A DNA stretch of 51,581 nucleotides, the filler included, from Bilabrum cf. latius (Eukaryota), in assembly GCA_965178125.1 (NCBI GenBank). It is 2 parts of 2 records of this genome, joined end to end, with 100 filler letters (N's around TTAATTAATTAA, not from the genome) between each part and the next. Parts side by side here need not be neighbours in the genome. Positions count along the whole stretch, not along the records: positions 25,923 to 51,581 come from CBCXTV010000038.1; 1 more part is not named here. One strand, written 5' to 3'. Below are positions 1 to 51,581 of this stretch, piece by piece; position 1 is the stretch's first letter, and each line of letters begins with the position of its first letter. The notes below the pieces were generated by a model. That model did not search any database. It saw nothing but the letters and a program-made list of their open reading frames with translations, and was not told the DNA's origin. Position numbers and translations under genes: made by a program.

Positions 1-403
1 GAGACGTAGTGGCATCGCCCCCGCCTGCTCATTCCTACTTTGTTACCTCGATTGTCAGCTTGGGGCTCGGGGGCGGCGGATTCAGCGGGCAGCTCATGTA
101 TGCTGGAGTGTCATCCCGCGACCTCTGACTTCTGTCCGTGGCTTTACCTCTTCGCGCAGGAAGATTCCTCATGAGGCAAGCCCGGTGCGAACTCCTGTGG
201 GATGCCGTGCGCTGGTTCGGATTCCACTCATGCCCGATGTGGGGAGCGCTAGGGTAAAGGATCGTCTGTCCCTGCAAGTTTCGATTCGGCTCGAGTCAAT
301 GTGAGGAAGGAGAGGTGCGGCAGCATGACGCGGAACGAGGTGACGTCCTTTGTCCGCGATAGGTCGCCGCGTCGCGCGGTGGCGACCCCGCAGCGCCCAA
401 ACC
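1..403 (+). repeat. Direct repeat, paralogous to 25323-25704
   Basis: ccgcctgct(c/g)attcctactttgttacctcgattgt...ggcgacccc.cagcgcccaaa occurs in both places with scattered substitutions; the 25.3-kb copy has a ~20-nt deletion. Confidence 0.95.
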
Positions 404-849
404 CCGCCCCGCCAGCGAGTCCTCACTCGACAGCGGTGTCGAACCTGCAGCAGCGCTTCGAGAACATGCAGCAGCGTGCGGAAAGCTTGAGCGCTCAGCT
501 GGAGTACGCCCAAAGTGTGATCAGGCTGCTCTCAGGCCTGTTGCGCGATGAGGCTCCTCGGTTCCATGCAGACTTTGATCCCGTGATTCGGCGTGCGATG
601 TCTGGCGCAAGCGGCTCCGTTGCGGGTAGGTCTTTCCGTCTTGTGGACGGAGGCGTCATCCACGGACCTGACACAGCAGTCGCTGCTCCTCCGCGTCGTC
701 TCATCGTTGAGGTGCGTACGGACTGGGAGATGACCGAGACTGCCTCAACTGTGCTGGATTCCTCAGGATCAGACGACATGGGTTCCGAGGACTCGCCGCC
801 GCCGACCGTCGTCCTCCCCAGCGGCGCGGCGGGCGCCGGCGGTGCCTAG
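325..849 (+). CDS. Hypothetical protein with coiled coil (~174 aa)
   Basis: ATG at 325; heptad segment VSNLQQRFENMQQRAESLSAQLEYAQSVIRLLSGLL; same orientation as the other genes of the unit. Confidence 0.5.
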   Translation: MTRNEVTSFVRDRSPRRAVATPQRPNPAPPASPHSTAVSNLQQRFENMQQRAESLSAQLEYAQSVIRLLSGLLRDEAPRFHADFDPVIRRAMSGASGSVAGRSFRLVDGGVIHGPDTAVAAPPRRLIVEVRTDWEMTETASTVLDSSGSDDMGSEDSPPPTVVLPSGAAGAGGA

Positions 850-1423
850 TCCTCGGCAGCTCCTGCATCGGAGCCTCCTGTCGAGATTCGATCGCGCAAC
901 GTCGTTCCTTACATTGCTTGCCGTCGCATGTGCCGGGCGGTGGTGGGTGTGCGTGTTCGCCGAAAGTTCCCGGCCTCGTCTTCCTCAGGAGAGCTCCTCG
1001 ACCCGAAATTGGCAGCTCAGCGCTGCCGTGGCCGATACAGTACCCGTGCACGGCCAGTTGGCAGCTACGCGCTGCCGTTGCCAATGTCGTCCGCACGAGA
1101 GCAGAGTGGCAGCTCAGCGCAGGCGAGAAACCGCGCTCGCAATGCTGCGAGGTGTATTCAATGCTGTGCACGTGTCTATCCCTCTCCCTGGTTTTGTCTC
1201 GCTTGCGCCAGTGTGACCGCAGCAGAGCGGGTGCTTCCCGTGCGTCTTCAGCTTTGAGCACTCCTCCAGCGACAGGAAGGCATTCGCTTGCTCTCGCTCC
1301 CCGCCTGCGTCCTATCCCTCCCGGGTATCTTCAGAGGCCACAGGCAGTGCGAAGCTTGGCAGCGGGTCCGTCCGCGTCGTTTCGGCTGTGAGCGATCTTC
1401 TGCCCGGTTCCTCACGCGTCATA

Positions 1424-3025
1424 ATGTCCTCTGCTTCGGTGCCGGATCAGCTCGCACGGATCAGTAAGGAGCTGAAGTGTCTCAGAGACGCGAGACAACG
1501 GGCGCGCAATGGGCTGCGCCATCCGTGGTTGCGCGCCATGGAGGCACAGGTCGCTGAGGTTATTCGTCATCACCCCGGAGGTGGCGAGGCAGCTCTTCGA
1601 ACCTATGTCTCTCGTCAGTTGCAGAGTCGACAGGTTTCCACGCGGACGGCTTCGCAGGAGGAGTTTCAAAGGCAGGTCGATGAGGAGGTCGCGCTCACCA
1701 TGAGGCGCCCAGCTGAGGCGTGGCAGCGAAATCCTCTTCGCTCATGTCATCGAGAGTCCGTGGCACGCGCAGAGGCCTTTCTCGCCGAGGCTTCTGTCGT
1801 TGCTTGGATCGACCATGTGAACGAGCAGCGTGGGTGTGCTCCAACTGGGAACATGGTTTTCGCCATGCTTGCGAGGATGGGCGTTCGCGCGGGGAAGGAC
1901 TCGGCTCGACGGCAGTGGCTCCTGCGCTTCCGTCGTCGTTGGCGGCTTCGGCATGGCCGATTGAAGAAGCAGCCCCCGGTAACACTCGATTACGTCAGAC
2001 TCGCGTGTCGTGTCTTCTATCAGTGGATTGAATTCGCAGAAGCGCGAGTGCCCCCCAACCGCCGCCTCGTCTTTGTGAACTTCGATGAGTCCAGCGTGCC
2101 CTTTGCCTTTCCGGGAATGCGCGGGTACATCGCACCGAGGTCAGGAACGGAGCCCGCTTCGCTTGGTTCGCGCACGGAGCGCCTCGCCTCGAATAGCAAT
2201 CGAGGATCGTACACCTTTCTGGGTTTTATTAGCGACTGCCCGGAAATCCAGCGACGACTCCCGCGTATACTCATCGGGAAGCACACGCGGCTGAGCAAGC
2301 GCTTGATGCGTGGGGCGCCGAACCAAATGGTGGACGGAATGGAAGTCTGGGCCCGAGAGAGCTCGTGGGTGACGCAGTCCCTCATGTTCGACATTCTGCG
2401 TCGGCTTTTCGCTTCTTGGATGGACATTCAGCATGAGATCTATCCAATAGTGATACTTGACTGCGCGCCCCAACACATTTCCACTGAGATTGTGAACTTC
2501 GCACACGGCCTTGGCATGGATCTCGTGTTTATTCCTGGTCGACTCACCTTCTTGCTTCAGCCGTTGGACGTTCTCGTCTTTCAGCTTCTTAAGCGCGACC
2601 TTCGGGAGACGTGGATGCAGGAGCGCTCGCGTCATGAAGCGGGTCATGTCGATGTCTCTTGCCATCTCAGGGTTGTCGCTGAGTGCACGAAGAGAGTGCT
2701 CTCGTCTGGCTCGTGGCAAGGCGCTTTCGATATGACAGGCATTACCAGCGGCAGGCGCCGCTTGCATTCGACCCTACGGCGCTTGTTTGAGTGTGACATG
2801 GAGGACATCTCCAGCGATGCTCCGTCTGTCGACCAGCTCCGCTTCATCAGCAGTCCGCAGCAGCCTCTCCCGCACGATGCGCTCATCAACAGGGCCCCAG
2901 TCGCGTCCGGACACGGGGTCGACGGAGGCGTCCACGGTGGTAACGCTCGCCGCGTGCCTCGTGGCCGCAGACTAAACGGATGGACCCCCCGCGATCGCGC
3001 TCACCCCTCGGCGGCCATGCCGTGA
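1424..3025 (+). CDS. pogo/Tigger-like DDE (DD35D) transposase/integrase
   Basis: CENP-B-like WLLRFRRRW. Catalytic motifs VNFDESS, VILDCAPQH and FIPGRLTFLLQPLDV, with 35 residues between the 2nd and 3rd Asp. Intact 533-aa frame from ATG 1424. Confidence 0.9.
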   Translation: MSSASVPDQLARISKELKCLRDARQRARNGLRHPWLRAMEAQVAEVIRHHPGGGEAALRTYVSRQLQSRQVSTRTASQEEFQRQVDEEVALTMRRPAEAWQRNPLRSCHRESVARAEAFLAEASVVAWIDHVNEQRGCAPTGNMVFAMLARMGVRAGKDSARRQWLLRFRRRWRLRHGRLKKQPPVTLDYVRLACRVFYQWIEFAEARVPPNRRLVFVNFDESSVPFAFPGMRGYIAPRSGTEPASLGSRTERLASNSNRGSYTFLGFISDCPEIQRRLPRILIGKHTRLSKRLMRGAPNQMVDGMEVWARESSWVTQSLMFDILRRLFASWMDIQHEIYPIVILDCAPQHISTEIVNFAHGLGMDLVFIPGRLTFLLQPLDVLVFQLLKRDLRETWMQERSRHEAGHVDVSCHLRVVAECTKRVLSSGSWQGAFDMTGITSGRRRLHSTLRRLFECDMEDISSDAPSVDQLRFISSPQQPLPHDALINRAPVASGHGVDGGVHGGNARRVPRGRRLNGWTPRDRAHPSAAMP

Positions 3026-3039
3026 CCTCGACCACGACC

Positions 3040-4044
3040 ATGTCAGGGGCGAACGCGACTTCGTCAACCTCGAGCACGACCATCCCAGCGGCGAAGGCGG
3101 CTTCCTCGATGGGATCCCTGACCCCGACGAAGCTTCCCCGACCTCGGCCACGTGAACCTGCAGGCGCATTCTTGCCCGATGTGCCCGCGCAGGTGGCGGC
3201 CTGCACGGCGTGGGCGCCACCGTTTCGTCGACCAGACAGCTCAGCCACTCCGGCGACGCGCGAGGCGGCAACGTCCACGTGCATCAATCCGTGGACCGCT
3301 CTCTCCTGGTATCCGACACCACCGCAGCCGACGGACCCCCCTTCCGACAGGCCTCGCGAGGTACCGAACCGGAGCTCCCGGCAGCAGCGCAGGCGTCATG
3401 CTTGGGGCGGCACGTGGGTGTTCGACGACGCCATTACGCTCAGCGATTGCGGGTCGAGGGTGCAGATCGACGCGCCGCAGTCGAAGCTCTTGGCGATGGT
3501 CGTGCCCCGGAAGTCGGGCCAGTGGATTCCTCGTAGGCTGCGCTCGCGTACGATCTGGTATTTGGCTGGGGAGCAGTCGGCCGTGATCACCAACCTCAAG
3601 TGCCAGGCCTGCAGTCGGGTCAAGCACGCGGACAGCTTCAACCCGAAGAGCTTGCGTCGGGCTCAGTACTCGTTGCTGCATTCCCTGTGGCCCGGCTACA
3701 TACGACGTACCGAGCGGTCTATTTGGTGCACGCAGTGTGCGGTGGAGGACCAGTTGATGCAGGGCAACTTTCCGGACGGCTACTGTTTCCGGATCCGCGC
3801 CACACTCGAAATTTGCCATCAAGATCGCGTCGCGGCCAAGCTGTTTGCAGTGCACGACAGTAACGCTCTCTTCGAGCAGATCCCGCTGAGCTCCCGTGCG
3901 GCCATGGACGTGGCGGAGCAGTTGCGCCGATACTGGCAGGATGCCGTGTCCTCAGACGGCCAGAGCAACATCTTCCACAGCGACCACGTTTCGACAGACG
4001 ACGACTCTGAGTTCGCACCGGGCGGACCGGAGAGCGTGCCGTGA
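3040..4044 (+). CDS. Hypothetical Cys-rich zinc-finger protein (Stc1-like CxxC...K...F...CxxC)
   Basis: LKCQACSRVKHADSFNPKSLRR...IWCTQC; low-complexity N-terminus; starts 15 nt after the transposase stop. Confidence 0.6.
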   Translation: MSGANATSSTSSTTIPAAKAASSMGSLTPTKLPRPRPREPAGAFLPDVPAQVAACTAWAPPFRRPDSSATPATREAATSTCINPWTALSWYPTPPQPTDPPSDRPREVPNRSSRQQRRRHAWGGTWVFDDAITLSDCGSRVQIDAPQSKLLAMVVPRKSGQWIPRRLRSRTIWYLAGEQSAVITNLKCQACSRVKHADSFNPKSLRRAQYSLLHSLWPGYIRRTERSIWCTQCAVEDQLMQGNFPDGYCFRIRATLEICHQDRVAAKLFAVHDSNALFEQIPLSSRAAMDVAEQLRRYWQDAVSSDGQSNIFHSDHVSTDDDSEFAPGGPESVP

Positions 4045-4296
4045 GGGACCGCAGCGACAGTAGCGTCGCTTAGGTGAGGAGCGGGTGCCAATGCTCTTTT
4101 GAAAATGGTGTGTCGTACGTACGGCAGGAGCCGTCGGTGGGAGCGGGGCGGATCCTGCGGGAAGTCGTGGAGACTGAGGGCAGAGACTCTCGGGTCGGTC
4201 AGGGTCTCATGTAACGTGCTGTTCACCGCAGAGGTATGTGCGGATCTTGGTGGATCTCTCGAGGACATGGGTGGCATACCGTTGTGCATCCGTTCC

Positions 4297-4430
4297 CCGG
4301 GGGGGGCGGTCGCAGAAGAGTGCACACGAAAACAAGAGGAAAGGAGACCAACCCCCCAAACCCACGTAGTGCGATCCTGGGGGGTACCCTATAAGGTACT
4401 AAGAATCCTTCTCCCGAAAATCGCACTACC
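4297..4430 (+). repeat. Second copy of the candidate origin hairpin (paralog of ~18718-18845), between 55-bp direct repeats
   Basis: gtagtgcgat (4366-4375) and atcgcactac (4420-4429) are conserved. Flanking repeats tcttggtgga...gttccccg lie at 4245-4299 and 4444-4498. Confidence 0.9.
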
Positions 4431-5405
4431 TCGGGCCACAACGTCTTGGTGGATTCCTCGAGGACATGGGTGGCATACCGTTGTGCATCCGTTCCCCGTC
4501 GCTCCCTAACGTCTTCAGTGGCAGGTTCGGAAAAGACACCTCCGTAGGCACGCGACAAGTCCCGGTGAAGCGGGCTCGCACCGCGCTGGGCGGGAGATCG
4601 TGAGCGCTTAGAGGACCGGAGCTCTCGGGCGGGTGCGTGTCTCGACAAACTCCCTCTTGACCACGGGCGGGGAACGTGTAGGGCGGAAGCTAAAGACACC
4701 GTAAGTAGCGGAGGGCTAACATTCCGTCCTTCGGTGAGAGCCAAAAGTTCGAGTCTGCGAGAGACTATTATACGAAGTTCTCCCCTCCTCATACGTGCGC
4801 ATAGCCTCCTCACGCGGTAGCGCGAGCGCGGGACCCGGACCTGTCCCTGATGGGCGTGAATCTGAACCCGGCGTACTCTCCTAGTCTGTCACTTCCACGA
4901 CCTTGTTGTCGCGGAACCACTTGCACGGAGAGGAACCTGTCGTTCAAGCGGGTGCAGCCGGACGCGCAGGTGTAGTGCATCGCCTTGCATATGTGCACGG
5001 CCAAGTAGATGCCGGAACCGTAGAGGTATCACACTTCCCGCGGAGCTTGGGTGGGTCTTTCGCTGCTGTCGTCTGCTCCAGAAGGTTTGCGCCAAAAACC
5101 GGAAAACTTCTAAGACAGAGGTGGGATGCCAGGAGCTCACGGTCCTGCCGGATTGGGGAGGTCCATGCCCACGCGAGCCGGGTACGCGTCCAAATCAACG
5201 CACAGAGCGGGAGCTGACGGCGCCAAGGACGCTCACTGTCAGGCACACACAACGCGGAAACCACAGAATTCGTCATTTCGCGTTCAAAGCCTGCCAACGA
5301 CGTGGTGCTTGGCGAAATGTGGTGGGTGGCGAAGATGTGGTACTTCGCCGTGCCTTTCTCTATGACGGCCAAGCGTGCACTCGCCATCGCGCTCGGACGC
5401 CACAG

Positions 5406-5554
5406 GAAGAGATCCCAGCACGCAGCTCCGCCGCCTCATCCAGGAGTAAGGCGAAGTCGAATCGTGAATAGCGCTTCGCACCTTCACAGAGCCGAGGATC
5501 ACAGATAGGCCCCGCCTCACAGAACCCAGCGCCATAGGGCAGAGCGTGAAGTAC
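5406..5554 (+). pseudogene. Diverged fragment of the 3' end and downstream region of the 17888-18358 gene
   Basis: Aligns with 18296-18445 (gaagagatc.cagcacgcagctccgcc...gggcagagcgt.aagtac). Confidence 0.8.
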
Positions 5555-6558
5555 CTGGCCGCTTGGCTTGGCCGGACCCCCGCCCGCCCTCCGCCGGCAG
5601 CTCCTCCCGTCCGTCCCTATGGAGGCAGATCCGCGTACCCATGCTGCGGCGGGATCCTGACACAATCCGCTCCTCTTAGTGTGTGGCCGTGGGGCATGAG
5701 TGGAGCAGCATCGGGCCCTCACCAGCCGTGGAACGGAAGCAGCTCTCCGTGCGGCAGCTGTGCGATGCACAGACCTCGTCCCAAAGATACGGATCCATTT
5801 TGCCGTCTTCCCGCGCATACTGCATCGCTCTGCAAAACTGCATTGCGCAGTGGATCCCCGAGCGTCGACTGCCAATAGCAGGCGGCCTCGCAAGGCCTTC
5901 ATGGACGCAGGATTTGGGCTTCTTCATCGTAAATTTGGGGTCTGCTCAGCGCGCGAAAATTCCAACGCTTCAAAATGATCCGGACGTCGCGAGAAGGGAA
6001 CTCGTTGCTTGCTCACCTGTGCGGAGGGGTTGGATGCCCGATGTGCTAAAGAGAGGATACTGTCCGTCGGCGTTCTCTCTTCACCTTGTGCGGAAGGGTT
6101 GGGTGCCTGATTTCAGACAGAGAAGGTCTCGTCCGTTGGGAGCGCTTAGGAATACTTCCGGATGGGGCGTCCAGACGCGGTCCAGGACCTCCAGCTCGTC
6201 GGGGTCAATGTCGCCCGCGCCGTCCGTGCCTTTGACGCCCTCTGGATCGATGATGCCCACGATCTTTGTCATCTCGGACGACACACGTCCCAGCTGCTCT
6301 TTGGTAGTGCATTACCTCATTGACCCCGAAGCGTTGAATATTTAATGAAGACCCTTCGGAAGCTGACGAAGTTTGTCAGCTTGTCGGAGCGCAGCCTGGG
6401 TCCTTGTCAACAAACATGGAGGGTTTCGGGGCGGATTTCCAGCGTTCCGCCTTGATATCGAGTGCACCTCGAGGTCGGGATCGAAGCGGGGCGGGCGGTT
6501 CGTCATCCTCTGTGATACGCTTAGGAGGCGCCGACTTGATGCCCACCTTGTCCCCCAA

Positions 6559-6957
6559 TCACTCCAGACGTAACTGGGGAACTCTACCCGTCGTGGGCCG
6601 GGTACGCCTCCGAATCCCACGCGAGCCGTTCCCCACGGCGCACCGATAAGCGCCGCTGCAAGCGTACCAAGAGGGGCGTACCAAGAGGTGCTTCCTTCGC
6701 TCGGCAGTGTGGCACTTCAAGCAGTAGAATGTGCCACTCCCAGCACGTAGGTGGAGTTTGCGAGCTGCCGGCCGACATGCTCGTGTGGTGACCTCCGGCG
6801 CACCGATAAGTGCCGCTGCAAGCGCACCAATACTACTTCGCTTGGGAGCGTGGCACTTTAAGCAATGCAGTGCGCCGGTTTTCGTGCACGCCCAGTCGCG
6901 CGGACGCCGCAGGTGGCTTGGCGGTAGGATAGAATTAGTGGCGGGTCGGTTTTGCAT
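6559..6957 (-). pseudogene. Degenerate ORF with RanBP2-like zinc-finger remnants
   Basis: RPRDWAC...HCLKCHAPK and a second FYCLKCHTA unit; the internal duplication is visible at the nucleotide level (gtggcactt.aagca). Confidence 0.35.
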
Positions 6958-7130
6958 GTCTTCCCTCTCCTCTTGATATGGTACACAAAGGCAAGAGCCT
7001 GACGATGCAGACGGAACTCCTGGATTTCACCGCCACATTCCTAGTCAAGACAGCCCTCGACTAAACAGACGCCGAGTTATCTTGAGCAGCATCCCACGAC
7101 GCAGTGATGTGGACGGCAAGGGTGATGCCA

Positions 7131-9899
7131 TGCTTTCCGGGCCTCCCATGTGACCGCTTTTTGCGTACCGAAACACTTTCCGAGGTCGACGCCCCGGCGG
7201 AGCACGCCGGCGCGGCGGCAAGCGTCGATGTTGCGGGCGGCCCAGCCATGAGGTACATGATCAAGTACGCGGAAAGCACGCAGAGCGTCGTCAATCCGTT
7301 CGTGAGCCGCGAGTTCCAAAAGGTCTTCGAGCACATCCGCCCGGAAAGCACGCAGAGCATCGTCAATCCGTTCGTGAGCCGCGAGTTCCAGAAGGTCTTC
7401 GAGCACATCCCCCCGGAAAGCACGCAGAGCATCGTCAATCCGTTCGTGAGCCGCGAATTCCAAAAGGTCTTCGAGCACATCCCCCGGATGATGTCGAGCA
7501 TGCGGACGCCCTGCTCCGGATGATGTCGGCCATGCGGACGCTCTTCCCAGACCTTGCGCGGCAGCGGGACGAAAATGGAGCTCTCCCTGCACCGCAAGCA
7601 CGCCGGAAACCTGGTGCACTTCCACGTATGCATGACGGACTCCGAGAGGTCGCATCGTTGTCGCGTGGCGGAGGATTTCATTTGGGCCGGCAGCAGGCCG
7701 AATGTCGTGTACGGCTTTTAGGTACCGAACCCGAGCTCCCGGCAGCAGCGCAGGCGGCATGCTTGGGGCGGCACGTGGATCTTCGACGACGCCATTACGC
7801 TAAGCGATTGCGGGTCGAGGGTGCAGATCGGCGCGCCGCAGTCGAAGCTCTTGGCGATGGTCGTGCCCCGGAAGTCGGGCCAGGGCATTCTCCGAGTCTC
7901 TTTGCCGATGATGTCTGAGGAGAAACCGTCCGAGAGCATTGCTGTTTCCTTGGGAGACGGCCGCAATCTTCGTGGGCGTCAAGGCGCCGGTAATATGGGA
8001 AACGAGGGCGGCATGTTGGCGCGCGAGGTCGACGCCCCGGCGGAGCACGCCGGCGCGGCGGCAAGCGTCGATGTTGCGGGCGGCCCAGCCATGAGGCACA
8101 TGATCAAGTACGCGGAAAGCACGCAGAGCGTTGTCAATCCGTTCGTGAGCCGCGAGTTCCAAAAGGTCTTCGAGCACATCCCCCCGGAAAGCACGCAGAG
8201 CGTCGTCAATCCGTTCGTGAGCCGCGAGTTCCAGAAGGTCTTCGAGCACATCCCCCCGGAAAGCACGCAGAGCATCGTCAATCCGTTCGTGAGCCGCGAG
8301 TTCCAAAAGGTCTTCGAGCACATCCCCCGGATGATGTCGAGCATGCGGACGCCCTGCTCCGGATGATGTCGGCCATGCGGACGCTCTTCCCAGACCTTGC
8401 GCGGCAGCGGGACGAAAATGGAGCTCTCCCTGCACCGCAAGCACGCCGGAAACCTGGTGCACTTCCACGTATGCATGACGGACTCCGAGAGGTCGCATCG
8501 TTGTCGCGTGGCGGAGGATTTCATTTGGGCCGGCAGCAGGCCGAATGTCGTGTACGACGTATGGTCAGACGCAGCCGCTTGGAAGGCGGGTGGCGGCGTG
8601 GCAGACGGGAAGGATGTCGGAACCTGGGGTTCATGGAAGACGCCTGCGAAGTCGTCATGGGGGGAGCCGTACGTGCCGTGGCAGGTCGCGCCGGAGCCGG
8701 CGGAGGAGGCGACATGGACTTGCAACGCGTGCCAGGGCCTAAGCCCCGGTCAGAGTACTTCAAGAAGTGGAAGGACTGGATCCAACCAGTTTGCCGGGTG
8801 TGTTGCGACAAGTTCGACAACGCGACGCCGTGGTGGGTGAGGTGCAAGAACTGCAAAAACGAGTATCCGGCGTACCGATTTCCCCAGAACCGCCGGAAGA
8901 AGGAGAACCTGCGCTATTTCTTCCCTGAGGACTGGTGCGCGAAGTGCCTGGTTGCGCGTGGCTGGAGTCTCCATGATGTCCGTTCCTCTGCGGGTGAAGC
9001 GAAGCGTTGGGTGCCAAAAGCTGGCGCGAATACCGGTGACGGCGACAACGACGCTCGTGCTCCCGCACGCGACGAGCCTCCTGCAGGAGGCGCCGCCTCC
9101 TGCAGCAACGCCGTGCGTCAGAGTCCTTCGCGTGACGAGGCCTTGGATGACATCAACCGGGCCATGGAGCTTCTCCGGAATGCGGAGAAATTCATCTCCG
9201 CGATGCCATCGTGCATGCAGTGTGCGGTGCAGGACCAGTTGATGCAGGGCATCGTCAAAGACCAGGCCCTCTTGGATATCTTCTCCGGCAAGATAACGGA
9301 CTGGATCAAATACCATCCGGCCACTCTTGGGGCGATCCAATCCCATCGAAACGCATGGCTGTGGGCTGAGAACCACACGCCGACGGAATGGCTCATGGTT
9401 GTCGAGGATGATATCGAACCTCGCGAAGCATGCGTGGATCGGCTACTCGTAGTTCTTCACGCCATCGCGAAAACCCCAAGGTGACGCAGATGGCCATGTT
9501 AGCGGGGTCAGAAGCACCGAGAATGGTCAGCCTCCAGCGCGGAAACTCCACCTCCATCCACAACTGCGAGCGCCTCTTGGACGTGCGGACCTATCCGGCG
9601 CACTGGGTAGACAACACATTTGTGGTCCCCTACCACGTCGGCATGGGCCTAAAGTGGTATCTCATCAGCCCGGAGGGGAGGAAGGCGCTCCTGAAGATGC
9701 GGATCCCGAACCGAAGCTTCGAACGCTGCGTCTGGCGCCGCCTCTTCGACACGTTCCACGCCGGCGAAACCTCGAGTTTTGGCATCAAGATCGTGTCGCG
9801 GCCAGGCTGTACGACGGCGGCAAGAAGACGGAGAAGGAGGATGCTCACGGTATCGCCCTGATCATCTGCACGACTTCGTGGGGCTCCATGACGTAACGG
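7131..9899 (+). pseudogene. Scrambled mosaic of fragments of the element's own genes
   Basis: Consecutive blocks match ~23567, 24153, 16465, 20545, 20855, 3359, 24013, 24377, 3726, 14655, 15478, 3805, 24305 and 21659. It includes a 3x72-bp tandem and an 843-bp-offset duplication (7181-7712 vs 8024-8555). Confidence 0.9.
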
Positions 9900-9945
9900 C
9901 GAGCGAGAACATTGACTGGTGGCGTGGCTGGAGGATCTCGGGAAC

Positions 9946-10250
9946 ACACGGCGGGCGAGCCGTTTTTCAAAAGGAGCACGGGTCCTTCGGGACGCCATTT
10001 CACTTACGGCGGGCGAGCCGTTTTCCGAATGGTGCGGGGGTCCTACTGATGCACACGGCGATCGCTGGTTCACTCACGGCGGACACACGGCGGGCGAGCC
10101 GTTTTTCAAAAGGAGCACGGGTCCTTCGGGACGCCATTTCACTTACGGCGGGCGAGCCGTTTTCCGAATGGTGCGGGGGTCCTACTGATGCACACGGCGA
10201 TCGCTGGTTCACTCACGGCGGGCGAGCCGTTTTCCGAATGGTGCGGAGTC
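9946..10250. repeat. ~139-bp tandem repeat containing five acggcgggcgagccgtttt hairpin motifs
   Basis: Motif near 9948, 10006, 10087, 10145 and 10215; acggc/gccgt stem with a 6-nt loop followed by a T-run. Confidence 0.9.
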
Positions 10251-10388
10251 CTCCAGATGACCACGGTGATGGGTGGCAGCATGTCATAGGCGCGCCGTCG
10301 GAAGCTTCCCCTTCGAGTGCTGCCTAAAACTGAGAAACCTGGAGATCCTAGCATCGTATGGAGGCAAGAGGTAACACCTTGGGGTCCG

Positions 10389-11557
10389 TTCTCCGCTTCA
10401 ATTCCTGTCCCAAATCCGATTCCCATTTCGAGACCGAAAAAGGTGACCCGGAAAACGACGGTACTTATTTCTGAACCGTTTTCCGGACGCTTTCCGGGCC
10501 TCCCATGTGACCGCTTTTTGCGTACCGAAACACGTTCCGCGCGTGAGGAGCAGATGCGGGGATTTCGCCAAAAATGGCCGATCCGCACAAGGAATTTAAG
10601 TTGCGGCGACACAGCTCGGACCCCGGCTTTTTTTTGGCTGTTTCGGGGCCCCAAGAGGGCTCCCGGCCCCAAAAAGGGCAAAACGCGAGGTTGTGGTGGA
10701 AAAAATGGGCCCCAAGGAGCCCCCAAACGACGCAAAACGCCACGTTGTTGTGGATTTTAGAGCCCCTAAATCGCCCAAAAAAGACGCAAAACGCCACGTG
10801 GTGGTGGATTTTAGAGCCCCTAAATCGCCAAAAAAGACGCAAAACGCCACGTTGTAGTGGATTTTAGAGCCCCTAAATCGCCCAAAAAAGACGCAAAACG
10901 CCACGTTGTGGTGTTTTTTTTGAGCGTTTTCGGGGGGCTCGGAAGGGGACCCCCCCAGGATTTGGCCAAAAATGGCCGATCCACACAAGGACTTTAAGTT
11001 GCGGCGACACAGTTCGGGCCCCGGTTTGTTTTTGCGGTTTGGGGGCCCCGAGAGGGCTCCCGGCCCCAAAAAGGGCAAAACGCGAGGTTGTGGTGGAAAA
11101 AATGGGCCCCAGGCAGCCCCCAAACGACGCAAAACGCCACGTTGTGGTGGATTTTAGAGCCCCTAAATCGCCCAAAAAAGACGCAAAACGCCACGTTGTG
11201 GTGGATTTTAGAGCCCCTAAATCGCCCCAAAGAGACGCAAAACGCCACGTTGTAGTGGATTTTAAAGCCCCTAAACCGCCCTAAAAAGACGCAAAACGCC
11301 ACGTTGTGGTGTTTTTTTTTGAGCGTTTTGGGGGGGCCCGGAAGGGGACCCCCCCAGATTTGGCCCAAAATGGCCGATCCACACAAGGAATTTAAGTTGC
11401 GGCGACACAGTTCGGGCCCCGGGGTTTGTTTTGCTGTTTGGGGGCCCCAAGAGGGCTCCCGGGAGGCCCTAGAGTGGCCCTTCTCCGCTTCAATTCCTGT
11501 CCCAAATCCGATTCCCATTTCGAGACCGAAAAAGGTGACCCGGAAAACGACGGTACT
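10389..11557. repeat. Nested tandem repeat block (~399-bp units containing ~52-bp subunits) bounded by 77-bp direct repeats
   Basis: Units start at aaaatggccgatcc (~10570, ~10968, partial ~11367). Subunit gacgcaaaacgccacgttgtggtggattttagagcccctaaatcgcccaaaaaa. Boundary repeats at 10389-10465 and 11481-11557. Confidence 0.95.
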
Positions 11558-14451
11558 CTCCGTCACTCCATCTGGCGGCGAAAATTGCCTCAGTTTCCGG
11601 TCCCCGATTCCGGGCCCAAGGACCCCCGAAATTCCCGATTCCGCGCAGTGCCGAAAGCTCGACATAAACCACAAACACGACACACAACACAACACGATAG
11701 CGCCTCCCCACGCGCGGGACTGGGTCCTTCCGCTCGCTGCATGTGAGCTGCAGTGTGTTCTTGCCGGGAATGTCACTGGAAGTCGCGCTGCAGTCTGCTC
11801 AGGGCGCCTTATGACCATGAAGGCGTCTCAGCACCCGCGACGGCAAGAGGGGGCACGCACGACGTTGCGAAGCACCCGCCCTGGGTGAAGAAACTGCGTA
11901 TCCACAGGAGTCACGTTCAGTTGCGCGAGAATTGGAAAGGCGGGGTAACTGGTGCAGAGGAGCTTGTTCGCAGCGCGGCTTCCACCAGCGCCGCTGACGA
12001 TAAGATGCATCGGTCTCGGTACATGAGTCGGCACGGTGTTGCGTGATTGACTTCACGATGCGGGAGTGTGCAGCCTTCCGCAGCGGGAGAATTGTATCTC
12101 CCCACGACCGCCGAAAAAAAAAAAGGCTATGCTGGACTCGTTCCAGGGAAGGCTATGCGATGAGTATCTCTAGGCGCTTTCCGGAAGACCCACCCACTAC
12201 ACGCTGGTCAGCCCTCCCAAGCGGGAGTGAACCGCGGAGCCGCGGGCCCGTGAGCGCTGCTGCTACGATCATTTCTGCCCGTTTGACTCTCGCCCACTCT
12301 TGCCGTGACCAAAGACGCGCAGATCCTTATGACGCATGACACCTCGTCGAGGTGTCGAGACTGCCTCACATTCCCGTTACGGAGACCCACAGCACTGCGA
12401 CAACGAAATCGGTCACGAAGAGAGCAAGAGGCCGCGCACCTGAGCATCACAAAAACCCCGAGAGACATAAACAACACCGTACCGTGAAGTCCCTGCGACG
12501 AGGGGATGCTAAGCGGCTCCCACGGCGGCTCCTCTGCGGGAGAAGCTGCCGCAGACCTCGAGATGGGATGCACATGATTGCGAAGATTGCGGAACTCGTC
12601 CGAAGCCGGTCGCACGAGGGTCACAGCGAATGGAGGCATATCTTTGAAATAGAGTCTGCGTGCAAAGCAGCATTCCAAACGATCGTCCGCATTCTTCCGA
12701 GCAAATCCTTGGGAGCACACATCCTGCGGACGACATCTCTTTTCTATCCACCCCAGCGTACTCCCCGCGCACACTTCTCGCGAATGATTGAGAATTCTGT
12801 GCGGCACATGTAATATCAGGCTACCATGATACGCGGAATGGCGTGCTATTGCTCGCACGTTCGTGCGCCCCCTTCCGAATGCGCTTACCACATCACTATG
12901 TTCGTCGGCAACCGTATACACCGTAGGGGTCTTCCCTCCGACACCAAGCGTACACGACTGGCCGTAATAGCGCAGCGTAGATGTTTCGGACGTCGCCCAG
13001 GACAAGTGTCGACGCCCGGTTCGTCACGATCACTACGTGTGCACTTCACTCACCGCCCTCCAGCCGCTAGACTTCTTTTGGAACGCGACATCCTACGACG
13101 CGCTATGACACGTAGCCGTAAACCGCAGACGGCCTCGCGTTCACTGCTTGCAGCGCAAGTGCGTGAACAAGAACCGCCCGCGTGGCACACCTTCGCAGGC
13201 GCGGAAGACAAAAAGTTCCTTCTAAGCTTGTATTCGGGTCCGAAAGCCAAATTCCACTTCGGGGTCGAGAAGGGCGACCCGGGAAATCACCGTACGCTCT
13301 GTGAATCCATTTCCCGGGGAAAGTCCCCGAGTTCCCGCTACCCGGTCCCAGGCCCAGCGACCCAGGAAAGTTCCCGTCCCCCCGCATGCGGAAACCTCCC
13401 ACGAAGCACGCCCACCTCACGCTTCACACGCAAAAGTCCAGGAGTCAAATCCATTCCGGACCCAGCAGTTCACCCCCCGTGACGATTGGGAAAGGCTCTT
13501 GCACACACCTTCTCGTCCGAGCAGTCTATGGAGCACACGCCTGTCTTCGTTGCCTTTTCCGGCCAAAAATGCAGGGAGTTCGAAGGGGAAGTAGCAAACG
13601 CGGAAGACCGCTTTCGAAACGCAGGTGCTCAGGGAAAAACAACCAGAGCGTCCCTGATCCTCGGCAGAGCCGTCCAGGAGGGACGGGCACGGACGGGCAT
13701 CGCAGATCTTGCAGCGCCACCATTCGCCGGGATGGGCGACCGGACGAGGGCGACCACAAGTACGTAGCGTGCGACGTCCGTCAGTCGCCATGTTGCGCTC
13801 ATTCGCTTTCGCGGCACGACTTCCAGGGCCGGCCTTACTCACTCCTCGGAGTCCGCGTGTGGATTCTCCCCTGCGCACGATCTGCCGCTCTAGATGCTAC
13901 ACAAAGATCCCGCTCGGATGACCCCCTCTGTGCATTCTGCAAGATTTTACGCGCCTCCATTCAATGCGCGAAGCATGCACCGCAGCAGTCTGAGTCCGGT
14001 GACCACCTTCAATAGCGTGGGACAAATTCCGTCCGCGATGTGCATTCGGGCATGCTCCCCTTTCCGAGTCTCTGTGACCCGTAGTGCGTCCGCGGCCAAC
14101 GACTCAGGACTCCACGATGGTACGCACGAGTTGCATTCCTTGCACGAAGCGTGCGGAGAGAAAGCGATGCTCAGACATCGAGGCGCTTGGAGGGTCTGCA
14201 CACGACATGCTTCGAGAGGCCATGCAAACATGCGAAACCAGAACTGAGGTTCCTCATCGTTCCTGCTGTCGAGCGCTCAATTGGGGCATCGGATCAGGAC
14301 GAAGCTCGCGAAGAGAGGGCGCGGGTGTCCCCATCCAAAAATCCGCCGCCTTCAAGGCTCATGTTCCCGGATCCTGCATTCGCGAGTTTCGGGAGCAGAA
14401 GTGCAAGATCGCCGCTGGACACACAGCGCATGCCATTTCCCGTCTCTGGAG

Positions 14452-17013
14452 ATGTCGGGCTTCCAGGCGCAATTCGGACACCATCGCCAGGACCTCGGGA
14501 AGATGACATGTCTGCTGATCTGCAGGGAAGAGTCCCGCTTCGAGGAGTGGCGACAAAAAAAAGGGGCGCGAGAACTCCACGAGCACATGGGAGCGGTCCT
14601 TCGGCTCCCCAATCCAGTGTTTCCGCAGACCGACAGGGACCCAGATGGACGCGACATCGTCAAAGACCAGGCCCTCTTGGATATCTTCTCCGGCAAGATA
14701 ACGGACTGGAGCAAATACAATCCGGCCACTGTTGGGGCGATCCAATCCCATCGAAACGCATGGCTGTGGGCTGAGAACCACACGCCGACGGAATGGCTCA
14801 TGGTTGTCGAAGATGATATCGAACCTCGCGAAGCATGCGTGGATCGGCTACTCGTAGTTCTTCACGCCATCGCGAAAAACCCCAAGGTGACGCAGATGGC
14901 CATGTTAGCGGGGTCAGAAGCACCGAGAATGGTCACCCTCCAGCGCGAAAACTCCACCTCCATCCACAATTGCGAGCGCCTCTTGGACGTGCGGACCTAT
15001 CCGGCGCACTGGGTAGACAACACATTTGTGGTCCCCTACCACGTCGGCATGGGCCTAAAGTGGTATCTCATCAGCCCGGAGGGGAGGAAGGCGCTCCTGA
15101 AGATGCGGATCCCGAACCGAAGCTTCGAACGCTGCGTCTGGCGCCGCCTCTTCGACACGTTCCAAGGGCCGGTATGGAAGTGGGGAGATTGCCTCCGCAT
15201 GACATCTGTGCTGGCAGCCAGCCCGGTCCTCGCATCGACTCCCGAAAGCATGGACACGGAGTGGGGGGGCTCGGGACGACGAAGTGCGGATGCAGGGCAC
15301 AGTATGAAACCGTACATAATGATCGACCCGAGTGACGACTGGACTCTTGGCGAGCGATTAAACACATTGTCCGTCGTGATGTCCGTGTGCGCGGCCCTGA
15401 GTTGGGGGGTTGTCCTCGTCTGGGAAAAAACAGAGCGCGTGCCCATCTCCTACGAAGACTTGTGCGGTGTTCACGAGCACGCCGGCGAAACCAACACGTT
15501 CGTCCACCTCCTCCAGGACAAACGCGGCGGGTCGTATTCGTACTTCCTGAGGTACGGAGACATCCGCATCCACGTGGTGCAGCCGATGATGTGCATCCCC
15601 ACCCTCGACAGAATGCTCGACATGGTAGCCATGAAGAGGCCCAAGATGAACACCCTGCCTCCCTTGAAATGGCAGACCGCTCGATGGATCCAAGTCAAGC
15701 AGAAGTGGATCGATAAACTCCACACGGAGATGCCGGGGGCCGAGCTGCCCTCATGGCTGGAGTGGCCACCCTCAACCCACGCGCTTGTCCTCTGCGACGA
15801 CAGGGACTTGGCGGCGCATTGCCTCGAGGGGAGATGCCAAGAGGAGCAGCAGGAGTGGATGAACGGCGGGAAGGACAACAGCATCCAGTACTACATCCTT
15901 GAGGCAAAGCAGGCGCTGCAGAACGAGTTGGAAGACATCCTAAAGGGGGACAGCAGCTCGCGCCTCGTCGTGATCCGCATGACAACCAAACCGCTGGGAC
16001 AGGTCTGGGTGGACATGATGAAGCACCTCACGAAGCAGTTCAGGGAGCGCATCATAACGCCAACGTTCCTCCTCCCGAAAATGATCCCCAAAAGGAGGCA
16101 CGACGAGAAGAACCCGAGTGATGATTGGATTACTTGGGGAGCATCCTTGGCGAAAACCGTGGGCCTCCTCACGCTCATACCTCCGATGCAAGTGCACTAT
16201 CCCATCATGAGCTGGACCGTGGCCTGGAACCACTTCATGTTTAAGGGCAGGACTGCCACGGACACCGTGATCCCAGACGTCATCCGAACTCTGTACGCTC
16301 CGCACAAGAGCAACAGGAAGCAGCTCCTCAAGAACGGCCCGCTGTGCCAGACGAGGCGCGCCGTGCTGGACTCGCCCGCACTGCGGGACATTGCGAACAA
16401 CTACTCAAGGGCCAAGGACAAGACCTATAACCTCTTGAGTTATTCCAAATGGTTTGCCGAGGAAGCCATGTGGCACATGATCAAGTACGCGGAAAGCACG
16501 CAGTGCATCGTCGACCCGTTCGTGAGCCGCCAGTGCCAAAAGGTCTTCGAGCACATCCCCTCGGACGACATCGGCCATGCGGACGCCCGGCTCCGGTACA
16601 ACCTTCAGGATGCCGACGACCGAGGTTACCGCTTCAACGCGGGGCATCTCTACACCGCGGTGCAGGGCATCAAAACGGTGAACATCGCATACAACAAGTG
16701 GCTCACCGAGCAGGCACAGAGTCATTCCGAATGGAGCTGGGGCAAAACGTTCATCAAGCTTGTGATCAACCAGTGGCGGCAGCAGCAGGGCAGTGAGCCG
16801 TATGACGTGGACGAGGAGGAGTACGTGAGCCTTCCGCGGACCTTCCACGGGAATTCGTTGAAGCTCGCGAGGAGCGTAAGCCACAAGGACACGAGATCCT
16901 GCTCCAGATCGTCCTCATCCTATTCCAGGTCGCCCTCCACCAACAGGACTGAGGCACAGCCTTCGAAGAGAGCGCGCCTGACCCCGGCACCCGGCGTAAA
17001 GCACGAGCCCTGA
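14452..17013 (+). CDS. Large glycosyltransferase: GT25-like N-terminal domain plus probable fucosyltransferase-like (GT-B) domain
   Basis: GT25-type VGAIQSHRNAW...WLMVVEDDI. A second motif TLGERLNTLSVVMSVCAALSWGVVLVW...YEDL resembles the GLGNRL...W...DLF N-terminus of fucosyltransferase-like proteins. Open 853-aa frame from the first ATG. Confidence 0.7.
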   Translation: MSGFQAQFGHHRQDLGKMTCLLICREESRFEEWRQKKGARELHEHMGAVLRLPNPVFPQTDRDPDGRDIVKDQALLDIFSGKITDWSKYNPATVGAIQSHRNAWLWAENHTPTEWLMVVEDDIEPREACVDRLLVVLHAIAKNPKVTQMAMLAGSEAPRMVTLQRENSTSIHNCERLLDVRTYPAHWVDNTFVVPYHVGMGLKWYLISPEGRKALLKMRIPNRSFERCVWRRLFDTFQGPVWKWGDCLRMTSVLAASPVLASTPESMDTEWGGSGRRSADAGHSMKPYIMIDPSDDWTLGERLNTLSVVMSVCAALSWGVVLVWEKTERVPISYEDLCGVHEHAGETNTFVHLLQDKRGGSYSYFLRYGDIRIHVVQPMMCIPTLDRMLDMVAMKRPKMNTLPPLKWQTARWIQVKQKWIDKLHTEMPGAELPSWLEWPPSTHALVLCDDRDLAAHCLEGRCQEEQQEWMNGGKDNSIQYYILEAKQALQNELEDILKGDSSSRLVVIRMTTKPLGQVWVDMMKHLTKQFRERIITPTFLLPKMIPKRRHDEKNPSDDWITWGASLAKTVGLLTLIPPMQVHYPIMSWTVAWNHFMFKGRTATDTVIPDVIRTLYAPHKSNRKQLLKNGPLCQTRRAVLDSPALRDIANNYSRAKDKTYNLLSYSKWFAEEAMWHMIKYAESTQCIVDPFVSRQCQKVFEHIPSDDIGHADARLRYNLQDADDRGYRFNAGHLYTAVQGIKTVNIAYNKWLTEQAQSHSEWSWGKTFIKLVINQWRQQQGSEPYDVDEEEYVSLPRTFHGNSLKLARSVSHKDTRSCSRSSSSYSRSPSTNRTEAQPSKRARLTPAPGVKHEP

Positions 17014-17887
17014 CGACGAAATGCCGCGGAACAGCGCGTTGCGAGGAGACAAAGCTCCGCAGGCAACAGCAGAAGGCCGCCGAGCGCCGGAGTTGGAGGG
17101 TCACATAGTTCCATCGGTCCCATTCTCTCCGGAAGTCGCATAGCACGTGGAGATCCGCATGCTCTCGGTGCATGAACGCTGGCAGCACGCAGTGCCAAAG
17201 TCGCAAAGCGCTTCAGAGTCACAAGTCCAGAAGTTCTTCTGCCAATGTGTGTCCTCTTCCCACTCATGTGTGCATCCTCGGAGGAAGTCTGGAGATGACA
17301 GGACCCAGCACGCACCACATCAGAAGTCCTTTTTTAAAGCGGCATCGTCAGACAAAAATCTGGAACGCCCTTCCGCAAAAAAGAGTGCTGCCCACAGAAA
17401 AAAGGGAAACACCTGAGGCCCCAGAAGCCAAAGGGAGGACCGCGAAGGACGCAGTTTCGAGGTCACACTTTCCGGGACCAGTTTTGAGCCCAAAAAGGGG
17501 TACACAAGAGGAAAACACGATGCGGGAGGCTTGAAATTGTCACCGAAAACGGGCCCAAAATTGGGACCCCTTTTTCGCAAATTTCGCAGCATCCAGACGA
17601 CCCAGAAAGGCTTTCCCAGGCGCCGCCTCGAAGCTCACCTTCTCGCATGCAACCATGACGCAGCCCCACCTCCTCATGCAGACGCGTCTGAGAGACCCCG
17701 CAGTGGAACTTCTCCCATTCTGCGCAGGAAGCACTTCAGTCTACAAGGACCCGCGCACTTCTTACCGCACCACCTCCATGTGAAAGCACTTCTCGCGGAG
17801 TTTTTTTCGGGCCCAGGAATACAGCAACTGCCAGAAGCTTCGCACAGAAAAGCAGCCCACTCAGGAAGCAAACTCACTGCACACCCC

Positions 17888-18358
17888 ATGGCGAGCGACG
17901 CAGAACCGGAGGACGCAATGCGGCTCGACTCCCCTAGAGATGCGGATGCAGCGGCGCCACCCGAAGCGACGGAGGCAGGATCACAGAAACCAGATCATGC
18001 GCAGCAGTTCTTCGAGGAGCCCTGCCCGAAAGACGGACACATGGAAGCGCTAGAGAAGACCGCCAAGACGGACGAACCTGGCGACACACCCTTGTTCGTC
18101 GACAAGTGGACGGCAGCGATCACACGCCTTACCGAGGAGCGCAAGGCTCTCAAGCTCGAGCAGCGGGCTAAAACGAAGGCCATCCGCAAAACCATCCGGC
18201 AGAAAAGGCGCACCATGAAGAACGCCAAAAAACTCACAGACGACGAGCTCGCCCAAATCGTGCTAGACAGGAAGATCTTGCAGTTGGTGCAAAAAGAAGA
18301 GATCGCAGCACGCAGCTCCGCCAACTCCTCAACGAGCCAGGCGAAGTCGACCTTGTGA
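17888..18358 (+). CDS. Small protein (156 aa): acidic N-terminus, basic coiled-coil C-terminus
   Basis: ITRLTEERKALKLEQRAKTKAIRKTIRQKRRTMKNAKKLTDDELAQIVL; G/C-ending codons; directly upstream of the origin/Rep region. Confidence 0.7.
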   Translation: MASDAEPEDAMRLDSPRDADAAAPPEATEAGSQKPDHAQQFFEEPCPKDGHMEALEKTAKTDEPGDTPLFVDKWTAAITRLTEERKALKLEQRAKTKAIRKTIRQKRRTMKNAKKLTDDELAQIVLDRKILQLVQKEEIAARSSANSSTSQAKSTL

Positions 18359-18780
18359 GAAGCGCTTCCCGTGTTCAGAGAACCGAGGATTACAGATAGA
18401 CCCCGCGTCACAGAAGCCATCGCAAGAGGGCAGAGCGTCAAGTACAGCGCAGTCTTGACGGACACAGATAGCCCGAGCAGCACAAAGCAGCGGATGCGGC
18501 TGCCCAGCGGAGTCGCGCACTCGGACAGCATACACGGGACGTGCTGGCAGAAATCACTCAGTCCGCGAGCACCGTCGTCAAGAGCACGGGAGGGGCAGAC
18601 TCGACATGCACAACTTTGAAAAACGGGAGGGGCACGAAAGGAAGACAAATTTGGCATTAATCCTTGATTACCCCCGCCCCCCCGTAGAATCAGAGCGAGG
18701 AGATATGCTCGGAAGGTCCGGGGGGCAGTCGCAGAAAAGTGCACGCGAAAATAAGAGGAAAGGGGACCCCCCAAACCCAC

Positions 18781-19025
18781 GTAGTGCGATCCTGGGTGGT
18801 ACCCTCTAAGGTACTAAGAATCCTTCCCCCGAAAATCGCACTACATCGGTCCCTGGCGTCGGGGAAAGCGGAAAAAAGGGGAGCACTACCGTGAAAAAAT
18901 CCTGCATTTTACAGGAAAATCGGAGCACTACGTGTCAAAAACTGGGGGTTTTTGAGGTTTTTTTTCCAGAAAAACGGCATTTTTTTATGTAAAAACCGCG
19001 CGAAACGAGCACTACCGAGCACTAC
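18781..19025. promoter_or_regulatory. Candidate rolling-circle origin: inverted repeat plus GCACTAC iterons
   Basis: 10-bp perfect IR 18781-18790/18835-18844 encloses gtacc-ctctaa-ggtac. gagcactac occurs at 18881, 18923, 19007 and 19017 within A/T runs, ~500 nt upstream of Rep. Confidence 0.5.
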
Positions 19026-19534
19026 ATCGCCTCCTCCAGTCGTGTTTCGCATTTTTTTCGCTGGCCGAAAATGTCTCCGAAGGCGCTGCCTCGAGGGGGG
19101 GTTCCGATGGCTGATTTTGGGCGTTCTGTTGTCGATTTCGCGTGCATTTCAGGTTGTCGGCGAGGCCTTTTTGGCGTATGTCGCAGGTTCGGATGCCCTC
19201 GAACGTCGTGTCTCATGTGGTATTCGCCGGTTTCTATGTTCGAGAAGGCGGTCGGTCGGTCATCCTCTCTGGCAGGCTCCGAAGTGCGTTTGTGATCGTG
19301 CTAATTGCAACGCCATGCTTTCCTTCGTTGGCTTCGAGAATCCTTCCCTCGGAAGCGGTACTACCTCGCCCAGGGCGGCACGAGCTGCAGACTCAGCTGC
19401 CTCGGTGCTCATGTGTGTCCCGTGTCAGCAGTTTCGGTGTTACGAACAGCAAGGATTCTGGGCATTGCGTGTCGGAGGCAAGTGTTCTATCTTGAGGCAT
19501 TCCGCGATTCGTCGAAGGATTATTTGCGCAAATA

Positions 19535-21820
19535 ATGTCGGCTCCGTTCAAGGGCGAAACGATGAGTTTGTCTGTTGCCGAGTCGCTGAAGTCCCGAGTC
19601 GCATCCTGCTCCTGGGATCCCGCGTGGGTTTCCGCGAGCTGCGTGCCGTGCGATGGCCTCCCCACAAGCCAGGAGTCAGAAGCGTCCACGACGGCGACCT
19701 CTGCTTTGTTAGGGGTGTCCGAGGCGTCCCCAACGTGCTCGTGTGGCCTCGGTGTCTCCAATTCGGTGGCTGCAGCGCGCGCGGCCGCTGTCCCGAGTTT
19801 TGGCTTTGACGATGCGGAGAACGACTTCGACGCCAGTCTCGACATGATTGAGGCCTCATGCGAGGTCGCATGCGAGGCAGAATGCGAGGGCGATCCGGGA
19901 GCCTGCTTGTTGTCCCACGGCAAGTCGAGCGGTCAGTGGCAGATCGGCGTAGTGGGTGAACGAGTCCTTTATGAGGGCCTCAGCGTTGAGGGCGACATTC
20001 CTGGCCGCGTTGCTGCCTCCGAAGCGCTCGCCGCGGGTGTCATCAATTTGGAACCCCCGTCAGAGGAAGTACTTTTGCCGGTGCAGCTTCTGCGGAGTAG
20101 TCAAGGTTACCGTGGGGTTCTGCCCATCGAGGATTCTGCGCCCGATGCGAGGGGGCGACCGCAGATGCTCATGCTTCCCGATTTCGTACCCCCCGTGAAG
20201 AGGCGGCGTCTTCGGCAGAAGTGCGACCCTGCTGAGGGCGATGCAGCACCGAGTCTTGCGGCTCATCTCGGACCTCCGCCCGCGGCTCGTGCCGCGGCCG
20301 GAGCGTCTGGGCCGCAGCGCTCGACTGGAAGGCCTTCGACTCGTCCTATTGATAGTGTCATCTATCGTCTCCTGCGGGTTTTCCCTGACGATTTCAAGTT
20401 GGCGTTTCCGGCGTCGGTGTCACACCAGCGGAAGCGGTGCCTCATCAGGGAGGCGCTTCGCAATGTACCCGGTGACCGCATGTGCATCTTGAAAGACTGG
20501 GCTGCGGGGGCGGAGGACACTCCTTGCCAGCTTCGTTTCGAGGAGCTCTTCCCGGAGCTTGCGCGGCAGCGGGACGAAGTTGTGAGGAATCCGGGATCGC
20601 ATTCAGTGCCCGTGGGCGAGATTGTGCCTGCGTCCGACAAGAACACGAGGCGGGGAAGGGCCGTGATGCTTACCTTTCACGGTCGCTGGGGTGTCGAAAA
20701 GGAGCCTGTGCGCGACATCATGTCGGCATCCGTGGCAAGGGGCGTCCTGAGGCGATTGGTTCTCGCGTCTCCGTTCTATGTGGAGCTTTGGGCCACCTTC
20801 AAGGCATGGGCGCAGGACATCGCGCGGCGGATGATGTGGCCTCAGCTGTCCATGAAAATGGAGCTCTCCCTGCACCGCAAGCACGCCGCAAACTTGGTGC
20901 ACTTCCACGTATGCATGACGGATTCCGAGAAGTCGCATCGTTGTCGCGTGGCGGAGGATTTCATGTGGGCCGGCAGCAGGCCGAATGTCGTCTACGGCTC
21001 CGGGCGGTCAGCGAAAGCGCAGGAACGTGGCGCGTCGGAGTTACACTATTATTGTCAAGCTCCCAAAGTCGGTGCGCTGCTTTGCGCCACGAACTACCGA
21101 GCCGGACGCGATTTCGTCGTCAATGGTAAGTTCGTGCACGCGTTGTTCGCACGCTTCAAAATGGATCCGGACGTCGCGAGAAGGGAACTCGTGGCGTATC
21201 GGTGTCGGGACGCCGAGAACTTAGTGCGCGCCATCGACTTCCACATACAGAATGCCGCGGAGAGGAGAGAGGTGTGCGCGCAGGCCGCGGTGCACGTAGT
21301 GACGAAGCTCCGCCCCTTTAAGGTGGTGCCCGAAGTCGAGAAGTGGCGCGAGAGCTATCGTCAGGAGTGGTTCGCGCACATGCGCTTCAAGTTCCTTGTC
21401 TTGGTGGGGGACTCCCGGTTCGGGAAGACAGTGTACGCGCGGAATCTCTTCGGGAGCGAAAGGACTCTTGTTGTGAACTGTCAGGGCAGTGTGGAACCTC
21501 CGCTCCGTGGCTTCGATCGAAGTCGGCATGTGGCCATTGTGTTCGACGAGGCAAATGCCCTGTGGGTCGTCAACAACAAACAGGTCTTTCAGGCTGGCCT
21601 TGACCCCTCCCTGCTCGGCCAGAGCAAGACGAACAGCCTCGCATACTCTGTGTGGCTCCACGGTATCGCCCTGATCATCTGCACGAATTCGTGGGGCTCT
21701 GACGTGACGGAGTCGGTGGACCGCGAGTGGCTTGACAACAACTGTACGAAAGTGGAGGTGAAAGATCGGCTCTACTTCGACGAGGACTTGTTGTCTCTCA
21801 CGGATGTGCAGAAGAGCTGA
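19535..21820 (+). CDS. rep: CRESS-DNA-virus-like replication initiator (HUH endonuclease + SF3 helicase) with long N-terminal extension
   Basis: Motif I AVMLTFH, motif II VHFHVCM, motif III HYYCQAPK. Walker A LVGDSRFGKT, Walker B IVFDE, motif C IICTN. C-terminal WLDNNCTKVEV as in gemini/genomovirus Reps. Confidence 0.92.
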   Translation: MSAPFKGETMSLSVAESLKSRVASCSWDPAWVSASCVPCDGLPTSQESEASTTATSALLGVSEASPTCSCGLGVSNSVAAARAAAVPSFGFDDAENDFDASLDMIEASCEVACEAECEGDPGACLLSHGKSSGQWQIGVVGERVLYEGLSVEGDIPGRVAASEALAAGVINLEPPSEEVLLPVQLLRSSQGYRGVLPIEDSAPDARGRPQMLMLPDFVPPVKRRRLRQKCDPAEGDAAPSLAAHLGPPPAARAAAGASGPQRSTGRPSTRPIDSVIYRLLRVFPDDFKLAFPASVSHQRKRCLIREALRNVPGDRMCILKDWAAGAEDTPCQLRFEELFPELARQRDEVVRNPGSHSVPVGEIVPASDKNTRRGRAVMLTFHGRWGVEKEPVRDIMSASVARGVLRRLVLASPFYVELWATFKAWAQDIARRMMWPQLSMKMELSLHRKHAANLVHFHVCMTDSEKSHRCRVAEDFMWAGSRPNVVYGSGRSAKAQERGASELHYYCQAPKVGALLCATNYRAGRDFVVNGKFVHALFARFKMDPDVARRELVAYRCRDAENLVRAIDFHIQNAAERREVCAQAAVHVVTKLRPFKVVPEVEKWRESYRQEWFAHMRFKFLVLVGDSRFGKTVYARNLFGSERTLVVNCQGSVEPPLRGFDRSRHVAIVFDEANALWVVNNKQVFQAGLDPSLLGQSKTNSLAYSVWLHGIALIICTNSWGSDVTESVDREWLDNNCTKVEVKDRLYFDEDLLSLTDVQKS

Positions 21821-22224
21821 CGCCGGCCGCTGAGGTTTTCAGTCCGGTTCACACGAGCGCCGGAGCCGCAGCGGCAGCCGCTTCGGTGCTCCTGAAGGTC
21901 TAATGTCCTCAATGCGTTTCGTGTGCAAAAAGGATGTGATTTCTACATGGGGGCATTCCGCAAGTTTCATGTGGTCCGTCGCGTTCGTCCGGGGGAGTGC
22001 TTGCCTAGTATTGGGAGCTTGCCTGACACACACACACGTGGCACCCAGCCTGATGGGTTGCAAGTGTGTGTGTGTCTCCGCAGTGCCGCGGTTGGGACCC
22101 GGCGGGTCGTTTGCTTTTACGTCGCCGCGTCGCGCGCCGACGAGACATTTCTTGGTCTCAGAAGCCTCTGCTTCCGGTAGGCGCGCCGTGTACGCTCGCG
22201 GGCCGAAGGTGGGTGCGTTGCTTG

Positions 22225-22917
22225 ATGGCCTACGTCGGTATCGCCGATGCACCGTATGTGCCCGTGGTTGCCGCGTCGACCTCCGAGCACGCCCCGGAGG
22301 GCGAGGTGGAGATGATGCTTGCGCCTCTTGCCGGAGATGTCGGTTTCAAGCGGCCTCGCGTGTTTCCTCCCGGTTCGCGACTTCTTCCTAAGTCGCCGGC
22401 CCATCCGGCGGTGCTCATAACAGCGCTCGGCAGTGAGGCACCCCAGGACACACAGTGCGTCGTTTGGTCGGACTCTAAGGCTTTCGACCTCGCGGAGTTT
22501 GTATGCTCTTCCTGCGGCTGCAATCGTGTCATGGCGGACCTGAATCATCGTATGCGTGATCGTCTCGTACGTCGCGTGCAGCGCACGCTTTATGCCGATG
22601 ATTCTCCGTGCGGCAGGGGTGCGATTTCGTGTCGTGCTTGTCGCGAGAAGGCGCGCGACGCGGCGCCGAAGACGTCGATTATGAACGCGGCGAACAAGAA
22701 GAAGATCTCGGGAACTCTTCGCATGCAGTTGGATCTCATTGTAGAGACCGGGGAGCGGAAGGGTCAGCGTTGTACTGCGGAGAAAATTCTGACGTTGGGA
22801 ACGATGAAGCAGCACAGGGTTTTCGAGAGGGACCTTTACGATGAGGCATGGCGCGGGCTTGTTCGTCTGTCTGGACGCGAGGCTTGGAGCGATGACGACT
22901 CGTGGTCTCCGCGTTGA
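22225..22917 (+). CDS. Hypothetical Cys-cluster protein (230 aa)
   Basis: ATG 22225; CSSCGC...CGRGAISCRAC; co-oriented downstream of Rep. Confidence 0.6.
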   Translation: MAYVGIADAPYVPVVAASTSEHAPEGEVEMMLAPLAGDVGFKRPRVFPPGSRLLPKSPAHPAVLITALGSEAPQDTQCVVWSDSKAFDLAEFVCSSCGCNRVMADLNHRMRDRLVRRVQRTLYADDSPCGRGAISCRACREKARDAAPKTSIMNAANKKKISGTLRMQLDLIVETGERKGQRCTAEKILTLGTMKQHRVFERDLYDEAWRGLVRLSGREAWSDDDSWSPR

Positions 22918-23124
22918 GCTTGCGTGACGGTTTTCCCTCTTAACCTGGCCTCTTGCGTGGCGCTGCTTCCGCGTGTGGCCTGAGCGTGCGACCTGAGCGT
23001 TCGGCCTGCTGTCGCGTGTGACCTGAGCGAACGGGCGCTCGACAGTATCCCGCGTTTGTTGCTTCTGGGGTTCAAGAAACTTGTACTTTTTGGGCTGTAC
23101 GGTGGTCAGTGGTGCACGGTTCGT

Positions 23125-23250
23125 TCGCAGCCTCCGCGTTGTTGGAAAGCTATGGTGGAGCATGGTTCTTTTCGCAGCCTCCGCGTTGTGATCAAGCTAC
23201 GGTGGAGCATGGTTCGTGAGCATGGTTCTTTTCGCAGCCTCCGCGTTGTT
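23125..23250. repeat. Short tandem repeat (three tcgcagcctccgcgttgt copies)
   Basis: Copies near 23125, 23172 and 23232. Confidence 0.85.
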
Positions 23251-24036
23251 GACACGTGAAAGCTACGCGAACGTGACCACACAATAGGCCATACCCCAGG
23301 TGAAATCCGGACTCGGACATCCAGACGAAACGGCATCATGCACACTGTTGAACACACAAATGACACTGAGCTCCACCGTAACGTAACTTTCCATCACCAC
23401 CTGGTTTATTTTCTCCGCGATGGCAGCTTGGCGGTGACGCTGTGTCTTCGGGCATGAAGGGGCAAATCTTTGGTTTTTTGGGCCCTGTTTCGGTCACCGA
23501 AAAGTCGTGTGATTTCTGGCGCGCAGGAGGAGTGACGCAAGGTATTTCTGAACCGTTTTCCGGACGCTTTCCGGGCCTCCCATGTGACCGCTTTTTGCGT
23601 ACCGAAACACGTTCCGCGCGTGAGGAGCAGATGCGGATCTCCGCGGGGTCCTAGTTGTGTCCTTTTTCGGGGGACGAAATCGGGCGCACTTGTCGTGCCG
23701 ATTCGTGGTCGTCTCTGAGACCGGCTGCGAGTCGGGAAAGGTGCCCGGGAGATGCTCGTGTCCTTGGCTTCGTATTTCTCCGCGTATTCTTCAAACGCGG
23801 GCGCACGTCTCCTACCGATTCGTGGTCGGTTTCCGAGGCCGATCGCGAGTCGGGAAATGCGCCCGCGATGCGCTCTCGATCTCGGAAAGGGCGGGAGTCC
23901 GTTCTTGCATTCGGAATGGGCGGGGAGTTGCTTTTCCTGGGAGCATGTGCGAGATTCCTTCTCCGCGGGTCCTCTTTCGGCTTCGGCAGTCAGCAGCGCA
24001 CTCTGCGGGAACGGCATTCTCCGAGTCTCTTTGCCG

Positions 24037-25044
24037 ATGATGTCTGAGGAGAAACCGTCCGAGAGCATTGCTGTTTCCTTGGGAGACGGCCGCAATCTTC
24101 GTGGGCGTCGAGGCGCCGGTGATATGGGAAACGAGGGCGGCATGTTGGCGCGCGAGGTCGACGCCCCGGCGGAGCACGCCGGCGCGGCGGCAAGCGTCGA
24201 TGATTCGGGCGGCCCCCACATCGAGAGCGGCGGCGCGGAGGCGGCGTCCACGGGGATGCTCGGAGAGGAGAGCGGCAAGGCAGCGCCGAAGGAGGACGCC
24301 GAAGACGACGGCGGCAAGAAGACGGAGGAGGAGGATGCTCGCGGCGGTGGACGTGCTGTGGTGCCCGGAGGTAATGACGACGTATGGACCGACGCAGCAG
24401 CTTGGAAGGCGGGTGGCGGCGTGGCAGCCGGGGCGGTCTCTGGCGCTGATAGCTGGGTTCTATGGGGGACCCCTGCGAAGTCGTCATGGGGGGAGACGTA
24501 CGTGCCGCGGCAGGTCGCGCCGGAGCCGGCGGAGGAGGCGACATGGACTTGCAACGCGTGCCAGTGCTGCAAGCCCCGGTCGGCGTACTTCAAGAAGTGG
24601 AAGGACTGGATCCAACCAGTTTGCCGGGTGTGTTGCGACAAGTTCGACAACGCGACGCCGTGGTGGGTGTGGTGCAAGAACTGCAAAAACGAGTATCCGG
24701 CGTACCGATTTCCCCAGATCCGCCGGAAGAAGGAGAACCTGCGCTATTTCTTCCCTGAGGACTGGTGCGCGAAGTGCCTGGTTGCGCGTGGCTGGAGTCT
24801 CCATGATGTCCGTTCCTCTGCGGGTGAAGCGAAGCGTTGGGTGCCAAAAGCTGGCGCGAATACCGGTGACGGCGACAACGACGCTCGTGCTCCCGCACGC
24901 GACGAGCTTCCTGCAGGAGGCGCCGCCTCCTGCAGCAACGCCGTGCGTCAGAGTTCTTCGCGTGACGAGGCCTTGGATGACATCAAGCGGGCCATGGAGC
25001 TTCTCCAGAATGCGGAAAGGTTCCTCCTCACGATGCCAGCGTGA
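24037..25044 (+). CDS. Hypothetical protein with acidic N-terminus and tandem CxxC zinc fingers (335 aa)
   Basis: WTCNACQCCKPRSAYF...VCRVC and WCKNCKNEYPAYRF...WCAKC; C-terminal amphipathic helix. Confidence 0.7.
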   Translation: MMSEEKPSESIAVSLGDGRNLRGRRGAGDMGNEGGMLAREVDAPAEHAGAAASVDDSGGPHIESGGAEAASTGMLGEESGKAAPKEDAEDDGGKKTEEEDARGGGRAVVPGGNDDVWTDAAAWKAGGGVAAGAVSGADSWVLWGTPAKSSWGETYVPRQVAPEPAEEATWTCNACQCCKPRSAYFKKWKDWIQPVCRVCCDKFDNATPWWVWCKNCKNEYPAYRFPQIRRKKENLRYFFPEDWCAKCLVARGWSLHDVRSSAGEAKRWVPKAGANTGDGDNDARAPARDELPAGGAASCSNAVRQSSSRDEALDDIKRAMELLQNAERFLLTMPA

Positions 25045-25244
25045 CGCGGGAGCTTCCCGAGTGGGTCCGTCGTACTGTGAGGGCGCTCCGGAAGGAAGAG
25101 CGCGAGTGAGTCATCCTTGCGCCGAGGTGAGCGCGACGTCGGAGGAGCACGGTCGTTTGATTGGGAACGATATGGTCGGCAGAGTGTGAAAATCCGAGTT
25201 TCTCGTGCAGGATTGGGCAGCTCTCTAGATATCTTGCCTGGGAA

Positions 25245-25822
25245 GGGTGTGATGCGGTGGGAGCGCTTCCGCCTCACGTGGCAGACGTCCACACTTCCTG
25301 GTTCCCCGGCAGGCTGTTTGGCGAGACGGAGTGGCAAAGCATCCGCCTGCTGATTCCTACTTTGTTACCTCGATTGTGAGCTCGGAGCTTGGGGCGGAGG
25401 ATTCTGCGGGCAGCTCATGTGTGCCTAGAGTGTCATCCCGCGACCCTCTGACTTCTGTTCGTGGCTTTACCTCTTCGCGCAGGAAGATTCCTCATGAGGC
25501 AAGCCCGGTCCGAACTCGCGTGGGATGCCGTGCGCTGGTGCGGCTTCCACTCATCCCCGGGGTGGGGAGCGCTGGGTAAAGGATCGTCTGTCCCTGCAAG
25601 TTTCGATTCGGCGAGGTGCGGCAGCATGACGCGGACCGAGGTGAAGTCCTTTGTCCGCGATAGGTCGCCGCGTCGCGCGGTGGCGACCCCACAGCGCCCA
25701 AATCCCATTCCGGAGAGGGGGTGTGATGCAGTGGGAGCCCTTCCGCCTCACGTGACAGACGTTCACACTTCCTGGTTCCCATAAGGTCTTCAGCACAGCG
25801 CATGCGAGGCAGGCTGTTCGGC
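25245..25822 (+). repeat. Local ~470-500-bp tandem duplication whose second copy is completed by positions 1-403
   Basis: gggtgtgatgc.gtgggagc occurs at 25245 and 25719; the second copy stops at the contig end exactly where position 1 resumes. Confidence 0.9.
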
Positions 25823-25922
25823 NNNNNNNNNNNNNNNNNNNNNNNNNNNNNNNNNNNNNNNNNNNNTTAATTAATTAANNNNNNNNNNNNNNNNNNNNNN
25901 NNNNNNNNNNNNNNNNNNNNNN
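25823..25922. other. Artificial contig-joining spacer
   Basis: 44 N + TTAATTAATTAA (stops in all six frames) + 44 N = exactly 100 nt. Confidence 0.97.
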
Positions 25923-26184
25923 CCGGTGGAGTGAAACTGGCGTGTCAAGCCCTGGGGAAACGCGTGGAATCAACAAGCTTTCGAACAACTTGGCCCGTCG
26001 AACCCTCATGAGAAAGTTCCGGGGCGTTCGGGGTGGGCTGCGTGCAGAGCTTGACTCTCCCTGAAGTACTTGCGCGTGAGCTCGCACCAAGGAACAATGG
26101 AGAAGAATGAACAAGACCTTCTATCAATGCGCCGGCGCCTGCCGAACACTTGCGCAACTTTTCAAACCAAGTGTGGGCGATACA

Positions 26185-26620
26185 CCCCCCCCCCCCCCCC
26201 CCCCCCCCCCACCCCCCCCCCCCCCCCCCCCCCCCCCACCCCCCAACCCCCCCCCCCCCCCCCCCTCTAAACCACCCCACCCCACCCCACCCCACCCCCA
26301 CCCAACGCCACCCCAATCCCCTCCGCCCACCCCCATCCACCCCACCCACCCACCCACCCACCCACCCACCCACCCACCCACCCACCCACCCACCCACCCC
26401 CACCCCCACCCCCCACCCCCACCCCAACCCAACCCACCCCACCCCACCCCACCCCACCCCGACCCGCCACACCCCACCCCACCCCACCCCACCCCACCCC
26501 AACCCACCCAACCCCACCCCACCCCACCAACCACCCACCGACCCCACTCCACCCCCACCCCACCCCATCCCACCCCACCCCACCCCACCCCACCCCCACC
26601 CCATCCCACCCCACCCCACC
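26185..26620. repeat. Poly-C / (CCCA)n / (CCCCA)n low-complexity tract
   Basis: Directly visible; G-rich on the minus strand (G-quadruplex-prone). Confidence 0.95.
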
Positions 26621-27007
26621 GCAACTGTGCACCAATCTGCGTGGTACTGGCTGTCTGCCTCCCTCCCTCCCCCCTTCCCCCGGCTCATGCACCAACTCTG
26701 GGCAGTCCGACCTTCCCCCCTTCTCCCCGAGGGGCTCTGCGCCGCCCGGACTCTGCACCCCCCCAAACCAAACCAAGACGCACCGTCCCGACTTCGAAGA
26801 CCTCTGTGCTCCACACACCACGCGACGCTTTTACTGGCCGGCGGCGATGGCGATGGCAGACGGTCCGCTCAACCCGCCCGGCCGGCTCACGAGAACAATC
26901 TGCCGGCTTTACCCCAACATCTCAGACATCATGGCTGGCTTGCCCATGCCCATGCGGCGCTTCCCCGCGCGCATACCCCCGAACAACAGCCGAAGAAGCA
27001 CCTTACC

Positions 27008-30000
27008 TCACGCCGCTGCCTTGATCATCGCGTTGATCTTGGCGGCGATAGCTGGGGCAACCTCGCTGATGGTGAAGTTCTTATCCTTCAAGGCTTGGAG
27101 AAGTTGCTCTGCATGCTTCCTCTTGGCTGCCTCATCTTTCACCTTGGGGAACTCTACGAAGACTTTGTGCAACGCATACGTCAAGCTCATGGTCGCGTAA
27201 CCCAAGTCCCGGGACGTCGTTTAGCAGCTTTAAAGGGCCGACGGCTCCAACACTGTCCCTCCGCTCTGCTTCACGATCGCTTGCGATGCCCCGATCATCT
27301 CGTTCAACTTGTTTGCTGTCGGTGTGAGCTCGGCGAAGTGCTTGTTCAAGATCAACGCCTTGAGCATATCCTTTTCCGGGAACGTGTCGGTTTTGGCCAC
27401 ACTCTGCCACTGGGGGCAACCAACCCGACAAGGCATCGGACAACGCGCCCATGTGGTTCGCCCAAGTCTGCCGAATCTCGCTGCCGAGAGTGTCTGCGTG
27501 TTTGCATCGCCGTCTGGATCATCGCGTCGGCATCCGTCACCTCCACAAGCCTCATGCGGCCAAAGGTATCGTCATGCTTGAACACGTCTCCGATGCCGTT
27601 CGCGTTGGCGGCCTGGACCTTTCGGGCGCACTTCGCGTGCGCCACGTAGAGCTGACGTAGACCTGGAACTGCCATGCGTTATTGGAGACTCAAGACCCAA
27701 AAGCGCCAGCCCATGGCGCAATGCACTTTCGAGGGCGTCGCGCGGGGTGCTGACTTGGGCTGGCCGCTTGTCAAGGATCGCTGCCATGGCGAGGGGTTGG
27801 CGACGGGCCGGCAAGGGGTTGGGAGGGCTGGTGAGGCGCTGGCGAGCGACGAGTGGCCGGCGTGGGGTTGGCGACGGGCTGGCGAGGTGCGGCGAGGGGC
27901 TGGCGAGGAGGCTGGCAAGGTGCTGGCGAGGGGCGAGGTACTGGCGCAAGGCTGGCGAGGGGCTAGCGAGGGGGGCCAACCTGGCTGCAAGATCGACCGG
28001 CTCTCCTCGTTCGTCGCCGCGCTCCAAGCCGCGTGCAAGAGGCGCTGAGCCCCCTGCAAACGCATGAAGTTGCTCACGAACCTCACCTCCTGATCCATCC
28101 TGCTGTCGTCGAAGTGGGCGATCGCATCGAGAAGCTTCTTGTACTCCTCCGGGTCCTCGCAATCGCCGTCGGCCTTGAACACCTCGTTCGCCTGGCGGAA
28201 GTTGGAAAGGGTTGGGCCAAGTGACCTGTGACATGCGCGGCATACAGATGCTGAGATATTTCTCAAGCGGGGCGCGGCATGACGAGGATTGGTTGCTAAG
28301 CGCAATGGAAAATAAGAGGCGAAAAAAATGGTCGCGGCGGCGCCTTTTCTTCCCACGCGGTGTACATCGGCTTAAGCAACTCCTGCGCTTTTTCGACCAA
28401 GCCCGCCACCTCATCCCGGAAGCCCGCGACCTTGACACTGAGGCGCTCGAGCGCACTCTGATCCAAGCCGAACTCTGTCAACGCGGTTTTCTGCGTGTCC
28501 GACGGCGCCAAGCCCTGCCGCAAGAGCTGCAAGCCCCCCACTCCGCATGCCCCAAACGTCTACAACGACCCCTTCCCTCCGTCGGTATCGCACCCATGGT
28601 CCACATTGCACATCTGCCCCTGCTTTTGAGACTCGTGGCGCACATGGACATGCATGCAAGCACACCCGCTCACAAAAGCCTTCAACAACTGCACACGCGC
28701 TGCGACTTCCGGCAAGGTCATGTCGGCGACCGTCTTCGACGTCTCCTCCTGCACGGATCCGAACGCACATGCATGTGTGACCTGTCCCTGTCGGTCTCTC
28801 TCCGGACTCCTGGCTGCGCAACGTGCAGTCCACTACCTGGCATCGGCGAACACATGCCATATGCCTGTCCTTACCAACTGGAGCGCAGCTTGACGCCCAT
28901 ACCAAAGATATCCCACCGCTGATTGGCGAACGCCTGTATCCCACCCTTCGCCCCTACACCTGCGCTCCTGTCCGCCCGCCCTGCCACCGATCTGCCTGCC
29001 TTCTCGCTTGCCTGCCTCGCTCTGCGTGCCTGCCTGCCGCTTTCTTGCCTGCTGACCTGTCTGCCTGCCTGCCCACATGCCACCTGGCCGGCGGCCAGAG
29101 CATATCCGTCAGCAAAGCGAAAGGGGGTGGGGGGTCTTGGATGTGAGGACCCTCCTGCCCGGACCCGAAAGAGTCCCGCGCACGAGCATGACGTTTGTAG
29201 ACGTCGATCAAAAACGCCATGCCCTCTCGCATGGGTGGGCTGAGCAACGTGGTCTCGTTCAAGGCAAGGATCGCGTTCCACAAGTCGGACACTGCGTCGT
29301 AGGTCGACTCGTCCTGCATGTAGGCCTTCCTTGAGAGGACGCACAAGGCACTCACAATCTCCTGGAGGACGTTCCGAAGCCCTCCATACGACTTGAGCTC
29401 TACCGACAACTTCACAAAGGCCTCGTCCGCAACCCTTAATTTGGTAGCGACAGCGGGGAAGAACTCCAACGGGTTGGGCACCAACTCCTCGAGGTCCTTC
29501 GGCAACATGGCTTGCACTGGCTCCAACACTGCACTCACTTTAGACGCCATCTCCTCCTTGCGCACGAAACTCTCGAGAAGCTCTTGGGCTTTCGAGAGCA
29601 ACCTTCGGCCACCCGGCAACACCACCAACGAGTGCGCGGGCGAGGCGGGCATGTTCACTTCCTTGTCGCCATGCGTGCACTCACGAAAACCGAAGATGAC
29701 CATGACTCGAAAACGCTTGCCGCAAAGTGCGCACCCTTGCCAAGACGCACAAACGCAAGCGAAGCGCAATCCCAAGCAAGCGAAGCGCAATCCCAAGCAA
29801 GGCGTGCACCAACGCATCTCTTTTTCCATGGCTGTCCTGAATGGCCCCCGCAAGGACTCCAGAGTCGCGTCGTCGCAATTCACAATCACATCCACTGCCC
29901 ACACCGCCGTATCGACCCGATCGTCCAAGAGGACGCCATCGCGCAAGTCCGCATCCAAGAGCTTCTCCCTCATGCGGTCCAGCAAGTCCTCGTTGTTCTC

Positions 30001-32170
30001 TCGTGTCAATGCTACCAACCTGTCGCGGAACGCCTCTGTCTGCACTTTGACAACCTCGTCGGGGGTGTAGACCTCCGATACGCGCCGCTGGTCCAACAAC
30101 TGCCAGAAACTAGCGCCATCCGCCATGCTCATCTTCGTGGCATAACGCCCCTTCTGCAACCACTCTGGGTGATTGAGCTCCACCATCGGCGGGACGGACA
30201 TGAAATGGGTTGTGGCATCGAAAATCGCCAAGAAGGCCGGTGAGCGGACGCCATGCTTGTTAATGCCGCGAATGAGTTCTGCTGCAGCATGGATTTTCTT
30301 CGACGCTGCCCTCAAGTCGTCGTGATTTAGCAAACCGTCCACCTCGTTCTGGTTCAAGGCCGCCTTCACATCGTCTTCCAACCTCGCAATCGCCTTGTCC
30401 TCGAATAATCAGCCCCGCCCGCAGACCAATATGCTTACATGTTACATGTTGCATGTAGAATGATGACCGCGGGCCCTCACCACACCCAAACCGACACCTC
30501 TACTTGGACCGTCTTACCTACATATACACGGGCGCGACGCGCCTGCGCCCTTCGCTCGCCGCCGTAGAGCCGCGGATCATCGTTGGGCGCTGCCTCGTAC
30601 TTCGACACGAACTCTTGCACCTTCTCGAAGATGCACTGCTTCGGGCGACCGCGAGTCGGCGCTGCACTGCCGCTGCCGTCAACTTGCCCTCCACTGCCGC
30701 CGCTTCCAAGTGCTGAGATGCCTTTCCTCTTGCTAACGTTCAACCTCTGCGGTCTCTGCGCTTGTGCCTTCGGGGCCGGAGCGGCGTGCGCGACATGCTG
30801 CGGCTGGGCGGGCGGTGGGGGCTGCGGTGTGGCCGCGCCCGGGCGGAACGCAGCGAAGCTGAACCCTCCGCTGTCCGAGGGAGCAGTGGTCGGCGGTGAC
30901 GAGCCCATCGGCGTAGCGGCCTTCGGAGGCACACATCCACCGAACACATTCAAGGAACGCGGCTCCGGCTGTCAATCCTTGCTCCATGTGTCCCTCTGAT
31001 TGGGTGCGCAAGGCCTGCCGTCTGCTTGCCTGCGCAACGCCGCGAGTGCAATACAACACACAAGTTGCAATGTACTCCGCTGACCGCCCTCCTGTGTGCA
31101 GACTGTCCTGTACATTCCTCTCTGTGTGTGCCCCCACACCCGCCAACCGCATCCCCGCGCACCCGCACACCCGCCCGCCAACCCGCCTGCCCGCTAAAGG
31201 GGGCTGTGAGGCGATGACTGGTCTAGGCGCGAGCGGACGGGCGGGCGGGCGAGCGCCCGCATGCGCGCGATGTCACCGGGCGCCGCGTCCGCAACCCGAA
31301 AATGCGGGCGGGCGCCCGCAAAACTCCCTGCCCGAAGGAGACTGTCAACTGGTCTCGGCCAGCCTGGCCGCCCGCCTACCCACCCACACGCCCACACTCT
31401 CTTGTCCAACCGCTTGCCTGCGCCCGCCCGCTTGCTGGCCCGCCCGCCCGCCCGGCAACATGCGCCCGCAACACCTCGCGCCTCCGGCGGGCGTGACGCC
31501 ATCAACTCGTCCAAGCTGACGCCCGTGGAGGCCGTCTGCAAGAAGCTGTTGGCGATGTCTTCCATCATATCTTCCATCTGCTCTTCGCCGCCAAGCTGGA
31601 AGCTTCCGTCATCGACTTCCTGGTGGAGGGCTGATGTCAGCACACGTGCCCTCTTGATCTTCCACACCCTTTTGGCGGGTACAAGCACTCCGGCAATACC
31701 ACCACCCACATCGGCCCATTGATGACCTAAGTTGTTTGTCCTGTAGTCGCCAAACTGCTTTGTATACTCGGACAACGGCCACACTTCGTCCTCGGGATCT
31801 TCGACCCGAGTCTCCCGCGCCCTCGAGAAGATCAACTTCTTCGCGTCGTCTTCGCCGCCCCAAGACACACGACACTCATGGGTGCCAGCGCGGGTCATGC
31901 ACTGCACGCACTCCTGCTGAAAGTGCATATACAACTGGTGCACGTCGGGGTTGCTCCCCATCGCGGTCTTCAAGGACTCGACCGAAGGGTACTTGCCGCG
32001 AAAGCGGGCCCGGTAGGTTCGAAAGCACACCCTGCACAAGCTGCCCACATTTTTGCCCGTCTTGCCGTCGGGATCATATCCCCAAACCCTCTTGAGACCT
32101 TGGCCTTTGAGCACGTTGTCTTCCTCGCTGTCGGCGACGCCGCACAATGCGCAGACAGCCCCGAACACCG
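27008..32170 (-). CDS. Large multi-exon hypothetical protein (boundaries approximate; further 5' exons likely up to ~32900)
   Basis: Protein-like exons: CALCGVADSE...CRVCFRTY (~31480-32170), ~30540-30960, ~29150-30400, ~28000-28750 and ~27008-27670, ending KINAMIKAAA*. They are separated by gcct/gccc-rich intron-like segments. Confidence 0.6.
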
Positions 32171-33487
32171 TCGCCTGTTTGATGCTCCTCTCCAGTCTCC
32201 CCGAGTACAGACAGCAAGGACTGAGCGCGCGACCGTTGAGCCGCTGAGTCGAGAGGGATGGCAGGCCGGCGGGGCGGGCGGGCGGGCGACATTCCGTCGA
32301 ACGATGTAAGCCTTCTTTGCGTGAGCTCGATCACATCCGGTATGCGAATTCTGGAGATTCCGTTTGCACGATCGCAAGCCATGATGGCTCTACTCAAGGA
32401 GACGCCGGGTCCTTCCCGCCGCCCCAAGGAGCGGGGCCACACTTGCTTCAGAACTAGAAGAGGCCCCAAGTGGAAACGACCTGGAGCCCTTTTCCGATTT
32501 CGGGGCCATGGCGGCGAGCTCGCGCACCCAACCGCCGCGCTCCCCCCTGAGCGTGTTCGCCACCAAACGCCTGACCACACGCTTGCGCCTGGAAAAAAAA
32601 ACAGTAACAAGCAAGGTGGCTGCTGAGCGGCTGCGACGCGCGTCGTCCAACGGCAAGCTTGCCCAACGTCGCCACCCACGGCCGACGCCAACGCCCTTGC
32701 TGCCCGCAATCATGGCCTGTACTCGATTGCCCCATGGCGGCCGCAAGCTTCTTCCTGCCTGCAACCTGCCTGCTCGTGCCTCCGCCTGGCAACCCGCTTG
32801 CCCTCCAACTGGCCGTATGCGGTCTGGCACCCACCAAATACCACTGTCAACAGAACCTGCTTCGTGTAACGAATCAGCGTCCGAGGCCGCTCTGGTGGCC
32901 ATCCCCACAAACACAGAGCGTGCTGACCTGGTGTGCTCCGTTTCTCTGCATACGACGGTTGCCCATGAGCTTCCCGGCATGGCTGTCTCTGCTCTGGTGC
33001 CCAACCCCAAACCCAGAGCTTGCCGAGCTGGCCTGCTTGATCTCCTTGCATACCACTGTTTCTCGCAAGCCTGCCTGCATGGCTGCAACCGCTCGTGCGC
33101 ACAATAACCCCGCAAACACAGAGGCTGCCGACCTGGCGTACTTCCTTTTCCTGCGCACCGCGGTTGCCCGCAAGCCTGCCTGCATGCTTGTTTGCCATCA
33201 ACGGGTGCGTGTGCGTGTGTGCCTCCACCTGCTACCTGCACATGATCACGTCGGCCTGTCCCTTCGTCCGTCTTATTCTCTTGCCTATGTCAATGCCCCA
33301 ATGCTTGCTGCCCACATCAATGCGGCGAATGTCGACGTGTGCCCTGCCTGTGTCGGTGCCGCCCTGCTCGGATAGATGCCACAAACGCCGACGCCTTCAC
33401 AAGACGATGTCGCGGCCTACCCTTCTATGTCTGCGCGTGCTCTGCCCATGTCGCCCCTACCCCACATGAACACATGGAGAGCTCTCA

Positions 33488-36400
33488 CTAGATGTTCGTC
33501 TGGTCGTCGCTGACTCCATCGTTGCTGGCATCGTCCTCAGTGGCGACGGGCTCGGCCGGCGCCCGCTGCCAGACCGCGTCCGGCGACACCGCCGTGACCA
33601 ACGCCATTGCGATCGGGATGAGAGGGAACGCGCTGAACGCGTTGCCTGCCAGACAACTTGCCACTGCGTGGCTTGGGAGCTTCCGCACATCCATATAGGA
33701 GATGTCATAGCCGATGAACTGCAGCAGCTCCATGCCGTCTAGCTGTCGCATACTCGTGTGCACGCGGCGGCCCGCGAAAATCGCCTCGAGGTCGTCGCCC
33801 TCGATCGGATGCGAGGTGCTCCCGGTCCTCATGATGTACACGCCGCTGGCTGTCAATGTGGGAAGCTTGCCAATCCGCCAAGGGTTGCGCGAAGTGGCGC
33901 CCTCTGGCGCGTGCCGCTTGAGAGAAAAGTTGACGTCTATGAACTGCGGGATGGTCACGTCATCCGCCAAGTCCTGGGGCCAAACGTGGTTCACATAAAC
34001 CAACACTTCCCATGCCCGTTGGTCCAGGTGGCGGCACCACTGCAAGGTGTCCCGCGGCGCTGGCCATTGCATGCCACTCGCGTCGAACATCGCCATGTGA
34101 TCCATCTTATAGGCTGCATCGCTGCCTGCGCGCACACCGGTAATGCGCCCGGGGGTCTGCCACACACACCTCAAGCGACAACTCAACACTGCCAACCATC
34201 TGCAAACCCCTGCCCTGCGCCCTGGGACTGCCTGCCTCTGATGCCATTCTGTGCGCAACACCCGCATGACCATACAAACGAGACTTGCCTGAGACCGATC
34301 AAGGGGCGGCCTTCGTTCTGGTCGCCATCGCGGGACCGGTCCATGACTCGCAAGCCCTCTGGCAAGAAGAAAGAATGCCAAGGCTCCGCAACCTCCGGAC
34401 CGAGCCGGGTCTCCTCCATGAAGCGCCTGACCGTCTCTACCTTCCCCTGGTTCGCGGGGCCGAGGAACGCCAACCAATACAGCCGTTTGCGAGCCGCTCT
34501 GCTGCCGTAGGACTCCGCTGACAAAATGAACTCCTCCACTACACCGTACCCGGCCTCTCGGAGAACACGCTGGATGTAGCAAGCATCCGACTCGGCTGCG
34601 TCAGGTACTTCTTGCGCGAGGGAGACCAAGTTCTCGAGCAACACCGCGTCAGGGTGGTGGGCCCGGATGTGCTCGATGACGGTCTTGAAGCTTTCCCCTG
34701 TCTTCTCCTCCTCGCGCTGAACGCATCCTCTGTTCGCGGAGCAACTCGCGTTGAGAGAACTGCGGCTTTTGCAGGTAAAGCCTGCGACGAGGAACCGAGT
34801 GTGGCCGACCACGCACTCCTTCTTGTAGCGCTGGCAGAAGGCCATGCCACTGCTGAGGGCGGCGTTGTCCTTAAAGAGGTTGGCAGACTTGCTCACGCTG
34901 TGGCTCTCGAATTGGTCCAGTAAGAACTTCACCTTAGGCCGGTCGATCTCGCACCCCCAAGCCTGCTCGAGCTGCACCTCTTGTGAGTACTCCTCTTCCC
35001 AGAAGCGGCACAATTCCTCCACCACGATCGCAAAGATGTCAGTGCCTGATGACATCGTCCCGAAGGTGGACACGCCCAGCGCGCGCAACCGTGCCATATT
35101 GGAAGTCAGCTCGTTGACGAGACGCGGCGACAACTTGTGGTGCATGGCCTCAATCGCAAGACGAAGCGGGCTCCTGTACCGCGCCGCGGGCTGCTCTGAC
35201 GAGGCCTCAATCGCAAGACGAAGCGGGCTCCTGTACCGCGCCGCGGGCTGCTCTGACGATGACACAGTCGCAGCTTCTCCCGCCCCGCCTGCCACGCATG
35301 GCTCCAATGGCAAGGTTGGCTGCGCTCCCTCTCCGGTTTCTGCCTCCCGGCTCGCCTGCGGCGGTCCTGGCACAAGCGTCGACGCCTGCGACGAGCCGAC
35401 CTCTTGTGACACCGCAACGGCCTCATCAGCGTCCACCACGACCTCTGCCTCCTGCGGTCAGCATGCAAACTCTCAAACAACCCTAGCCCCAAGCTTCCGG
35501 CCTGGGCCTGGGCCCGGGCCCTCTCAAAATTCAGCCCGCGACCCAAGAAACACCGATTCTGACGCCTGCGCATCTTCAAGCTGTGGCTCCTGCCGCCCAT
35601 TCCCGGACACCCTGTAATCGACGGCAATTACCGGCAATTACCGGCCAATTACCGGCCAATTACCGGCCATTTTCCGGGCCAACAATTTCCGGGCAACCCC
35701 AAACCGTCCAAGACCGTCCAAGACCGAACCGTCCAAGAACCGTCCAAGACAGTATTTTTTTGAGGATGTCTCGAGCGAAACTTTTTCGGCCACCGTCCAA
35801 GGCCGGAAAATCCCCTTGGACGGTCCAAGCCCGAAACCGTCCAAGACCCAAAAAAGACAAAAAATCGGGACAGAAATTGCCCGGAAAATGCCCGCTAATT
35901 CCCGGTTATTCCCGATACTTCCCGCAAATTCCTGGCGGCTTCCGCAAAAAGCGAGCCGCAAGACATACCACACCGGGCTTAAGAGACCTTCCTCGCAACT
36001 GTTGCCTGCCTTGTTAAATTGCGCGCGTCCCGACAGACTGAGACACGACACGAGCACTGGAGATGCTCCTCCAAAGCAACAGGATGCGACATGCTACTGA
36101 AGAAGCCTTCCAAATCCAAGGCGGACGCCTGCCGCACGACGTCGTCTTCGTCGTCCTGGCCATGGCGAACCGGAAGCTCTGAGATGTCCTGCGATGCGCT
36201 TGCCTGGCGCCGCGGACGCCGCGGGCGCTTTGCGGGCGGCTCGCCCGTCGGATGCGCCGCTGTCTGTCCCGGCGCTGTCGTCGAACCTGCGCTGCTTGCT
36301 GACGCCCGCTCTGCGTTGCTCGCCCCCTGCGGCTGCACCTCTACCAACGGCTGCTCGCCTACGGCTGCTGCCAATGCCCCTGCCTGCATCTCCGCCGTCT

Positions 36401-36866
36401 CCCTGGCTACCTCTGCCGGCACAACCGCCGCCGCCTCTGGCTGCATCTGCCCTGTCTCCATGGCCACCGCCGCCGGCGCTACGGCCGGCAGTTCCACCGG
36501 CGCCCGAGTCTGCATGGCTGCCGCCTCGGCCGCTGCATCCGTCTCTGCCGCCGGCTCCGCCGGCGTCTCTGGCACCGCCGCCGCCTCTCGGTCCTCGGCC
36601 TGCAAGGCCGCCGCCTGCGTCTCCTCGGCCCCTTCTTCCGTTACTTCTGTCGGCGCCTCTACCGCCGCCGTCCTCTGTGGCGCTACTGCCGCCGCCTCCT
36701 CCGTCGGCGGCCCCTCTGCATGTGTGGCGGGGCGGCGAAACATGGACCTGATGTCGGGCGCCGCCGTGTTCTCGCTAGGCGGGGGGCGCACGGCCGCTTT
36801 CGCGCGCGGCGGGGAGCGCGACGCTGCTTTCCTGGGCGGCGGGGGGTGCTTGGCCTGCTTCCCCAT
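33488..36866 (-). CDS. DNMT5-type C5 DNA cytosine methyltransferase, three exons, no SNF2 domain seen
   Basis: Motif I FGTMSSGTDI, II WGCEID, IV LVAGFTCKSRSSLN, VI VLLENL, VIII YGSRAARKRLY, IX LDGMELLQFIGY, X LAGNAFS. In-frame GC-AG intron at 35452-36128; second intron at ~34127-34300. Confidence 0.85.
35617..35985. repeat. Repeat-rich, lower-GC insert inside the methyltransferase intron
   Basis: Four ggc(c)aattacc units, then about six accgtccaag units and the inverted repeat cttggacggtccaag. Confidence 0.75.
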
Positions 36867-37971
36867 TGCGCTAGGAAGGCTTGGCTGGATGCAAAAGTGC
36901 TGCGCCGCGCGGTCACAGTGGTGTATTCTCGGCTGTCTTCTTGCCTGCCTGAATGCCTGCCTGCCTGCCTTGCCTGTGGAATGCCTGCTAGTGTCGGTGT
37001 CTTCTTGCCTGCCTGCCTGCCTGCCTGCCTTGCCTGTCTTACAAGCCTGCCTTGACTGCCTGCTGCTTGCTTGCCCCGCCTGGCTTGTCTGCTCCTTGGC
37101 TGCCTTGCGCCTTGTTTTTGACCCTGATGCTGTATGCTATGGGACATGTCGCGCAGTCGTCCTGCCGAGTGTCTGATGCAAAGGGCATTGCGCTTGGCTC
37201 CTCGACCGCCCGCCCGCCTGCCCACACCCTCTGGTCTGTCGGCAATCAACCTGCCCCATGCCTCGCGCGACACGCACGGTCATGCTGACCAAGCCGCCTG
37301 ACCTCCCCTGCACGCCCATAGCCCATGACCATGGCCCATGCCCCTGTCCCCAAGGCCTGGCCTGGACTGCCTGCTGCCTGTTTACCGGGATGCCTGCTCC
37401 TGCCGCCTGTCCGTTGGCTGGACCGACAACTCCTGCCAACCAACTGCGCCGCCAACGGTCATTGATTCTAGGCCATGCCCCCTGAACCCCCAACGCTGCC
37501 GCATATAAGGACACTTTTCTGTGTCGCCTTGCGATACAGGCCGCAAGGCGTCTCAAGGGCAGACGTCAGCCGGCTCGCTGCGCGGGCACGAGCACGCAGA
37601 TCGTTGCCCACCTAAAGCCGCTGCCCACCTCAAACCAATTCCCGGATCAAGCCGCGGCTCCCCTCGCAGGCACGAGCACGCAGATCGTTGCCCACCGAAA
37701 GCCGCTGCCCACCTCACACCACTGCCCGGACCAAGCCGCGGCTCGCCTCAAGCTGCTGCTCACCTGCTCAAGCCGCCGCCCGATCACCCCACAACGCCGC
37801 TGCTGACCTCATAGCCTATAGCGTCGCTGCGTTGCCGCCGCGCTGCAGAACCTGACTCACTTAACCCATGAAGATATGATGAGTGAGTCAAGTGCTGCAG
37901 CGCATGGCATAGCTGCGCCGCTGCTGCGCTGCCTCACCCACCAACGCCGCCGCTGGATTACTGCTGTGCTG

Positions 37972-37973
<2 letters not shown>

Positions 37974-38033
<60 letters not shown>
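37974..38033. repeat. (CTG)20 microsatellite
   Basis: Directly visible. Confidence 0.98.
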
Positions 38034-38034
<1 letters not shown>

Positions 38035-38127
38035 GCCGCTGCTGCGCTGCTGCGCAGCCGCCTGGCCGCTGCCTCGCAGCCGCCTTGCCGCCGCCTCGCC
38101 GCCAACTGGCCGCTCCTCCTTCTCCAT

Positions 38128-40057
38128 CTACAACGGGCGGCTCCTCGTGATGGTGATCGTGATGTCGAAGCCCTGGTGCTGGAAGCGCAAACTGGCGGGC
38201 CGCTCACGCTGCACCTGCTCCTCGCCGACACGGCCATCGCCATCGCCATCGCCCACCGGCGCCGACAACATCGGCAACGGTGGCAAAAGCGGCGGATAGC
38301 GCCGCGGCACCGCCACCACCTCCTCGTCGCTCGACTCCTCCGTGTCCTCCTTGCCGGGGGGGCGGACCAAGGCCGACCGCATCAACTCCCGCTCCTGCGA
38401 CGACAACTGTGGCACCCGTTCTCGCTCCTCTTCTTCTGGCGCAACAATGGCATCGGAAGCCGTCCTCTGCGGCGTCGGCGACGGCGGCGGCTTCGCAGGC
38501 CAACTCAGCTTCGGCATCGGCAGCGGCGCTCGCGTACGCACCGCCGGCGCGGCCTTCGAAGTTGACAACAGCAGCGGCGACTGAGACGGCGCCTGTGCAC
38601 TTGAAGAGCTCGCGTCCGGCGGCTCCTCCCCTCGCGCCTCCAAGGTATGTTGTCTTACCGACTCTATTCGTTCTTCCCATTTTCCGTGTTTGGTTTCCCC
38701 TTTGTTTTTCTTTTGCACCGCCTTTGGCTTCGGCTGTTGCTGCTGTTGCATCATGTCCTGCTGCTCGTGCTGCTGCGTCTGGTTCTGCTCCTCCACTGTC
38801 GCCCCTGGCGGCTGCTGCTGCGGCTGCTGTTGCACCTGCAACTGCGGCGTCGCCTTTCGCATCTCCGACTGCGACTCATCCGACGACGACACCTGCTGAG
38901 CCTCCGCACCTGTCGTCATATCCTCCTTCGGGTCCTGCTCAGCATCGTCACGCACCGCCTGCTGCTTCGTCACCGCCTCTGGCACCACCGCCGGCTCTGC
39001 TCCTGTGGCACCGCTAGGGTCTGCTTTGGCATCATCTCCCGCAAGTGCTGCGGCTGCACCATCGTCGGCTTCCCCTGCTGGCCGGAAGATGTTGCTGGCC
39101 TCTGCTGCTGTTGCTGCTGCGCCTGCTGTTGTTGCTGCTTCTTCGTCTGCCTTGCGGGCTTCTGCTGCCGCTGTCACTCCGTCGCCGGCTTCTGCTCCTG
39201 CTGTTGCTGCAGACGCAACGGCTTCTGCCTCCCTGCGCGGCTTCTTTCCTGGCGGCGGCGTGCAAGGGGAGGGCGGCCGGGGAGGCGGCGGCGGCGGCAC
39301 CAACGGGGCCTTGGGCTGACCGCTGCTCCCCGACACCGCATCCGGCCAAGCTGACGGCCTCGAGCCCTCGCTGCGCTGGCCGCTCCCATGGCGGCTGCGC
39401 TGACGGCTGCGCTGACGGCTGCGGTGGCGGCTACGCTGGCGTCCGCGAGAGCCGCCGCGCTGGCTGCTGCGAGGGGGGCTGCGCTGGTCGTACTCGCGAG
39501 GGTCGTTCCAACCGTCGCCGTCGCGGCGACGGTCCCCGCCATGGGCATCCTCCTCCTTTTCAAAATCAGTCTTTCTATCTTGTGATTTTGATCTTTCATG
39601 TTGACCTTTTACCTTTGTACCTGTCGTCCTCAGCGTCTCTGGTTCCTTTCTGCTTCTTTGTGGTCCTCCTGGCGGCGGCGCACTCCGCCAGGTGCCACTT
39701 GCATGACGATATGGCCAAGGCGGACTCGTCCTCCCCTGTACTTCACTTGCTTCGCAGCCAAGTTGCGGGTGCACGCCGGGTTCAAACAATATCCATGCTG
39801 CTGCAAAGATCCGTCGGGCCCGAAACGGCGTCCAACATAGGGAAACTGCTTGCACCTTTTACGGGCACGCGGATCCATGGGAAACCTGGCTCATCTGGCC
39901 CGCGTTTGGTCGCTGGAGACAACTGTCGTAATGCCACCGATGTCATGTCACCGATATGCCGCTGTCTTACCCACTGTCTCACTACATACCGTTTCATGAT
40001 GCGCAACGCACTCAGTACTCTACCTGAGTACGAGTGTACTGATGCACAAACGGCCAC
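38128..40057 (-). CDS. Low-complexity Arg/Ser-, Ala-, Gln-, Glu-rich hypothetical protein (5' part uncertain or frameshifted)
   Basis: Long open frame 38128-39855 with SRxR repeats, poly-Pro and Q-rich tracts; upstream overlapping frames look globular. Confidence 0.45.
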
Positions 40058-40589
40058 AAGCTACCCCATGGATCTTCGAGCCCGCAATACCGTCGGCAAG
40101 TCCCCACGATGCGCGCGCGAGGATGCATCTCCTCTGGCTCCGGCGACGTCATCGCTAGCGGCTAGCGGGCGGCCCAACTGCCGGCAAGCGCCCGGGGCGC
40201 CGAGGCGCCCGGGCTCGCGGCCGGCCTGGCGGCTAGCGGGTCGGCTGGGGTGGGGCGAGCGGCCTGCAAGAAAAAGGCTGAGATTGGCGAAGATATCCAC
40301 ACGGCGGCATGCCGCGCGTGTGCCCTCTTTCCTGCGCGCTTGCCTGCCTACCTGCCTATCTTTCTTCTGTCCTCACCTGCATGCTGAGTGCTCCCTGCGG
40401 CTTACCCGCCCGCCAATCCGCTTCCTCAATCGCCCTGCTTTCCCTGCATTGGAGAAGACTGACGCTGCGCTGCCTGCCTGTGCTCACTTCGTCTCCTGCT
40501 GTGCCTGCGAGCCTGCACGCTGTGGCTATCGCCTGACATGCGCCGCATATACAATGTCACCCAAGACGCGCGCGCATGCCGCGTGCAAG

Positions 40590-41394
40590 TCACTGCCGGC
40601 CCGTGAGAACGTCGAGGGTCACATGGCGCCCGCTGTCCAACTTATCCGCGATGTCCATCAACTCGGTCAACGACAAATCCGCCATCGGTAACCGACCTAT
40701 GAGGTCGCGCTTCAAGCCGGTCACCGCCATGCCGCGCCTGCGCAACTCGACCTTCATCTCGTCCCTGGTGTAGCTCCCCATGACGATAGCCCTCCAGAGC
40801 GTCGCCTTGTACCTCTCGAGGTCCCGGTCCGTGGAGTCCTGCTTCTTGCGGTTCGTGCCTCTCGCGGTCCTGTGCTGCTTGCGCTTGTCGCCATCGAAGA
40901 CCTTGAACACCTTGATCGCCATCGCGAGCCATCGTCGCGCTTGCTGCCTGCAACACGACCACCGCGCCCACGACGAGAAGCCCGAAGACGCCCGCGATGA
41001 CCGCGACGAAGATCAAGAACCCCTTGTCGCTACACGCGCCCGCCCCGTACACCGCCACGAGCACCTTGGGGGCCATGGCGTAGGCGCCATTCGCCTCAAT
41101 GCGGCCCACCATCGCGCCGCTGCAGAAGTCCTCGCCCCTCAAAACCGCCGCTCCCGAGACTAACGCGTTCGCCTCCGTCGCCCCCATCGCGATGCGGAGG
41201 CCGCACGCGACCCATGCGCGCGAGCCGATGGAATGCCTGCGGCGCGACACGCGATTAGACGACGACATCCCTGCCTGCCTTGCTAGCCATGGCCCGACCG
41301 TAATGGCGGCTTGGACAACTTTTGACGTGAACTGCAGCCGCCTCGTTGCACACGTCCTGCCCATCCTGCCGACCATGCCAGCCATGGCCCCCAT
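40590..41394 (-). CDS. SAP-domain ORF preceded by a hydrophobic (TM-like) segment in another frame; possibly degenerate
   Basis: YTRDEMKVELRRRGMAVTGLKRDLIGRL is a canonical SAP motif; upstream FLIFVAVIAGVFGLLVVGAVVVL. Confidence 0.65.
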
Positions 41395-41504
41395 CTAGTA
41401 TAGCCATGTCACCATGTCCGGGGCTCGGGAGGCAATCGCGCCCGCCTAGTCCCTCGCCGCGCCCGCCGGGCGGTGCAAAGCGCATCGTCCGCACTGCGGC
41501 TATC

Positions 41505-41505
41505 G

Positions 41506-41556
<51 letters not shown>
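41505..41556. repeat. (GCCT)13 microsatellite; imperfect GCCT tracts also near 29000, 36950-37070 and 41850-41970
   Basis: Directly visible. Confidence 0.95.
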
Positions 41557-41557
<1 letters not shown>

Positions 41558-41827
41558 CTCGTGCCGCCTGCCGCCTGCCCGCCTGCCGCGCTGAGGGCGG
41601 TGTATGTACTGACGCGGGGATGCATGGAAGCGGCGGCGGAGGTGATGGGCGGTGGGAACTGCTCTTCTGTGACTGCCTGCTTGCCGCTTGAGCTGGGCCC
41701 CTGTCTGCCGCGATGCGCTTTCCATGTGCAAGCATAGTGCTGTACTGTGCGGCCTGCCCGGTCTCGAACACCTGGAAACTGCTTTGGCGACCTTGCTGAA
41801 AGCCTGCCCGGTCGCTGGCTCCTGACA

Positions 41828-44800
41828 TCAACTGCACGCGCTTGCAGGGCCTGCCTGTCTGTCTGCCTGCCTGCTTGCGTTCCTCGCCTGCCCGGCCCTC
41901 TTCCTCGCGCGCCCGCCTGCCTGCCTGCCTGCTTGCCTGCCTGTCTGTCTGCCTGCATGCTTGCACGCCTGCCTCCCTGGCAAGAGTGCCTCCACCCTTT
42001 TACGGCATGCGGCAGCCCTCTGGTCGACCTCTGCCTCCGGCAGCAAGGTTAGGTCCCGTGGATTGATGCCAAAAACATGGGCGTCTCGCGCATCCGGCCG
42101 CTCGCTCAACTCCAGCCCGGCGAGGAGCCACAACTTCAACCGCACCCTGCACTCATCGGAGGTCATCCGCCTAGGCCCGGAGCCCAAGTGGAGTTCCTTC
42201 TTACACACGGCGCGACCTGTGTCCCACTCGTTGACATGGAGCTTGCAAATGCAACCCCAGCCGCCCGCCTTCAACGGCGCCAGCTGCCAACCGAACCACT
42301 CCTGCTGCCTCGGTGTCCTTCCGGAGGAAGCAGCAGCAGCGCTCGCGCGCTCTGCCGCCTGCCGCCGGGCCGCGGGCCTGGGCCCATCCATGGCAACCGC
42401 AGCGCCTGCAACACAGCGAGTGCGATCGCCTCCTCGTCCTCCTCCGTCCCCGACGCGTCGGCGTCCCCGCCGTCGCTGTCAGAGCCACTGCGCCTGGCAT
42501 ATGACGAGGACTGAGAAGCGAAACGCAACTTGGCTGGCATGAAAAGCAAACCATGTGACTCAAGCCGTCGTCTGGCGGACATCCACACATTCGAACACTC
42601 CAGAGGACCATGTCATGACCATGCTACCATGTCACATGTCATCGCCTCTACACATTGCTAGCAGGCAAGAGCGCTGCGGGTTCTTCGGGGGAGACTTCGA
42701 CGACGCCGAGCGCGGCTCCTCGGGCTTGGGTCGTGGGCGCTTTGCAGCGCGCACCTCGTGGGCCTCTTGCGGGACGGCGAACGCCTCGGCAAGCCGCTGC
42801 CCGAGACTGACGAGGGACGCCGGAAAACTGGCCATGTCGTTCGCCGGCGCTGGTTGCTGTGGCGCTACGACGCGCCTGGCCAAAATGTCCTCCTGACCGT
42901 TCACCCGCAGTATCTCCATTGACGACAGGGTCCCGACATAAGGCTTGACATCTACCGCAGACACGTTCAAGTGTGCAGGCCGCCGGGGGGCCCACAACGA
43001 CGGCAACAACTCCGACAGGACAACGGTCGCCATCAAACCATCCTCGTTGAACTTCACATGCAACTGCTCCCCGACCGATACCAGCTCGACGCCGACGACG
43101 ATGTTCGGATCGCGCTGCCGCTTGAACCCCACACACAAATAGCGCGAGGACCAAGCCGCTGGCTGCGTGTACTCGGCCTGAAGATGCAACACGGAGCCCA
43201 CCGCGCAATGGCTCGTCACGAAGGATCGCGCTCGAGCATAGACCTGGAGCAACTCGGTATAGATTGGCCGATGCCTTTCCTGACAAATGCCTTTGTGAAG
43301 CCGGGCGCAACTCAACAAGCGTGGGAACTTCGCATCGGCAGCTGGGTGCCCGCGGTCCTCGACCACAGCCTTATCGCGCAAGGACTGGCGGAAAATGTCG
43401 CAATAGCTCCGCAAGCCGCCTGGCTCGTCCACGCCAAGTTTCTCGCAAACGTGGCGACGCGCGACATCTGGCCGCAGAGGGTGGTCATAGGAGCCTAAGC
43501 CCCAGAGCGCCTGGCGCAAGCGCGACGGTGCGCGAACACAAAAGCGATGCGAAACGTTCAGAAGGAACATCGGAAACCCTCACGTGAGTCGCGTTCACCA
43601 CATTGCCAGATATGTGATGTTTCTAAGAACAAGTAACCTGACAACGACGACTTTTCAACCGTTACCCTTTATGTGCTACGCAATGTGTATTTCGTGCGGA
43701 ACCAACAGCGCCTCCTTGGCGTCATAGGTCGTGCGCTTCTGCTCCTTCGCCGAGTCGGCGTCCTTGTTCTCCGCTGCCTGGCGTTGGCACTGTGCGACCG
43801 CCTGTCGATTCAAGGCGTCCTTCTGCTCCACCGACAAGTCCTCGTGCCACTCGCGCATGGCCTCCCGCCTGACTGATAGATGCTCGTCTCGTGACAACTT
43901 GCGCCCCCTCGCCTGCCGCTCCGCCTCGCAACGCTGCGTCATGTGCAACAGGTGGCCGCGCCCCAATGAAGGCGTCGCTTGTGGGCGCTCGGCTTGCGCA
44001 ATGATGGGGGCCCCGTCCTCCACGGTTTCCTGACGAGTGATGACCGAAGGGTGACGACCGCCCGCGCCCAAGTGCTCCTTCAAAACCGAGGATAAGTACC
44101 CAGCGCTGACAAGGCGTTCCAAGCTTGGCGTCTTCCCCGGCACTGCCTTCCGGAACGAACTGAGCAACCGTTCGATATGCATGTTGGTGACTCGCGATCC
44201 CCGCGCCCACTTCCTTAACGCCTCGCGCAACACGTTGTCTTCTACAAACGCCGCCGAAGATGGATACTTGTCCCGCAGTTTGCGACCCATGCCTGCATCC
44301 AAGCAACACATCGGCTGTCGCCAGAAGCTTTCCGCGAACGCCAGTCGGCCTTCTTCGGTGCATGTCGGGTGCACGAGTTCGGCAAGCGCCCACGGCCAAG
44401 TCTCGTACTCGATACCGAGCCGCCAGTACACCTGCGACGCCAAGCTGAATATCTCGGTTTGCACTGACCAGAGAGCGTCGCGGATTTCGTCCTGCGTGGC
44501 GCCGGCGGAGCAGTGGGCTAACAAGGACGCGAGGGGGGACTCCGCAACTGGCTGCCTGATCATGTCTGCCCATGCCATGAGCGCGGCGTGCACTGGGGAA
44601 GTGTTAGGGCGCCTCATGTCGATCAACGGGGTCGAGGAGTCGTCCAAGTGCTGGAGTCTCTGCAACAAATGGTCCAAGGGCTCTGTAGCGAACGCCAATC
44701 TCAACATCACCATTTTCCTGCCCTGGTCCTGAAGCACACACCTGACCCGGAAGACTTTCCTTTTCATGAGGATTTTGTAATCGATGTCAGCCGGTGCACC

Positions 44801-47074
44801 GTCGTCGACTGCCGGGGGGTCTGCCTCGAGTTGACTGCCGAATGCGCGAAGGAAGACCCGGGAGAAGCCTCCATGAAGCATGTCGGCCATCTGCAATTCG
44901 GCGTTGGCCCGGGACATGCTACCCCACCGGGATGCCGCGGGCACCCCCGAATCTGACATCAACATGCCGACGCCCTGAACCAGAGCCAAGAAAAATTTCT
45001 CGCAAATGTCAGCGCGCTCCTCCGAACCATGACCTGTCACAACGTGGGAGAACCGTGGCCTTCGGATGTCCCCATTGACGATGGATAGAATCATCTGCTT
45101 TCGGTTCTCCAATGCGCTCTCTTGCTCTGCGTCGAAGAGGGCGTCGCCTGCCACGGCGTCAAGCCTGCCGCGCGTCCTATGGGCTTTTCGGAGCAAGGTG
45201 TGCTCCAACACCTCGCAAGTGTGCTTCCTCCACGCGGCCAAGTCTGCGGCAGCGACCGCGCTCACGTGAAGCACCTCAAGCTCCTTCGCACATGAGTCAC
45301 ATGAGCCCCACGAATCGGATGACCGAGGCGTGTCTGAGTCTGCGAGACTTGACTTGACTTGCCCCCCCCCTCTCCGGTCTGTCGATGCATCGCTGCTGCA
45401 CCCCCGCCCCCGCCTTCCCGCCGTCTGCGAGCCCCGCCCGCCGCATGGCAAAGTTGCCCACCATGTCTGCCTTGACGCCCTGGCCCCCGGGCCTTGTCTA
45501 CCCCAAGCGCCTGCACCGCGCCCGCTCGCGCTGCCCGCCGGCCCCGTCTGAGGACAAACTGCGGCTGGCTGGCACGACCTGCGCAAGTTGGCCTATCCTC
45601 GAAAACCATACGGCGCAGAGTCTCATGCAAGCGGTTCAAGTGTGCTGTGGAGGCGCAAACGAACTTGATCGCATGCAAGTCGCCGACCGGGCGGGTGCCG
45701 ACAGCGCCGATGACGATGCGGTTGAGCAAGTGCGCGGCGCAACCGCTGGGGGTGTAGAACACATTGGCTGGCAGAATGGCTTGCGTTGCGGCGAGCTTGC
45801 GCTTACAAGAACTCGCGTTATCCGGGCACTCGTGCACGATAACGAACGGCACCTGCTGCGCAAGGGCGCACAAAGACTGCGACGAAAAGGCTGGGACGCC
45901 GTCATCTACCGCTGTCATGATACCAGACGCTTTCGTATTCTGCAACACCCGGGGCGGCACATGAATGACGCGCCGCTTCGTGCCTGTGCCTGTGTCATAG
46001 AGAAGCTCGACTTCTTGCGCAAGAAGCTCAACGACGCCGCGGCCCGGCAGTTTCCGCGCATTTGTCCTCGCCAAATACTTGTCGGCCGGCAAGGCAAGAA
46101 ATCGGTCCTTCTCCTCGTCGTAGACCAGATACCGGGCCCATTGGCACACAGCGCCAATCATAACGCCAAACTCCACATGCACCGGTGTCGCGTCATAGTG
46201 CATGGTTAGGACGATACCGCCACAGTCTGGGTCGCTTGCCAAGGAGCTGACGCACGACTGCACCTGAGCATCTTGCACGTCATGGTGAAGACCGGACACA
46301 GCTGTCAAAGCGCGCAAACGGTTCCCGCCTGTCACCTCGCCGAGCTCCCCGCCACGCTGACGCTGAAATCCAACGACGCCCCGCCCTACGACAGAATAGG
46401 CCAACCGCAACGTCTGGGCAAAATCCCACTGATTGCTATGTGGTTGACTCGCGGTCTCACGTGGCGTTCCACCGTGCCGCTTGTGGAAGTGTCGGCGCTT
46501 CGGGTTCGCGCTGGCACGGCGCGCCCCCTTCGCAAACTTGTCACCGGCGTGCAAGCCATGCATCTTGTTCCATGCTTCCCCGAGTTTCACCAAGTGTGTT
46601 TTGGCGCGGTCGCCCTGCCGGTGTGCCATCTTCACCGTCCGCTGGCAACGCACGAACTCCATACGCTGGTGCTTGTCATGGAAGCGGGACTGTGACTTCT
46701 GCGGCAAGGCCCTGAAACGCGTTGGCCAGAACTCTTCCTGACCGCAAAACGTTCTCTATAGCAAACCATGCAGAAGCGTCGCTGAACATAACTCGCTGAC
46801 CCGGTCTGCAACGCCTGCCCTGCCATGAGGAAGAAGAAAACAATCTCTCAGACATGCCCCTACCACTTCTGATTTCCTGCATGACCCCCCCCCCCTCCCC
46901 CCCCCCCCCGCCCGCATCTTGTCGGCGACGCTTCTGCCCGGCGACACGCGAGGAAACATCATGCGACGAGGCGCCGTCTACTCCCTCGCCATCAAGCACG
47001 TCGGGCGCCAAGTTCTCGAATCCTTGCGCAATGCCAAGCCCGATCGAGGGATCGTCCAACTCGAGCTCGTCCAT
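41828..47074 (-). CDS. Multi-exon hAT-like (CxxH-class) DDE transposase with HMG-like and Cys/His C-terminal domains (ends approximate)
   Basis: MHYDATP (D1), CPDNASS (D2), GCAAHLLN (CxxH), SRWGS and NMHIERLLSSF (E); HMG-like EAMREWHEDLSVEQKDAL; C-terminal GWGCICKLH...CKKEL...LKLWL. In-frame introns at 45284-45597 and 43511-43711. Confidence 0.7.
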
Positions 47075-47929
47075 TTGTGACAATCTGGCACGCTTGTGGA
47101 CCGGAGGGGCGCGACGCGCGTGCGCTGCCACGGGCCGAAAACACACGGGAGGGGGGCTTGGCGGACTGAGCCAAATGCGGACGCGCGCGAATCGAAATAA
47201 CTCGGACTCGTGGGCAGGACCCCTTGCCTTCTGCGCTGCTGAAAACAAGTTCTGGCCGCTCCCTGCTGGAAATCTGGCTGTGTCCAAGCTGCCCACATGC
47301 CCCAAGTGTGATGACAAACCCCTGCCCTGCCTAAGCTGCTCTGGCCAAAACTCCCCAAGCTGCCCAACTACGCCGCCACACCCAAGCTGCCCCGAGCCGC
47401 CCTCCCCTTGCCCGCCCTGCCCCGGCTGACTGGCTCTGCCCAAGAGGCGCCCCGGCCGCGCTGTCTCATCACCTGACCCCTGCCCCAAGCCCGCGGCTAA
47501 CCTCTTTTGCGCGCGAGCAAAGCCGCAAAGGAGGGTCCGGAATGTCATGTCCGGAAAAAGCGGTGTCCGGCCGTCCCTCAAGACTCTGGCTCGTCGTCAT
47601 CCGGCGCCACTCGTATGTTACAGAGCAACGTTCTCACCCAAATGCAATCGCCCATCGCGCCCCGCAAGTAGAAGGTCAAGTAGGGCGGGCCTCCGTTCGG
47701 GTGCGGCTCGACGGCGACCAGCCAAACCGGCCATGGCAGCGTGTTCGGCGGCGGGATGTCCGGCGCCAACCACGACGGGTGCGGATCCATGGCGAGCTTC
47801 GGGGGGGGGCGCGACGCCCCGAGCGAGAAGCACGAACGGACACAAAAAAAGCCAAACAGCTGCAGAAGATCGCGTCCCCGCACCACCTGCCTTCATGCCG
47901 TGCACTTGAGTCTGCAACATACCAATCTT

Positions 47930-48315
47930 GCCCTTTTACTTATGCTCTGTATTTTTCTGTACAGTGGTTCCTTTCTTTAGCTTATGCCACTTATGCCTCG
48001 AAATTATGATGGGTTTGTCTTTTCTGCCTTTATCTTCTCCCGAATGTCTGTTTTTTTTGTTATCTTGCTGTTCTCGGGGTTCTTTTTTGTCCCAAATTTC
48101 TGTCTTTTTCCGTCGTTTTGTTTTTTTTTTTTTTTTGCGTTTTTTTCTGTCCGGAATTTCTGTCTTTTCTGTCTTTTCTGTCTTTTTCGTCTTTGGGGTT
48201 TTTTTTTTCCGTCCCGAATTTCTGTCTTTTCTGTCTTTTCTGTCTTTTTCGTCTTTTGGGTTTTTTTTCCGTCCCGAATTTCTGTCTTTTCTGTCTTTTC
48301 CGGGCCGTCTTTTTC
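47930..48315. repeat. T-rich imperfect tandem repeat (gtcccgaatttctgtcttttctgtctttt units)
   Basis: About four ~60-65-bp units; sharp GC drop relative to the flanks. Confidence 0.9.
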
Positions 48316-48655
48316 GGCTGGACCAAACAGCCAGGGCCAATCGGTAGCACAACCGCCCGCCTCAAGCCATGCGCGCTCCGTGTTTCGCGCTGCTGCGCGC
48401 CCCGATTCCAATGCAGGCAATGTAGCACGTTGTCTCCGACTCCCTCGGAGGGGGAGTGTGAATCCGGAGGCCCAAGGGACCCCAGTACAGACTCAAAAGT
48501 CCCCCGCTTGCTTGGGCCAAGCCCGACCGTCCGCCCGTTGCATGCTTTTCACGTGCCGGTCTTTGCAGCCGGCTTGACCAGGTTCCCGCTATGGAGGGAA
48601 AACGTTTTCGCACCGAGCTAGCAGCTCTTGCAGTGAAGCCTCCGCTACCCTCAGC

Positions 48656-49654
48656 TTCAATGGCCGGCAGTACAAACAGAACGCCGACTATAGCTTCGAG
48701 ATCACGATGCAGAAGTTCATCGAGGAGCGGTTGGTGCCGATCGTGACGAGCCCCGGGCGCCATGCGCCCGAGGAGGAGTGCGGTCCGAGCGAGAAGGCGC
48801 AGGCCCGGGCCGTTCTGGGCAGTCTGAACTGGTTGGTCCGGGAGCTACGTGCGGACGGGGCGGGCCAGTGCAGCCTGCTGCAGCAGGCTGCGGCGCACTT
48901 GCGGTACGCCGACGTCCGCGAGATCAATGCCCTGGTGAAGCATGTGAAGGGGACGCCCAAGCTCGGCATCAAGGTGTGGTTGGTCCCTCTGCAGGAGCTC
49001 ATGTGGGTCGGAGTCTCGGACGCGAGTCTGGGCAATGCTGACGGAGGAGGATCACAGTGGGCGTACGCCGTGATCGCCGCACACGAGGAGATCAGCCGAG
49101 GAGCCAGGGTGCCCGGGAGCTTGTTGTCTTGGAAGAGCTGCCGGATGCACCGGTTGGTGGACTCCACGCTGCACGCCGAGACCATGGCGCTGAACAACGC
49201 CATCGCGGAGGTGGCGTGGGTGATGACGTTGTGTCACGAGTTCGCGTACAGCAGGTTCCAGCTCGATCACTGGGAGGCCTGGTGCGAGAAGCGGCGCGTG
49301 TTTGTCTTGGCCGGACGGAACGAGGAGCGAGGATCCCAGTGGCTGAAGAGCAGCCTCGCCATCGTCGATGCCAAGTCGCTCTATGACAGTCTTCGGAGCG
49401 AGGGTATCGGCGGTCGCGACCGCCGGTGCGCGGTGCAAGTCCAGATTGCGCGCCAAGCGATGTCGGCTGTAGGGTGTGAAATTCGGTGGGTCGACCACCC
49501 AGCGATGCTGGTCGACGGATTGACCAAGCGGAAGGCACGGCTTGACCTGATGACGCAGTTTATGCGTACGGGTCAGTTGGCGATCAGCGCCGAGGAGACC
49601 ATTTTGGCGCGGCACCGGGAGGTCCACGAAGCTGGGCGCCGGCTGCCTCGGTGA
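48656..49654 (+). mobile_element. Ty1/copia retrotransposon fragment (RT C-terminus + RNase H)
   Basis: LGSLNWLVRELRAD, GVSDASLGN, SWKSCRMHRLVDSTLHAETMAL, IVDAKSLYD, RWVDHPAMLVDGLTK; the 5' part is missing. Confidence 0.88.
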
Positions 49655-49699
49655 AGGCGGTGGTTGGGTCTTCCTTGGGCGGATTTTGGGGCGCTGTGA

Positions 49700-51250
49700 A
49701 AGCAGTTACGCCCAAGTTGGTCCCGGCCCTTCGCTCCAACGTTGGCAGGTGTGCGCACTCGTCTCCAAAGCCGGCTTGTCCGCTCATACCCGCAGCGCAC
49801 AGAACGATCGTATCCCGCACCTTCCGAGCTATCGTTGCCCGCGCCATTGCATCCTCGTCGCCGTTGCAGGTTGCTCATCTCGCGAGGGGCAGTCAGACGT
49901 TGTTGTGTGACTCGAGCACATTGCAGGCAAGTTGATCCGTGTCGAAGTGATCTCGTTGCTTCCTGGCAAGCATATCCACGCAACATCAGAAGTTCTCTGG
50001 CGAGCTACCAACTACAGGTGTCCCGCATCGCGCGCCTTGGGTTGCCTTATGCGGTCAAGCTCATGCTGCTGGCGGCTGTCGCTGTCTCTGTGATGATGTT
50101 CGGGGCGGGGCAGGCGCTCGTGCCCCAAGCGGAAGTCCTCGCCGCCAGCCGGCGGTTATACGTGGTGCTAGCCAAGAAGTGCTTTCGGGCGGACCCTGAC
50201 GTGTATGCTGCGATCGCGCCCTGTAGAATTCTGCCTGGCGCGCTCGCGGACGGGCACGTCAGCCGCCGCGACCTGCGGCGCAAGCGCTGCTTGCGGCGCT
50301 GCAGTTGCGGGTCTTCGGCGCGATGGGGTGGCAGTCCCTAGCGGCGTGTGGCAGGGCGCGCATGGCGCGCGCCTGCGCTCCCTGCGAGTTGAAGATCTCT
50401 TGCTTGACAGCTGGCGGGCCCGACACTGGTGGCTGCTTTACTAGGTCCGCGGCCACTTCGCGCAAGTCCCGCGCCCAGATGCGGTCGGTATGGGGGCCTC
50501 CCTCGCTAAGGCCTGGCCGCGCGACCAGCAAGGCGCGCTGCAAGCGGCTTCGGGCGGCTCCGCAGTGCCCCAGGCGGTTGCGGCCAAGCGGGTGGCCGGT
50601 GGCGCGCTTTGCCCCCACTGCCGCCAGGCCGAGAGAAGACCTGGGAGCACTGCTTCTGGCGGTGGGGCGCGATCCGCCGCCGGTTGGCCTTTCAGCTGCC
50701 GGAGTTCGAGGCCATCCGGCTCACCAGCATCTTGGCCCAGGATTCGGATTTGTGGGCGCATCGGGCGGCTGCCGAGGCCTACGCCCTCCCGCGACCGGAC
50801 CCTGAAGTCATCCGGGTCGCTTGGCTGGATGGCATAGCGCCGTCGACCCCTAGGACCCCATGCTAAGCCGCGCCGGCTGGGCGGTTGTCTGGTGGAACTT
50901 TGTGAACAGCGTTGGGCGCTCCGGGCGAGCGCCCGGTGCGCAGACGGTGGCGCGTGCCGAGCTGGTTGCCTTGGTGTGGGCGGTGGAAGCCGCCCAGCAG
51001 CCCGTCTTGTGCTACAGCGACTGCCAATATGTGGTGCGTGGCGCCCGCACCTTGCTTGCCGGCGCGCCCGAGCGACTGCTCGAGGGCCGTCACGGGGACC
51101 TGTGGCGCCGCCTCCTCTCGGCCGGCCCGGCCCCGTAAGTCCGCTGGGTTCGAAGCCACCGGCCTCAAGAGGTCGTGGAGGACCACGAAGTCGTCCACTG
51201 GGTCCGCAACCACGTGGCCGACCACCTGGCGAAGGCGCCGGCGCGAGCGC
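49700..51250 (+). pseudogene. Decayed non-LTR (LINE-like) retrotransposon 3' region: post-RT, Zn-knuckle, RNase H
   Basis: CPHC...WEHCFW, WLDG, GWAVVW...QTVARAELVAL...YSDCQYVV...HGDLW...VRWVRSH...NHVADHLAK, interrupted by stops and frameshifts. Confidence 0.75.
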
Positions 51251-51581
51251 CGCGGGTGCCGTTGTGGATGCGCCAACGTCGGGCGGCTGCCCTGGCTGAG
51301 GTTTCCCACGCTCACGACGTCATCGGTCAAGCGGAGTGCGCGCACCTCGAGGCCGTCCGGGGGCCGCTGCGCTGGGCGCGGCTGCTGGCCGGCAAGCGGC
51401 GGCTCGAGGATAACCACGAGGGCCGGCTGGTCCGGCCGCGGCTGGAAGAAGCCTCGCATGCGGCGGTGCACGTCTTCGTCCCTGCTGAGGGTGCTTTCTC
51501 CCGTCAAGCGCGGTGCCGACGCTGGGACCTCGCCGTGCGTGGCACTGGCCAATGGTTACGGCGGCTCGCGCGCGCGGCTGC

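Follow-up and report, generated by a model that had tools for sequence, protein, structure and literature searches.

How does a tandemly repeated element come to carry, inside its own unit, a jumble of pieces of its own genes? The question is raised by a window of 51,581 nucleotides, joined from two records of the Bilabrum cf. latius assembly GCA_965178125.1, in which positions 1-25822 are contig C80 and the remainder lies beyond the N filler, off C80. At 7131-9899 a sequence-only reading had recognised a scrambled patchwork of same-sense pieces, for which it proposed repeated template switching on single-stranded DNA or element mRNAs. The explanation that we consider probable is an accretion zone, in which repeated out-and-back templated insertions on DNA were followed by unequal exchange and conversion among units, with change being tolerated.

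Contig C80 spans a single complete unit of a head-to-tail tandem element: on contig C44 (361 kb, about 191 kb of it examined) base 25822 is followed by base 1, repeatedly. Long units measure about 26-27.5 kb, and arrays of the element reach 361 kb. The unit encodes a pogo-type DDE_1 transposase, ORF3, a glycosyltransferase-like (GT) gene, a CRESS-like Rep, a 'ZnF' gene and three small ORFs; all its annotated ORFs are on the + strand, and the element's genes look intronless. The landmarks are as follows.

1..25822, +, whole unit of the head-to-tail tandem element (contig C80)
1424..3025, +, pogo-type DDE_1 transposase, 533 aa (Pfam PF03184, E 2e-11, 44.1 bits against a cut-off of 22)
2980..4044, +, ORF3, a donor gene without assigned function (ORF call)
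4245..7130, no strand, older part of the variable zone (self-BLAST, copy comparison)
7131..9899, +, the patchwork, youngest and best-resolved part of the variable zone (self-BLAST, jumping alignment)
9944..11557, +, right-hand portion of the variable zone (139-bp duplication, repeat array)
14452..17013, +, GT-like donor gene, 853 aa (Atlas, PHROG)
17888..18358, +, 156-aa ORF (weak homologs adjoining pogo in sister elements)
18775..19025, no strand, candidate replication origin, suggested by an imperfect hairpin and six GCACTAC repeats upstream of Rep
19535..21820, +, CRESS-like Rep, 761 aa (SF3 helicase in addition to HUH and Tyr motifs)
23752..25044, +, Cys-rich 'ZnF' donor gene, 430 aa (the donor region copied most frequently)

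PF03184 also scores above its cut-off in C59, L060 and L061. In Rep, H97/H99, Y147, the GxSxxGKT and DE motifs (Walker A/B) and N359 (motif C) are invariant among 16 aligned sequences; the Atlas places the protein at 0.97 to Gemini_AL1 clusters, with Gemini_AL1/RNA_helicase clusters among the neighbours. Rep has 1362 relatives at the 50% cluster level (E<=0.001). Rep has no Pfam, PHROG or PDB sequence match and no relative in viral_contigs. ORF3 has one relative, P0194 (65%), and matches Pfam Stc1 at E 0.05 only. The nearest Atlas neighbours of the GT gene are GT25/GT11 clusters (score 0.92) and its PHROG match is a glucosyltransferase (E 0.0012); neither it nor the ZnF gene has a Pfam match, and the Pfam matches of the 24-aa repeat ORFs fall below cut-off. 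In the local ORF set, homologs of the 156-aa ORF score between E 9e-6 and 0.04. At the sequence level, no capsid was found for the main ORFs in Pfam or PHROGs and none was recognised among the ORFs common to sister elements. The AT skew flips at the candidate origin, and its GCACTAC motif has 11 matches in the window against 3.1 expected. An apparent terminal repeat (1-405 against 25323-25706) was rejected as a local duplication spanning the arbitrary start of the unit, and self-BLAST (E<=1e-3) revealed no long-range inverted repeat in the unit.

A dinoflagellate nucleus is the likely home of the element, because its named Rep relatives are from Symbiodinium only and one unit copy, on C63, contains a copia-like LTR element (inserted with a 5-bp duplication) and starts with 1.1 kb of other repetitive DNA. 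The element may be foreign to the organism of the large contigs. An exact Rep 25-mer gave 46 matches on 22 small contigs, all from C44 upward, and no exact match in C1-C43, where a Rep protein search also listed nothing (86 of 191 candidates scored); no clean element-host junction appeared among the stretches examined. Arrays also contain Rep-less short units, eight of which were seen by tiling, patch copies of the short-unit join not being counted. These keep the 4301-4437 copy of the candidate origin.

Self-BLAST and jumping alignment recovered every donor named in the sequence-only reading, in the order given there and all in + orientation, the sole minus-strand match being a palindrome inside a ZnF piece. 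Matches to the rest of the unit (E<=1e-3) cover 2713 of the 2769 bases of the patchwork, compared with 0 in 20/20 shuffles and 0 in 5/5 control stretches of the window's other contig. Identity of the pieces to their donors is 88-98.4%, in agreement with the substitutions reported earlier; alignment assignments just outside (7107-7129 and 9900-9935) are noise. The blocks are:

7131-7180, +, non-coding module piece from 23566-23614, or equally from the copy at 10489
7181-7243, +, ZnF piece from 24153-24215
7244-7539, +, GT piece from 16464-16596, a 72-bp unit three times plus a partial repeat
7540-7570, +, Rep piece from 20545-20575
7571-7716, +, Rep piece with the HUH motif, from 20854-20999
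7717/20-7883, +, ORF3 piece from about 3356-3522 (start 3356/3359)
7884-8086, +, ZnF piece from 24013-24215
8024..8556, +, local 533-bp duplication of 7181-7713 (99%)
8087-8553, +, second GT and Rep block, part of the 533-bp duplication
8363..9484, +, chimeric ORF, 373 aa (ORF call)
8554-9208, +, ZnF piece nested in an ORF3 piece, from 24377-25038
9209-9249, +, ORF3 piece from 3724
9250-9756, +, GT piece from 14655-15162
9757-9770, +, GT piece of 14 bp from 15478
9771-9810, +, ORF3 piece from 3805
9811-9845, +, ZnF piece from 24305-24339
9846-9899, +, right end of the Rep scaffold with motif C, from 21659-21710

Where more than a dozen pieces had been counted, about 8-11 independent donor tracts remain after later deletions and the duplication are taken into account. 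The 14-bp GT piece, previously listed as separate, is the tail of one 14655-15492 GT piece left by a deletion, and the repeated GT and Rep pieces are the 533-bp local duplication rather than fresh captures; this duplication is missing from several variants, for example C46:7k and C47. Later deletions also made the 3529>24013 and 20993>24377 joins, and the window's three later-deletion joins are present in 8, 8 and 4 of the 23 variants.

Is this patchwork a product of the organism or of the bench? It is real biology, not an amplification or assembly chimera, because variants share joins as well as inherited substitutions and because several of the joins are spanned by contigs of three other studies. 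The entire stretch is found again at 100% in five places and in rearranged forms elsewhere. The comparison of mosaics among copies that the sequence-only reading had suggested covered 29 copies between both anchors, comprising 23 distinct variants; this set omits six loci without a full patchwork between the anchors, one of them the C48 recombinant. Fourteen joins are common to 19-23 of the 23 variants, the module/ZnF join within 7131..7243 being found in 21, and five patch-specific Rep substitutions occur in 23/23, including the diverged copy C63; the variants descend from one ancestor. They are also polymorphic, with anchor-to-anchor lengths of 2.1-4.3 kb and differing copy numbers of the 72-bp GT unit. 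Retention of the backbone in 29/29 copies with both anchors, and in three or more other studies, is explained by a recent common origin, and selection could explain it too.

Among the 24 listed runs (14 studies), 18 contain part of the stretch and 10 contain half or more. Join bridging was read in four of them (X1, X5, X6, X8), with the small-share runs X14-X18 set aside. Contigs in X5, X6 and X8 cross 8382/83, 9810/11, 9845/46 and 9899/9900 with 0 other letters, as do X5 and X6 contigs at 9208/09. The three runs differ at fixed alleles (e.g. 7036, 7606, 8909, 9078) and are therefore not one library. Bins 7328-7541 have little or no cover in X6 and X8 and are uninformative there, and in X1 the depth sums to about 3-7.6 x 10^5, a figure that should not be taken as a copy number. 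A library or assembly artefact would draw some support from library types not being on record, from the lack of any contig, in the four runs, that reaches across the whole stretch, and from the confinement of the element to small contigs; against the bridged joins and the substitutions inherited with them, we regard it as extremely unlikely.

The arrangement of the pieces points to a history. Rep pieces 20545, 20854 and 21659 lie in gene order and bracket most of the others; 7540..7716 forms the left part of this deleted Rep scaffold and carries patch-specific alleles in 23/23 variants. Inside the scaffold lies ORF3 3356-3844, itself interrupted by ZnF 24005-25038 and GT 14655-15491, each of which replaces a short ORF3 stretch. 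Accordingly, 7717..8086 is a shortened form of 3356-3631 > 24005, and 9209..9810 is ORF3 3724-3844 split by an internally deleted GT 14655-15491/92 that replaces 40 bases. ORF3 3726-3844 is contiguous in C46:32k and C47 and split by GT elsewhere, a contiguous state that could reflect later conversion and not the ancestral condition. In C63 the Rep scaffold is filled differently: Rep 21018 is separated from Rep 21033-21063>21670 by a ZnF copy, which in turn contains ORF3 3157-4009 with an overlap of ~12 nt. In P0109, a protein from a 17,177-base ENA contig, the patch Rep alleles are present and the HUH piece runs straight into the motif-C piece with no insert; P0109 is known as a protein only, lacks a full-length counterpart in G000, and may come from a chimeric assembly. 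In the C47 variant it is the patch, not the donor, that matches the outgroup P0194 (65%) at 4/6 informative ORF3 sites, and the pieces are therefore old snapshots. One copy, C48:6k, crosses by recombination from the patch into the GT gene proper.

Could everything have happened at once, by serial template switching or by the collapse of about six tandem units, much like a defective-interfering genome or chromoanasynthesis? Most joins are common to nearly all variants, microhomology is enriched, and forward jumps within a tandem array always preserve sense, all of which one catastrophic event would accommodate. Such an event is nevertheless very unlikely in our view, given one Rep scaffold filled in two ways (C63 versus the rest), the insert-free P0109, and identities of pieces to donors that span 82-100% across the zone. 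The template switching put forward in the sequence-only reading keeps its modest support from microhomology but not as one serial run, given the nesting of the pieces and the single inserts that set variants apart.

In the stepwise accretion that we favour, a partly deleted second Rep copy would have lodged in the zone first, and later, separate events would have copied ORF3, ZnF and GT stretches into the Rep copy and into each other, although the order of some events may have differed. Each insert would have replaced tens to hundreds of bases, with the scaffold resuming downstream. The likely cause would be out-and-back template switching or templated gap repair at 0-4 nt of microhomology, with neighbouring units or strands displaced by Rep serving as templates. 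Unequal recombination between units would then duplicate and delete blocks, and conversion by intact genes would refresh some pieces; some of the apparent donors are products of later deletions, duplications and conversion. The zone itself would be junk that is tolerated and travels with the array, probably serving no function.

The joins bear on the nature of the templates. Among 36 distinct joins, 15 have microhomology of at least 2 nt (17% expected, p 5e-4) and 16 are blunt. The short overlaps proposed earlier hold exactly for gaa, acg and ca; gtg follows a mismatch, and gctc is present in both donors one base out of register. No shared nick-like motif was visible by eye at the 13 core breakpoints, a point against the favoured reading. 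Capture of the pieces from element mRNAs, by reverse transcription and template switching, would suit their sense orientation, the location of 10/11 donor tracts inside ORFs (p 2e-4; 7/8 at the scaffold level, p 1e-3) and the activity of LTR retroelements on element DNA, as in the copia-like insertion in C63. The bias of donors to ORFs counts against DNA-level switching, which does not predict it. Orientation is weak evidence, because the ORFs are all on + and head-to-tail array joins are always same-sense; this follows from the array, and therefore no mRNA is needed. Element mRNAs, one of the two templates suggested by the earlier reading, fared poorly: splice-like joins number 0/13 in the core, no spliced-leader relic was found in the window and no poly(A) was seen at the window's joins, a test that is weaker because the donor genes look intronless. 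Moreover, non-coding pieces were copied too, among them the origin-like hairpin and the deletion join of the short units, and out-and-back nesting fits DNA repair better. We consider mRNA capture unlikely and suggest DNA rather than RNA as the template.

If the zone accreted as proposed, does it do anything? A nursery for exon shuffling, with chimeric proteins under selection, is one functional reading. The reading frame is kept at 6 of the 9 core joins between genes (p 0.04, post hoc), which counts against pure junk, though among later joins it is kept at 8/23; in the C47 variant, ZnF, ORF3, ZnF and Rep pieces are joined with each in its native frame. The chimeric ORF noted earlier at 8363-9484 does exist; it combines Rep 338-348, an out-of-frame stretch, ZnF 274-430, ORF3 250-266 and GT 69-145. 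Its suggested role fits poorly with the rest of the evidence: in the window's pieces 24 of 89 changes relative to donor frames are synonymous, as expected under neutrality (21.4 +/- 3.8, p 0.29), the longest ORF ranges from 333 to 718 aa among variants and differs in make-up, frameshifts and stops vary by copy, and no homolog beyond the donors was found among 8000 candidates scored. Judged from its sequence, the chimeric ORF is probably not functional, and a shuffling nursery seems to us highly improbable.

The patchwork is only part of a variable zone that extends over about 4200-11560, roughly 7 kb. Its older part contains a copy of the origin-like hairpin (4301-4437, from 18720-18852, 90%), a piece of ORF 17888 (5406-5554, 82%), a Rep remnant (5965-6008) and one hairpin-arm remnant (6745-6798); pieces there are 82-90% identical, with non-coding donors as well. 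The right part holds a copy of the short-unit join, 10386-10559 (11478-11557 + 23543-23636), and inverted pieces occur in nearby patches of other copies. Dispersed self-repeat zones are also seen in other long units (31 matches in C55, 131 in C58), with 12 older matches in C61 and 2-5 in compact units.

In other loci the patchwork has a fold-back hairpin as its neighbour. The arms of ~97-99 bp differ at 0-5 positions and are closed by a 3-nt loop (-231.6 kcal/mol, z -24); the hairpin is made from an 83% GT homolog and is present in five haplotypes. One may ask whether the zone is selected as a silencing or decoy locus, whose antisense or hairpin small RNAs limit the element or exclude relatives. 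The near-perfect hairpin (arms of ~98 bp) adjoins the patchwork at 27 places in the examined loci, some overlapping; 1080 of 2749 patch 21-mers have an exact match in the remainder of the unit; donors lie preferentially in ORFs; and older pieces elsewhere show a synonymous excess (39/92 versus 25 expected, p 7e-4), as if they came from working relatives or long ago. On the other side, the full hairpin is missing from the window's unit, which has the one arm remnant only, the hairpin shares no exact stretch longer than 16 nt with the unit's own GT, its arm mismatches differ among the five haplotypes without compensatory changes, and the patch pieces are sense, such that read-through yields no double-stranded RNA. 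Selection for silencing thus appears rather unlikely, and we would put no more weight on its generalised form, in which capsid-less dinoflagellate Rep+pogo elements would use a variable archive of fragments, from their own genes and those of their relatives, plus hairpin as a small-RNA source that sets copy number or excludes relatives.

What the patchwork does offer is a readable, multi-strain record of a replicon accreting and erasing its own pieces, with intermediates preserved that make out-and-back templated insertion directly testable. The carrier is the weightier finding. Rep and a pogo-like gene occur together on 8/8 other tandem-array contigs examined, to which C57 adds one; the sister-array Reps are about 26-33% identical and the pogo-like genes 22-30%, in units of 11-21 kb where the period was read. 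In metagenome loci, DDE_1 lies beside Rep on one strand in 2/7, the other five being contigs of 1.9-5.0 kb. With several such families in one assembly and in marine metagenomes, the carrier would combine replicase and transposase in one element around a Rep of CRESS type, and is possibly a sizeable, overlooked share of dinoflagellate repetitive DNA. A literature search, mainly of papers free of subscription, found no description of the element or of such a zone, and the Rep+pogo element is probably an undescribed class.

How does it compare with known elements? Like the Reps of Cressdnaviricota and pCRESS plasmids, Rep here has HUH, Tyr, Walker A/B and motif C; unlike Cressdnaviricota, these are Reps of 600-760 aa in units of 11-27 kb, with a DDE transposase as partner and no capsid found. 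In place of the small circular genome of a CRESS-DNA virus we see a 25.8-kb unit in arrays of up to 361 kb that has received an LTR insertion. The DDE_1 transposase that marks pogo/Tigger elements is present. Helitrons capture gene fragments; unlike theirs, the fragments here come from the element itself. As in Replitrons and Helitrons, a eukaryotic element carries a Rep HUH endonuclease, but as those groups are defined in the excerpt of PMC10288648 used here, Replitrons have a Y1 Rep without helicase and Helitrons a Y2 Rep with an SF1B (Pif1-like) helicase. We reject the first identity on the SF3 motifs in Rep, and the second on the SF3-type motifs and the absence of a Pfam helicase match. 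Polintons and transpovirons likewise pair a replicase gene with a DDE enzyme, yet there the DDE partner is pPolB, and the present element yielded neither a capsid nor pPolB nor a terminal inverted repeat; the part of that source used here also discusses tandem integration of replicase+integrase modules with accretion and deletion (10.64898/2026.10.13.758929).

By analogy, the patchwork itself may be placed as a variant of defective or jumbled DNA, containing as it does the rearranged pieces of a parent replicon that mark defective-interfering DNA. The defective DNAs of geminiviruses and parvoviruses, as portrayed in the portion of PMC3187698 used here, also stem from Rep replicons whose own sequence is deleted, duplicated, inserted and in some cases inverted, with template switching at short repeats proposed as the cause, and the Rep-less short units here resemble them in keeping an origin-like hairpin copy. 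The defective-like product envisaged by the sequence-only reading may apply to these short units in the arrays, as whole units, and not to the patchwork, which, unlike defective DNAs, is a stable insert in full 26-kb units, inherited across strains. Similarly, the 'jumbled' plastid minicircles of Heterocapsa triquetra are dinoflagellate multi-copy DNA with truncated gene pieces joined together; according to the extract of PMC1679814 used here those are separate small plastid circles with organelle genes, whereas our zone lies inside a large Rep+transposase element that takes LTR-retroelement insertions and is therefore probably nuclear. Finally, in MM-BIR and chromoanasynthesis, as outlined in the part of PMC13065848 used here, chains of templated pieces are likewise joined at microhomologies by template switching; those are single somatic events in human cells, whereas the build-up here is stepwise and heritable.

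The patchwork may not be the only chimera of its kind. Another chimeric ORF, P0195, lies on a 17,177-base ENA contig and joins sequence like that of window positions ~900-1370 to a piece of ORF3 that carries patch alleles. It suggests that more patchwork forms exist elsewhere. Over positions 6900-10100, contig depth summed in sequencing run X1 was about a thousandfold or more that in the other three runs, a figure that does not represent copy number.

The variable zone of full units also holds a copy of the deletion join of the short units (10386-10559). In these units, ~14-16 kb long, position 11557 is joined to 23543, so that GT, the candidate origin and Rep are all missing. We regard 18775-19025 as a candidate origin with iterons on the basis of its sequence: this segment, with a copy at 4301-4437, combines an imperfect hairpin with GCACTAC repeats at a flip in AT skew. 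Several other structures and one insertion site were mapped in the unit and its copies:

6745-6798, remnant of a hairpin with ~98-bp arms
10560-11462, repeat array (units of ~50 bp and ~400 bp) containing GCCACGTTGT cores
22025-22076, hairpin downstream of Rep
24908-24938, palindrome within the ZnF gene
window-equivalent 17562, insertion site of a copia-like LTR element in locus L064 (contig C63)

The hairpin that left the remnant is a near-perfect fold-back with arms of ~98 bp and a GGA loop, found at L017:5630-5900 (contig C44) and at 26 other places; its source is a diverged GT homolog. Most other copies carry a ZnF allele ~39 bp longer at position 24427, and P0196 shows it too. A local duplication spans the unit junction (25245-25822 and 1-405, 87-94% identical) and takes in the start of the ORF at 325-849.

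The copia-like LTR element, present in that one copy, measures 2.6 kb, has LTRs of 442 bp and is associated with a 5-bp duplication. The start of C63 (L063:1-1700) is the sole join to other DNA seen in the stretches fetched: 1.1 kb that is 93% like contig C50 is followed by a 13-bp satellite and then by a small patchwork-like join, which leads into a truncated Rep. The segment equivalent to 11711-12069 is locally inverted at L053:9000-10000 and at the start of L064.

The second part of the window (25924-51581) lies outside the element's contig, C80, and holds two ORFs, read by eye, of types typical of dinoflagellate repeats:

33488-35457, DNA methylase-like ORF
48578-49654, ORF like the RNase H end of copia

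Three stretches (L065-L067) of the large contigs C1, C20 and C43 had no sequence in common with the element, and C43 carries a TTAGGG-type repeat tract; together, these observations raise the possibility that the assembly mixes two organisms.

The Atlas clusters closest to the GT gene (14452-17013) consist of Nucleocytoviricota GT25/GT11 proteins, an affinity that we offer as a lead only. The same assembly contains sister tandem elements of 11-21 kb (C50, C52, C55, C57, C58, C59, C61, C73, C89 and C102). In each one examined, a CRESS-like Rep is accompanied by a pogo-like transposase, except that C102 is included on a Rep match only, and the Rep/pogo pair recurs in two metagenome loci, L060 and L061.

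What the first reader, a model, noticed from the sequence alone, without database searches (positions are those of the whole stretch)
25245..25822. Contig end joins base 1 seamlessly: circle or collapsed head-to-tail array
An internal copy reads aggctgtttggc-gagacggagtggc (25311-25335). The second copy ends aggctgttcggc at 25822, and position 1 begins gagacgtagtggc, with no gap or overlap. Joining the ends completes the duplicated ~0.5-kb unit and restores the upstream region of the 325-849 gene. This implies a 25,822-bp unit that is episomal or tandemly amplified, as rolling-circle replication would produce. Caveat: I assume position 1 is the contig start.
Basis: partly seen in the sequence, partly recalled or inferred. 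Interest (0 to 1): 0.8.

Follow-up and report, generated by a model that had tools for sequence, protein, structure and literature searches.

The report
Circular-mapping 25.8-kb Rep-encoding mobile element
The first contig of this window closes on itself in exact register and carries a rolling-circle-type replication gene plus a transposase, so it is most likely a circular or head-to-tail repeated mobile element of a microbial eukaryote, much larger than known replicons with this kind of gene.

Summary
Window 1-25822 is one contig, and 25823-25922 is an artificial N/stop spacer. Its last 104 nt (A') and first ~405 nt (B'') match an internal A-B copy at 25245-25706. The two matches abut at 25322|25323 with no gap or overlap.

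The contig is not ordinary chromosome. It encodes a 761-aa protein whose C-terminal half has the motifs and predicted folds of an HUH nuclease plus an AAA+/SF3-like ATPase, as in CRESS-type Rep proteins. It also encodes an apparently intact pogo-like DDE_1 transposase. All its repeats are direct.

The Rep family is large and unnamed (1357 clusters) and almost absent from prokaryote, phage and plasmid collections. One relative lies, with the same DDE_1 gene, on a 13-kb metagenomic contig with a 99-nt terminal overlap.

Near-identical copies occur in runs from three studies, one at about 10^5 summed word depth. Read-level proof of the junction is weak: one low-depth variant contig.

Verdict: a closed 25.8-kb map (circle or head-to-tail array) is well supported. 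The physical form is unresolved. An unexplained point is that the protein collection records these genes on a 25,927-nt contig, 105 nt longer.

The parts
25245..25322 (+). A: first copy of the ~78-nt upstream segment of the duplicated unit
   Evidence: Matches 25719-25822 with 73 of 78 aligned positions identical. A blastn HSP covers 62 nt at 93.5%. X1 and X7 contigs run through 24957/24977-25372 (table 8).
25323..25706 (+). B: truncated copy of the 5' region plus the first ~27 codons of gene 325-849
   Evidence: 87.2% identical to 1-405. The B and B'' forms are seen about 1:1 in X1 and X7 (table 4).
25719..25822 (+). A': second copy of A at the contig end, with 26 extra nt (25781-25804 and 25806-25807)
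   Evidence: The extra nt resemble the 72-nt repeat unit (87.5% over 24 nt). The last 105 nt equal the surplus of the 25,927-nt contig length. That link is unexplained.
1..405 (+). B'': full copy of the 5' region, continuing into the complete ORF
   Evidence: Its alignment to the internal unit starts at 25323.
325..849 (+). ORF of 174 aa with no family assignment
   Evidence: ORF list. No Pfam family. No relative in 36 related loci.
1011..1127 (+). Three spaced copies of a short palindrome (GGCAGC..GCTGCC)
   Evidence: The count is not above chance (3 found, 1.34 expected, 13 of 100 shuffles reach 3). The fold z-score is -1.75. This is a lead only.
1388..3025 (+). pogo-like DDE_1 transposase (545 aa) with invariant D233, D358 and D394
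   Evidence: Pfam DDE_1 at 2.2e-11. Alignment A3 of 8 sequences gives the invariant residues. Relatives lie next to Rep in L001, L012, L033 and L034 and probably on a 14,535-nt contig.
7000..9860 (+). Mosaic of direct-oriented copies of fragments from elsewhere in the element. Sources include the Rep gene (20854-20999), 24013-24215, 24377-25043, 16464-16565 and 14655-15164.
   Evidence: Self-blastn, repeat families and ORF paralogy. The same junctions appear as joints in X1 and X7 (table 5).
9944..11478 (+). Non-coding tandem-repeat block: 139 nt x2, 398 nt x2.3, 54 nt x8, and a 16-nt hairpin motif x5. Candidate origin or regulatory region (inferred).
   Evidence: No functional test was made.
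14281..17013 (+). 910-aa ORF with a weak glucosyltransferase-like N-terminal stretch
   Evidence: PHROG phrog_854 at E 0.0013. No Pfam family.
19535..21820 (+). Rep-like protein (761 aa). Residues ~380-761 form an HUH-type nuclease, a helical linker and an AAA+/SF3-like ATPase.
   Evidence: Invariant E64, H77, H79, Y127 and K132 in 50 sequences. Walker A, Walker B and an Asn motif are invariant in 12 sequences. The N-domain model has pLDDT 96.7, and its top 4 VIA hits are Rep nuclease domains at Z 7.2-6.1. The whole-model BFVD hits are CRESS Reps at E 1e-9.
22225..22917 (+). 230-aa CxxC-rich protein conserved downstream of Rep
   Evidence: P0179 is 100% identical and P0180 is 60% identical. 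An L002 neighbour of Rep is 26% identical.
23752..25044 (+). 430-aa ORF with a Cys-rich C-terminus. Its 3' part is duplicated at 8554-9213.
   Evidence: No Pfam family.
25823..25922 (.). Artificial spacer between records (44 N, TTAATTAATTAA, 44 N). Not biological.

Best explanation
Contig 1 is the complete, self-closing map of a 25.8-kb mobile element of a eukaryotic microbe. It most likely exists as an extrachromosomal circle together with the head-to-tail concatemers that rolling-circle replication makes. The assembler opened the circle inside an old ~474-bp tandem duplication (A-B / A'-B''), which is why the ends look 'seamless'.

Proposed mechanism:
1. The 761-aa Rep-like protein nicks one strand at an origin (inferred). 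The hairpin- and iteron-rich block at 9.9-11.5 kb is the candidate, untested.
2. Its ATPase/helicase domain unwinds the DNA, and a host polymerase extends the 3' end around the circle.
3. Rep rejoins unit lengths.
4. Template switching between short direct repeats during this one-directional copying would explain why every repeat is direct. It would also explain why fragments of Rep and other genes are pasted into 7-9.9 kb.
5. The conserved DD35D-type DDE_1 transposase would give the element a way into and out of chromosomes (inferred).

Shown here: the register of the ends, the gene content, the motif conservation, the predicted folds, the direct-only repeats, a circular-signature relative, and near-identical copies in independent runs.

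Inferred: the physical circle, the origin, Rep activity, and integration.
For: 1. The ends abut exactly at 25322|25323 of the internal copy. The chance under random offsets is about 1 in 474 (my calculation).

2. Rep-like gene.
- HxH lies on a strand and the invariant Tyr lies on a helix in a pLDDT 96.7 model.
- The 4 best of 48,161 chains are Rep nuclease domains: Vientovirus Z 7.2 and 7.1, nanovirus 6.2, geminivirus 6.1.
- The two-domain model matches CRESS Reps over 340-370 columns at E 1e-9.
- Foldseek on PDB puts SF3 helicases first: E1 at 2e-5, B19 NS1 at 4e-5.
- Atlas neighbours of homologue P0012 are Gemini_AL1/RNA_helicase clusters.

3. Relatives.
- 1 of 36 metagenomic loci (L012, 13,155 nt) has an exact 99-nt terminal overlap and carries both Rep and DDE_1.
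- DDE_1 accompanies Rep in 4 of 36 loci, including 3 of the 3 loci longer than 10 kb.

4. Contig 1 has 38 direct repeat families and 0 inverted pairs. All genes with homologue support are on the + strand.

5. Runs from three studies (X1, X3 and X7) hold 15200-25822. X1 and X7 show about 0.3-0.4% difference from the window. The mosaic junctions also appear as joints in X1 and X7. X3 shows summed word depth of 0.95-4.4 x 10^5, against 14-71 in X1 and 52-179 in X7.

6. One X3 contig joins 25822 to the B-like sequence. By eye, its 20 intervening letters match window 1-20 at 17 of 20, and match 25323-25342 at 14 of 20 (tables 5 and 5c).

7. The window's own proteins are recorded on a 25,927-nt contig, 105 nt longer. 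This would fit a trimmed terminal overlap, which is a hypothesis.
Against: - No read-level proof. The only listed junction contig is a low-depth variant: depth 99.8 against about 10^5, 32 letters on the shorter side, and 3 of 20 letters differing from the window.
- No junction contig is listed for X1 or X7. However, 27 joints and 1322 loose ends were not shown.
- Summed word depth is not a copy number, and no single-copy comparator was laid.
- X8 raw reads held nothing.
- Rep similarity is at fold level only. Pfam finds no family even at E 10. phmmer and profile searches against PDB find nothing significant. Foldseek with the N-domain gives a best E of 0.66. VIA Z of 7.2 is below the tool's caution line of 8.
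- VIA does not separate SF3 from ClpX, HslU or Lon for the ATPase domain.
- The Tyr-to-Lys spacing (Y127..K132) is not the classical YxxK.
- There is no nonanucleotide-type origin motif (0 matches).
- A and A' fold no better than shuffled sequence (z 0.49 and 0.94).
- No capsid or other structural gene was recognised.
- GC (0.60) is close to that of the neighbouring contig (0.63), which also fits long residence in a chromosome.
- The transposase makes chromosomal copies plausible.
Confidence: 0.45

Rival explanations
1. Chromosomal head-to-tail array. The 25.8-kb unit is integrated and tandemly repeated in a nuclear chromosome. The assembler collapsed the array into one unit, so the map closes although no free circle exists.
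For: - It predicts the same exact register.
- Rep-derived sequences are known to sit in eukaryotic chromosomes as tandem repeats. Yam EGV1 has 2.6-kb repeats in arrays that may exceed 23 kb (PMC5014472, passages read).
- GC is like the neighbouring contig.
- The DDE_1 transposase could have integrated it.
- X3 shows mixed alleles at unique sites, with the other letter at 56-74% (table 3), as variant units of an array would.
Against: - X1 and X7 show no within-run polymorphism at the listed unique sites. The other letter takes the full depth (table 3). An array there would have to be very homogeneous or absent.
- The relative L012 closes at 13 kb in a metagenome assembly.
- Rep and the transposase look intact and conserved, which suggests activity rather than a fossil.
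Confidence: 0.25
2. Single integrated copy bounded by ~105-nt direct repeats. The source contig (25,927 nt) began and ended in two separate copies of A', one copy was trimmed, and the apparent closure is a by-product.
For: - The 105-nt surplus equals the length of the last segment, 25718-25822.
- A-like sequence occurs at least twice in the element.
- X1 and X7 depths (about 20 and about 57) could be single-copy.
Against: - pogo-type DDE elements end in inverted repeats, not direct ones (recalled), and 0 inverted repeats of at least 30 nt were found.
- A contig would stop exactly at such short repeats only if they were many-copy. The last 105 nt have no other close copy in either contig except A, at 93.5%.
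- It does not explain the very high depth in X3.
Confidence: 0.12
3. Linear, terminally redundant or circularly permuted genome of a virus-like element. It replicates through concatemers and so assembles as a circle.
For: - The map closes.
- X3 shows very high summed word depth with a cloud of near-identical contigs: 7703 of 13,732 laid contigs are at least 99% alike.
- Nearly the same sequence occurs under three organism labels.
Against: - No capsid, packaging or polymerase gene was recognised among 13 window ORFs and 37 ORFs of related loci scanned with Pfam.
- There is no relative in IMG/VR: 11 pattern matches, none confirmed.
- There is no relative in phage records.
Confidence: 0.08
4. Coincidence or assembly artefact. 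This is an ordinary chromosomal region with a local tandem duplication, and the contig ends fall in register by chance or because of how the assembler breaks repeats.
For: - No spanning read was shown in X1 or X7.
- Base 1 as the contig start is assumed, and the recorded contig length differs by 105 nt.
Against: - Exact register has a chance of about 1 in 474 (my calculation).
- The copies are only 87-93% alike. The longest exact shared runs are 50, 45 and 39 nt between B and B'', and none of 25 nt or more lies in A/A'. So k-mer graphs would not tie the ends together there.
- The contig's content (Rep, DDE_1, direct-only mosaic) is unlike contig 2.
Confidence: 0.1

Closest known systems
Rep proteins of CRESS-DNA viruses and related pCRESS plasmids (single-Tyr HUH nuclease + oligomerisation domain + superfamily 3 helicase; definition as in PMC10288648, passages read)
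   Same: Same domain order:
- a nuclease with HxH on a strand and an invariant Tyr on a helix;
- a helical linker;
- a P-loop ATPase with Walker A, Walker B and an Asn motif.
The best structural matches are these Reps.
   Different: - No Pfam Rep family is matched.
- Tyr and Lys are 5 apart, not YxxK.
- The protein has a ~380-aa N-terminal extension.
- The replicon is 25.8 kb (13 kb in L012), against the few kb usual for such replicons (recalled).
- No capsid gene and no nonanucleotide origin were found.
- It travels with a DDE_1 transposase.
Replitrons (eukaryotic transposons with a single-Tyr Rep; Craig 2023, PMC10288648; abstract and passages read)
   Same: A eukaryote-associated mobile element with a Rep distantly like CRESS Reps. 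Short direct repeats occur near the ends.
   Different: Replitron transposases lack a fused helicase (paper). This protein has a conserved ATPase domain. Replitrons are not reported there to carry a DDE transposase or to close as circles.
Helitrons (Rep with two Tyr fused to a superfamily 1B helicase; as summarised in PMC10288648)
   Same: Rolling-circle-type eukaryotic mobile elements that can reach tens of kb (size recalled).
   Different: Here there is one invariant Tyr. The ATPase has an AAA+/SF3-like fold, not SF1B.
Endogenous geminivirus-like tandem arrays (yam EGV1, Nicotiana GRD; PMC5014472, passages read)
   Same: A Rep-bearing unit arranged head to tail in a eukaryotic genome. This is the model for the main rival reading.
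   Different: Those units are 2.6 kb, degraded viral genomes with a TAATATTAC stem-loop. This unit is 25.8 kb, its Rep and transposase look intact, and it has no such motif.
pogo/Tigger-type DDE_1 transposons
   Same: Pfam DDE_1 is matched. There are three invariant Asp, with 35 residues between the last two. That this spacing is the pogo signature is recalled.
   Different: No terminal inverted repeats flank the gene or the contig. The gene is a conserved passenger of Rep-bearing elements. Identity tracks that of Rep: 50% with 52% on the 14,535-nt contig, and 26-28% with 27-37% in L001, L012, L033 and L034.
Metagenomic contig L012 (13,155 nt, unnamed)
   Same: It carries Rep (30% identity) and DDE_1 (28%) on the same strand. 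Its genes are mostly on one strand. It has a 99-nt exact terminal overlap.
   Different: It is half the size and 50% GC. It carries 18 exact matches to the 13-nt core of a strand-specific motif that is absent from the window. It has no large mosaic of copied gene fragments.

Membership tests
CRESS-type Rep (HUH + SF3) | HUH motif: two His separated by a hydrophobic residue | tested here: met
   H77-F-H79 is invariant in 50 of 50 aligned sequences. It lies on strand 76-83 of the pLDDT 96.7 model.
CRESS-type Rep (HUH + SF3) | Catalytic Tyr motif YxxK with a single Tyr | tested here: inconclusive
   Y127 and K132 are invariant in 50 of 50 sequences and lie on or next to helix 114-129. The spacing is Y-4 residues-K, not YxxK. 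No activity was tested.
CRESS-type Rep (HUH + SF3) | HUH nuclease fold | tested here: met
   VIA wide search: ranks 1-4 of 48,161 chains are Rep nuclease domains. They score Z 7.2, 7.1, 6.2 and 6.1, with rmsd 2.6-3.2 and 81-103 residues aligned. B19, SIRV1 ORF119, PCV2, AAV5 and MVM nuclease domains follow. Z is below 8, and Foldseek on PDB is not significant (best E 0.66), so this is met at moderate strength.
CRESS-type Rep (HUH + SF3) | Fused superfamily 3 helicase (Walker A, Walker B, motif C Asn) | tested here: inconclusive
   G251-K252-T253, D292-E293 and N339 are invariant in 12 of 12 sequences. Foldseek on PDB puts E1, B19 NS1 and AAV Rep40 first, at E 2e-5 to 5e-4. VIA ties them with ClpX, HslU and Lon: Z 11.9 against 10.8.
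CRESS-type Rep (HUH + SF3) | Match to a curated Rep sequence family (Viral_Rep, Gemini_AL1, RNA_helicase) | tested here: not met
   Pfam finds 0 families for the window protein even at E 10. Among 50 family members, 2 hit Gemini_AL1_M at E 0.0012.
CRESS-DNA virus or plasmid replicon | Small circular genome with a stem-loop origin bearing a nonanucleotide | tested here: not met
   The unit is 25.8 kb. There are 0 matches to NANTATTAC. The junction segments fold no better than shuffles. Circularity itself is not testable with these tools beyond the register of the ends.
Replitron | Rep without a fused helicase | tested here: not met
   A conserved P-loop ATPase domain follows the nuclease. The definition comes from PMC10288648.
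Helitron | Two-Tyr Rep fused to an SF1B helicase | tested here: not met
   Only one Tyr is invariant in the motif. The ATPase has an AAA+-type fold.
pogo-like DDE_1 transposon | DDE_1 catalytic domain with an acidic triad | tested here: met
   Pfam DDE_1 at 2.2e-11. D233, D358 and D394 are invariant in 8 of 8 sequences.
pogo-like DDE_1 transposon | Terminal inverted repeats flanking the transposase | tested here: not met
   There are 0 inverted pairs of at least 30 nt in the contig. Around the gene there are only 14-20-nt pairs at 79-93% complementarity, with no pair flanking the ORF symmetrically.
Extrachromosomal circle | Reads spanning end to start, and depth above single-copy loci | tested here: inconclusive
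   One low-depth variant contig in X3 spans the junction. None is listed in X1 or X7, but the tables are truncated. No single-copy comparator was laid.

The most novel reading that the evidence does not exclude
A previously undescribed class of large (13-26 kb) eukaryote-associated replicons. They would combine a divergent CRESS-like Rep (rolling-circle replication as a free circle) with a pogo-like DDE transposase (chromosomal integration and excision). That would make them a plasmid-transposon hybrid, widespread in aquatic metagenomes (1357 Rep clusters) and able to reach very high copy number in some hosts.
Probability: 0.3. Interest if true: 0.8.

Novelty: new variant of a known kind. Interest (0 to 1): 0.62.

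Why it matters
Rep-initiated rolling-circle replicons of eukaryotes are, as far as I recall, known as viruses and plasmids of a few kb, or as Helitron and Replitron transposons. An element five to ten times larger would widen what such Reps are thought able to replicate, if it closes as a circle, keeps an apparently intact Rep together with a conserved DDE transposase, and belongs to a family with more than a thousand sequence clusters that no curated library names. It would also give a concrete candidate for a nuclear episome or shuttle element in a GC-rich protist. Four literature searches listed no paper describing this combination. These were keyword searches of an open-access library, so this is not proof that it is unpublished.

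Tried and rejected
- Whole genome of the window: none is held. So no depth or flank test in the source assembly was possible.
- Rfam: 0 families over the whole window.
- Sequence-only identification of Rep failed. Pfam at E 10 found nothing. phmmer against PDB gave a best E of 0.38. PHROGs found nothing for Rep. A profile of 50 sequences against PDB gave a best E of 0.077, to RBX1, which I judge spurious.
- Foldseek on PDB with the N-domain model: no match at E <= 0.001.
- Origin hairpin at the junction: A and A' fold no better than shuffles. Nonanucleotide motif: 0 matches. The palindrome at 1011-1127 is not above chance.
- IMG/VR scan: 11 pattern matches, none confirmed. PLSDB and phage records: no match. 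GTDB genomes: 1 hit, on a 1,859-nt MAG contig, probably mis-binned.
- Raw-read run X8 (same study as X1): 0 reads laid, so it is no test.
- Capsid search: Pfam recognised no structural gene in 13 window ORFs or 37 ORFs of related loci. The gene next to Rep is a CxxC-rich 230-aa protein, which by eye is not capsid-like.
- Contig 2 as a sister segment: no blastn or tblastx similarity and no closing signature.
- Earlier findings of this scan: nothing found by place, sequence or words.
- Host lineage: not determined. I read the element as eukaryotic because DDE_1/pogo is mainly a eukaryotic family (recalled), because one relative has an HMG box, and because the family is almost absent from prokaryote collections.

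Full report
**1. What the window is.**

The window holds two records joined by an artificial spacer. Positions 25823-25866 and 25879-25922 are 44 N each, flanking TTAATTAATTAA. Contig 1 is 1-25822 (GC 0.599). Contig 2 is 25923-51581 (GC 0.629). So 25822 is a true record end. That base 1 is a record start is likely but not shown.

**2. The observation.**

blastn shows two matches. Window 1-405 matches 25323-25706 at 87.2% over 407 columns with 5 gap openings. Window 25245-25306 matches 25719-25780 at 93.5%.

Semi-global alignment places A' (25719-25822) on 25245-25322, with 73 of 78 positions identical and 26 extra nt in A'. That alignment ends at 25322. It places window 1-420 on 25323 onward, with 362 of 394 identical. 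The two contig ends are therefore adjacent, with no gap or overlap, in the internal copy.

If both ends sat at random offsets in a ~474-nt unit, this would happen about once in 474 (my calculation).

Both B and B'' exist in independent data at about equal depth. The indels that distinguish them are seen at 25.5 of 49 in X1 and 40.3 of 88.9 in X7 (table 4). Contigs of X1 and X7 also run through the A-B boundary (table 8).

**3. What the contig carries.**

- Contig 1 has 38 direct repeat families and no inverted pair of at least 30 nt.
- Region 7.0-9.9 kb is a patchwork of direct-oriented copies of pieces from elsewhere in the contig. The pieces include a 146-nt part of the Rep gene, present three times.
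- Region 9.9-11.5 kb is non-coding tandem repeats: 139 nt x2, 398 nt x2.3, 54 nt x8, and a small hairpin motif x5.
- The mosaic junctions appear as joints in X1 and X7 (table 5). They are therefore not assembly errors of the source.
- Contig 2 has none of this and shares nothing with contig 1.

**4. The Rep-like gene.**

ORF 19535-21820 (761 aa) matches no Pfam, PDB or PHROG family by sequence.

Its C-terminal 382 aa have 11 relatives in the word-indexed search. HMMER finds 1357 representative clusters at E <= 1e-3 and 892 at E <= 1e-10. All are unnamed.

Conservation:
- In 50 aligned members, E64, H77, H79, Y127, K132 and K163 are invariant.
- In 12 members, the Walker A GKT, the Walker B DE and an Asn are also invariant.

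N-domain (residues 1-215 of the C-terminal 382-aa query, i.e. about 380-594 of the ORF):
- The AlphaFold model has pLDDT 96.7 and pTM 0.89. HxH lies on a strand and Y127 on a helix.
- Aligned against 48,161 PDB representatives, its four best matches are all Rep nuclease domains: Vientovirus Z 7.2 and 7.1, nanovirus M-Rep 6.2, geminivirus Rep 6.1.
- Parvovirus, circovirus and SIRV1 nucleases follow.
- Z is below the tool's caution line of 8, and Foldseek on the same model is not significant.

Two-domain model (pLDDT 75.6):
- It matches CRESS-DNA Reps over 340-370 columns at E 1e-9 in BFVD.
- It matches SF3 helicases first in PDB.
- VIA shows only a generic AAA+ fold for the ATPase.

Atlas neighbours of homologue P0012 are geminivirus-type Rep clusters.

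I conclude that this is a divergent HUH nuclease plus AAA+/SF3-like ATPase, a Rep in architecture. It is not a member of any curated Rep sequence family.

**5. The transposase and other genes.**

ORF 1388-3025 is a DDE_1 protein (Pfam 2.2e-11). D233, D358 and D394 are invariant in 8 of 8 sequences.

The same gene accompanies Rep in L001, L012, L033 and L034. That is 4 of 36 loci, and 3 of the 3 loci longer than 10 kb. It probably also does so on a 14,535-nt contig. Its divergence tracks that of Rep. No inverted terminal repeats flank it.

A CxxC-rich 230-aa gene follows Rep and is conserved in two relatives. No structural gene was recognised.

**6. Relatives and distribution.**

- One of 36 metagenomic loci, L012, has an exact 99-nt terminal overlap. 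This gives a 13,056-bp closed map with Rep and DDE_1.
- The family is absent from IMG/VR, PLSDB and phage records.
- It occurs once in 185,579 prokaryote species genomes, on a 1.9-kb MAG contig.
- One relative carries an HMG box.

This points to eukaryotic hosts. No host was identified.

**7. Read-level test.**

Six runs from three studies hold at least 78% of the sampled words of 20001-25822. I laid X1, X3, X7 and X8 on 15200-25822 at 80% likeness.

- X1 and X7 hold the stretch in contigs of up to 2.3 kb with about 0.3-0.4% differences. Depth is about 20 in X1 and about 57 in X7.
- X3 shows summed word depth of 0.95-4.4 x 10^5, with 13,732 contigs laid and mixed alleles at unique sites.
- X8 held nothing.

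Across the junction, one X3 contig is listed. It has depth 99.8 and 32 letters on the shorter side. It goes from 25822, through 20 letters, to 25342. By eye, those letters match window 1-20 at 17 of 20, and match 25323-25342 at 14 of 20. This is a variant copy in which A' is followed by B''-like sequence. It is weak support.

No junction contig is listed for X1 or X7. However, 27 joints and 1322 loose ends were not shown. Records that run over the stretch ends (X1 1, X3 15, X7 3) are not itemised. Exact runs of 50, 45 and 39 nt shared by B and B'' will break k=31 contigs near the junction.

**8. An unexplained number.**

The window's own Rep, DDE_1 and CxxC proteins are each recorded on exactly one contig, of 25,927 nt. 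That is 105 nt more than contig 1, and the last 105 nt are 25718-25822, that is A'. A terminal overlap that was trimmed would explain this. So would two separate flanking copies. I could not fetch the record.

**9. Reading.**

The closed map is well supported: I put circle or head-to-tail array, together, at about 0.7. Within that I favour a free circle replicated by the Rep-like protein (0.45) over a chromosomal array (0.25). For the array there is precedent in yam endogenous geminiviral repeats (PMC5014472).

Three readings keep smaller shares:
- a single insertion bounded by direct repeats (0.12);
- a permuted linear virus-like genome (0.08);
- coincidence or artefact (0.10).

**10. Comparison with known kinds.**

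- It works like a CRESS-type or plasmid rolling-circle replicon, but it fails the sequence-family, size and origin-motif tests.
- It is not a Replitron, which has no helicase (PMC10288648).
- It is not a Helitron, which has two Tyr and an SF1B helicase.
- The pairing of such a Rep with a conserved DDE_1 transposase on 13-26-kb closing maps was not found in four literature searches.

I rate it a new variant of a known kind.

Noticed in passing
window 26183-26620 (contig 2): A 438-nt C-rich tract with period 5 (CACCC, about 91 copies), preceded by long poly-C, sits about 260 nt from the contig start. It could be a telomere-like repeat or a sequencing artefact.
   Followed up: partly
window 25923-51581 (contig 2): GC skew is persistently negative over most of the contig. 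ORF 34183-35439 on the minus strand holds a C-5 cytosine DNA methylase fragment (Pfam 1.3e-6).
   Followed up: no
protein collection records of the window's own genes: Rep, DDE_1 and the CxxC protein are each listed on one contig of 25,927 nt. That is 105 nt longer than contig 1 and equals the length of the terminal A' segment.
   Followed up: partly
run X3 laid on window 15200-25822: Summed word depth is about 10^5, with 13,732 contigs and mixed alleles at unique sites (the other letter at 56-74% between 22261 and 23330). X1 and X7 are fixed for the other letter. The kind of library is unknown.
   Followed up: partly
L012 and L010, L011, L013, L014, L024: The 13-nt core GGAGCTTGCAGCC has 18 exact matches in L012 and 2-6 in each of five other Rep loci. 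It is always on Rep's strand. In L012, where the copies were mapped, they lie mostly between ORFs. It is absent from the window.
   Followed up: partly
L016 227-1519: The ORF directly upstream of, and overlapping, the Rep-like match carries an HMG box (Pfam 1.7e-5). This is a eukaryote-type DNA-binding domain.
   Followed up: no
window 25781-25807 and 7313-7335, 7385-7407, 8156-8178, 8228-8250, 8300-8322: The 26 extra nt in A' resemble the 72-nt tandem unit (87.5% over 24 nt). Small fragments seem to be copied around the element.
   Followed up: no
L037 (1,859-nt contig of a MAG labelled Proteobacteria): This is the only Rep relative found in 185,579 prokaryote species genomes. It is a short contig and probably mis-binned.
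   Followed up: no
window 19535-20670 (N-terminal half of the Rep-like ORF): The region is low-complexity and poorly conserved. It contains a basic KRRRLRQK stretch that looks like a nuclear localisation signal by eye. A related R-x-R-L-x-x-K pattern appears in the family consensus.
   Followed up: no

Follow-up and report, generated by a model that had tools for sequence, protein, structure and literature searches.

About 20 kb of dinoflagellate-type DNA is likely, with a probability that we put at roughly 0.6, a giant cut-and-paste transposon carrying a DNMT5-type cytosine methyltransferase and a large Zn-finger/helical gene. The window, meaning the whole stretch of 51,581 nucleotides that was analysed, consists of two unlinked contigs, and its source is probably a co-sequenced dinoflagellate. 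Since the two contigs (C80 and C81) are separate and joined by an artificial spacer, the left half of the window has no linkage to the cluster, which is borne by the 25.7-kb contig C81. The four genes named in the earlier note (a hAT-like transposase, a SAP ORF, a DNMT5-type methyltransferase and a large gene) were all present on the minus strand between 27008 and 47074, and the C-rich tract and T-rich repeat/retroelement zone said to flank them were found as a (CACCC)n tract, a T-rich 60-mer array and a Copia-type pol fragment. The span additionally holds two low-complexity ORFs (38128-39858 and 36866 to about 36085), which that description did not include. Small indels separate the window copy from the public runs at 46954, 46715, 42411, 40944, 30402, 29844 and 29755, so the exact exon borders are uncertain. 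The features are as follows.

25823-25922, artificial spacer (N44, 12 bases, N44) joining the separate contigs C80 and C81
26183..26620, no strand, flanking (CACCC)n tract past the last gene; at most a candidate end of the element
27008..32509, minus strand, large multi-exon gene; TGA at 27008, start approximate
32174 to about 31475, minus strand, exon of the large gene with an N-terminal CxxC..CxxC finger and a WP motif; the rest of the gene is long and helical
33488..34122, minus strand, last DNMT exon; target-recognition region and motif X, stop at 33488 (alignment A3)
34300..35451, minus strand, methyltransferase exon of DNMT5 type; carries motifs I, IV (with the catalytic Cys), VI and VIII (alignment A3)
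35625..35932, no strand, tandem arrays of 10-11-base units, immediately upstream of the catalytic DNMT exon
36085..36866, minus strand, Ala/Glu-rich ORF read from the sequence; DNMT first exon or separate gene
38128..39858, minus strand, Gln/Ala/Pro-rich low-complexity ORF of 576 codons; no Pfam match
40593..41394, minus strand, SAP-like ORF (PF02037) and, upstream in another frame, a hydrophobic ORF
41990..42492, minus strand, last transposase exon; small Cys/His/Trp motif domain matching six family members
42670..43510, minus strand, transposase exon; Cys/His-rich, beta-rich C-terminal region with family matches (C-terminal profile E 7e-43)
43717..45283, minus strand, transposase exon; RW (W at 44926) within a helical insertion, the catalytic E (44173) and, after it, helices resembling an HMG box
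45600..46737, minus strand, transposase exon with the RNase H core; D (46194), D (45822), CxxH (45741-45732); homolog matches
46915..47074, minus strand, probable first transposase exon; ATG at 47074, 3' border approximate, predicted outside the homolog matches, with a 1-base indel against the runs at 46954
47940..48300, no strand, four TTATG motifs together with a T-rich 60-mer array; resembles a subterminal region, either of the cluster element or of a neighbour
48656..49654, plus strand, 5'-truncated pol fragment (RT end, RNase H), presumably Copia-type by its motifs; outside the cluster

The first gene of the cluster is predicted to encode a spliced hAT-like DDE enzyme of 1300-1400 aa with an HMG box. 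hAT transposases are defined by the order D..D..CxxH..RW..E across a helical insertion. In the window the order was D..D, CxxH, RW and E, followed by the HMG box. In comparison with the transposase family (1086 clusters at E<=0.001), matches to full-length homologs ran along four exons, roughly 46725-45562, 45298-43673, 43525-42887 and 42298-42065; the stop position is uncertain, as the last exon runs into a GCAG microsatellite. The D, D, C and H residues were invariant in all 28 homologs that span the core, out of 150 representatives, while the catalytic E was kept in 88 of 97 covering rows and the W and R of the RW motif in 71 and 60 of 90, respectively. At the level of sequence, then, the proposal of a hAT-like transposase was supported by a DDE triad, CxxH and RW that are conserved across homologs. 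Among the best Atlas matches with a family, nine of ten shared the family or clan of the top match, which is hAT-type (0.82-0.83, a lead only). The family profile gave 38 PDB matches, each of them weak (best E 0.025); 35 were HMG boxes and none was a hAT chain. Neither the window exons nor 42 homologs gave a Pfam match to DDE, hAT or KDZ domains or to the BED zinc finger, and the first two exons had no Cys/His finger pattern. Searches of metagenome and viral contigs with the transposase exon found no loci.

The two-exon DNMT is, by prediction, a DNMT5-type C5 cytosine methyltransferase. PF00145 was matched above the Pfam cut-off in ORF 34186-35457 (28.5 bits), and alignment A3 showed a complete set of motifs: I, IV (Cys), VI (EN), VIII (RxR) and X. 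Motif IV is F-T-C instead of P-C, and that of 7R76 is likewise non-canonical. The best PDB match of the window exon alone was 7R76 (E 0.0038); the family profile matched Cryptococcus DNMT5 with an E of 4e-47, and profile A3 gave 164 bits to 7R76 versus 59 to the next match, M.HhaI, and 30 to DNMT1. Motif X belongs to a second exon, whose end is at 33488, so an intron is needed, and both parts of the earlier claim of an intron-containing DNMT5-type gene were borne out. The stop directly follows motif X, with no SNF2 ATPase downstream, whereas the DNMT5a/b enzymes of fungi and diatoms have one at the C-terminus; SNF2 loss is reported for dinoflagellate DNMT5 in the available part of PMC12344493. 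A relative is present in a Heterocapsa arctica transcriptome protein set. The DNMT alignment had no matches in viral contigs, and a word-index protein search with the DNMT exon gave none among longer proteins, which is weak evidence. Strong PF00145 matches on C2, C3, C5, C7, C9 and C25 lie in main-chromosome stretches of 35-42% GC and were set aside as unrelated.

The large gene, of which four exon ORFs were scanned without a Pfam match, belongs with a DNMT5-linked Zn-finger family (C96, C84, L146, L147, L152) by global profile match: the score was reached by none of 60 shuffles and, when C92 was added, by none of 100 shuffles and none of 80 real ORFs. Local scores against this family were marginal only. 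A word-index search with the finger exon found no matches among longer proteins, again weak evidence. A motif pattern that matched only the window finger exon had been devised after seeing that exon and was not counted, and FAM60A, the only proposal for this exon from the Atlas (0.84, low recognition), was not used.

Comparison with other loci found a transposase, a DNMT and a Zn-finger gene in that order again on C92, through weak matches, and probably on C96. Of 9563 ORFs, the one with the best non-self match to the transposase profile lies on C92; this match is weak (E 0.006) and is followed, on the same strand and in the same order, by a weak DNMT match (E 0.005) and a CxxC..CxxC gene; this last gene, which was picked by eye, did not match the Zn-finger profile on its own, and 60 of 60 shuffles scored higher. 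C96 has a DNMT5 and then a Zn-finger gene, and the gene upstream of its DNMT agreed with the transposase C-terminus in motif order only (E 0.16), the joined pieces being beaten by 1 of 15 shuffles. A second hAT-like family, on C86 and C91, is also paired with DNMTs, of other DNMT types. Among 35 small contigs, a DNMT was found on 3 of 3 hAT-like contigs versus 1 of 32 others (Fisher, p 6e-4), and on 4 of 4 versus 1 of 31 (p 1e-4) with C92, which entered the count after its weak matches had been seen. The earlier note would have given up the cluster had its genes been single-copy or their homologs never co-occurred; instead the order recurs and DNMTs co-occur with hAT-like genes above chance. 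The search that it called for, for other copies with conserved order, found that order at other loci, while G000, which contains little of the source organism, yielded no second DNA copy.

In metagenome contigs, the Zn-finger gene lay 250-500 bases downstream of DNMT5 in three of the four that were informative, having at least 800 bases downstream of the DNMT (E 1e-3, 2e-11 and 4e-11). A transposase match was found in none of 12 metagenome DNMT loci, of which L149 and L151 have about 2-2.5 kb of upstream sequence, and C84 has a Zn-finger gene with no DNMT or transposase match in 24 kb. That the metagenome contigs back only the DNMT-to-Zn-finger link, and that C84 has the finger gene alone, would suit two adjacent units: a hAT-like element of ~12 kb (transposase and passengers, roughly 35.6-48.3 kb, bounded by the two low-complexity arrays) beside a DNMT5/Zn-finger module, itself mobile or an amplified pair, near which such elements tend to insert. 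An array does separate transposase from DNMT both in the window and on C96 (11-mer arrays occupy the corresponding place in C96 and L143), and a 34-base inverted similarity connects the array at 35.85 kb with that at 48.2 kb (score 37 versus a shuffle maximum of 29). The match is a short one in low-complexity sequence. We consider two units unlikely, since order and strand are the same on C81, C92 and probably C96 despite very different sequences, the 35 contigs hold no hAT-like gene without a DNMT, and read depth in run X1 is 101-151 on both sides of the array, with no step.

Co-orientation alone is weak evidence for a single element because dinoflagellate genes run head to tail, and the available text of PMC5890265 also describes Dnmt5 paralogues in Symbiodinium as exon-rich, expressed host genes. 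An immobile host neighbourhood, in which a host DNMT5c, a gene domesticated from a hAT element and a further gene are syntenic and segmentally duplicated, would fit these descriptions, the failure of the scans to find element ends and the many full-length transposase homologs that sit on transcript-looking contigs of 4.4-6 kb. However, the DDE residues are intact across a family of 1086 clusters, the second transposase family is likewise paired with other DNMT types, and several loci of less than 30% identity occur in one sample, among contigs largely of repeats. The gene structure also differs: exons of about 65 bases are given for Symbiodinium host genes (PMC5890265, in part), whereas the cluster genes have exons of 0.6-1.6 kb and introns of about 180-320 bases. 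This immobile arrangement is therefore decidedly improbable.

We regard it as very improbable that the genes lie together by chance or that the contig is a low-coverage chimera. C81 does show homopolymer-type indels against the runs, and none of the run contigs among the matches listed spans the whole stretch. Runs X1, X2 and X5, which come from two studies, nevertheless cover the whole 20 kb (30 of 30 bins), and neither the recurring gene order nor the co-occurrence of DNMTs with hAT-like genes is expected of an accidental join. Run X6 (18 of 30 bins, depth 2-6) was left out of the evidence. The runs contain low-depth diverged variants beside the main form, and the window copy has private substitutions, as expected for a multi-copy family; together these suggest multiple copies, contig depth not being equal to copy number. 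Transitions at CpG made up 8 of 16 among the private substitutions versus a 31% background, a count from 20 substitutions chosen among 40 of 364 rows and too few to show methylation.

Terminal inverted repeats had escaped identification earlier and were again not found, whether by scanning C81 or by comparing the window's two flanks, which had no inverted match between them. Scans of C81, C86, C91, C92 and C96 gave no TIR flanked by a TSD of 8 or 9 bases, and candidates with a 7-base TSD in C81 fell inside genes or microsatellites and were attributed to chance. One element end may lie beyond C81, because this contig stops 1.1 kb past the last gene. Unity as one mobile unit gained from the recurring order and, as no TIR or TSD was found, stays an inferred property.

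Given the genes, the catalytic motifs, the DNMT5 affinity and the recurrence of gene order, which are established, the cluster would represent most of a dinoflagellate cut-and-paste DNA transposon of 20 kb or more. Its core would be three co-oriented intron-containing genes, for a hAT-like transposase, a DNMT5-type enzyme without SNF2 and a Zn-finger/helical protein, with the SAP and low-complexity ORFs as probable passengers of the window copy. The transposase would excise and insert the whole unit via ends yet to be located. In CACTA, Harbinger and Kolobok elements, a second gene encodes a DNA-binding helper, and the Zn-finger protein may have such a role. The DNMT may methylate CG within newly made copies or around them and so make them resemble the CG-hypermethylated host genome, a camouflage of the kind proposed for DNMT retrotransposons (PMC5890265, in the part available).

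Comparison with the hAT superfamily (Hermes, Ac, hobo, Tol2) showed the same D..D..CxxH..RW..E order, and the nearest named Atlas clusters are hAT. The window transposase is about twice as long, with an HMG box and a long C-terminal region, its putative element carries further large genes, and no Pfam hAT match, recognised BED finger, TIR or 8-base TSD was found. Iyer et al. 2014 reportedly described TET/JBP, SAP and HMG cargo in fungal elements of the KDZ/Plavaka kind. Those elements also set a DNA transposase with an HMG-type domain beside a DNA-modifying enzyme, but the window transposase has hAT-like motifs, its cargo is a methyltransferase and its SAP ORF is not conserved. The SAP-like match (ORF 40593-41012, E 1.9e-4) scored 21.4 bits, below the Pfam cut-off of 23.9, with a 4-base indel against the runs at 40944, and neither the 34 other contigs nor the 12 metagenome loci gave a match at E<=0.05. 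The argument from KDZ-like SAP cargo therefore falls.

Cytosine methyltransferases are known as retrotransposon cargo in dinoflagellates and charophytes (PMC5890265), and the available text of that paper corrects the statement that dinoflagellate retrotransposons carry DNMT5-type enzymes: in Symbiodinium, DIRS elements carry Dnmt3 and LINEs an orphan DNMT lineage, and Dnmt5 is listed among exon-rich host genes. SymbioLINE-Dnmt and SymbioDIRS-Dnmt3 are likewise dinoflagellate mobile elements encoding a C5 cytosine methyltransferase, but their DNMTs, Dnmt3 or orphan, lack introns and belong to retrotransposons, whereas the DNMT5-type gene of the window has an intron and lies at a DDE DNA-transposase locus. 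Dinoflagellate DNMT5c, or exon-rich Dnmt5, shares the DNMT5 catalytic domain without SNF2 ATPase and is described, in the available portions of PMC9998398 and PMC12344493, without transposon context, whereas the window DNMT, assigned as DNMT5-type only and to no a/b/c subclass, has a transposase gene and a conserved partner linked to it. A search of mostly open literature, Repbase aside, turned up no eukaryotic DDE DNA transposon with DNMT5 as cargo; supplements of PMC5890265 and PMC9998398 may list relevant DNMT5 loci. Were the unit confirmed, DNMT capture would extend to class II elements and include an enzyme family believed responsible for the dinoflagellate methylome, whose origin would become directly testable, and a large Pfam-less protein family would gain a name. 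A broader idea, doubtful at present, is that much of the dinoflagellate 'host' DNMT5 (DNMT5c) repertoire is cargo of giant spliced hAT-like transposons, that several families took up different DNMT types independently, and that genome-wide CG methylation is partly transposon-written.

Among the remaining features, no homolog of the Ala/Glu-rich ORF turned up in the other loci searched, and a variant contig 89% identical to it was present in run X2. The TTATG motifs (plus strand, 47940-48008) face away from the cluster and had no partner; the T-rich 60-mer array lies at 48076-48300. A reading of the SAP ORF as the end of a Copia polyprotein had no support in the 35 contigs. The pol fragment itself shared 36% identity (E 1e-29), from codon 27 on, with a pol ORF of C97.

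We place at roughly 60% the probability that the hAT-like transposase, DNMT5-type methyltransferase and zinc finger genes form a giant class II element, in which the predicted DDE enzyme would move the whole unit, the zinc finger protein would assist transposition and DNMT5 would mark new copies by methylating their CG sites, matching them to a genome with CG methylation by default. The last two roles are suggested by analogy with the camouflage model (PMC5890265, in part). A literature search over partial texts found no DNMT5-carrying DNA transposon, and the available parts of PMC5751038 and bioRxiv 10.1101/2023.11.30.569493 contained nothing on such elements.

A search with one 521-aa transposase exon gave 1086 protein clusters at E<=0.001, of which 74 reached E<=1e-30; full-length family members have 1280-1440 aa and cover four window exons. 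In exon 2, the aspartates at 46194 and 45822 and a CxxH motif were invariant in 28/28 core-spanning homologs (28 of 150 representatives), and in exon 3 a W was conserved in 71/90 and an E in 88/97 covering rows. The order D..D..CxxH..RW..E is that of the hAT signature. No Pfam DDE or hAT model matched the window transposase exons or 42 homologs. PDB matches to the family profile were mostly weak HMG boxes directly after the catalytic E, with sub-threshold HMG matches in 2 of the 42 homologs. In the Atlas search, the core of P0002, a full-length homolog, was nearest hAT clusters (0.82-0.83), which is a lead only. Gene 1 is a putative enzyme working like a hAT transposase, its hAT membership being short of proven.

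The methyltransferase motifs lie on two exons:
35451-34300, minus strand, DNMT exon with motifs I, IV, VI and VIII
34122-33488, minus strand, DNMT exon with motif X

The top PDB match of the window DNMT exon was 7R76, Cryptococcus DNMT5 (E 0.0038), which an intronless relative on contig C96 matched at E 4e-8. A 12-row DNMT profile scored 164 bits against Cryptococcus DNMT5 (E 4e-47) and 59 bits against M.HhaI. The window DNMT has no SNF2 domain after it; DNMT5 without SNF2 is reported for dinoflagellates in the part of PMC12344493 available. The earlier note's precedent, DNMT5-type enzymes as cargo of dinoflagellate retrotransposons, fails: PMC5890265, in the part available, assigns the retrotransposon DNMTs to Dnmt3 or to an orphan lineage, and places Dnmt5 with the exon-rich genes proposed as writers of the methylome.

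Gene 3 starts with CxxC..W..G.xCxxC and WP..Y motifs, followed by a long helical protein. Against a family whose members came from C96, C84 and three metagenome contigs, its window exon had a global profile score of 13.5 (maximum of 60 shuffles, 12.2), and of 20.4 with the C92 gene added, exceeding 100 shuffles and 80 real ORFs; local scores were marginal (2/60 and 4/60 shuffles higher). The C92 finger gene alone did not match the gene 3 profile. Homology of gene 3 to this family is probable, short of certain. Beyond a (CACCC)n tract, window 25923-26180 (minus strand) holds a possible coding fragment, cut by the contig end, for which no homolog was found.

We read 35 of the assembly's 111 contigs (C62, C72 and C79-C111, with the first 10 kb only of C111; 631,592 bases). 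On one strand of C92, a transposase whose motifs run in the same order comes first, then a divergent DNMT and a CxxC..CxxC gene:
C92 5198-19741 (L076-L077), plus strand, transposase/DNMT/finger gene layout, divergent third copy

The C92 transposase was the top non-self match among 9563 ORFs (E 0.006), and the DNMT matched at E 0.005. A tyrosine-recombinase-like ORF (1527-2378) precedes this layout. The order on C96 is the C-terminal portion of a gene like the transposase tail, an 11-mer array, DNMT5 and the zinc finger gene; the likeness of the first is in motif order only and not significant (E 0.16). DNMT5 relatives occurred at 12 metagenome loci, and a same-strand zinc finger gene lay downstream in 3 of the 4 with at least 800 bases there. 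The transposase was found at 0/12, with about 2-2.5 kb upstream lacking a match in two. Two adjacent units dividing at the 11-mer array would be a rather unlikely alternative to a single element. Conserved gene order, proposed earlier as a check, was borne out in part, through the weak matches on C92 and the DNMT5 to zinc finger order in the metagenomes, while a DNA search of the assembly found no second copy of the cluster. The SAP ORF, formerly counted in the cluster, drops out of its recurring part, as neither it nor those low-complexity ORFs that were tested had a counterpart at other loci. Downstream of the C96 zinc finger gene, a MITE-like element of about 440 bases (1296-1734, L026) with inverted repeats of about 100 bases was seen by eye.

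A second hAT-like family (motifs D..HA, RFDS, G-V-E; N-terminal Cys/His finger) on C86 (L039-L041) and C91 (L042-L043) precedes a large gene of another kind and a DNMT, which on C91 is HhaI-like and closest to M.HhaI. A DNMT was present on 3/3 contigs with a clear hAT-like gene vs 1/32 others (p 6e-4), or, with the afterwards recognised C92, on 4/4 vs 1/31 (p 1e-4), counts whose profiles may have overlooked more distant hAT families. C84 has the zinc finger gene and no DNMT or transposase match; its 24-kb co-oriented cluster (L064-L066), with long 11-mer arrays and Gln-rich ORFs, may belong to a larger element.

The window joins two separate, unrelated contigs of the 48.6-Mb assembly, C80 (1-25822) and C81 (25923-51581), by an artificial spacer (25823-25922), and the cluster sits on C81. 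CpG observed/expected was 1.0 on C81 vs about 0.8 in sampled stretches of the large chromosomes, and the inferred splice acceptors are mostly AG|G, which is typical of dinoflagellates. The homologs with an organism named at source were limited to one of the 10 proteins checked (Prorocentrum cordatum or Polarella glacialis) and one cluster member (Heterocapsa arctica). Shared repeats make up many of the small contigs, and runs containing the C81 stretch hold up to 4 Gb of contigs. We infer that the source of C81 is a large dinoflagellate genome co-sequenced with the assembly's organism, which accounts for the lack of a second DNA copy in the assembly.

Contigs of public runs X1, X2 and X5 covered 30/30 bins of 28600-48599, and an artefact is very improbable. 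X1 depth was about 47-150 outside microsatellites, diverged variant contigs in X1 and X2 had depths of 8-41, and the window differed from the main form at 20 sites or more (transitions 16/20). These figures are consistent with the window being one member of a young multi-copy family, although depth is uncalibrated and strain differences would give the same picture; a host neighbourhood holding a domesticated transposase appears improbable.

Scans of C81, C86, C91, C92 and C96 for TIRs flanked by an 8- or 9-base TSD were negative, and the window's flanks showed no inverted match. C81 stops 1.1 kb past the last gene, so one element end may lie off the contig; at the opposite flank, a Copia-type fragment, itself truncated, begins near 48656 and puts the element border between 47.1 and 48.6 kb. 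Tandem arrays of 11-base period (about one helical turn) lie at window 35625-35932 and 27787-27973, C96 12000-12500, C91 16800-18000, on C84 and on the metagenome contig L143, with unrelated unit sequences.

C80 consists of a composite repeat that recurs on C72, C79, C87, C93, C94, C99 and C106. Strong PF00145 matches on C2, C3, C5, C7, C9 and C25 (L028-L036), several with in-frame TAG, lie in 35-42% GC islands inside GC-rich chromosomes, possibly endogenous viral insertions in the main organism. Two further ORFs were recorded, the second with motifs that we take to be those of Plavaka/CACTA-type transposases:
Window 1217-3025, on C80, Tc1/pogo-type DDE_1 ORF
C62 12844-14820 (L159), plus strand, ORF with Plavaka/CACTA-like motifs
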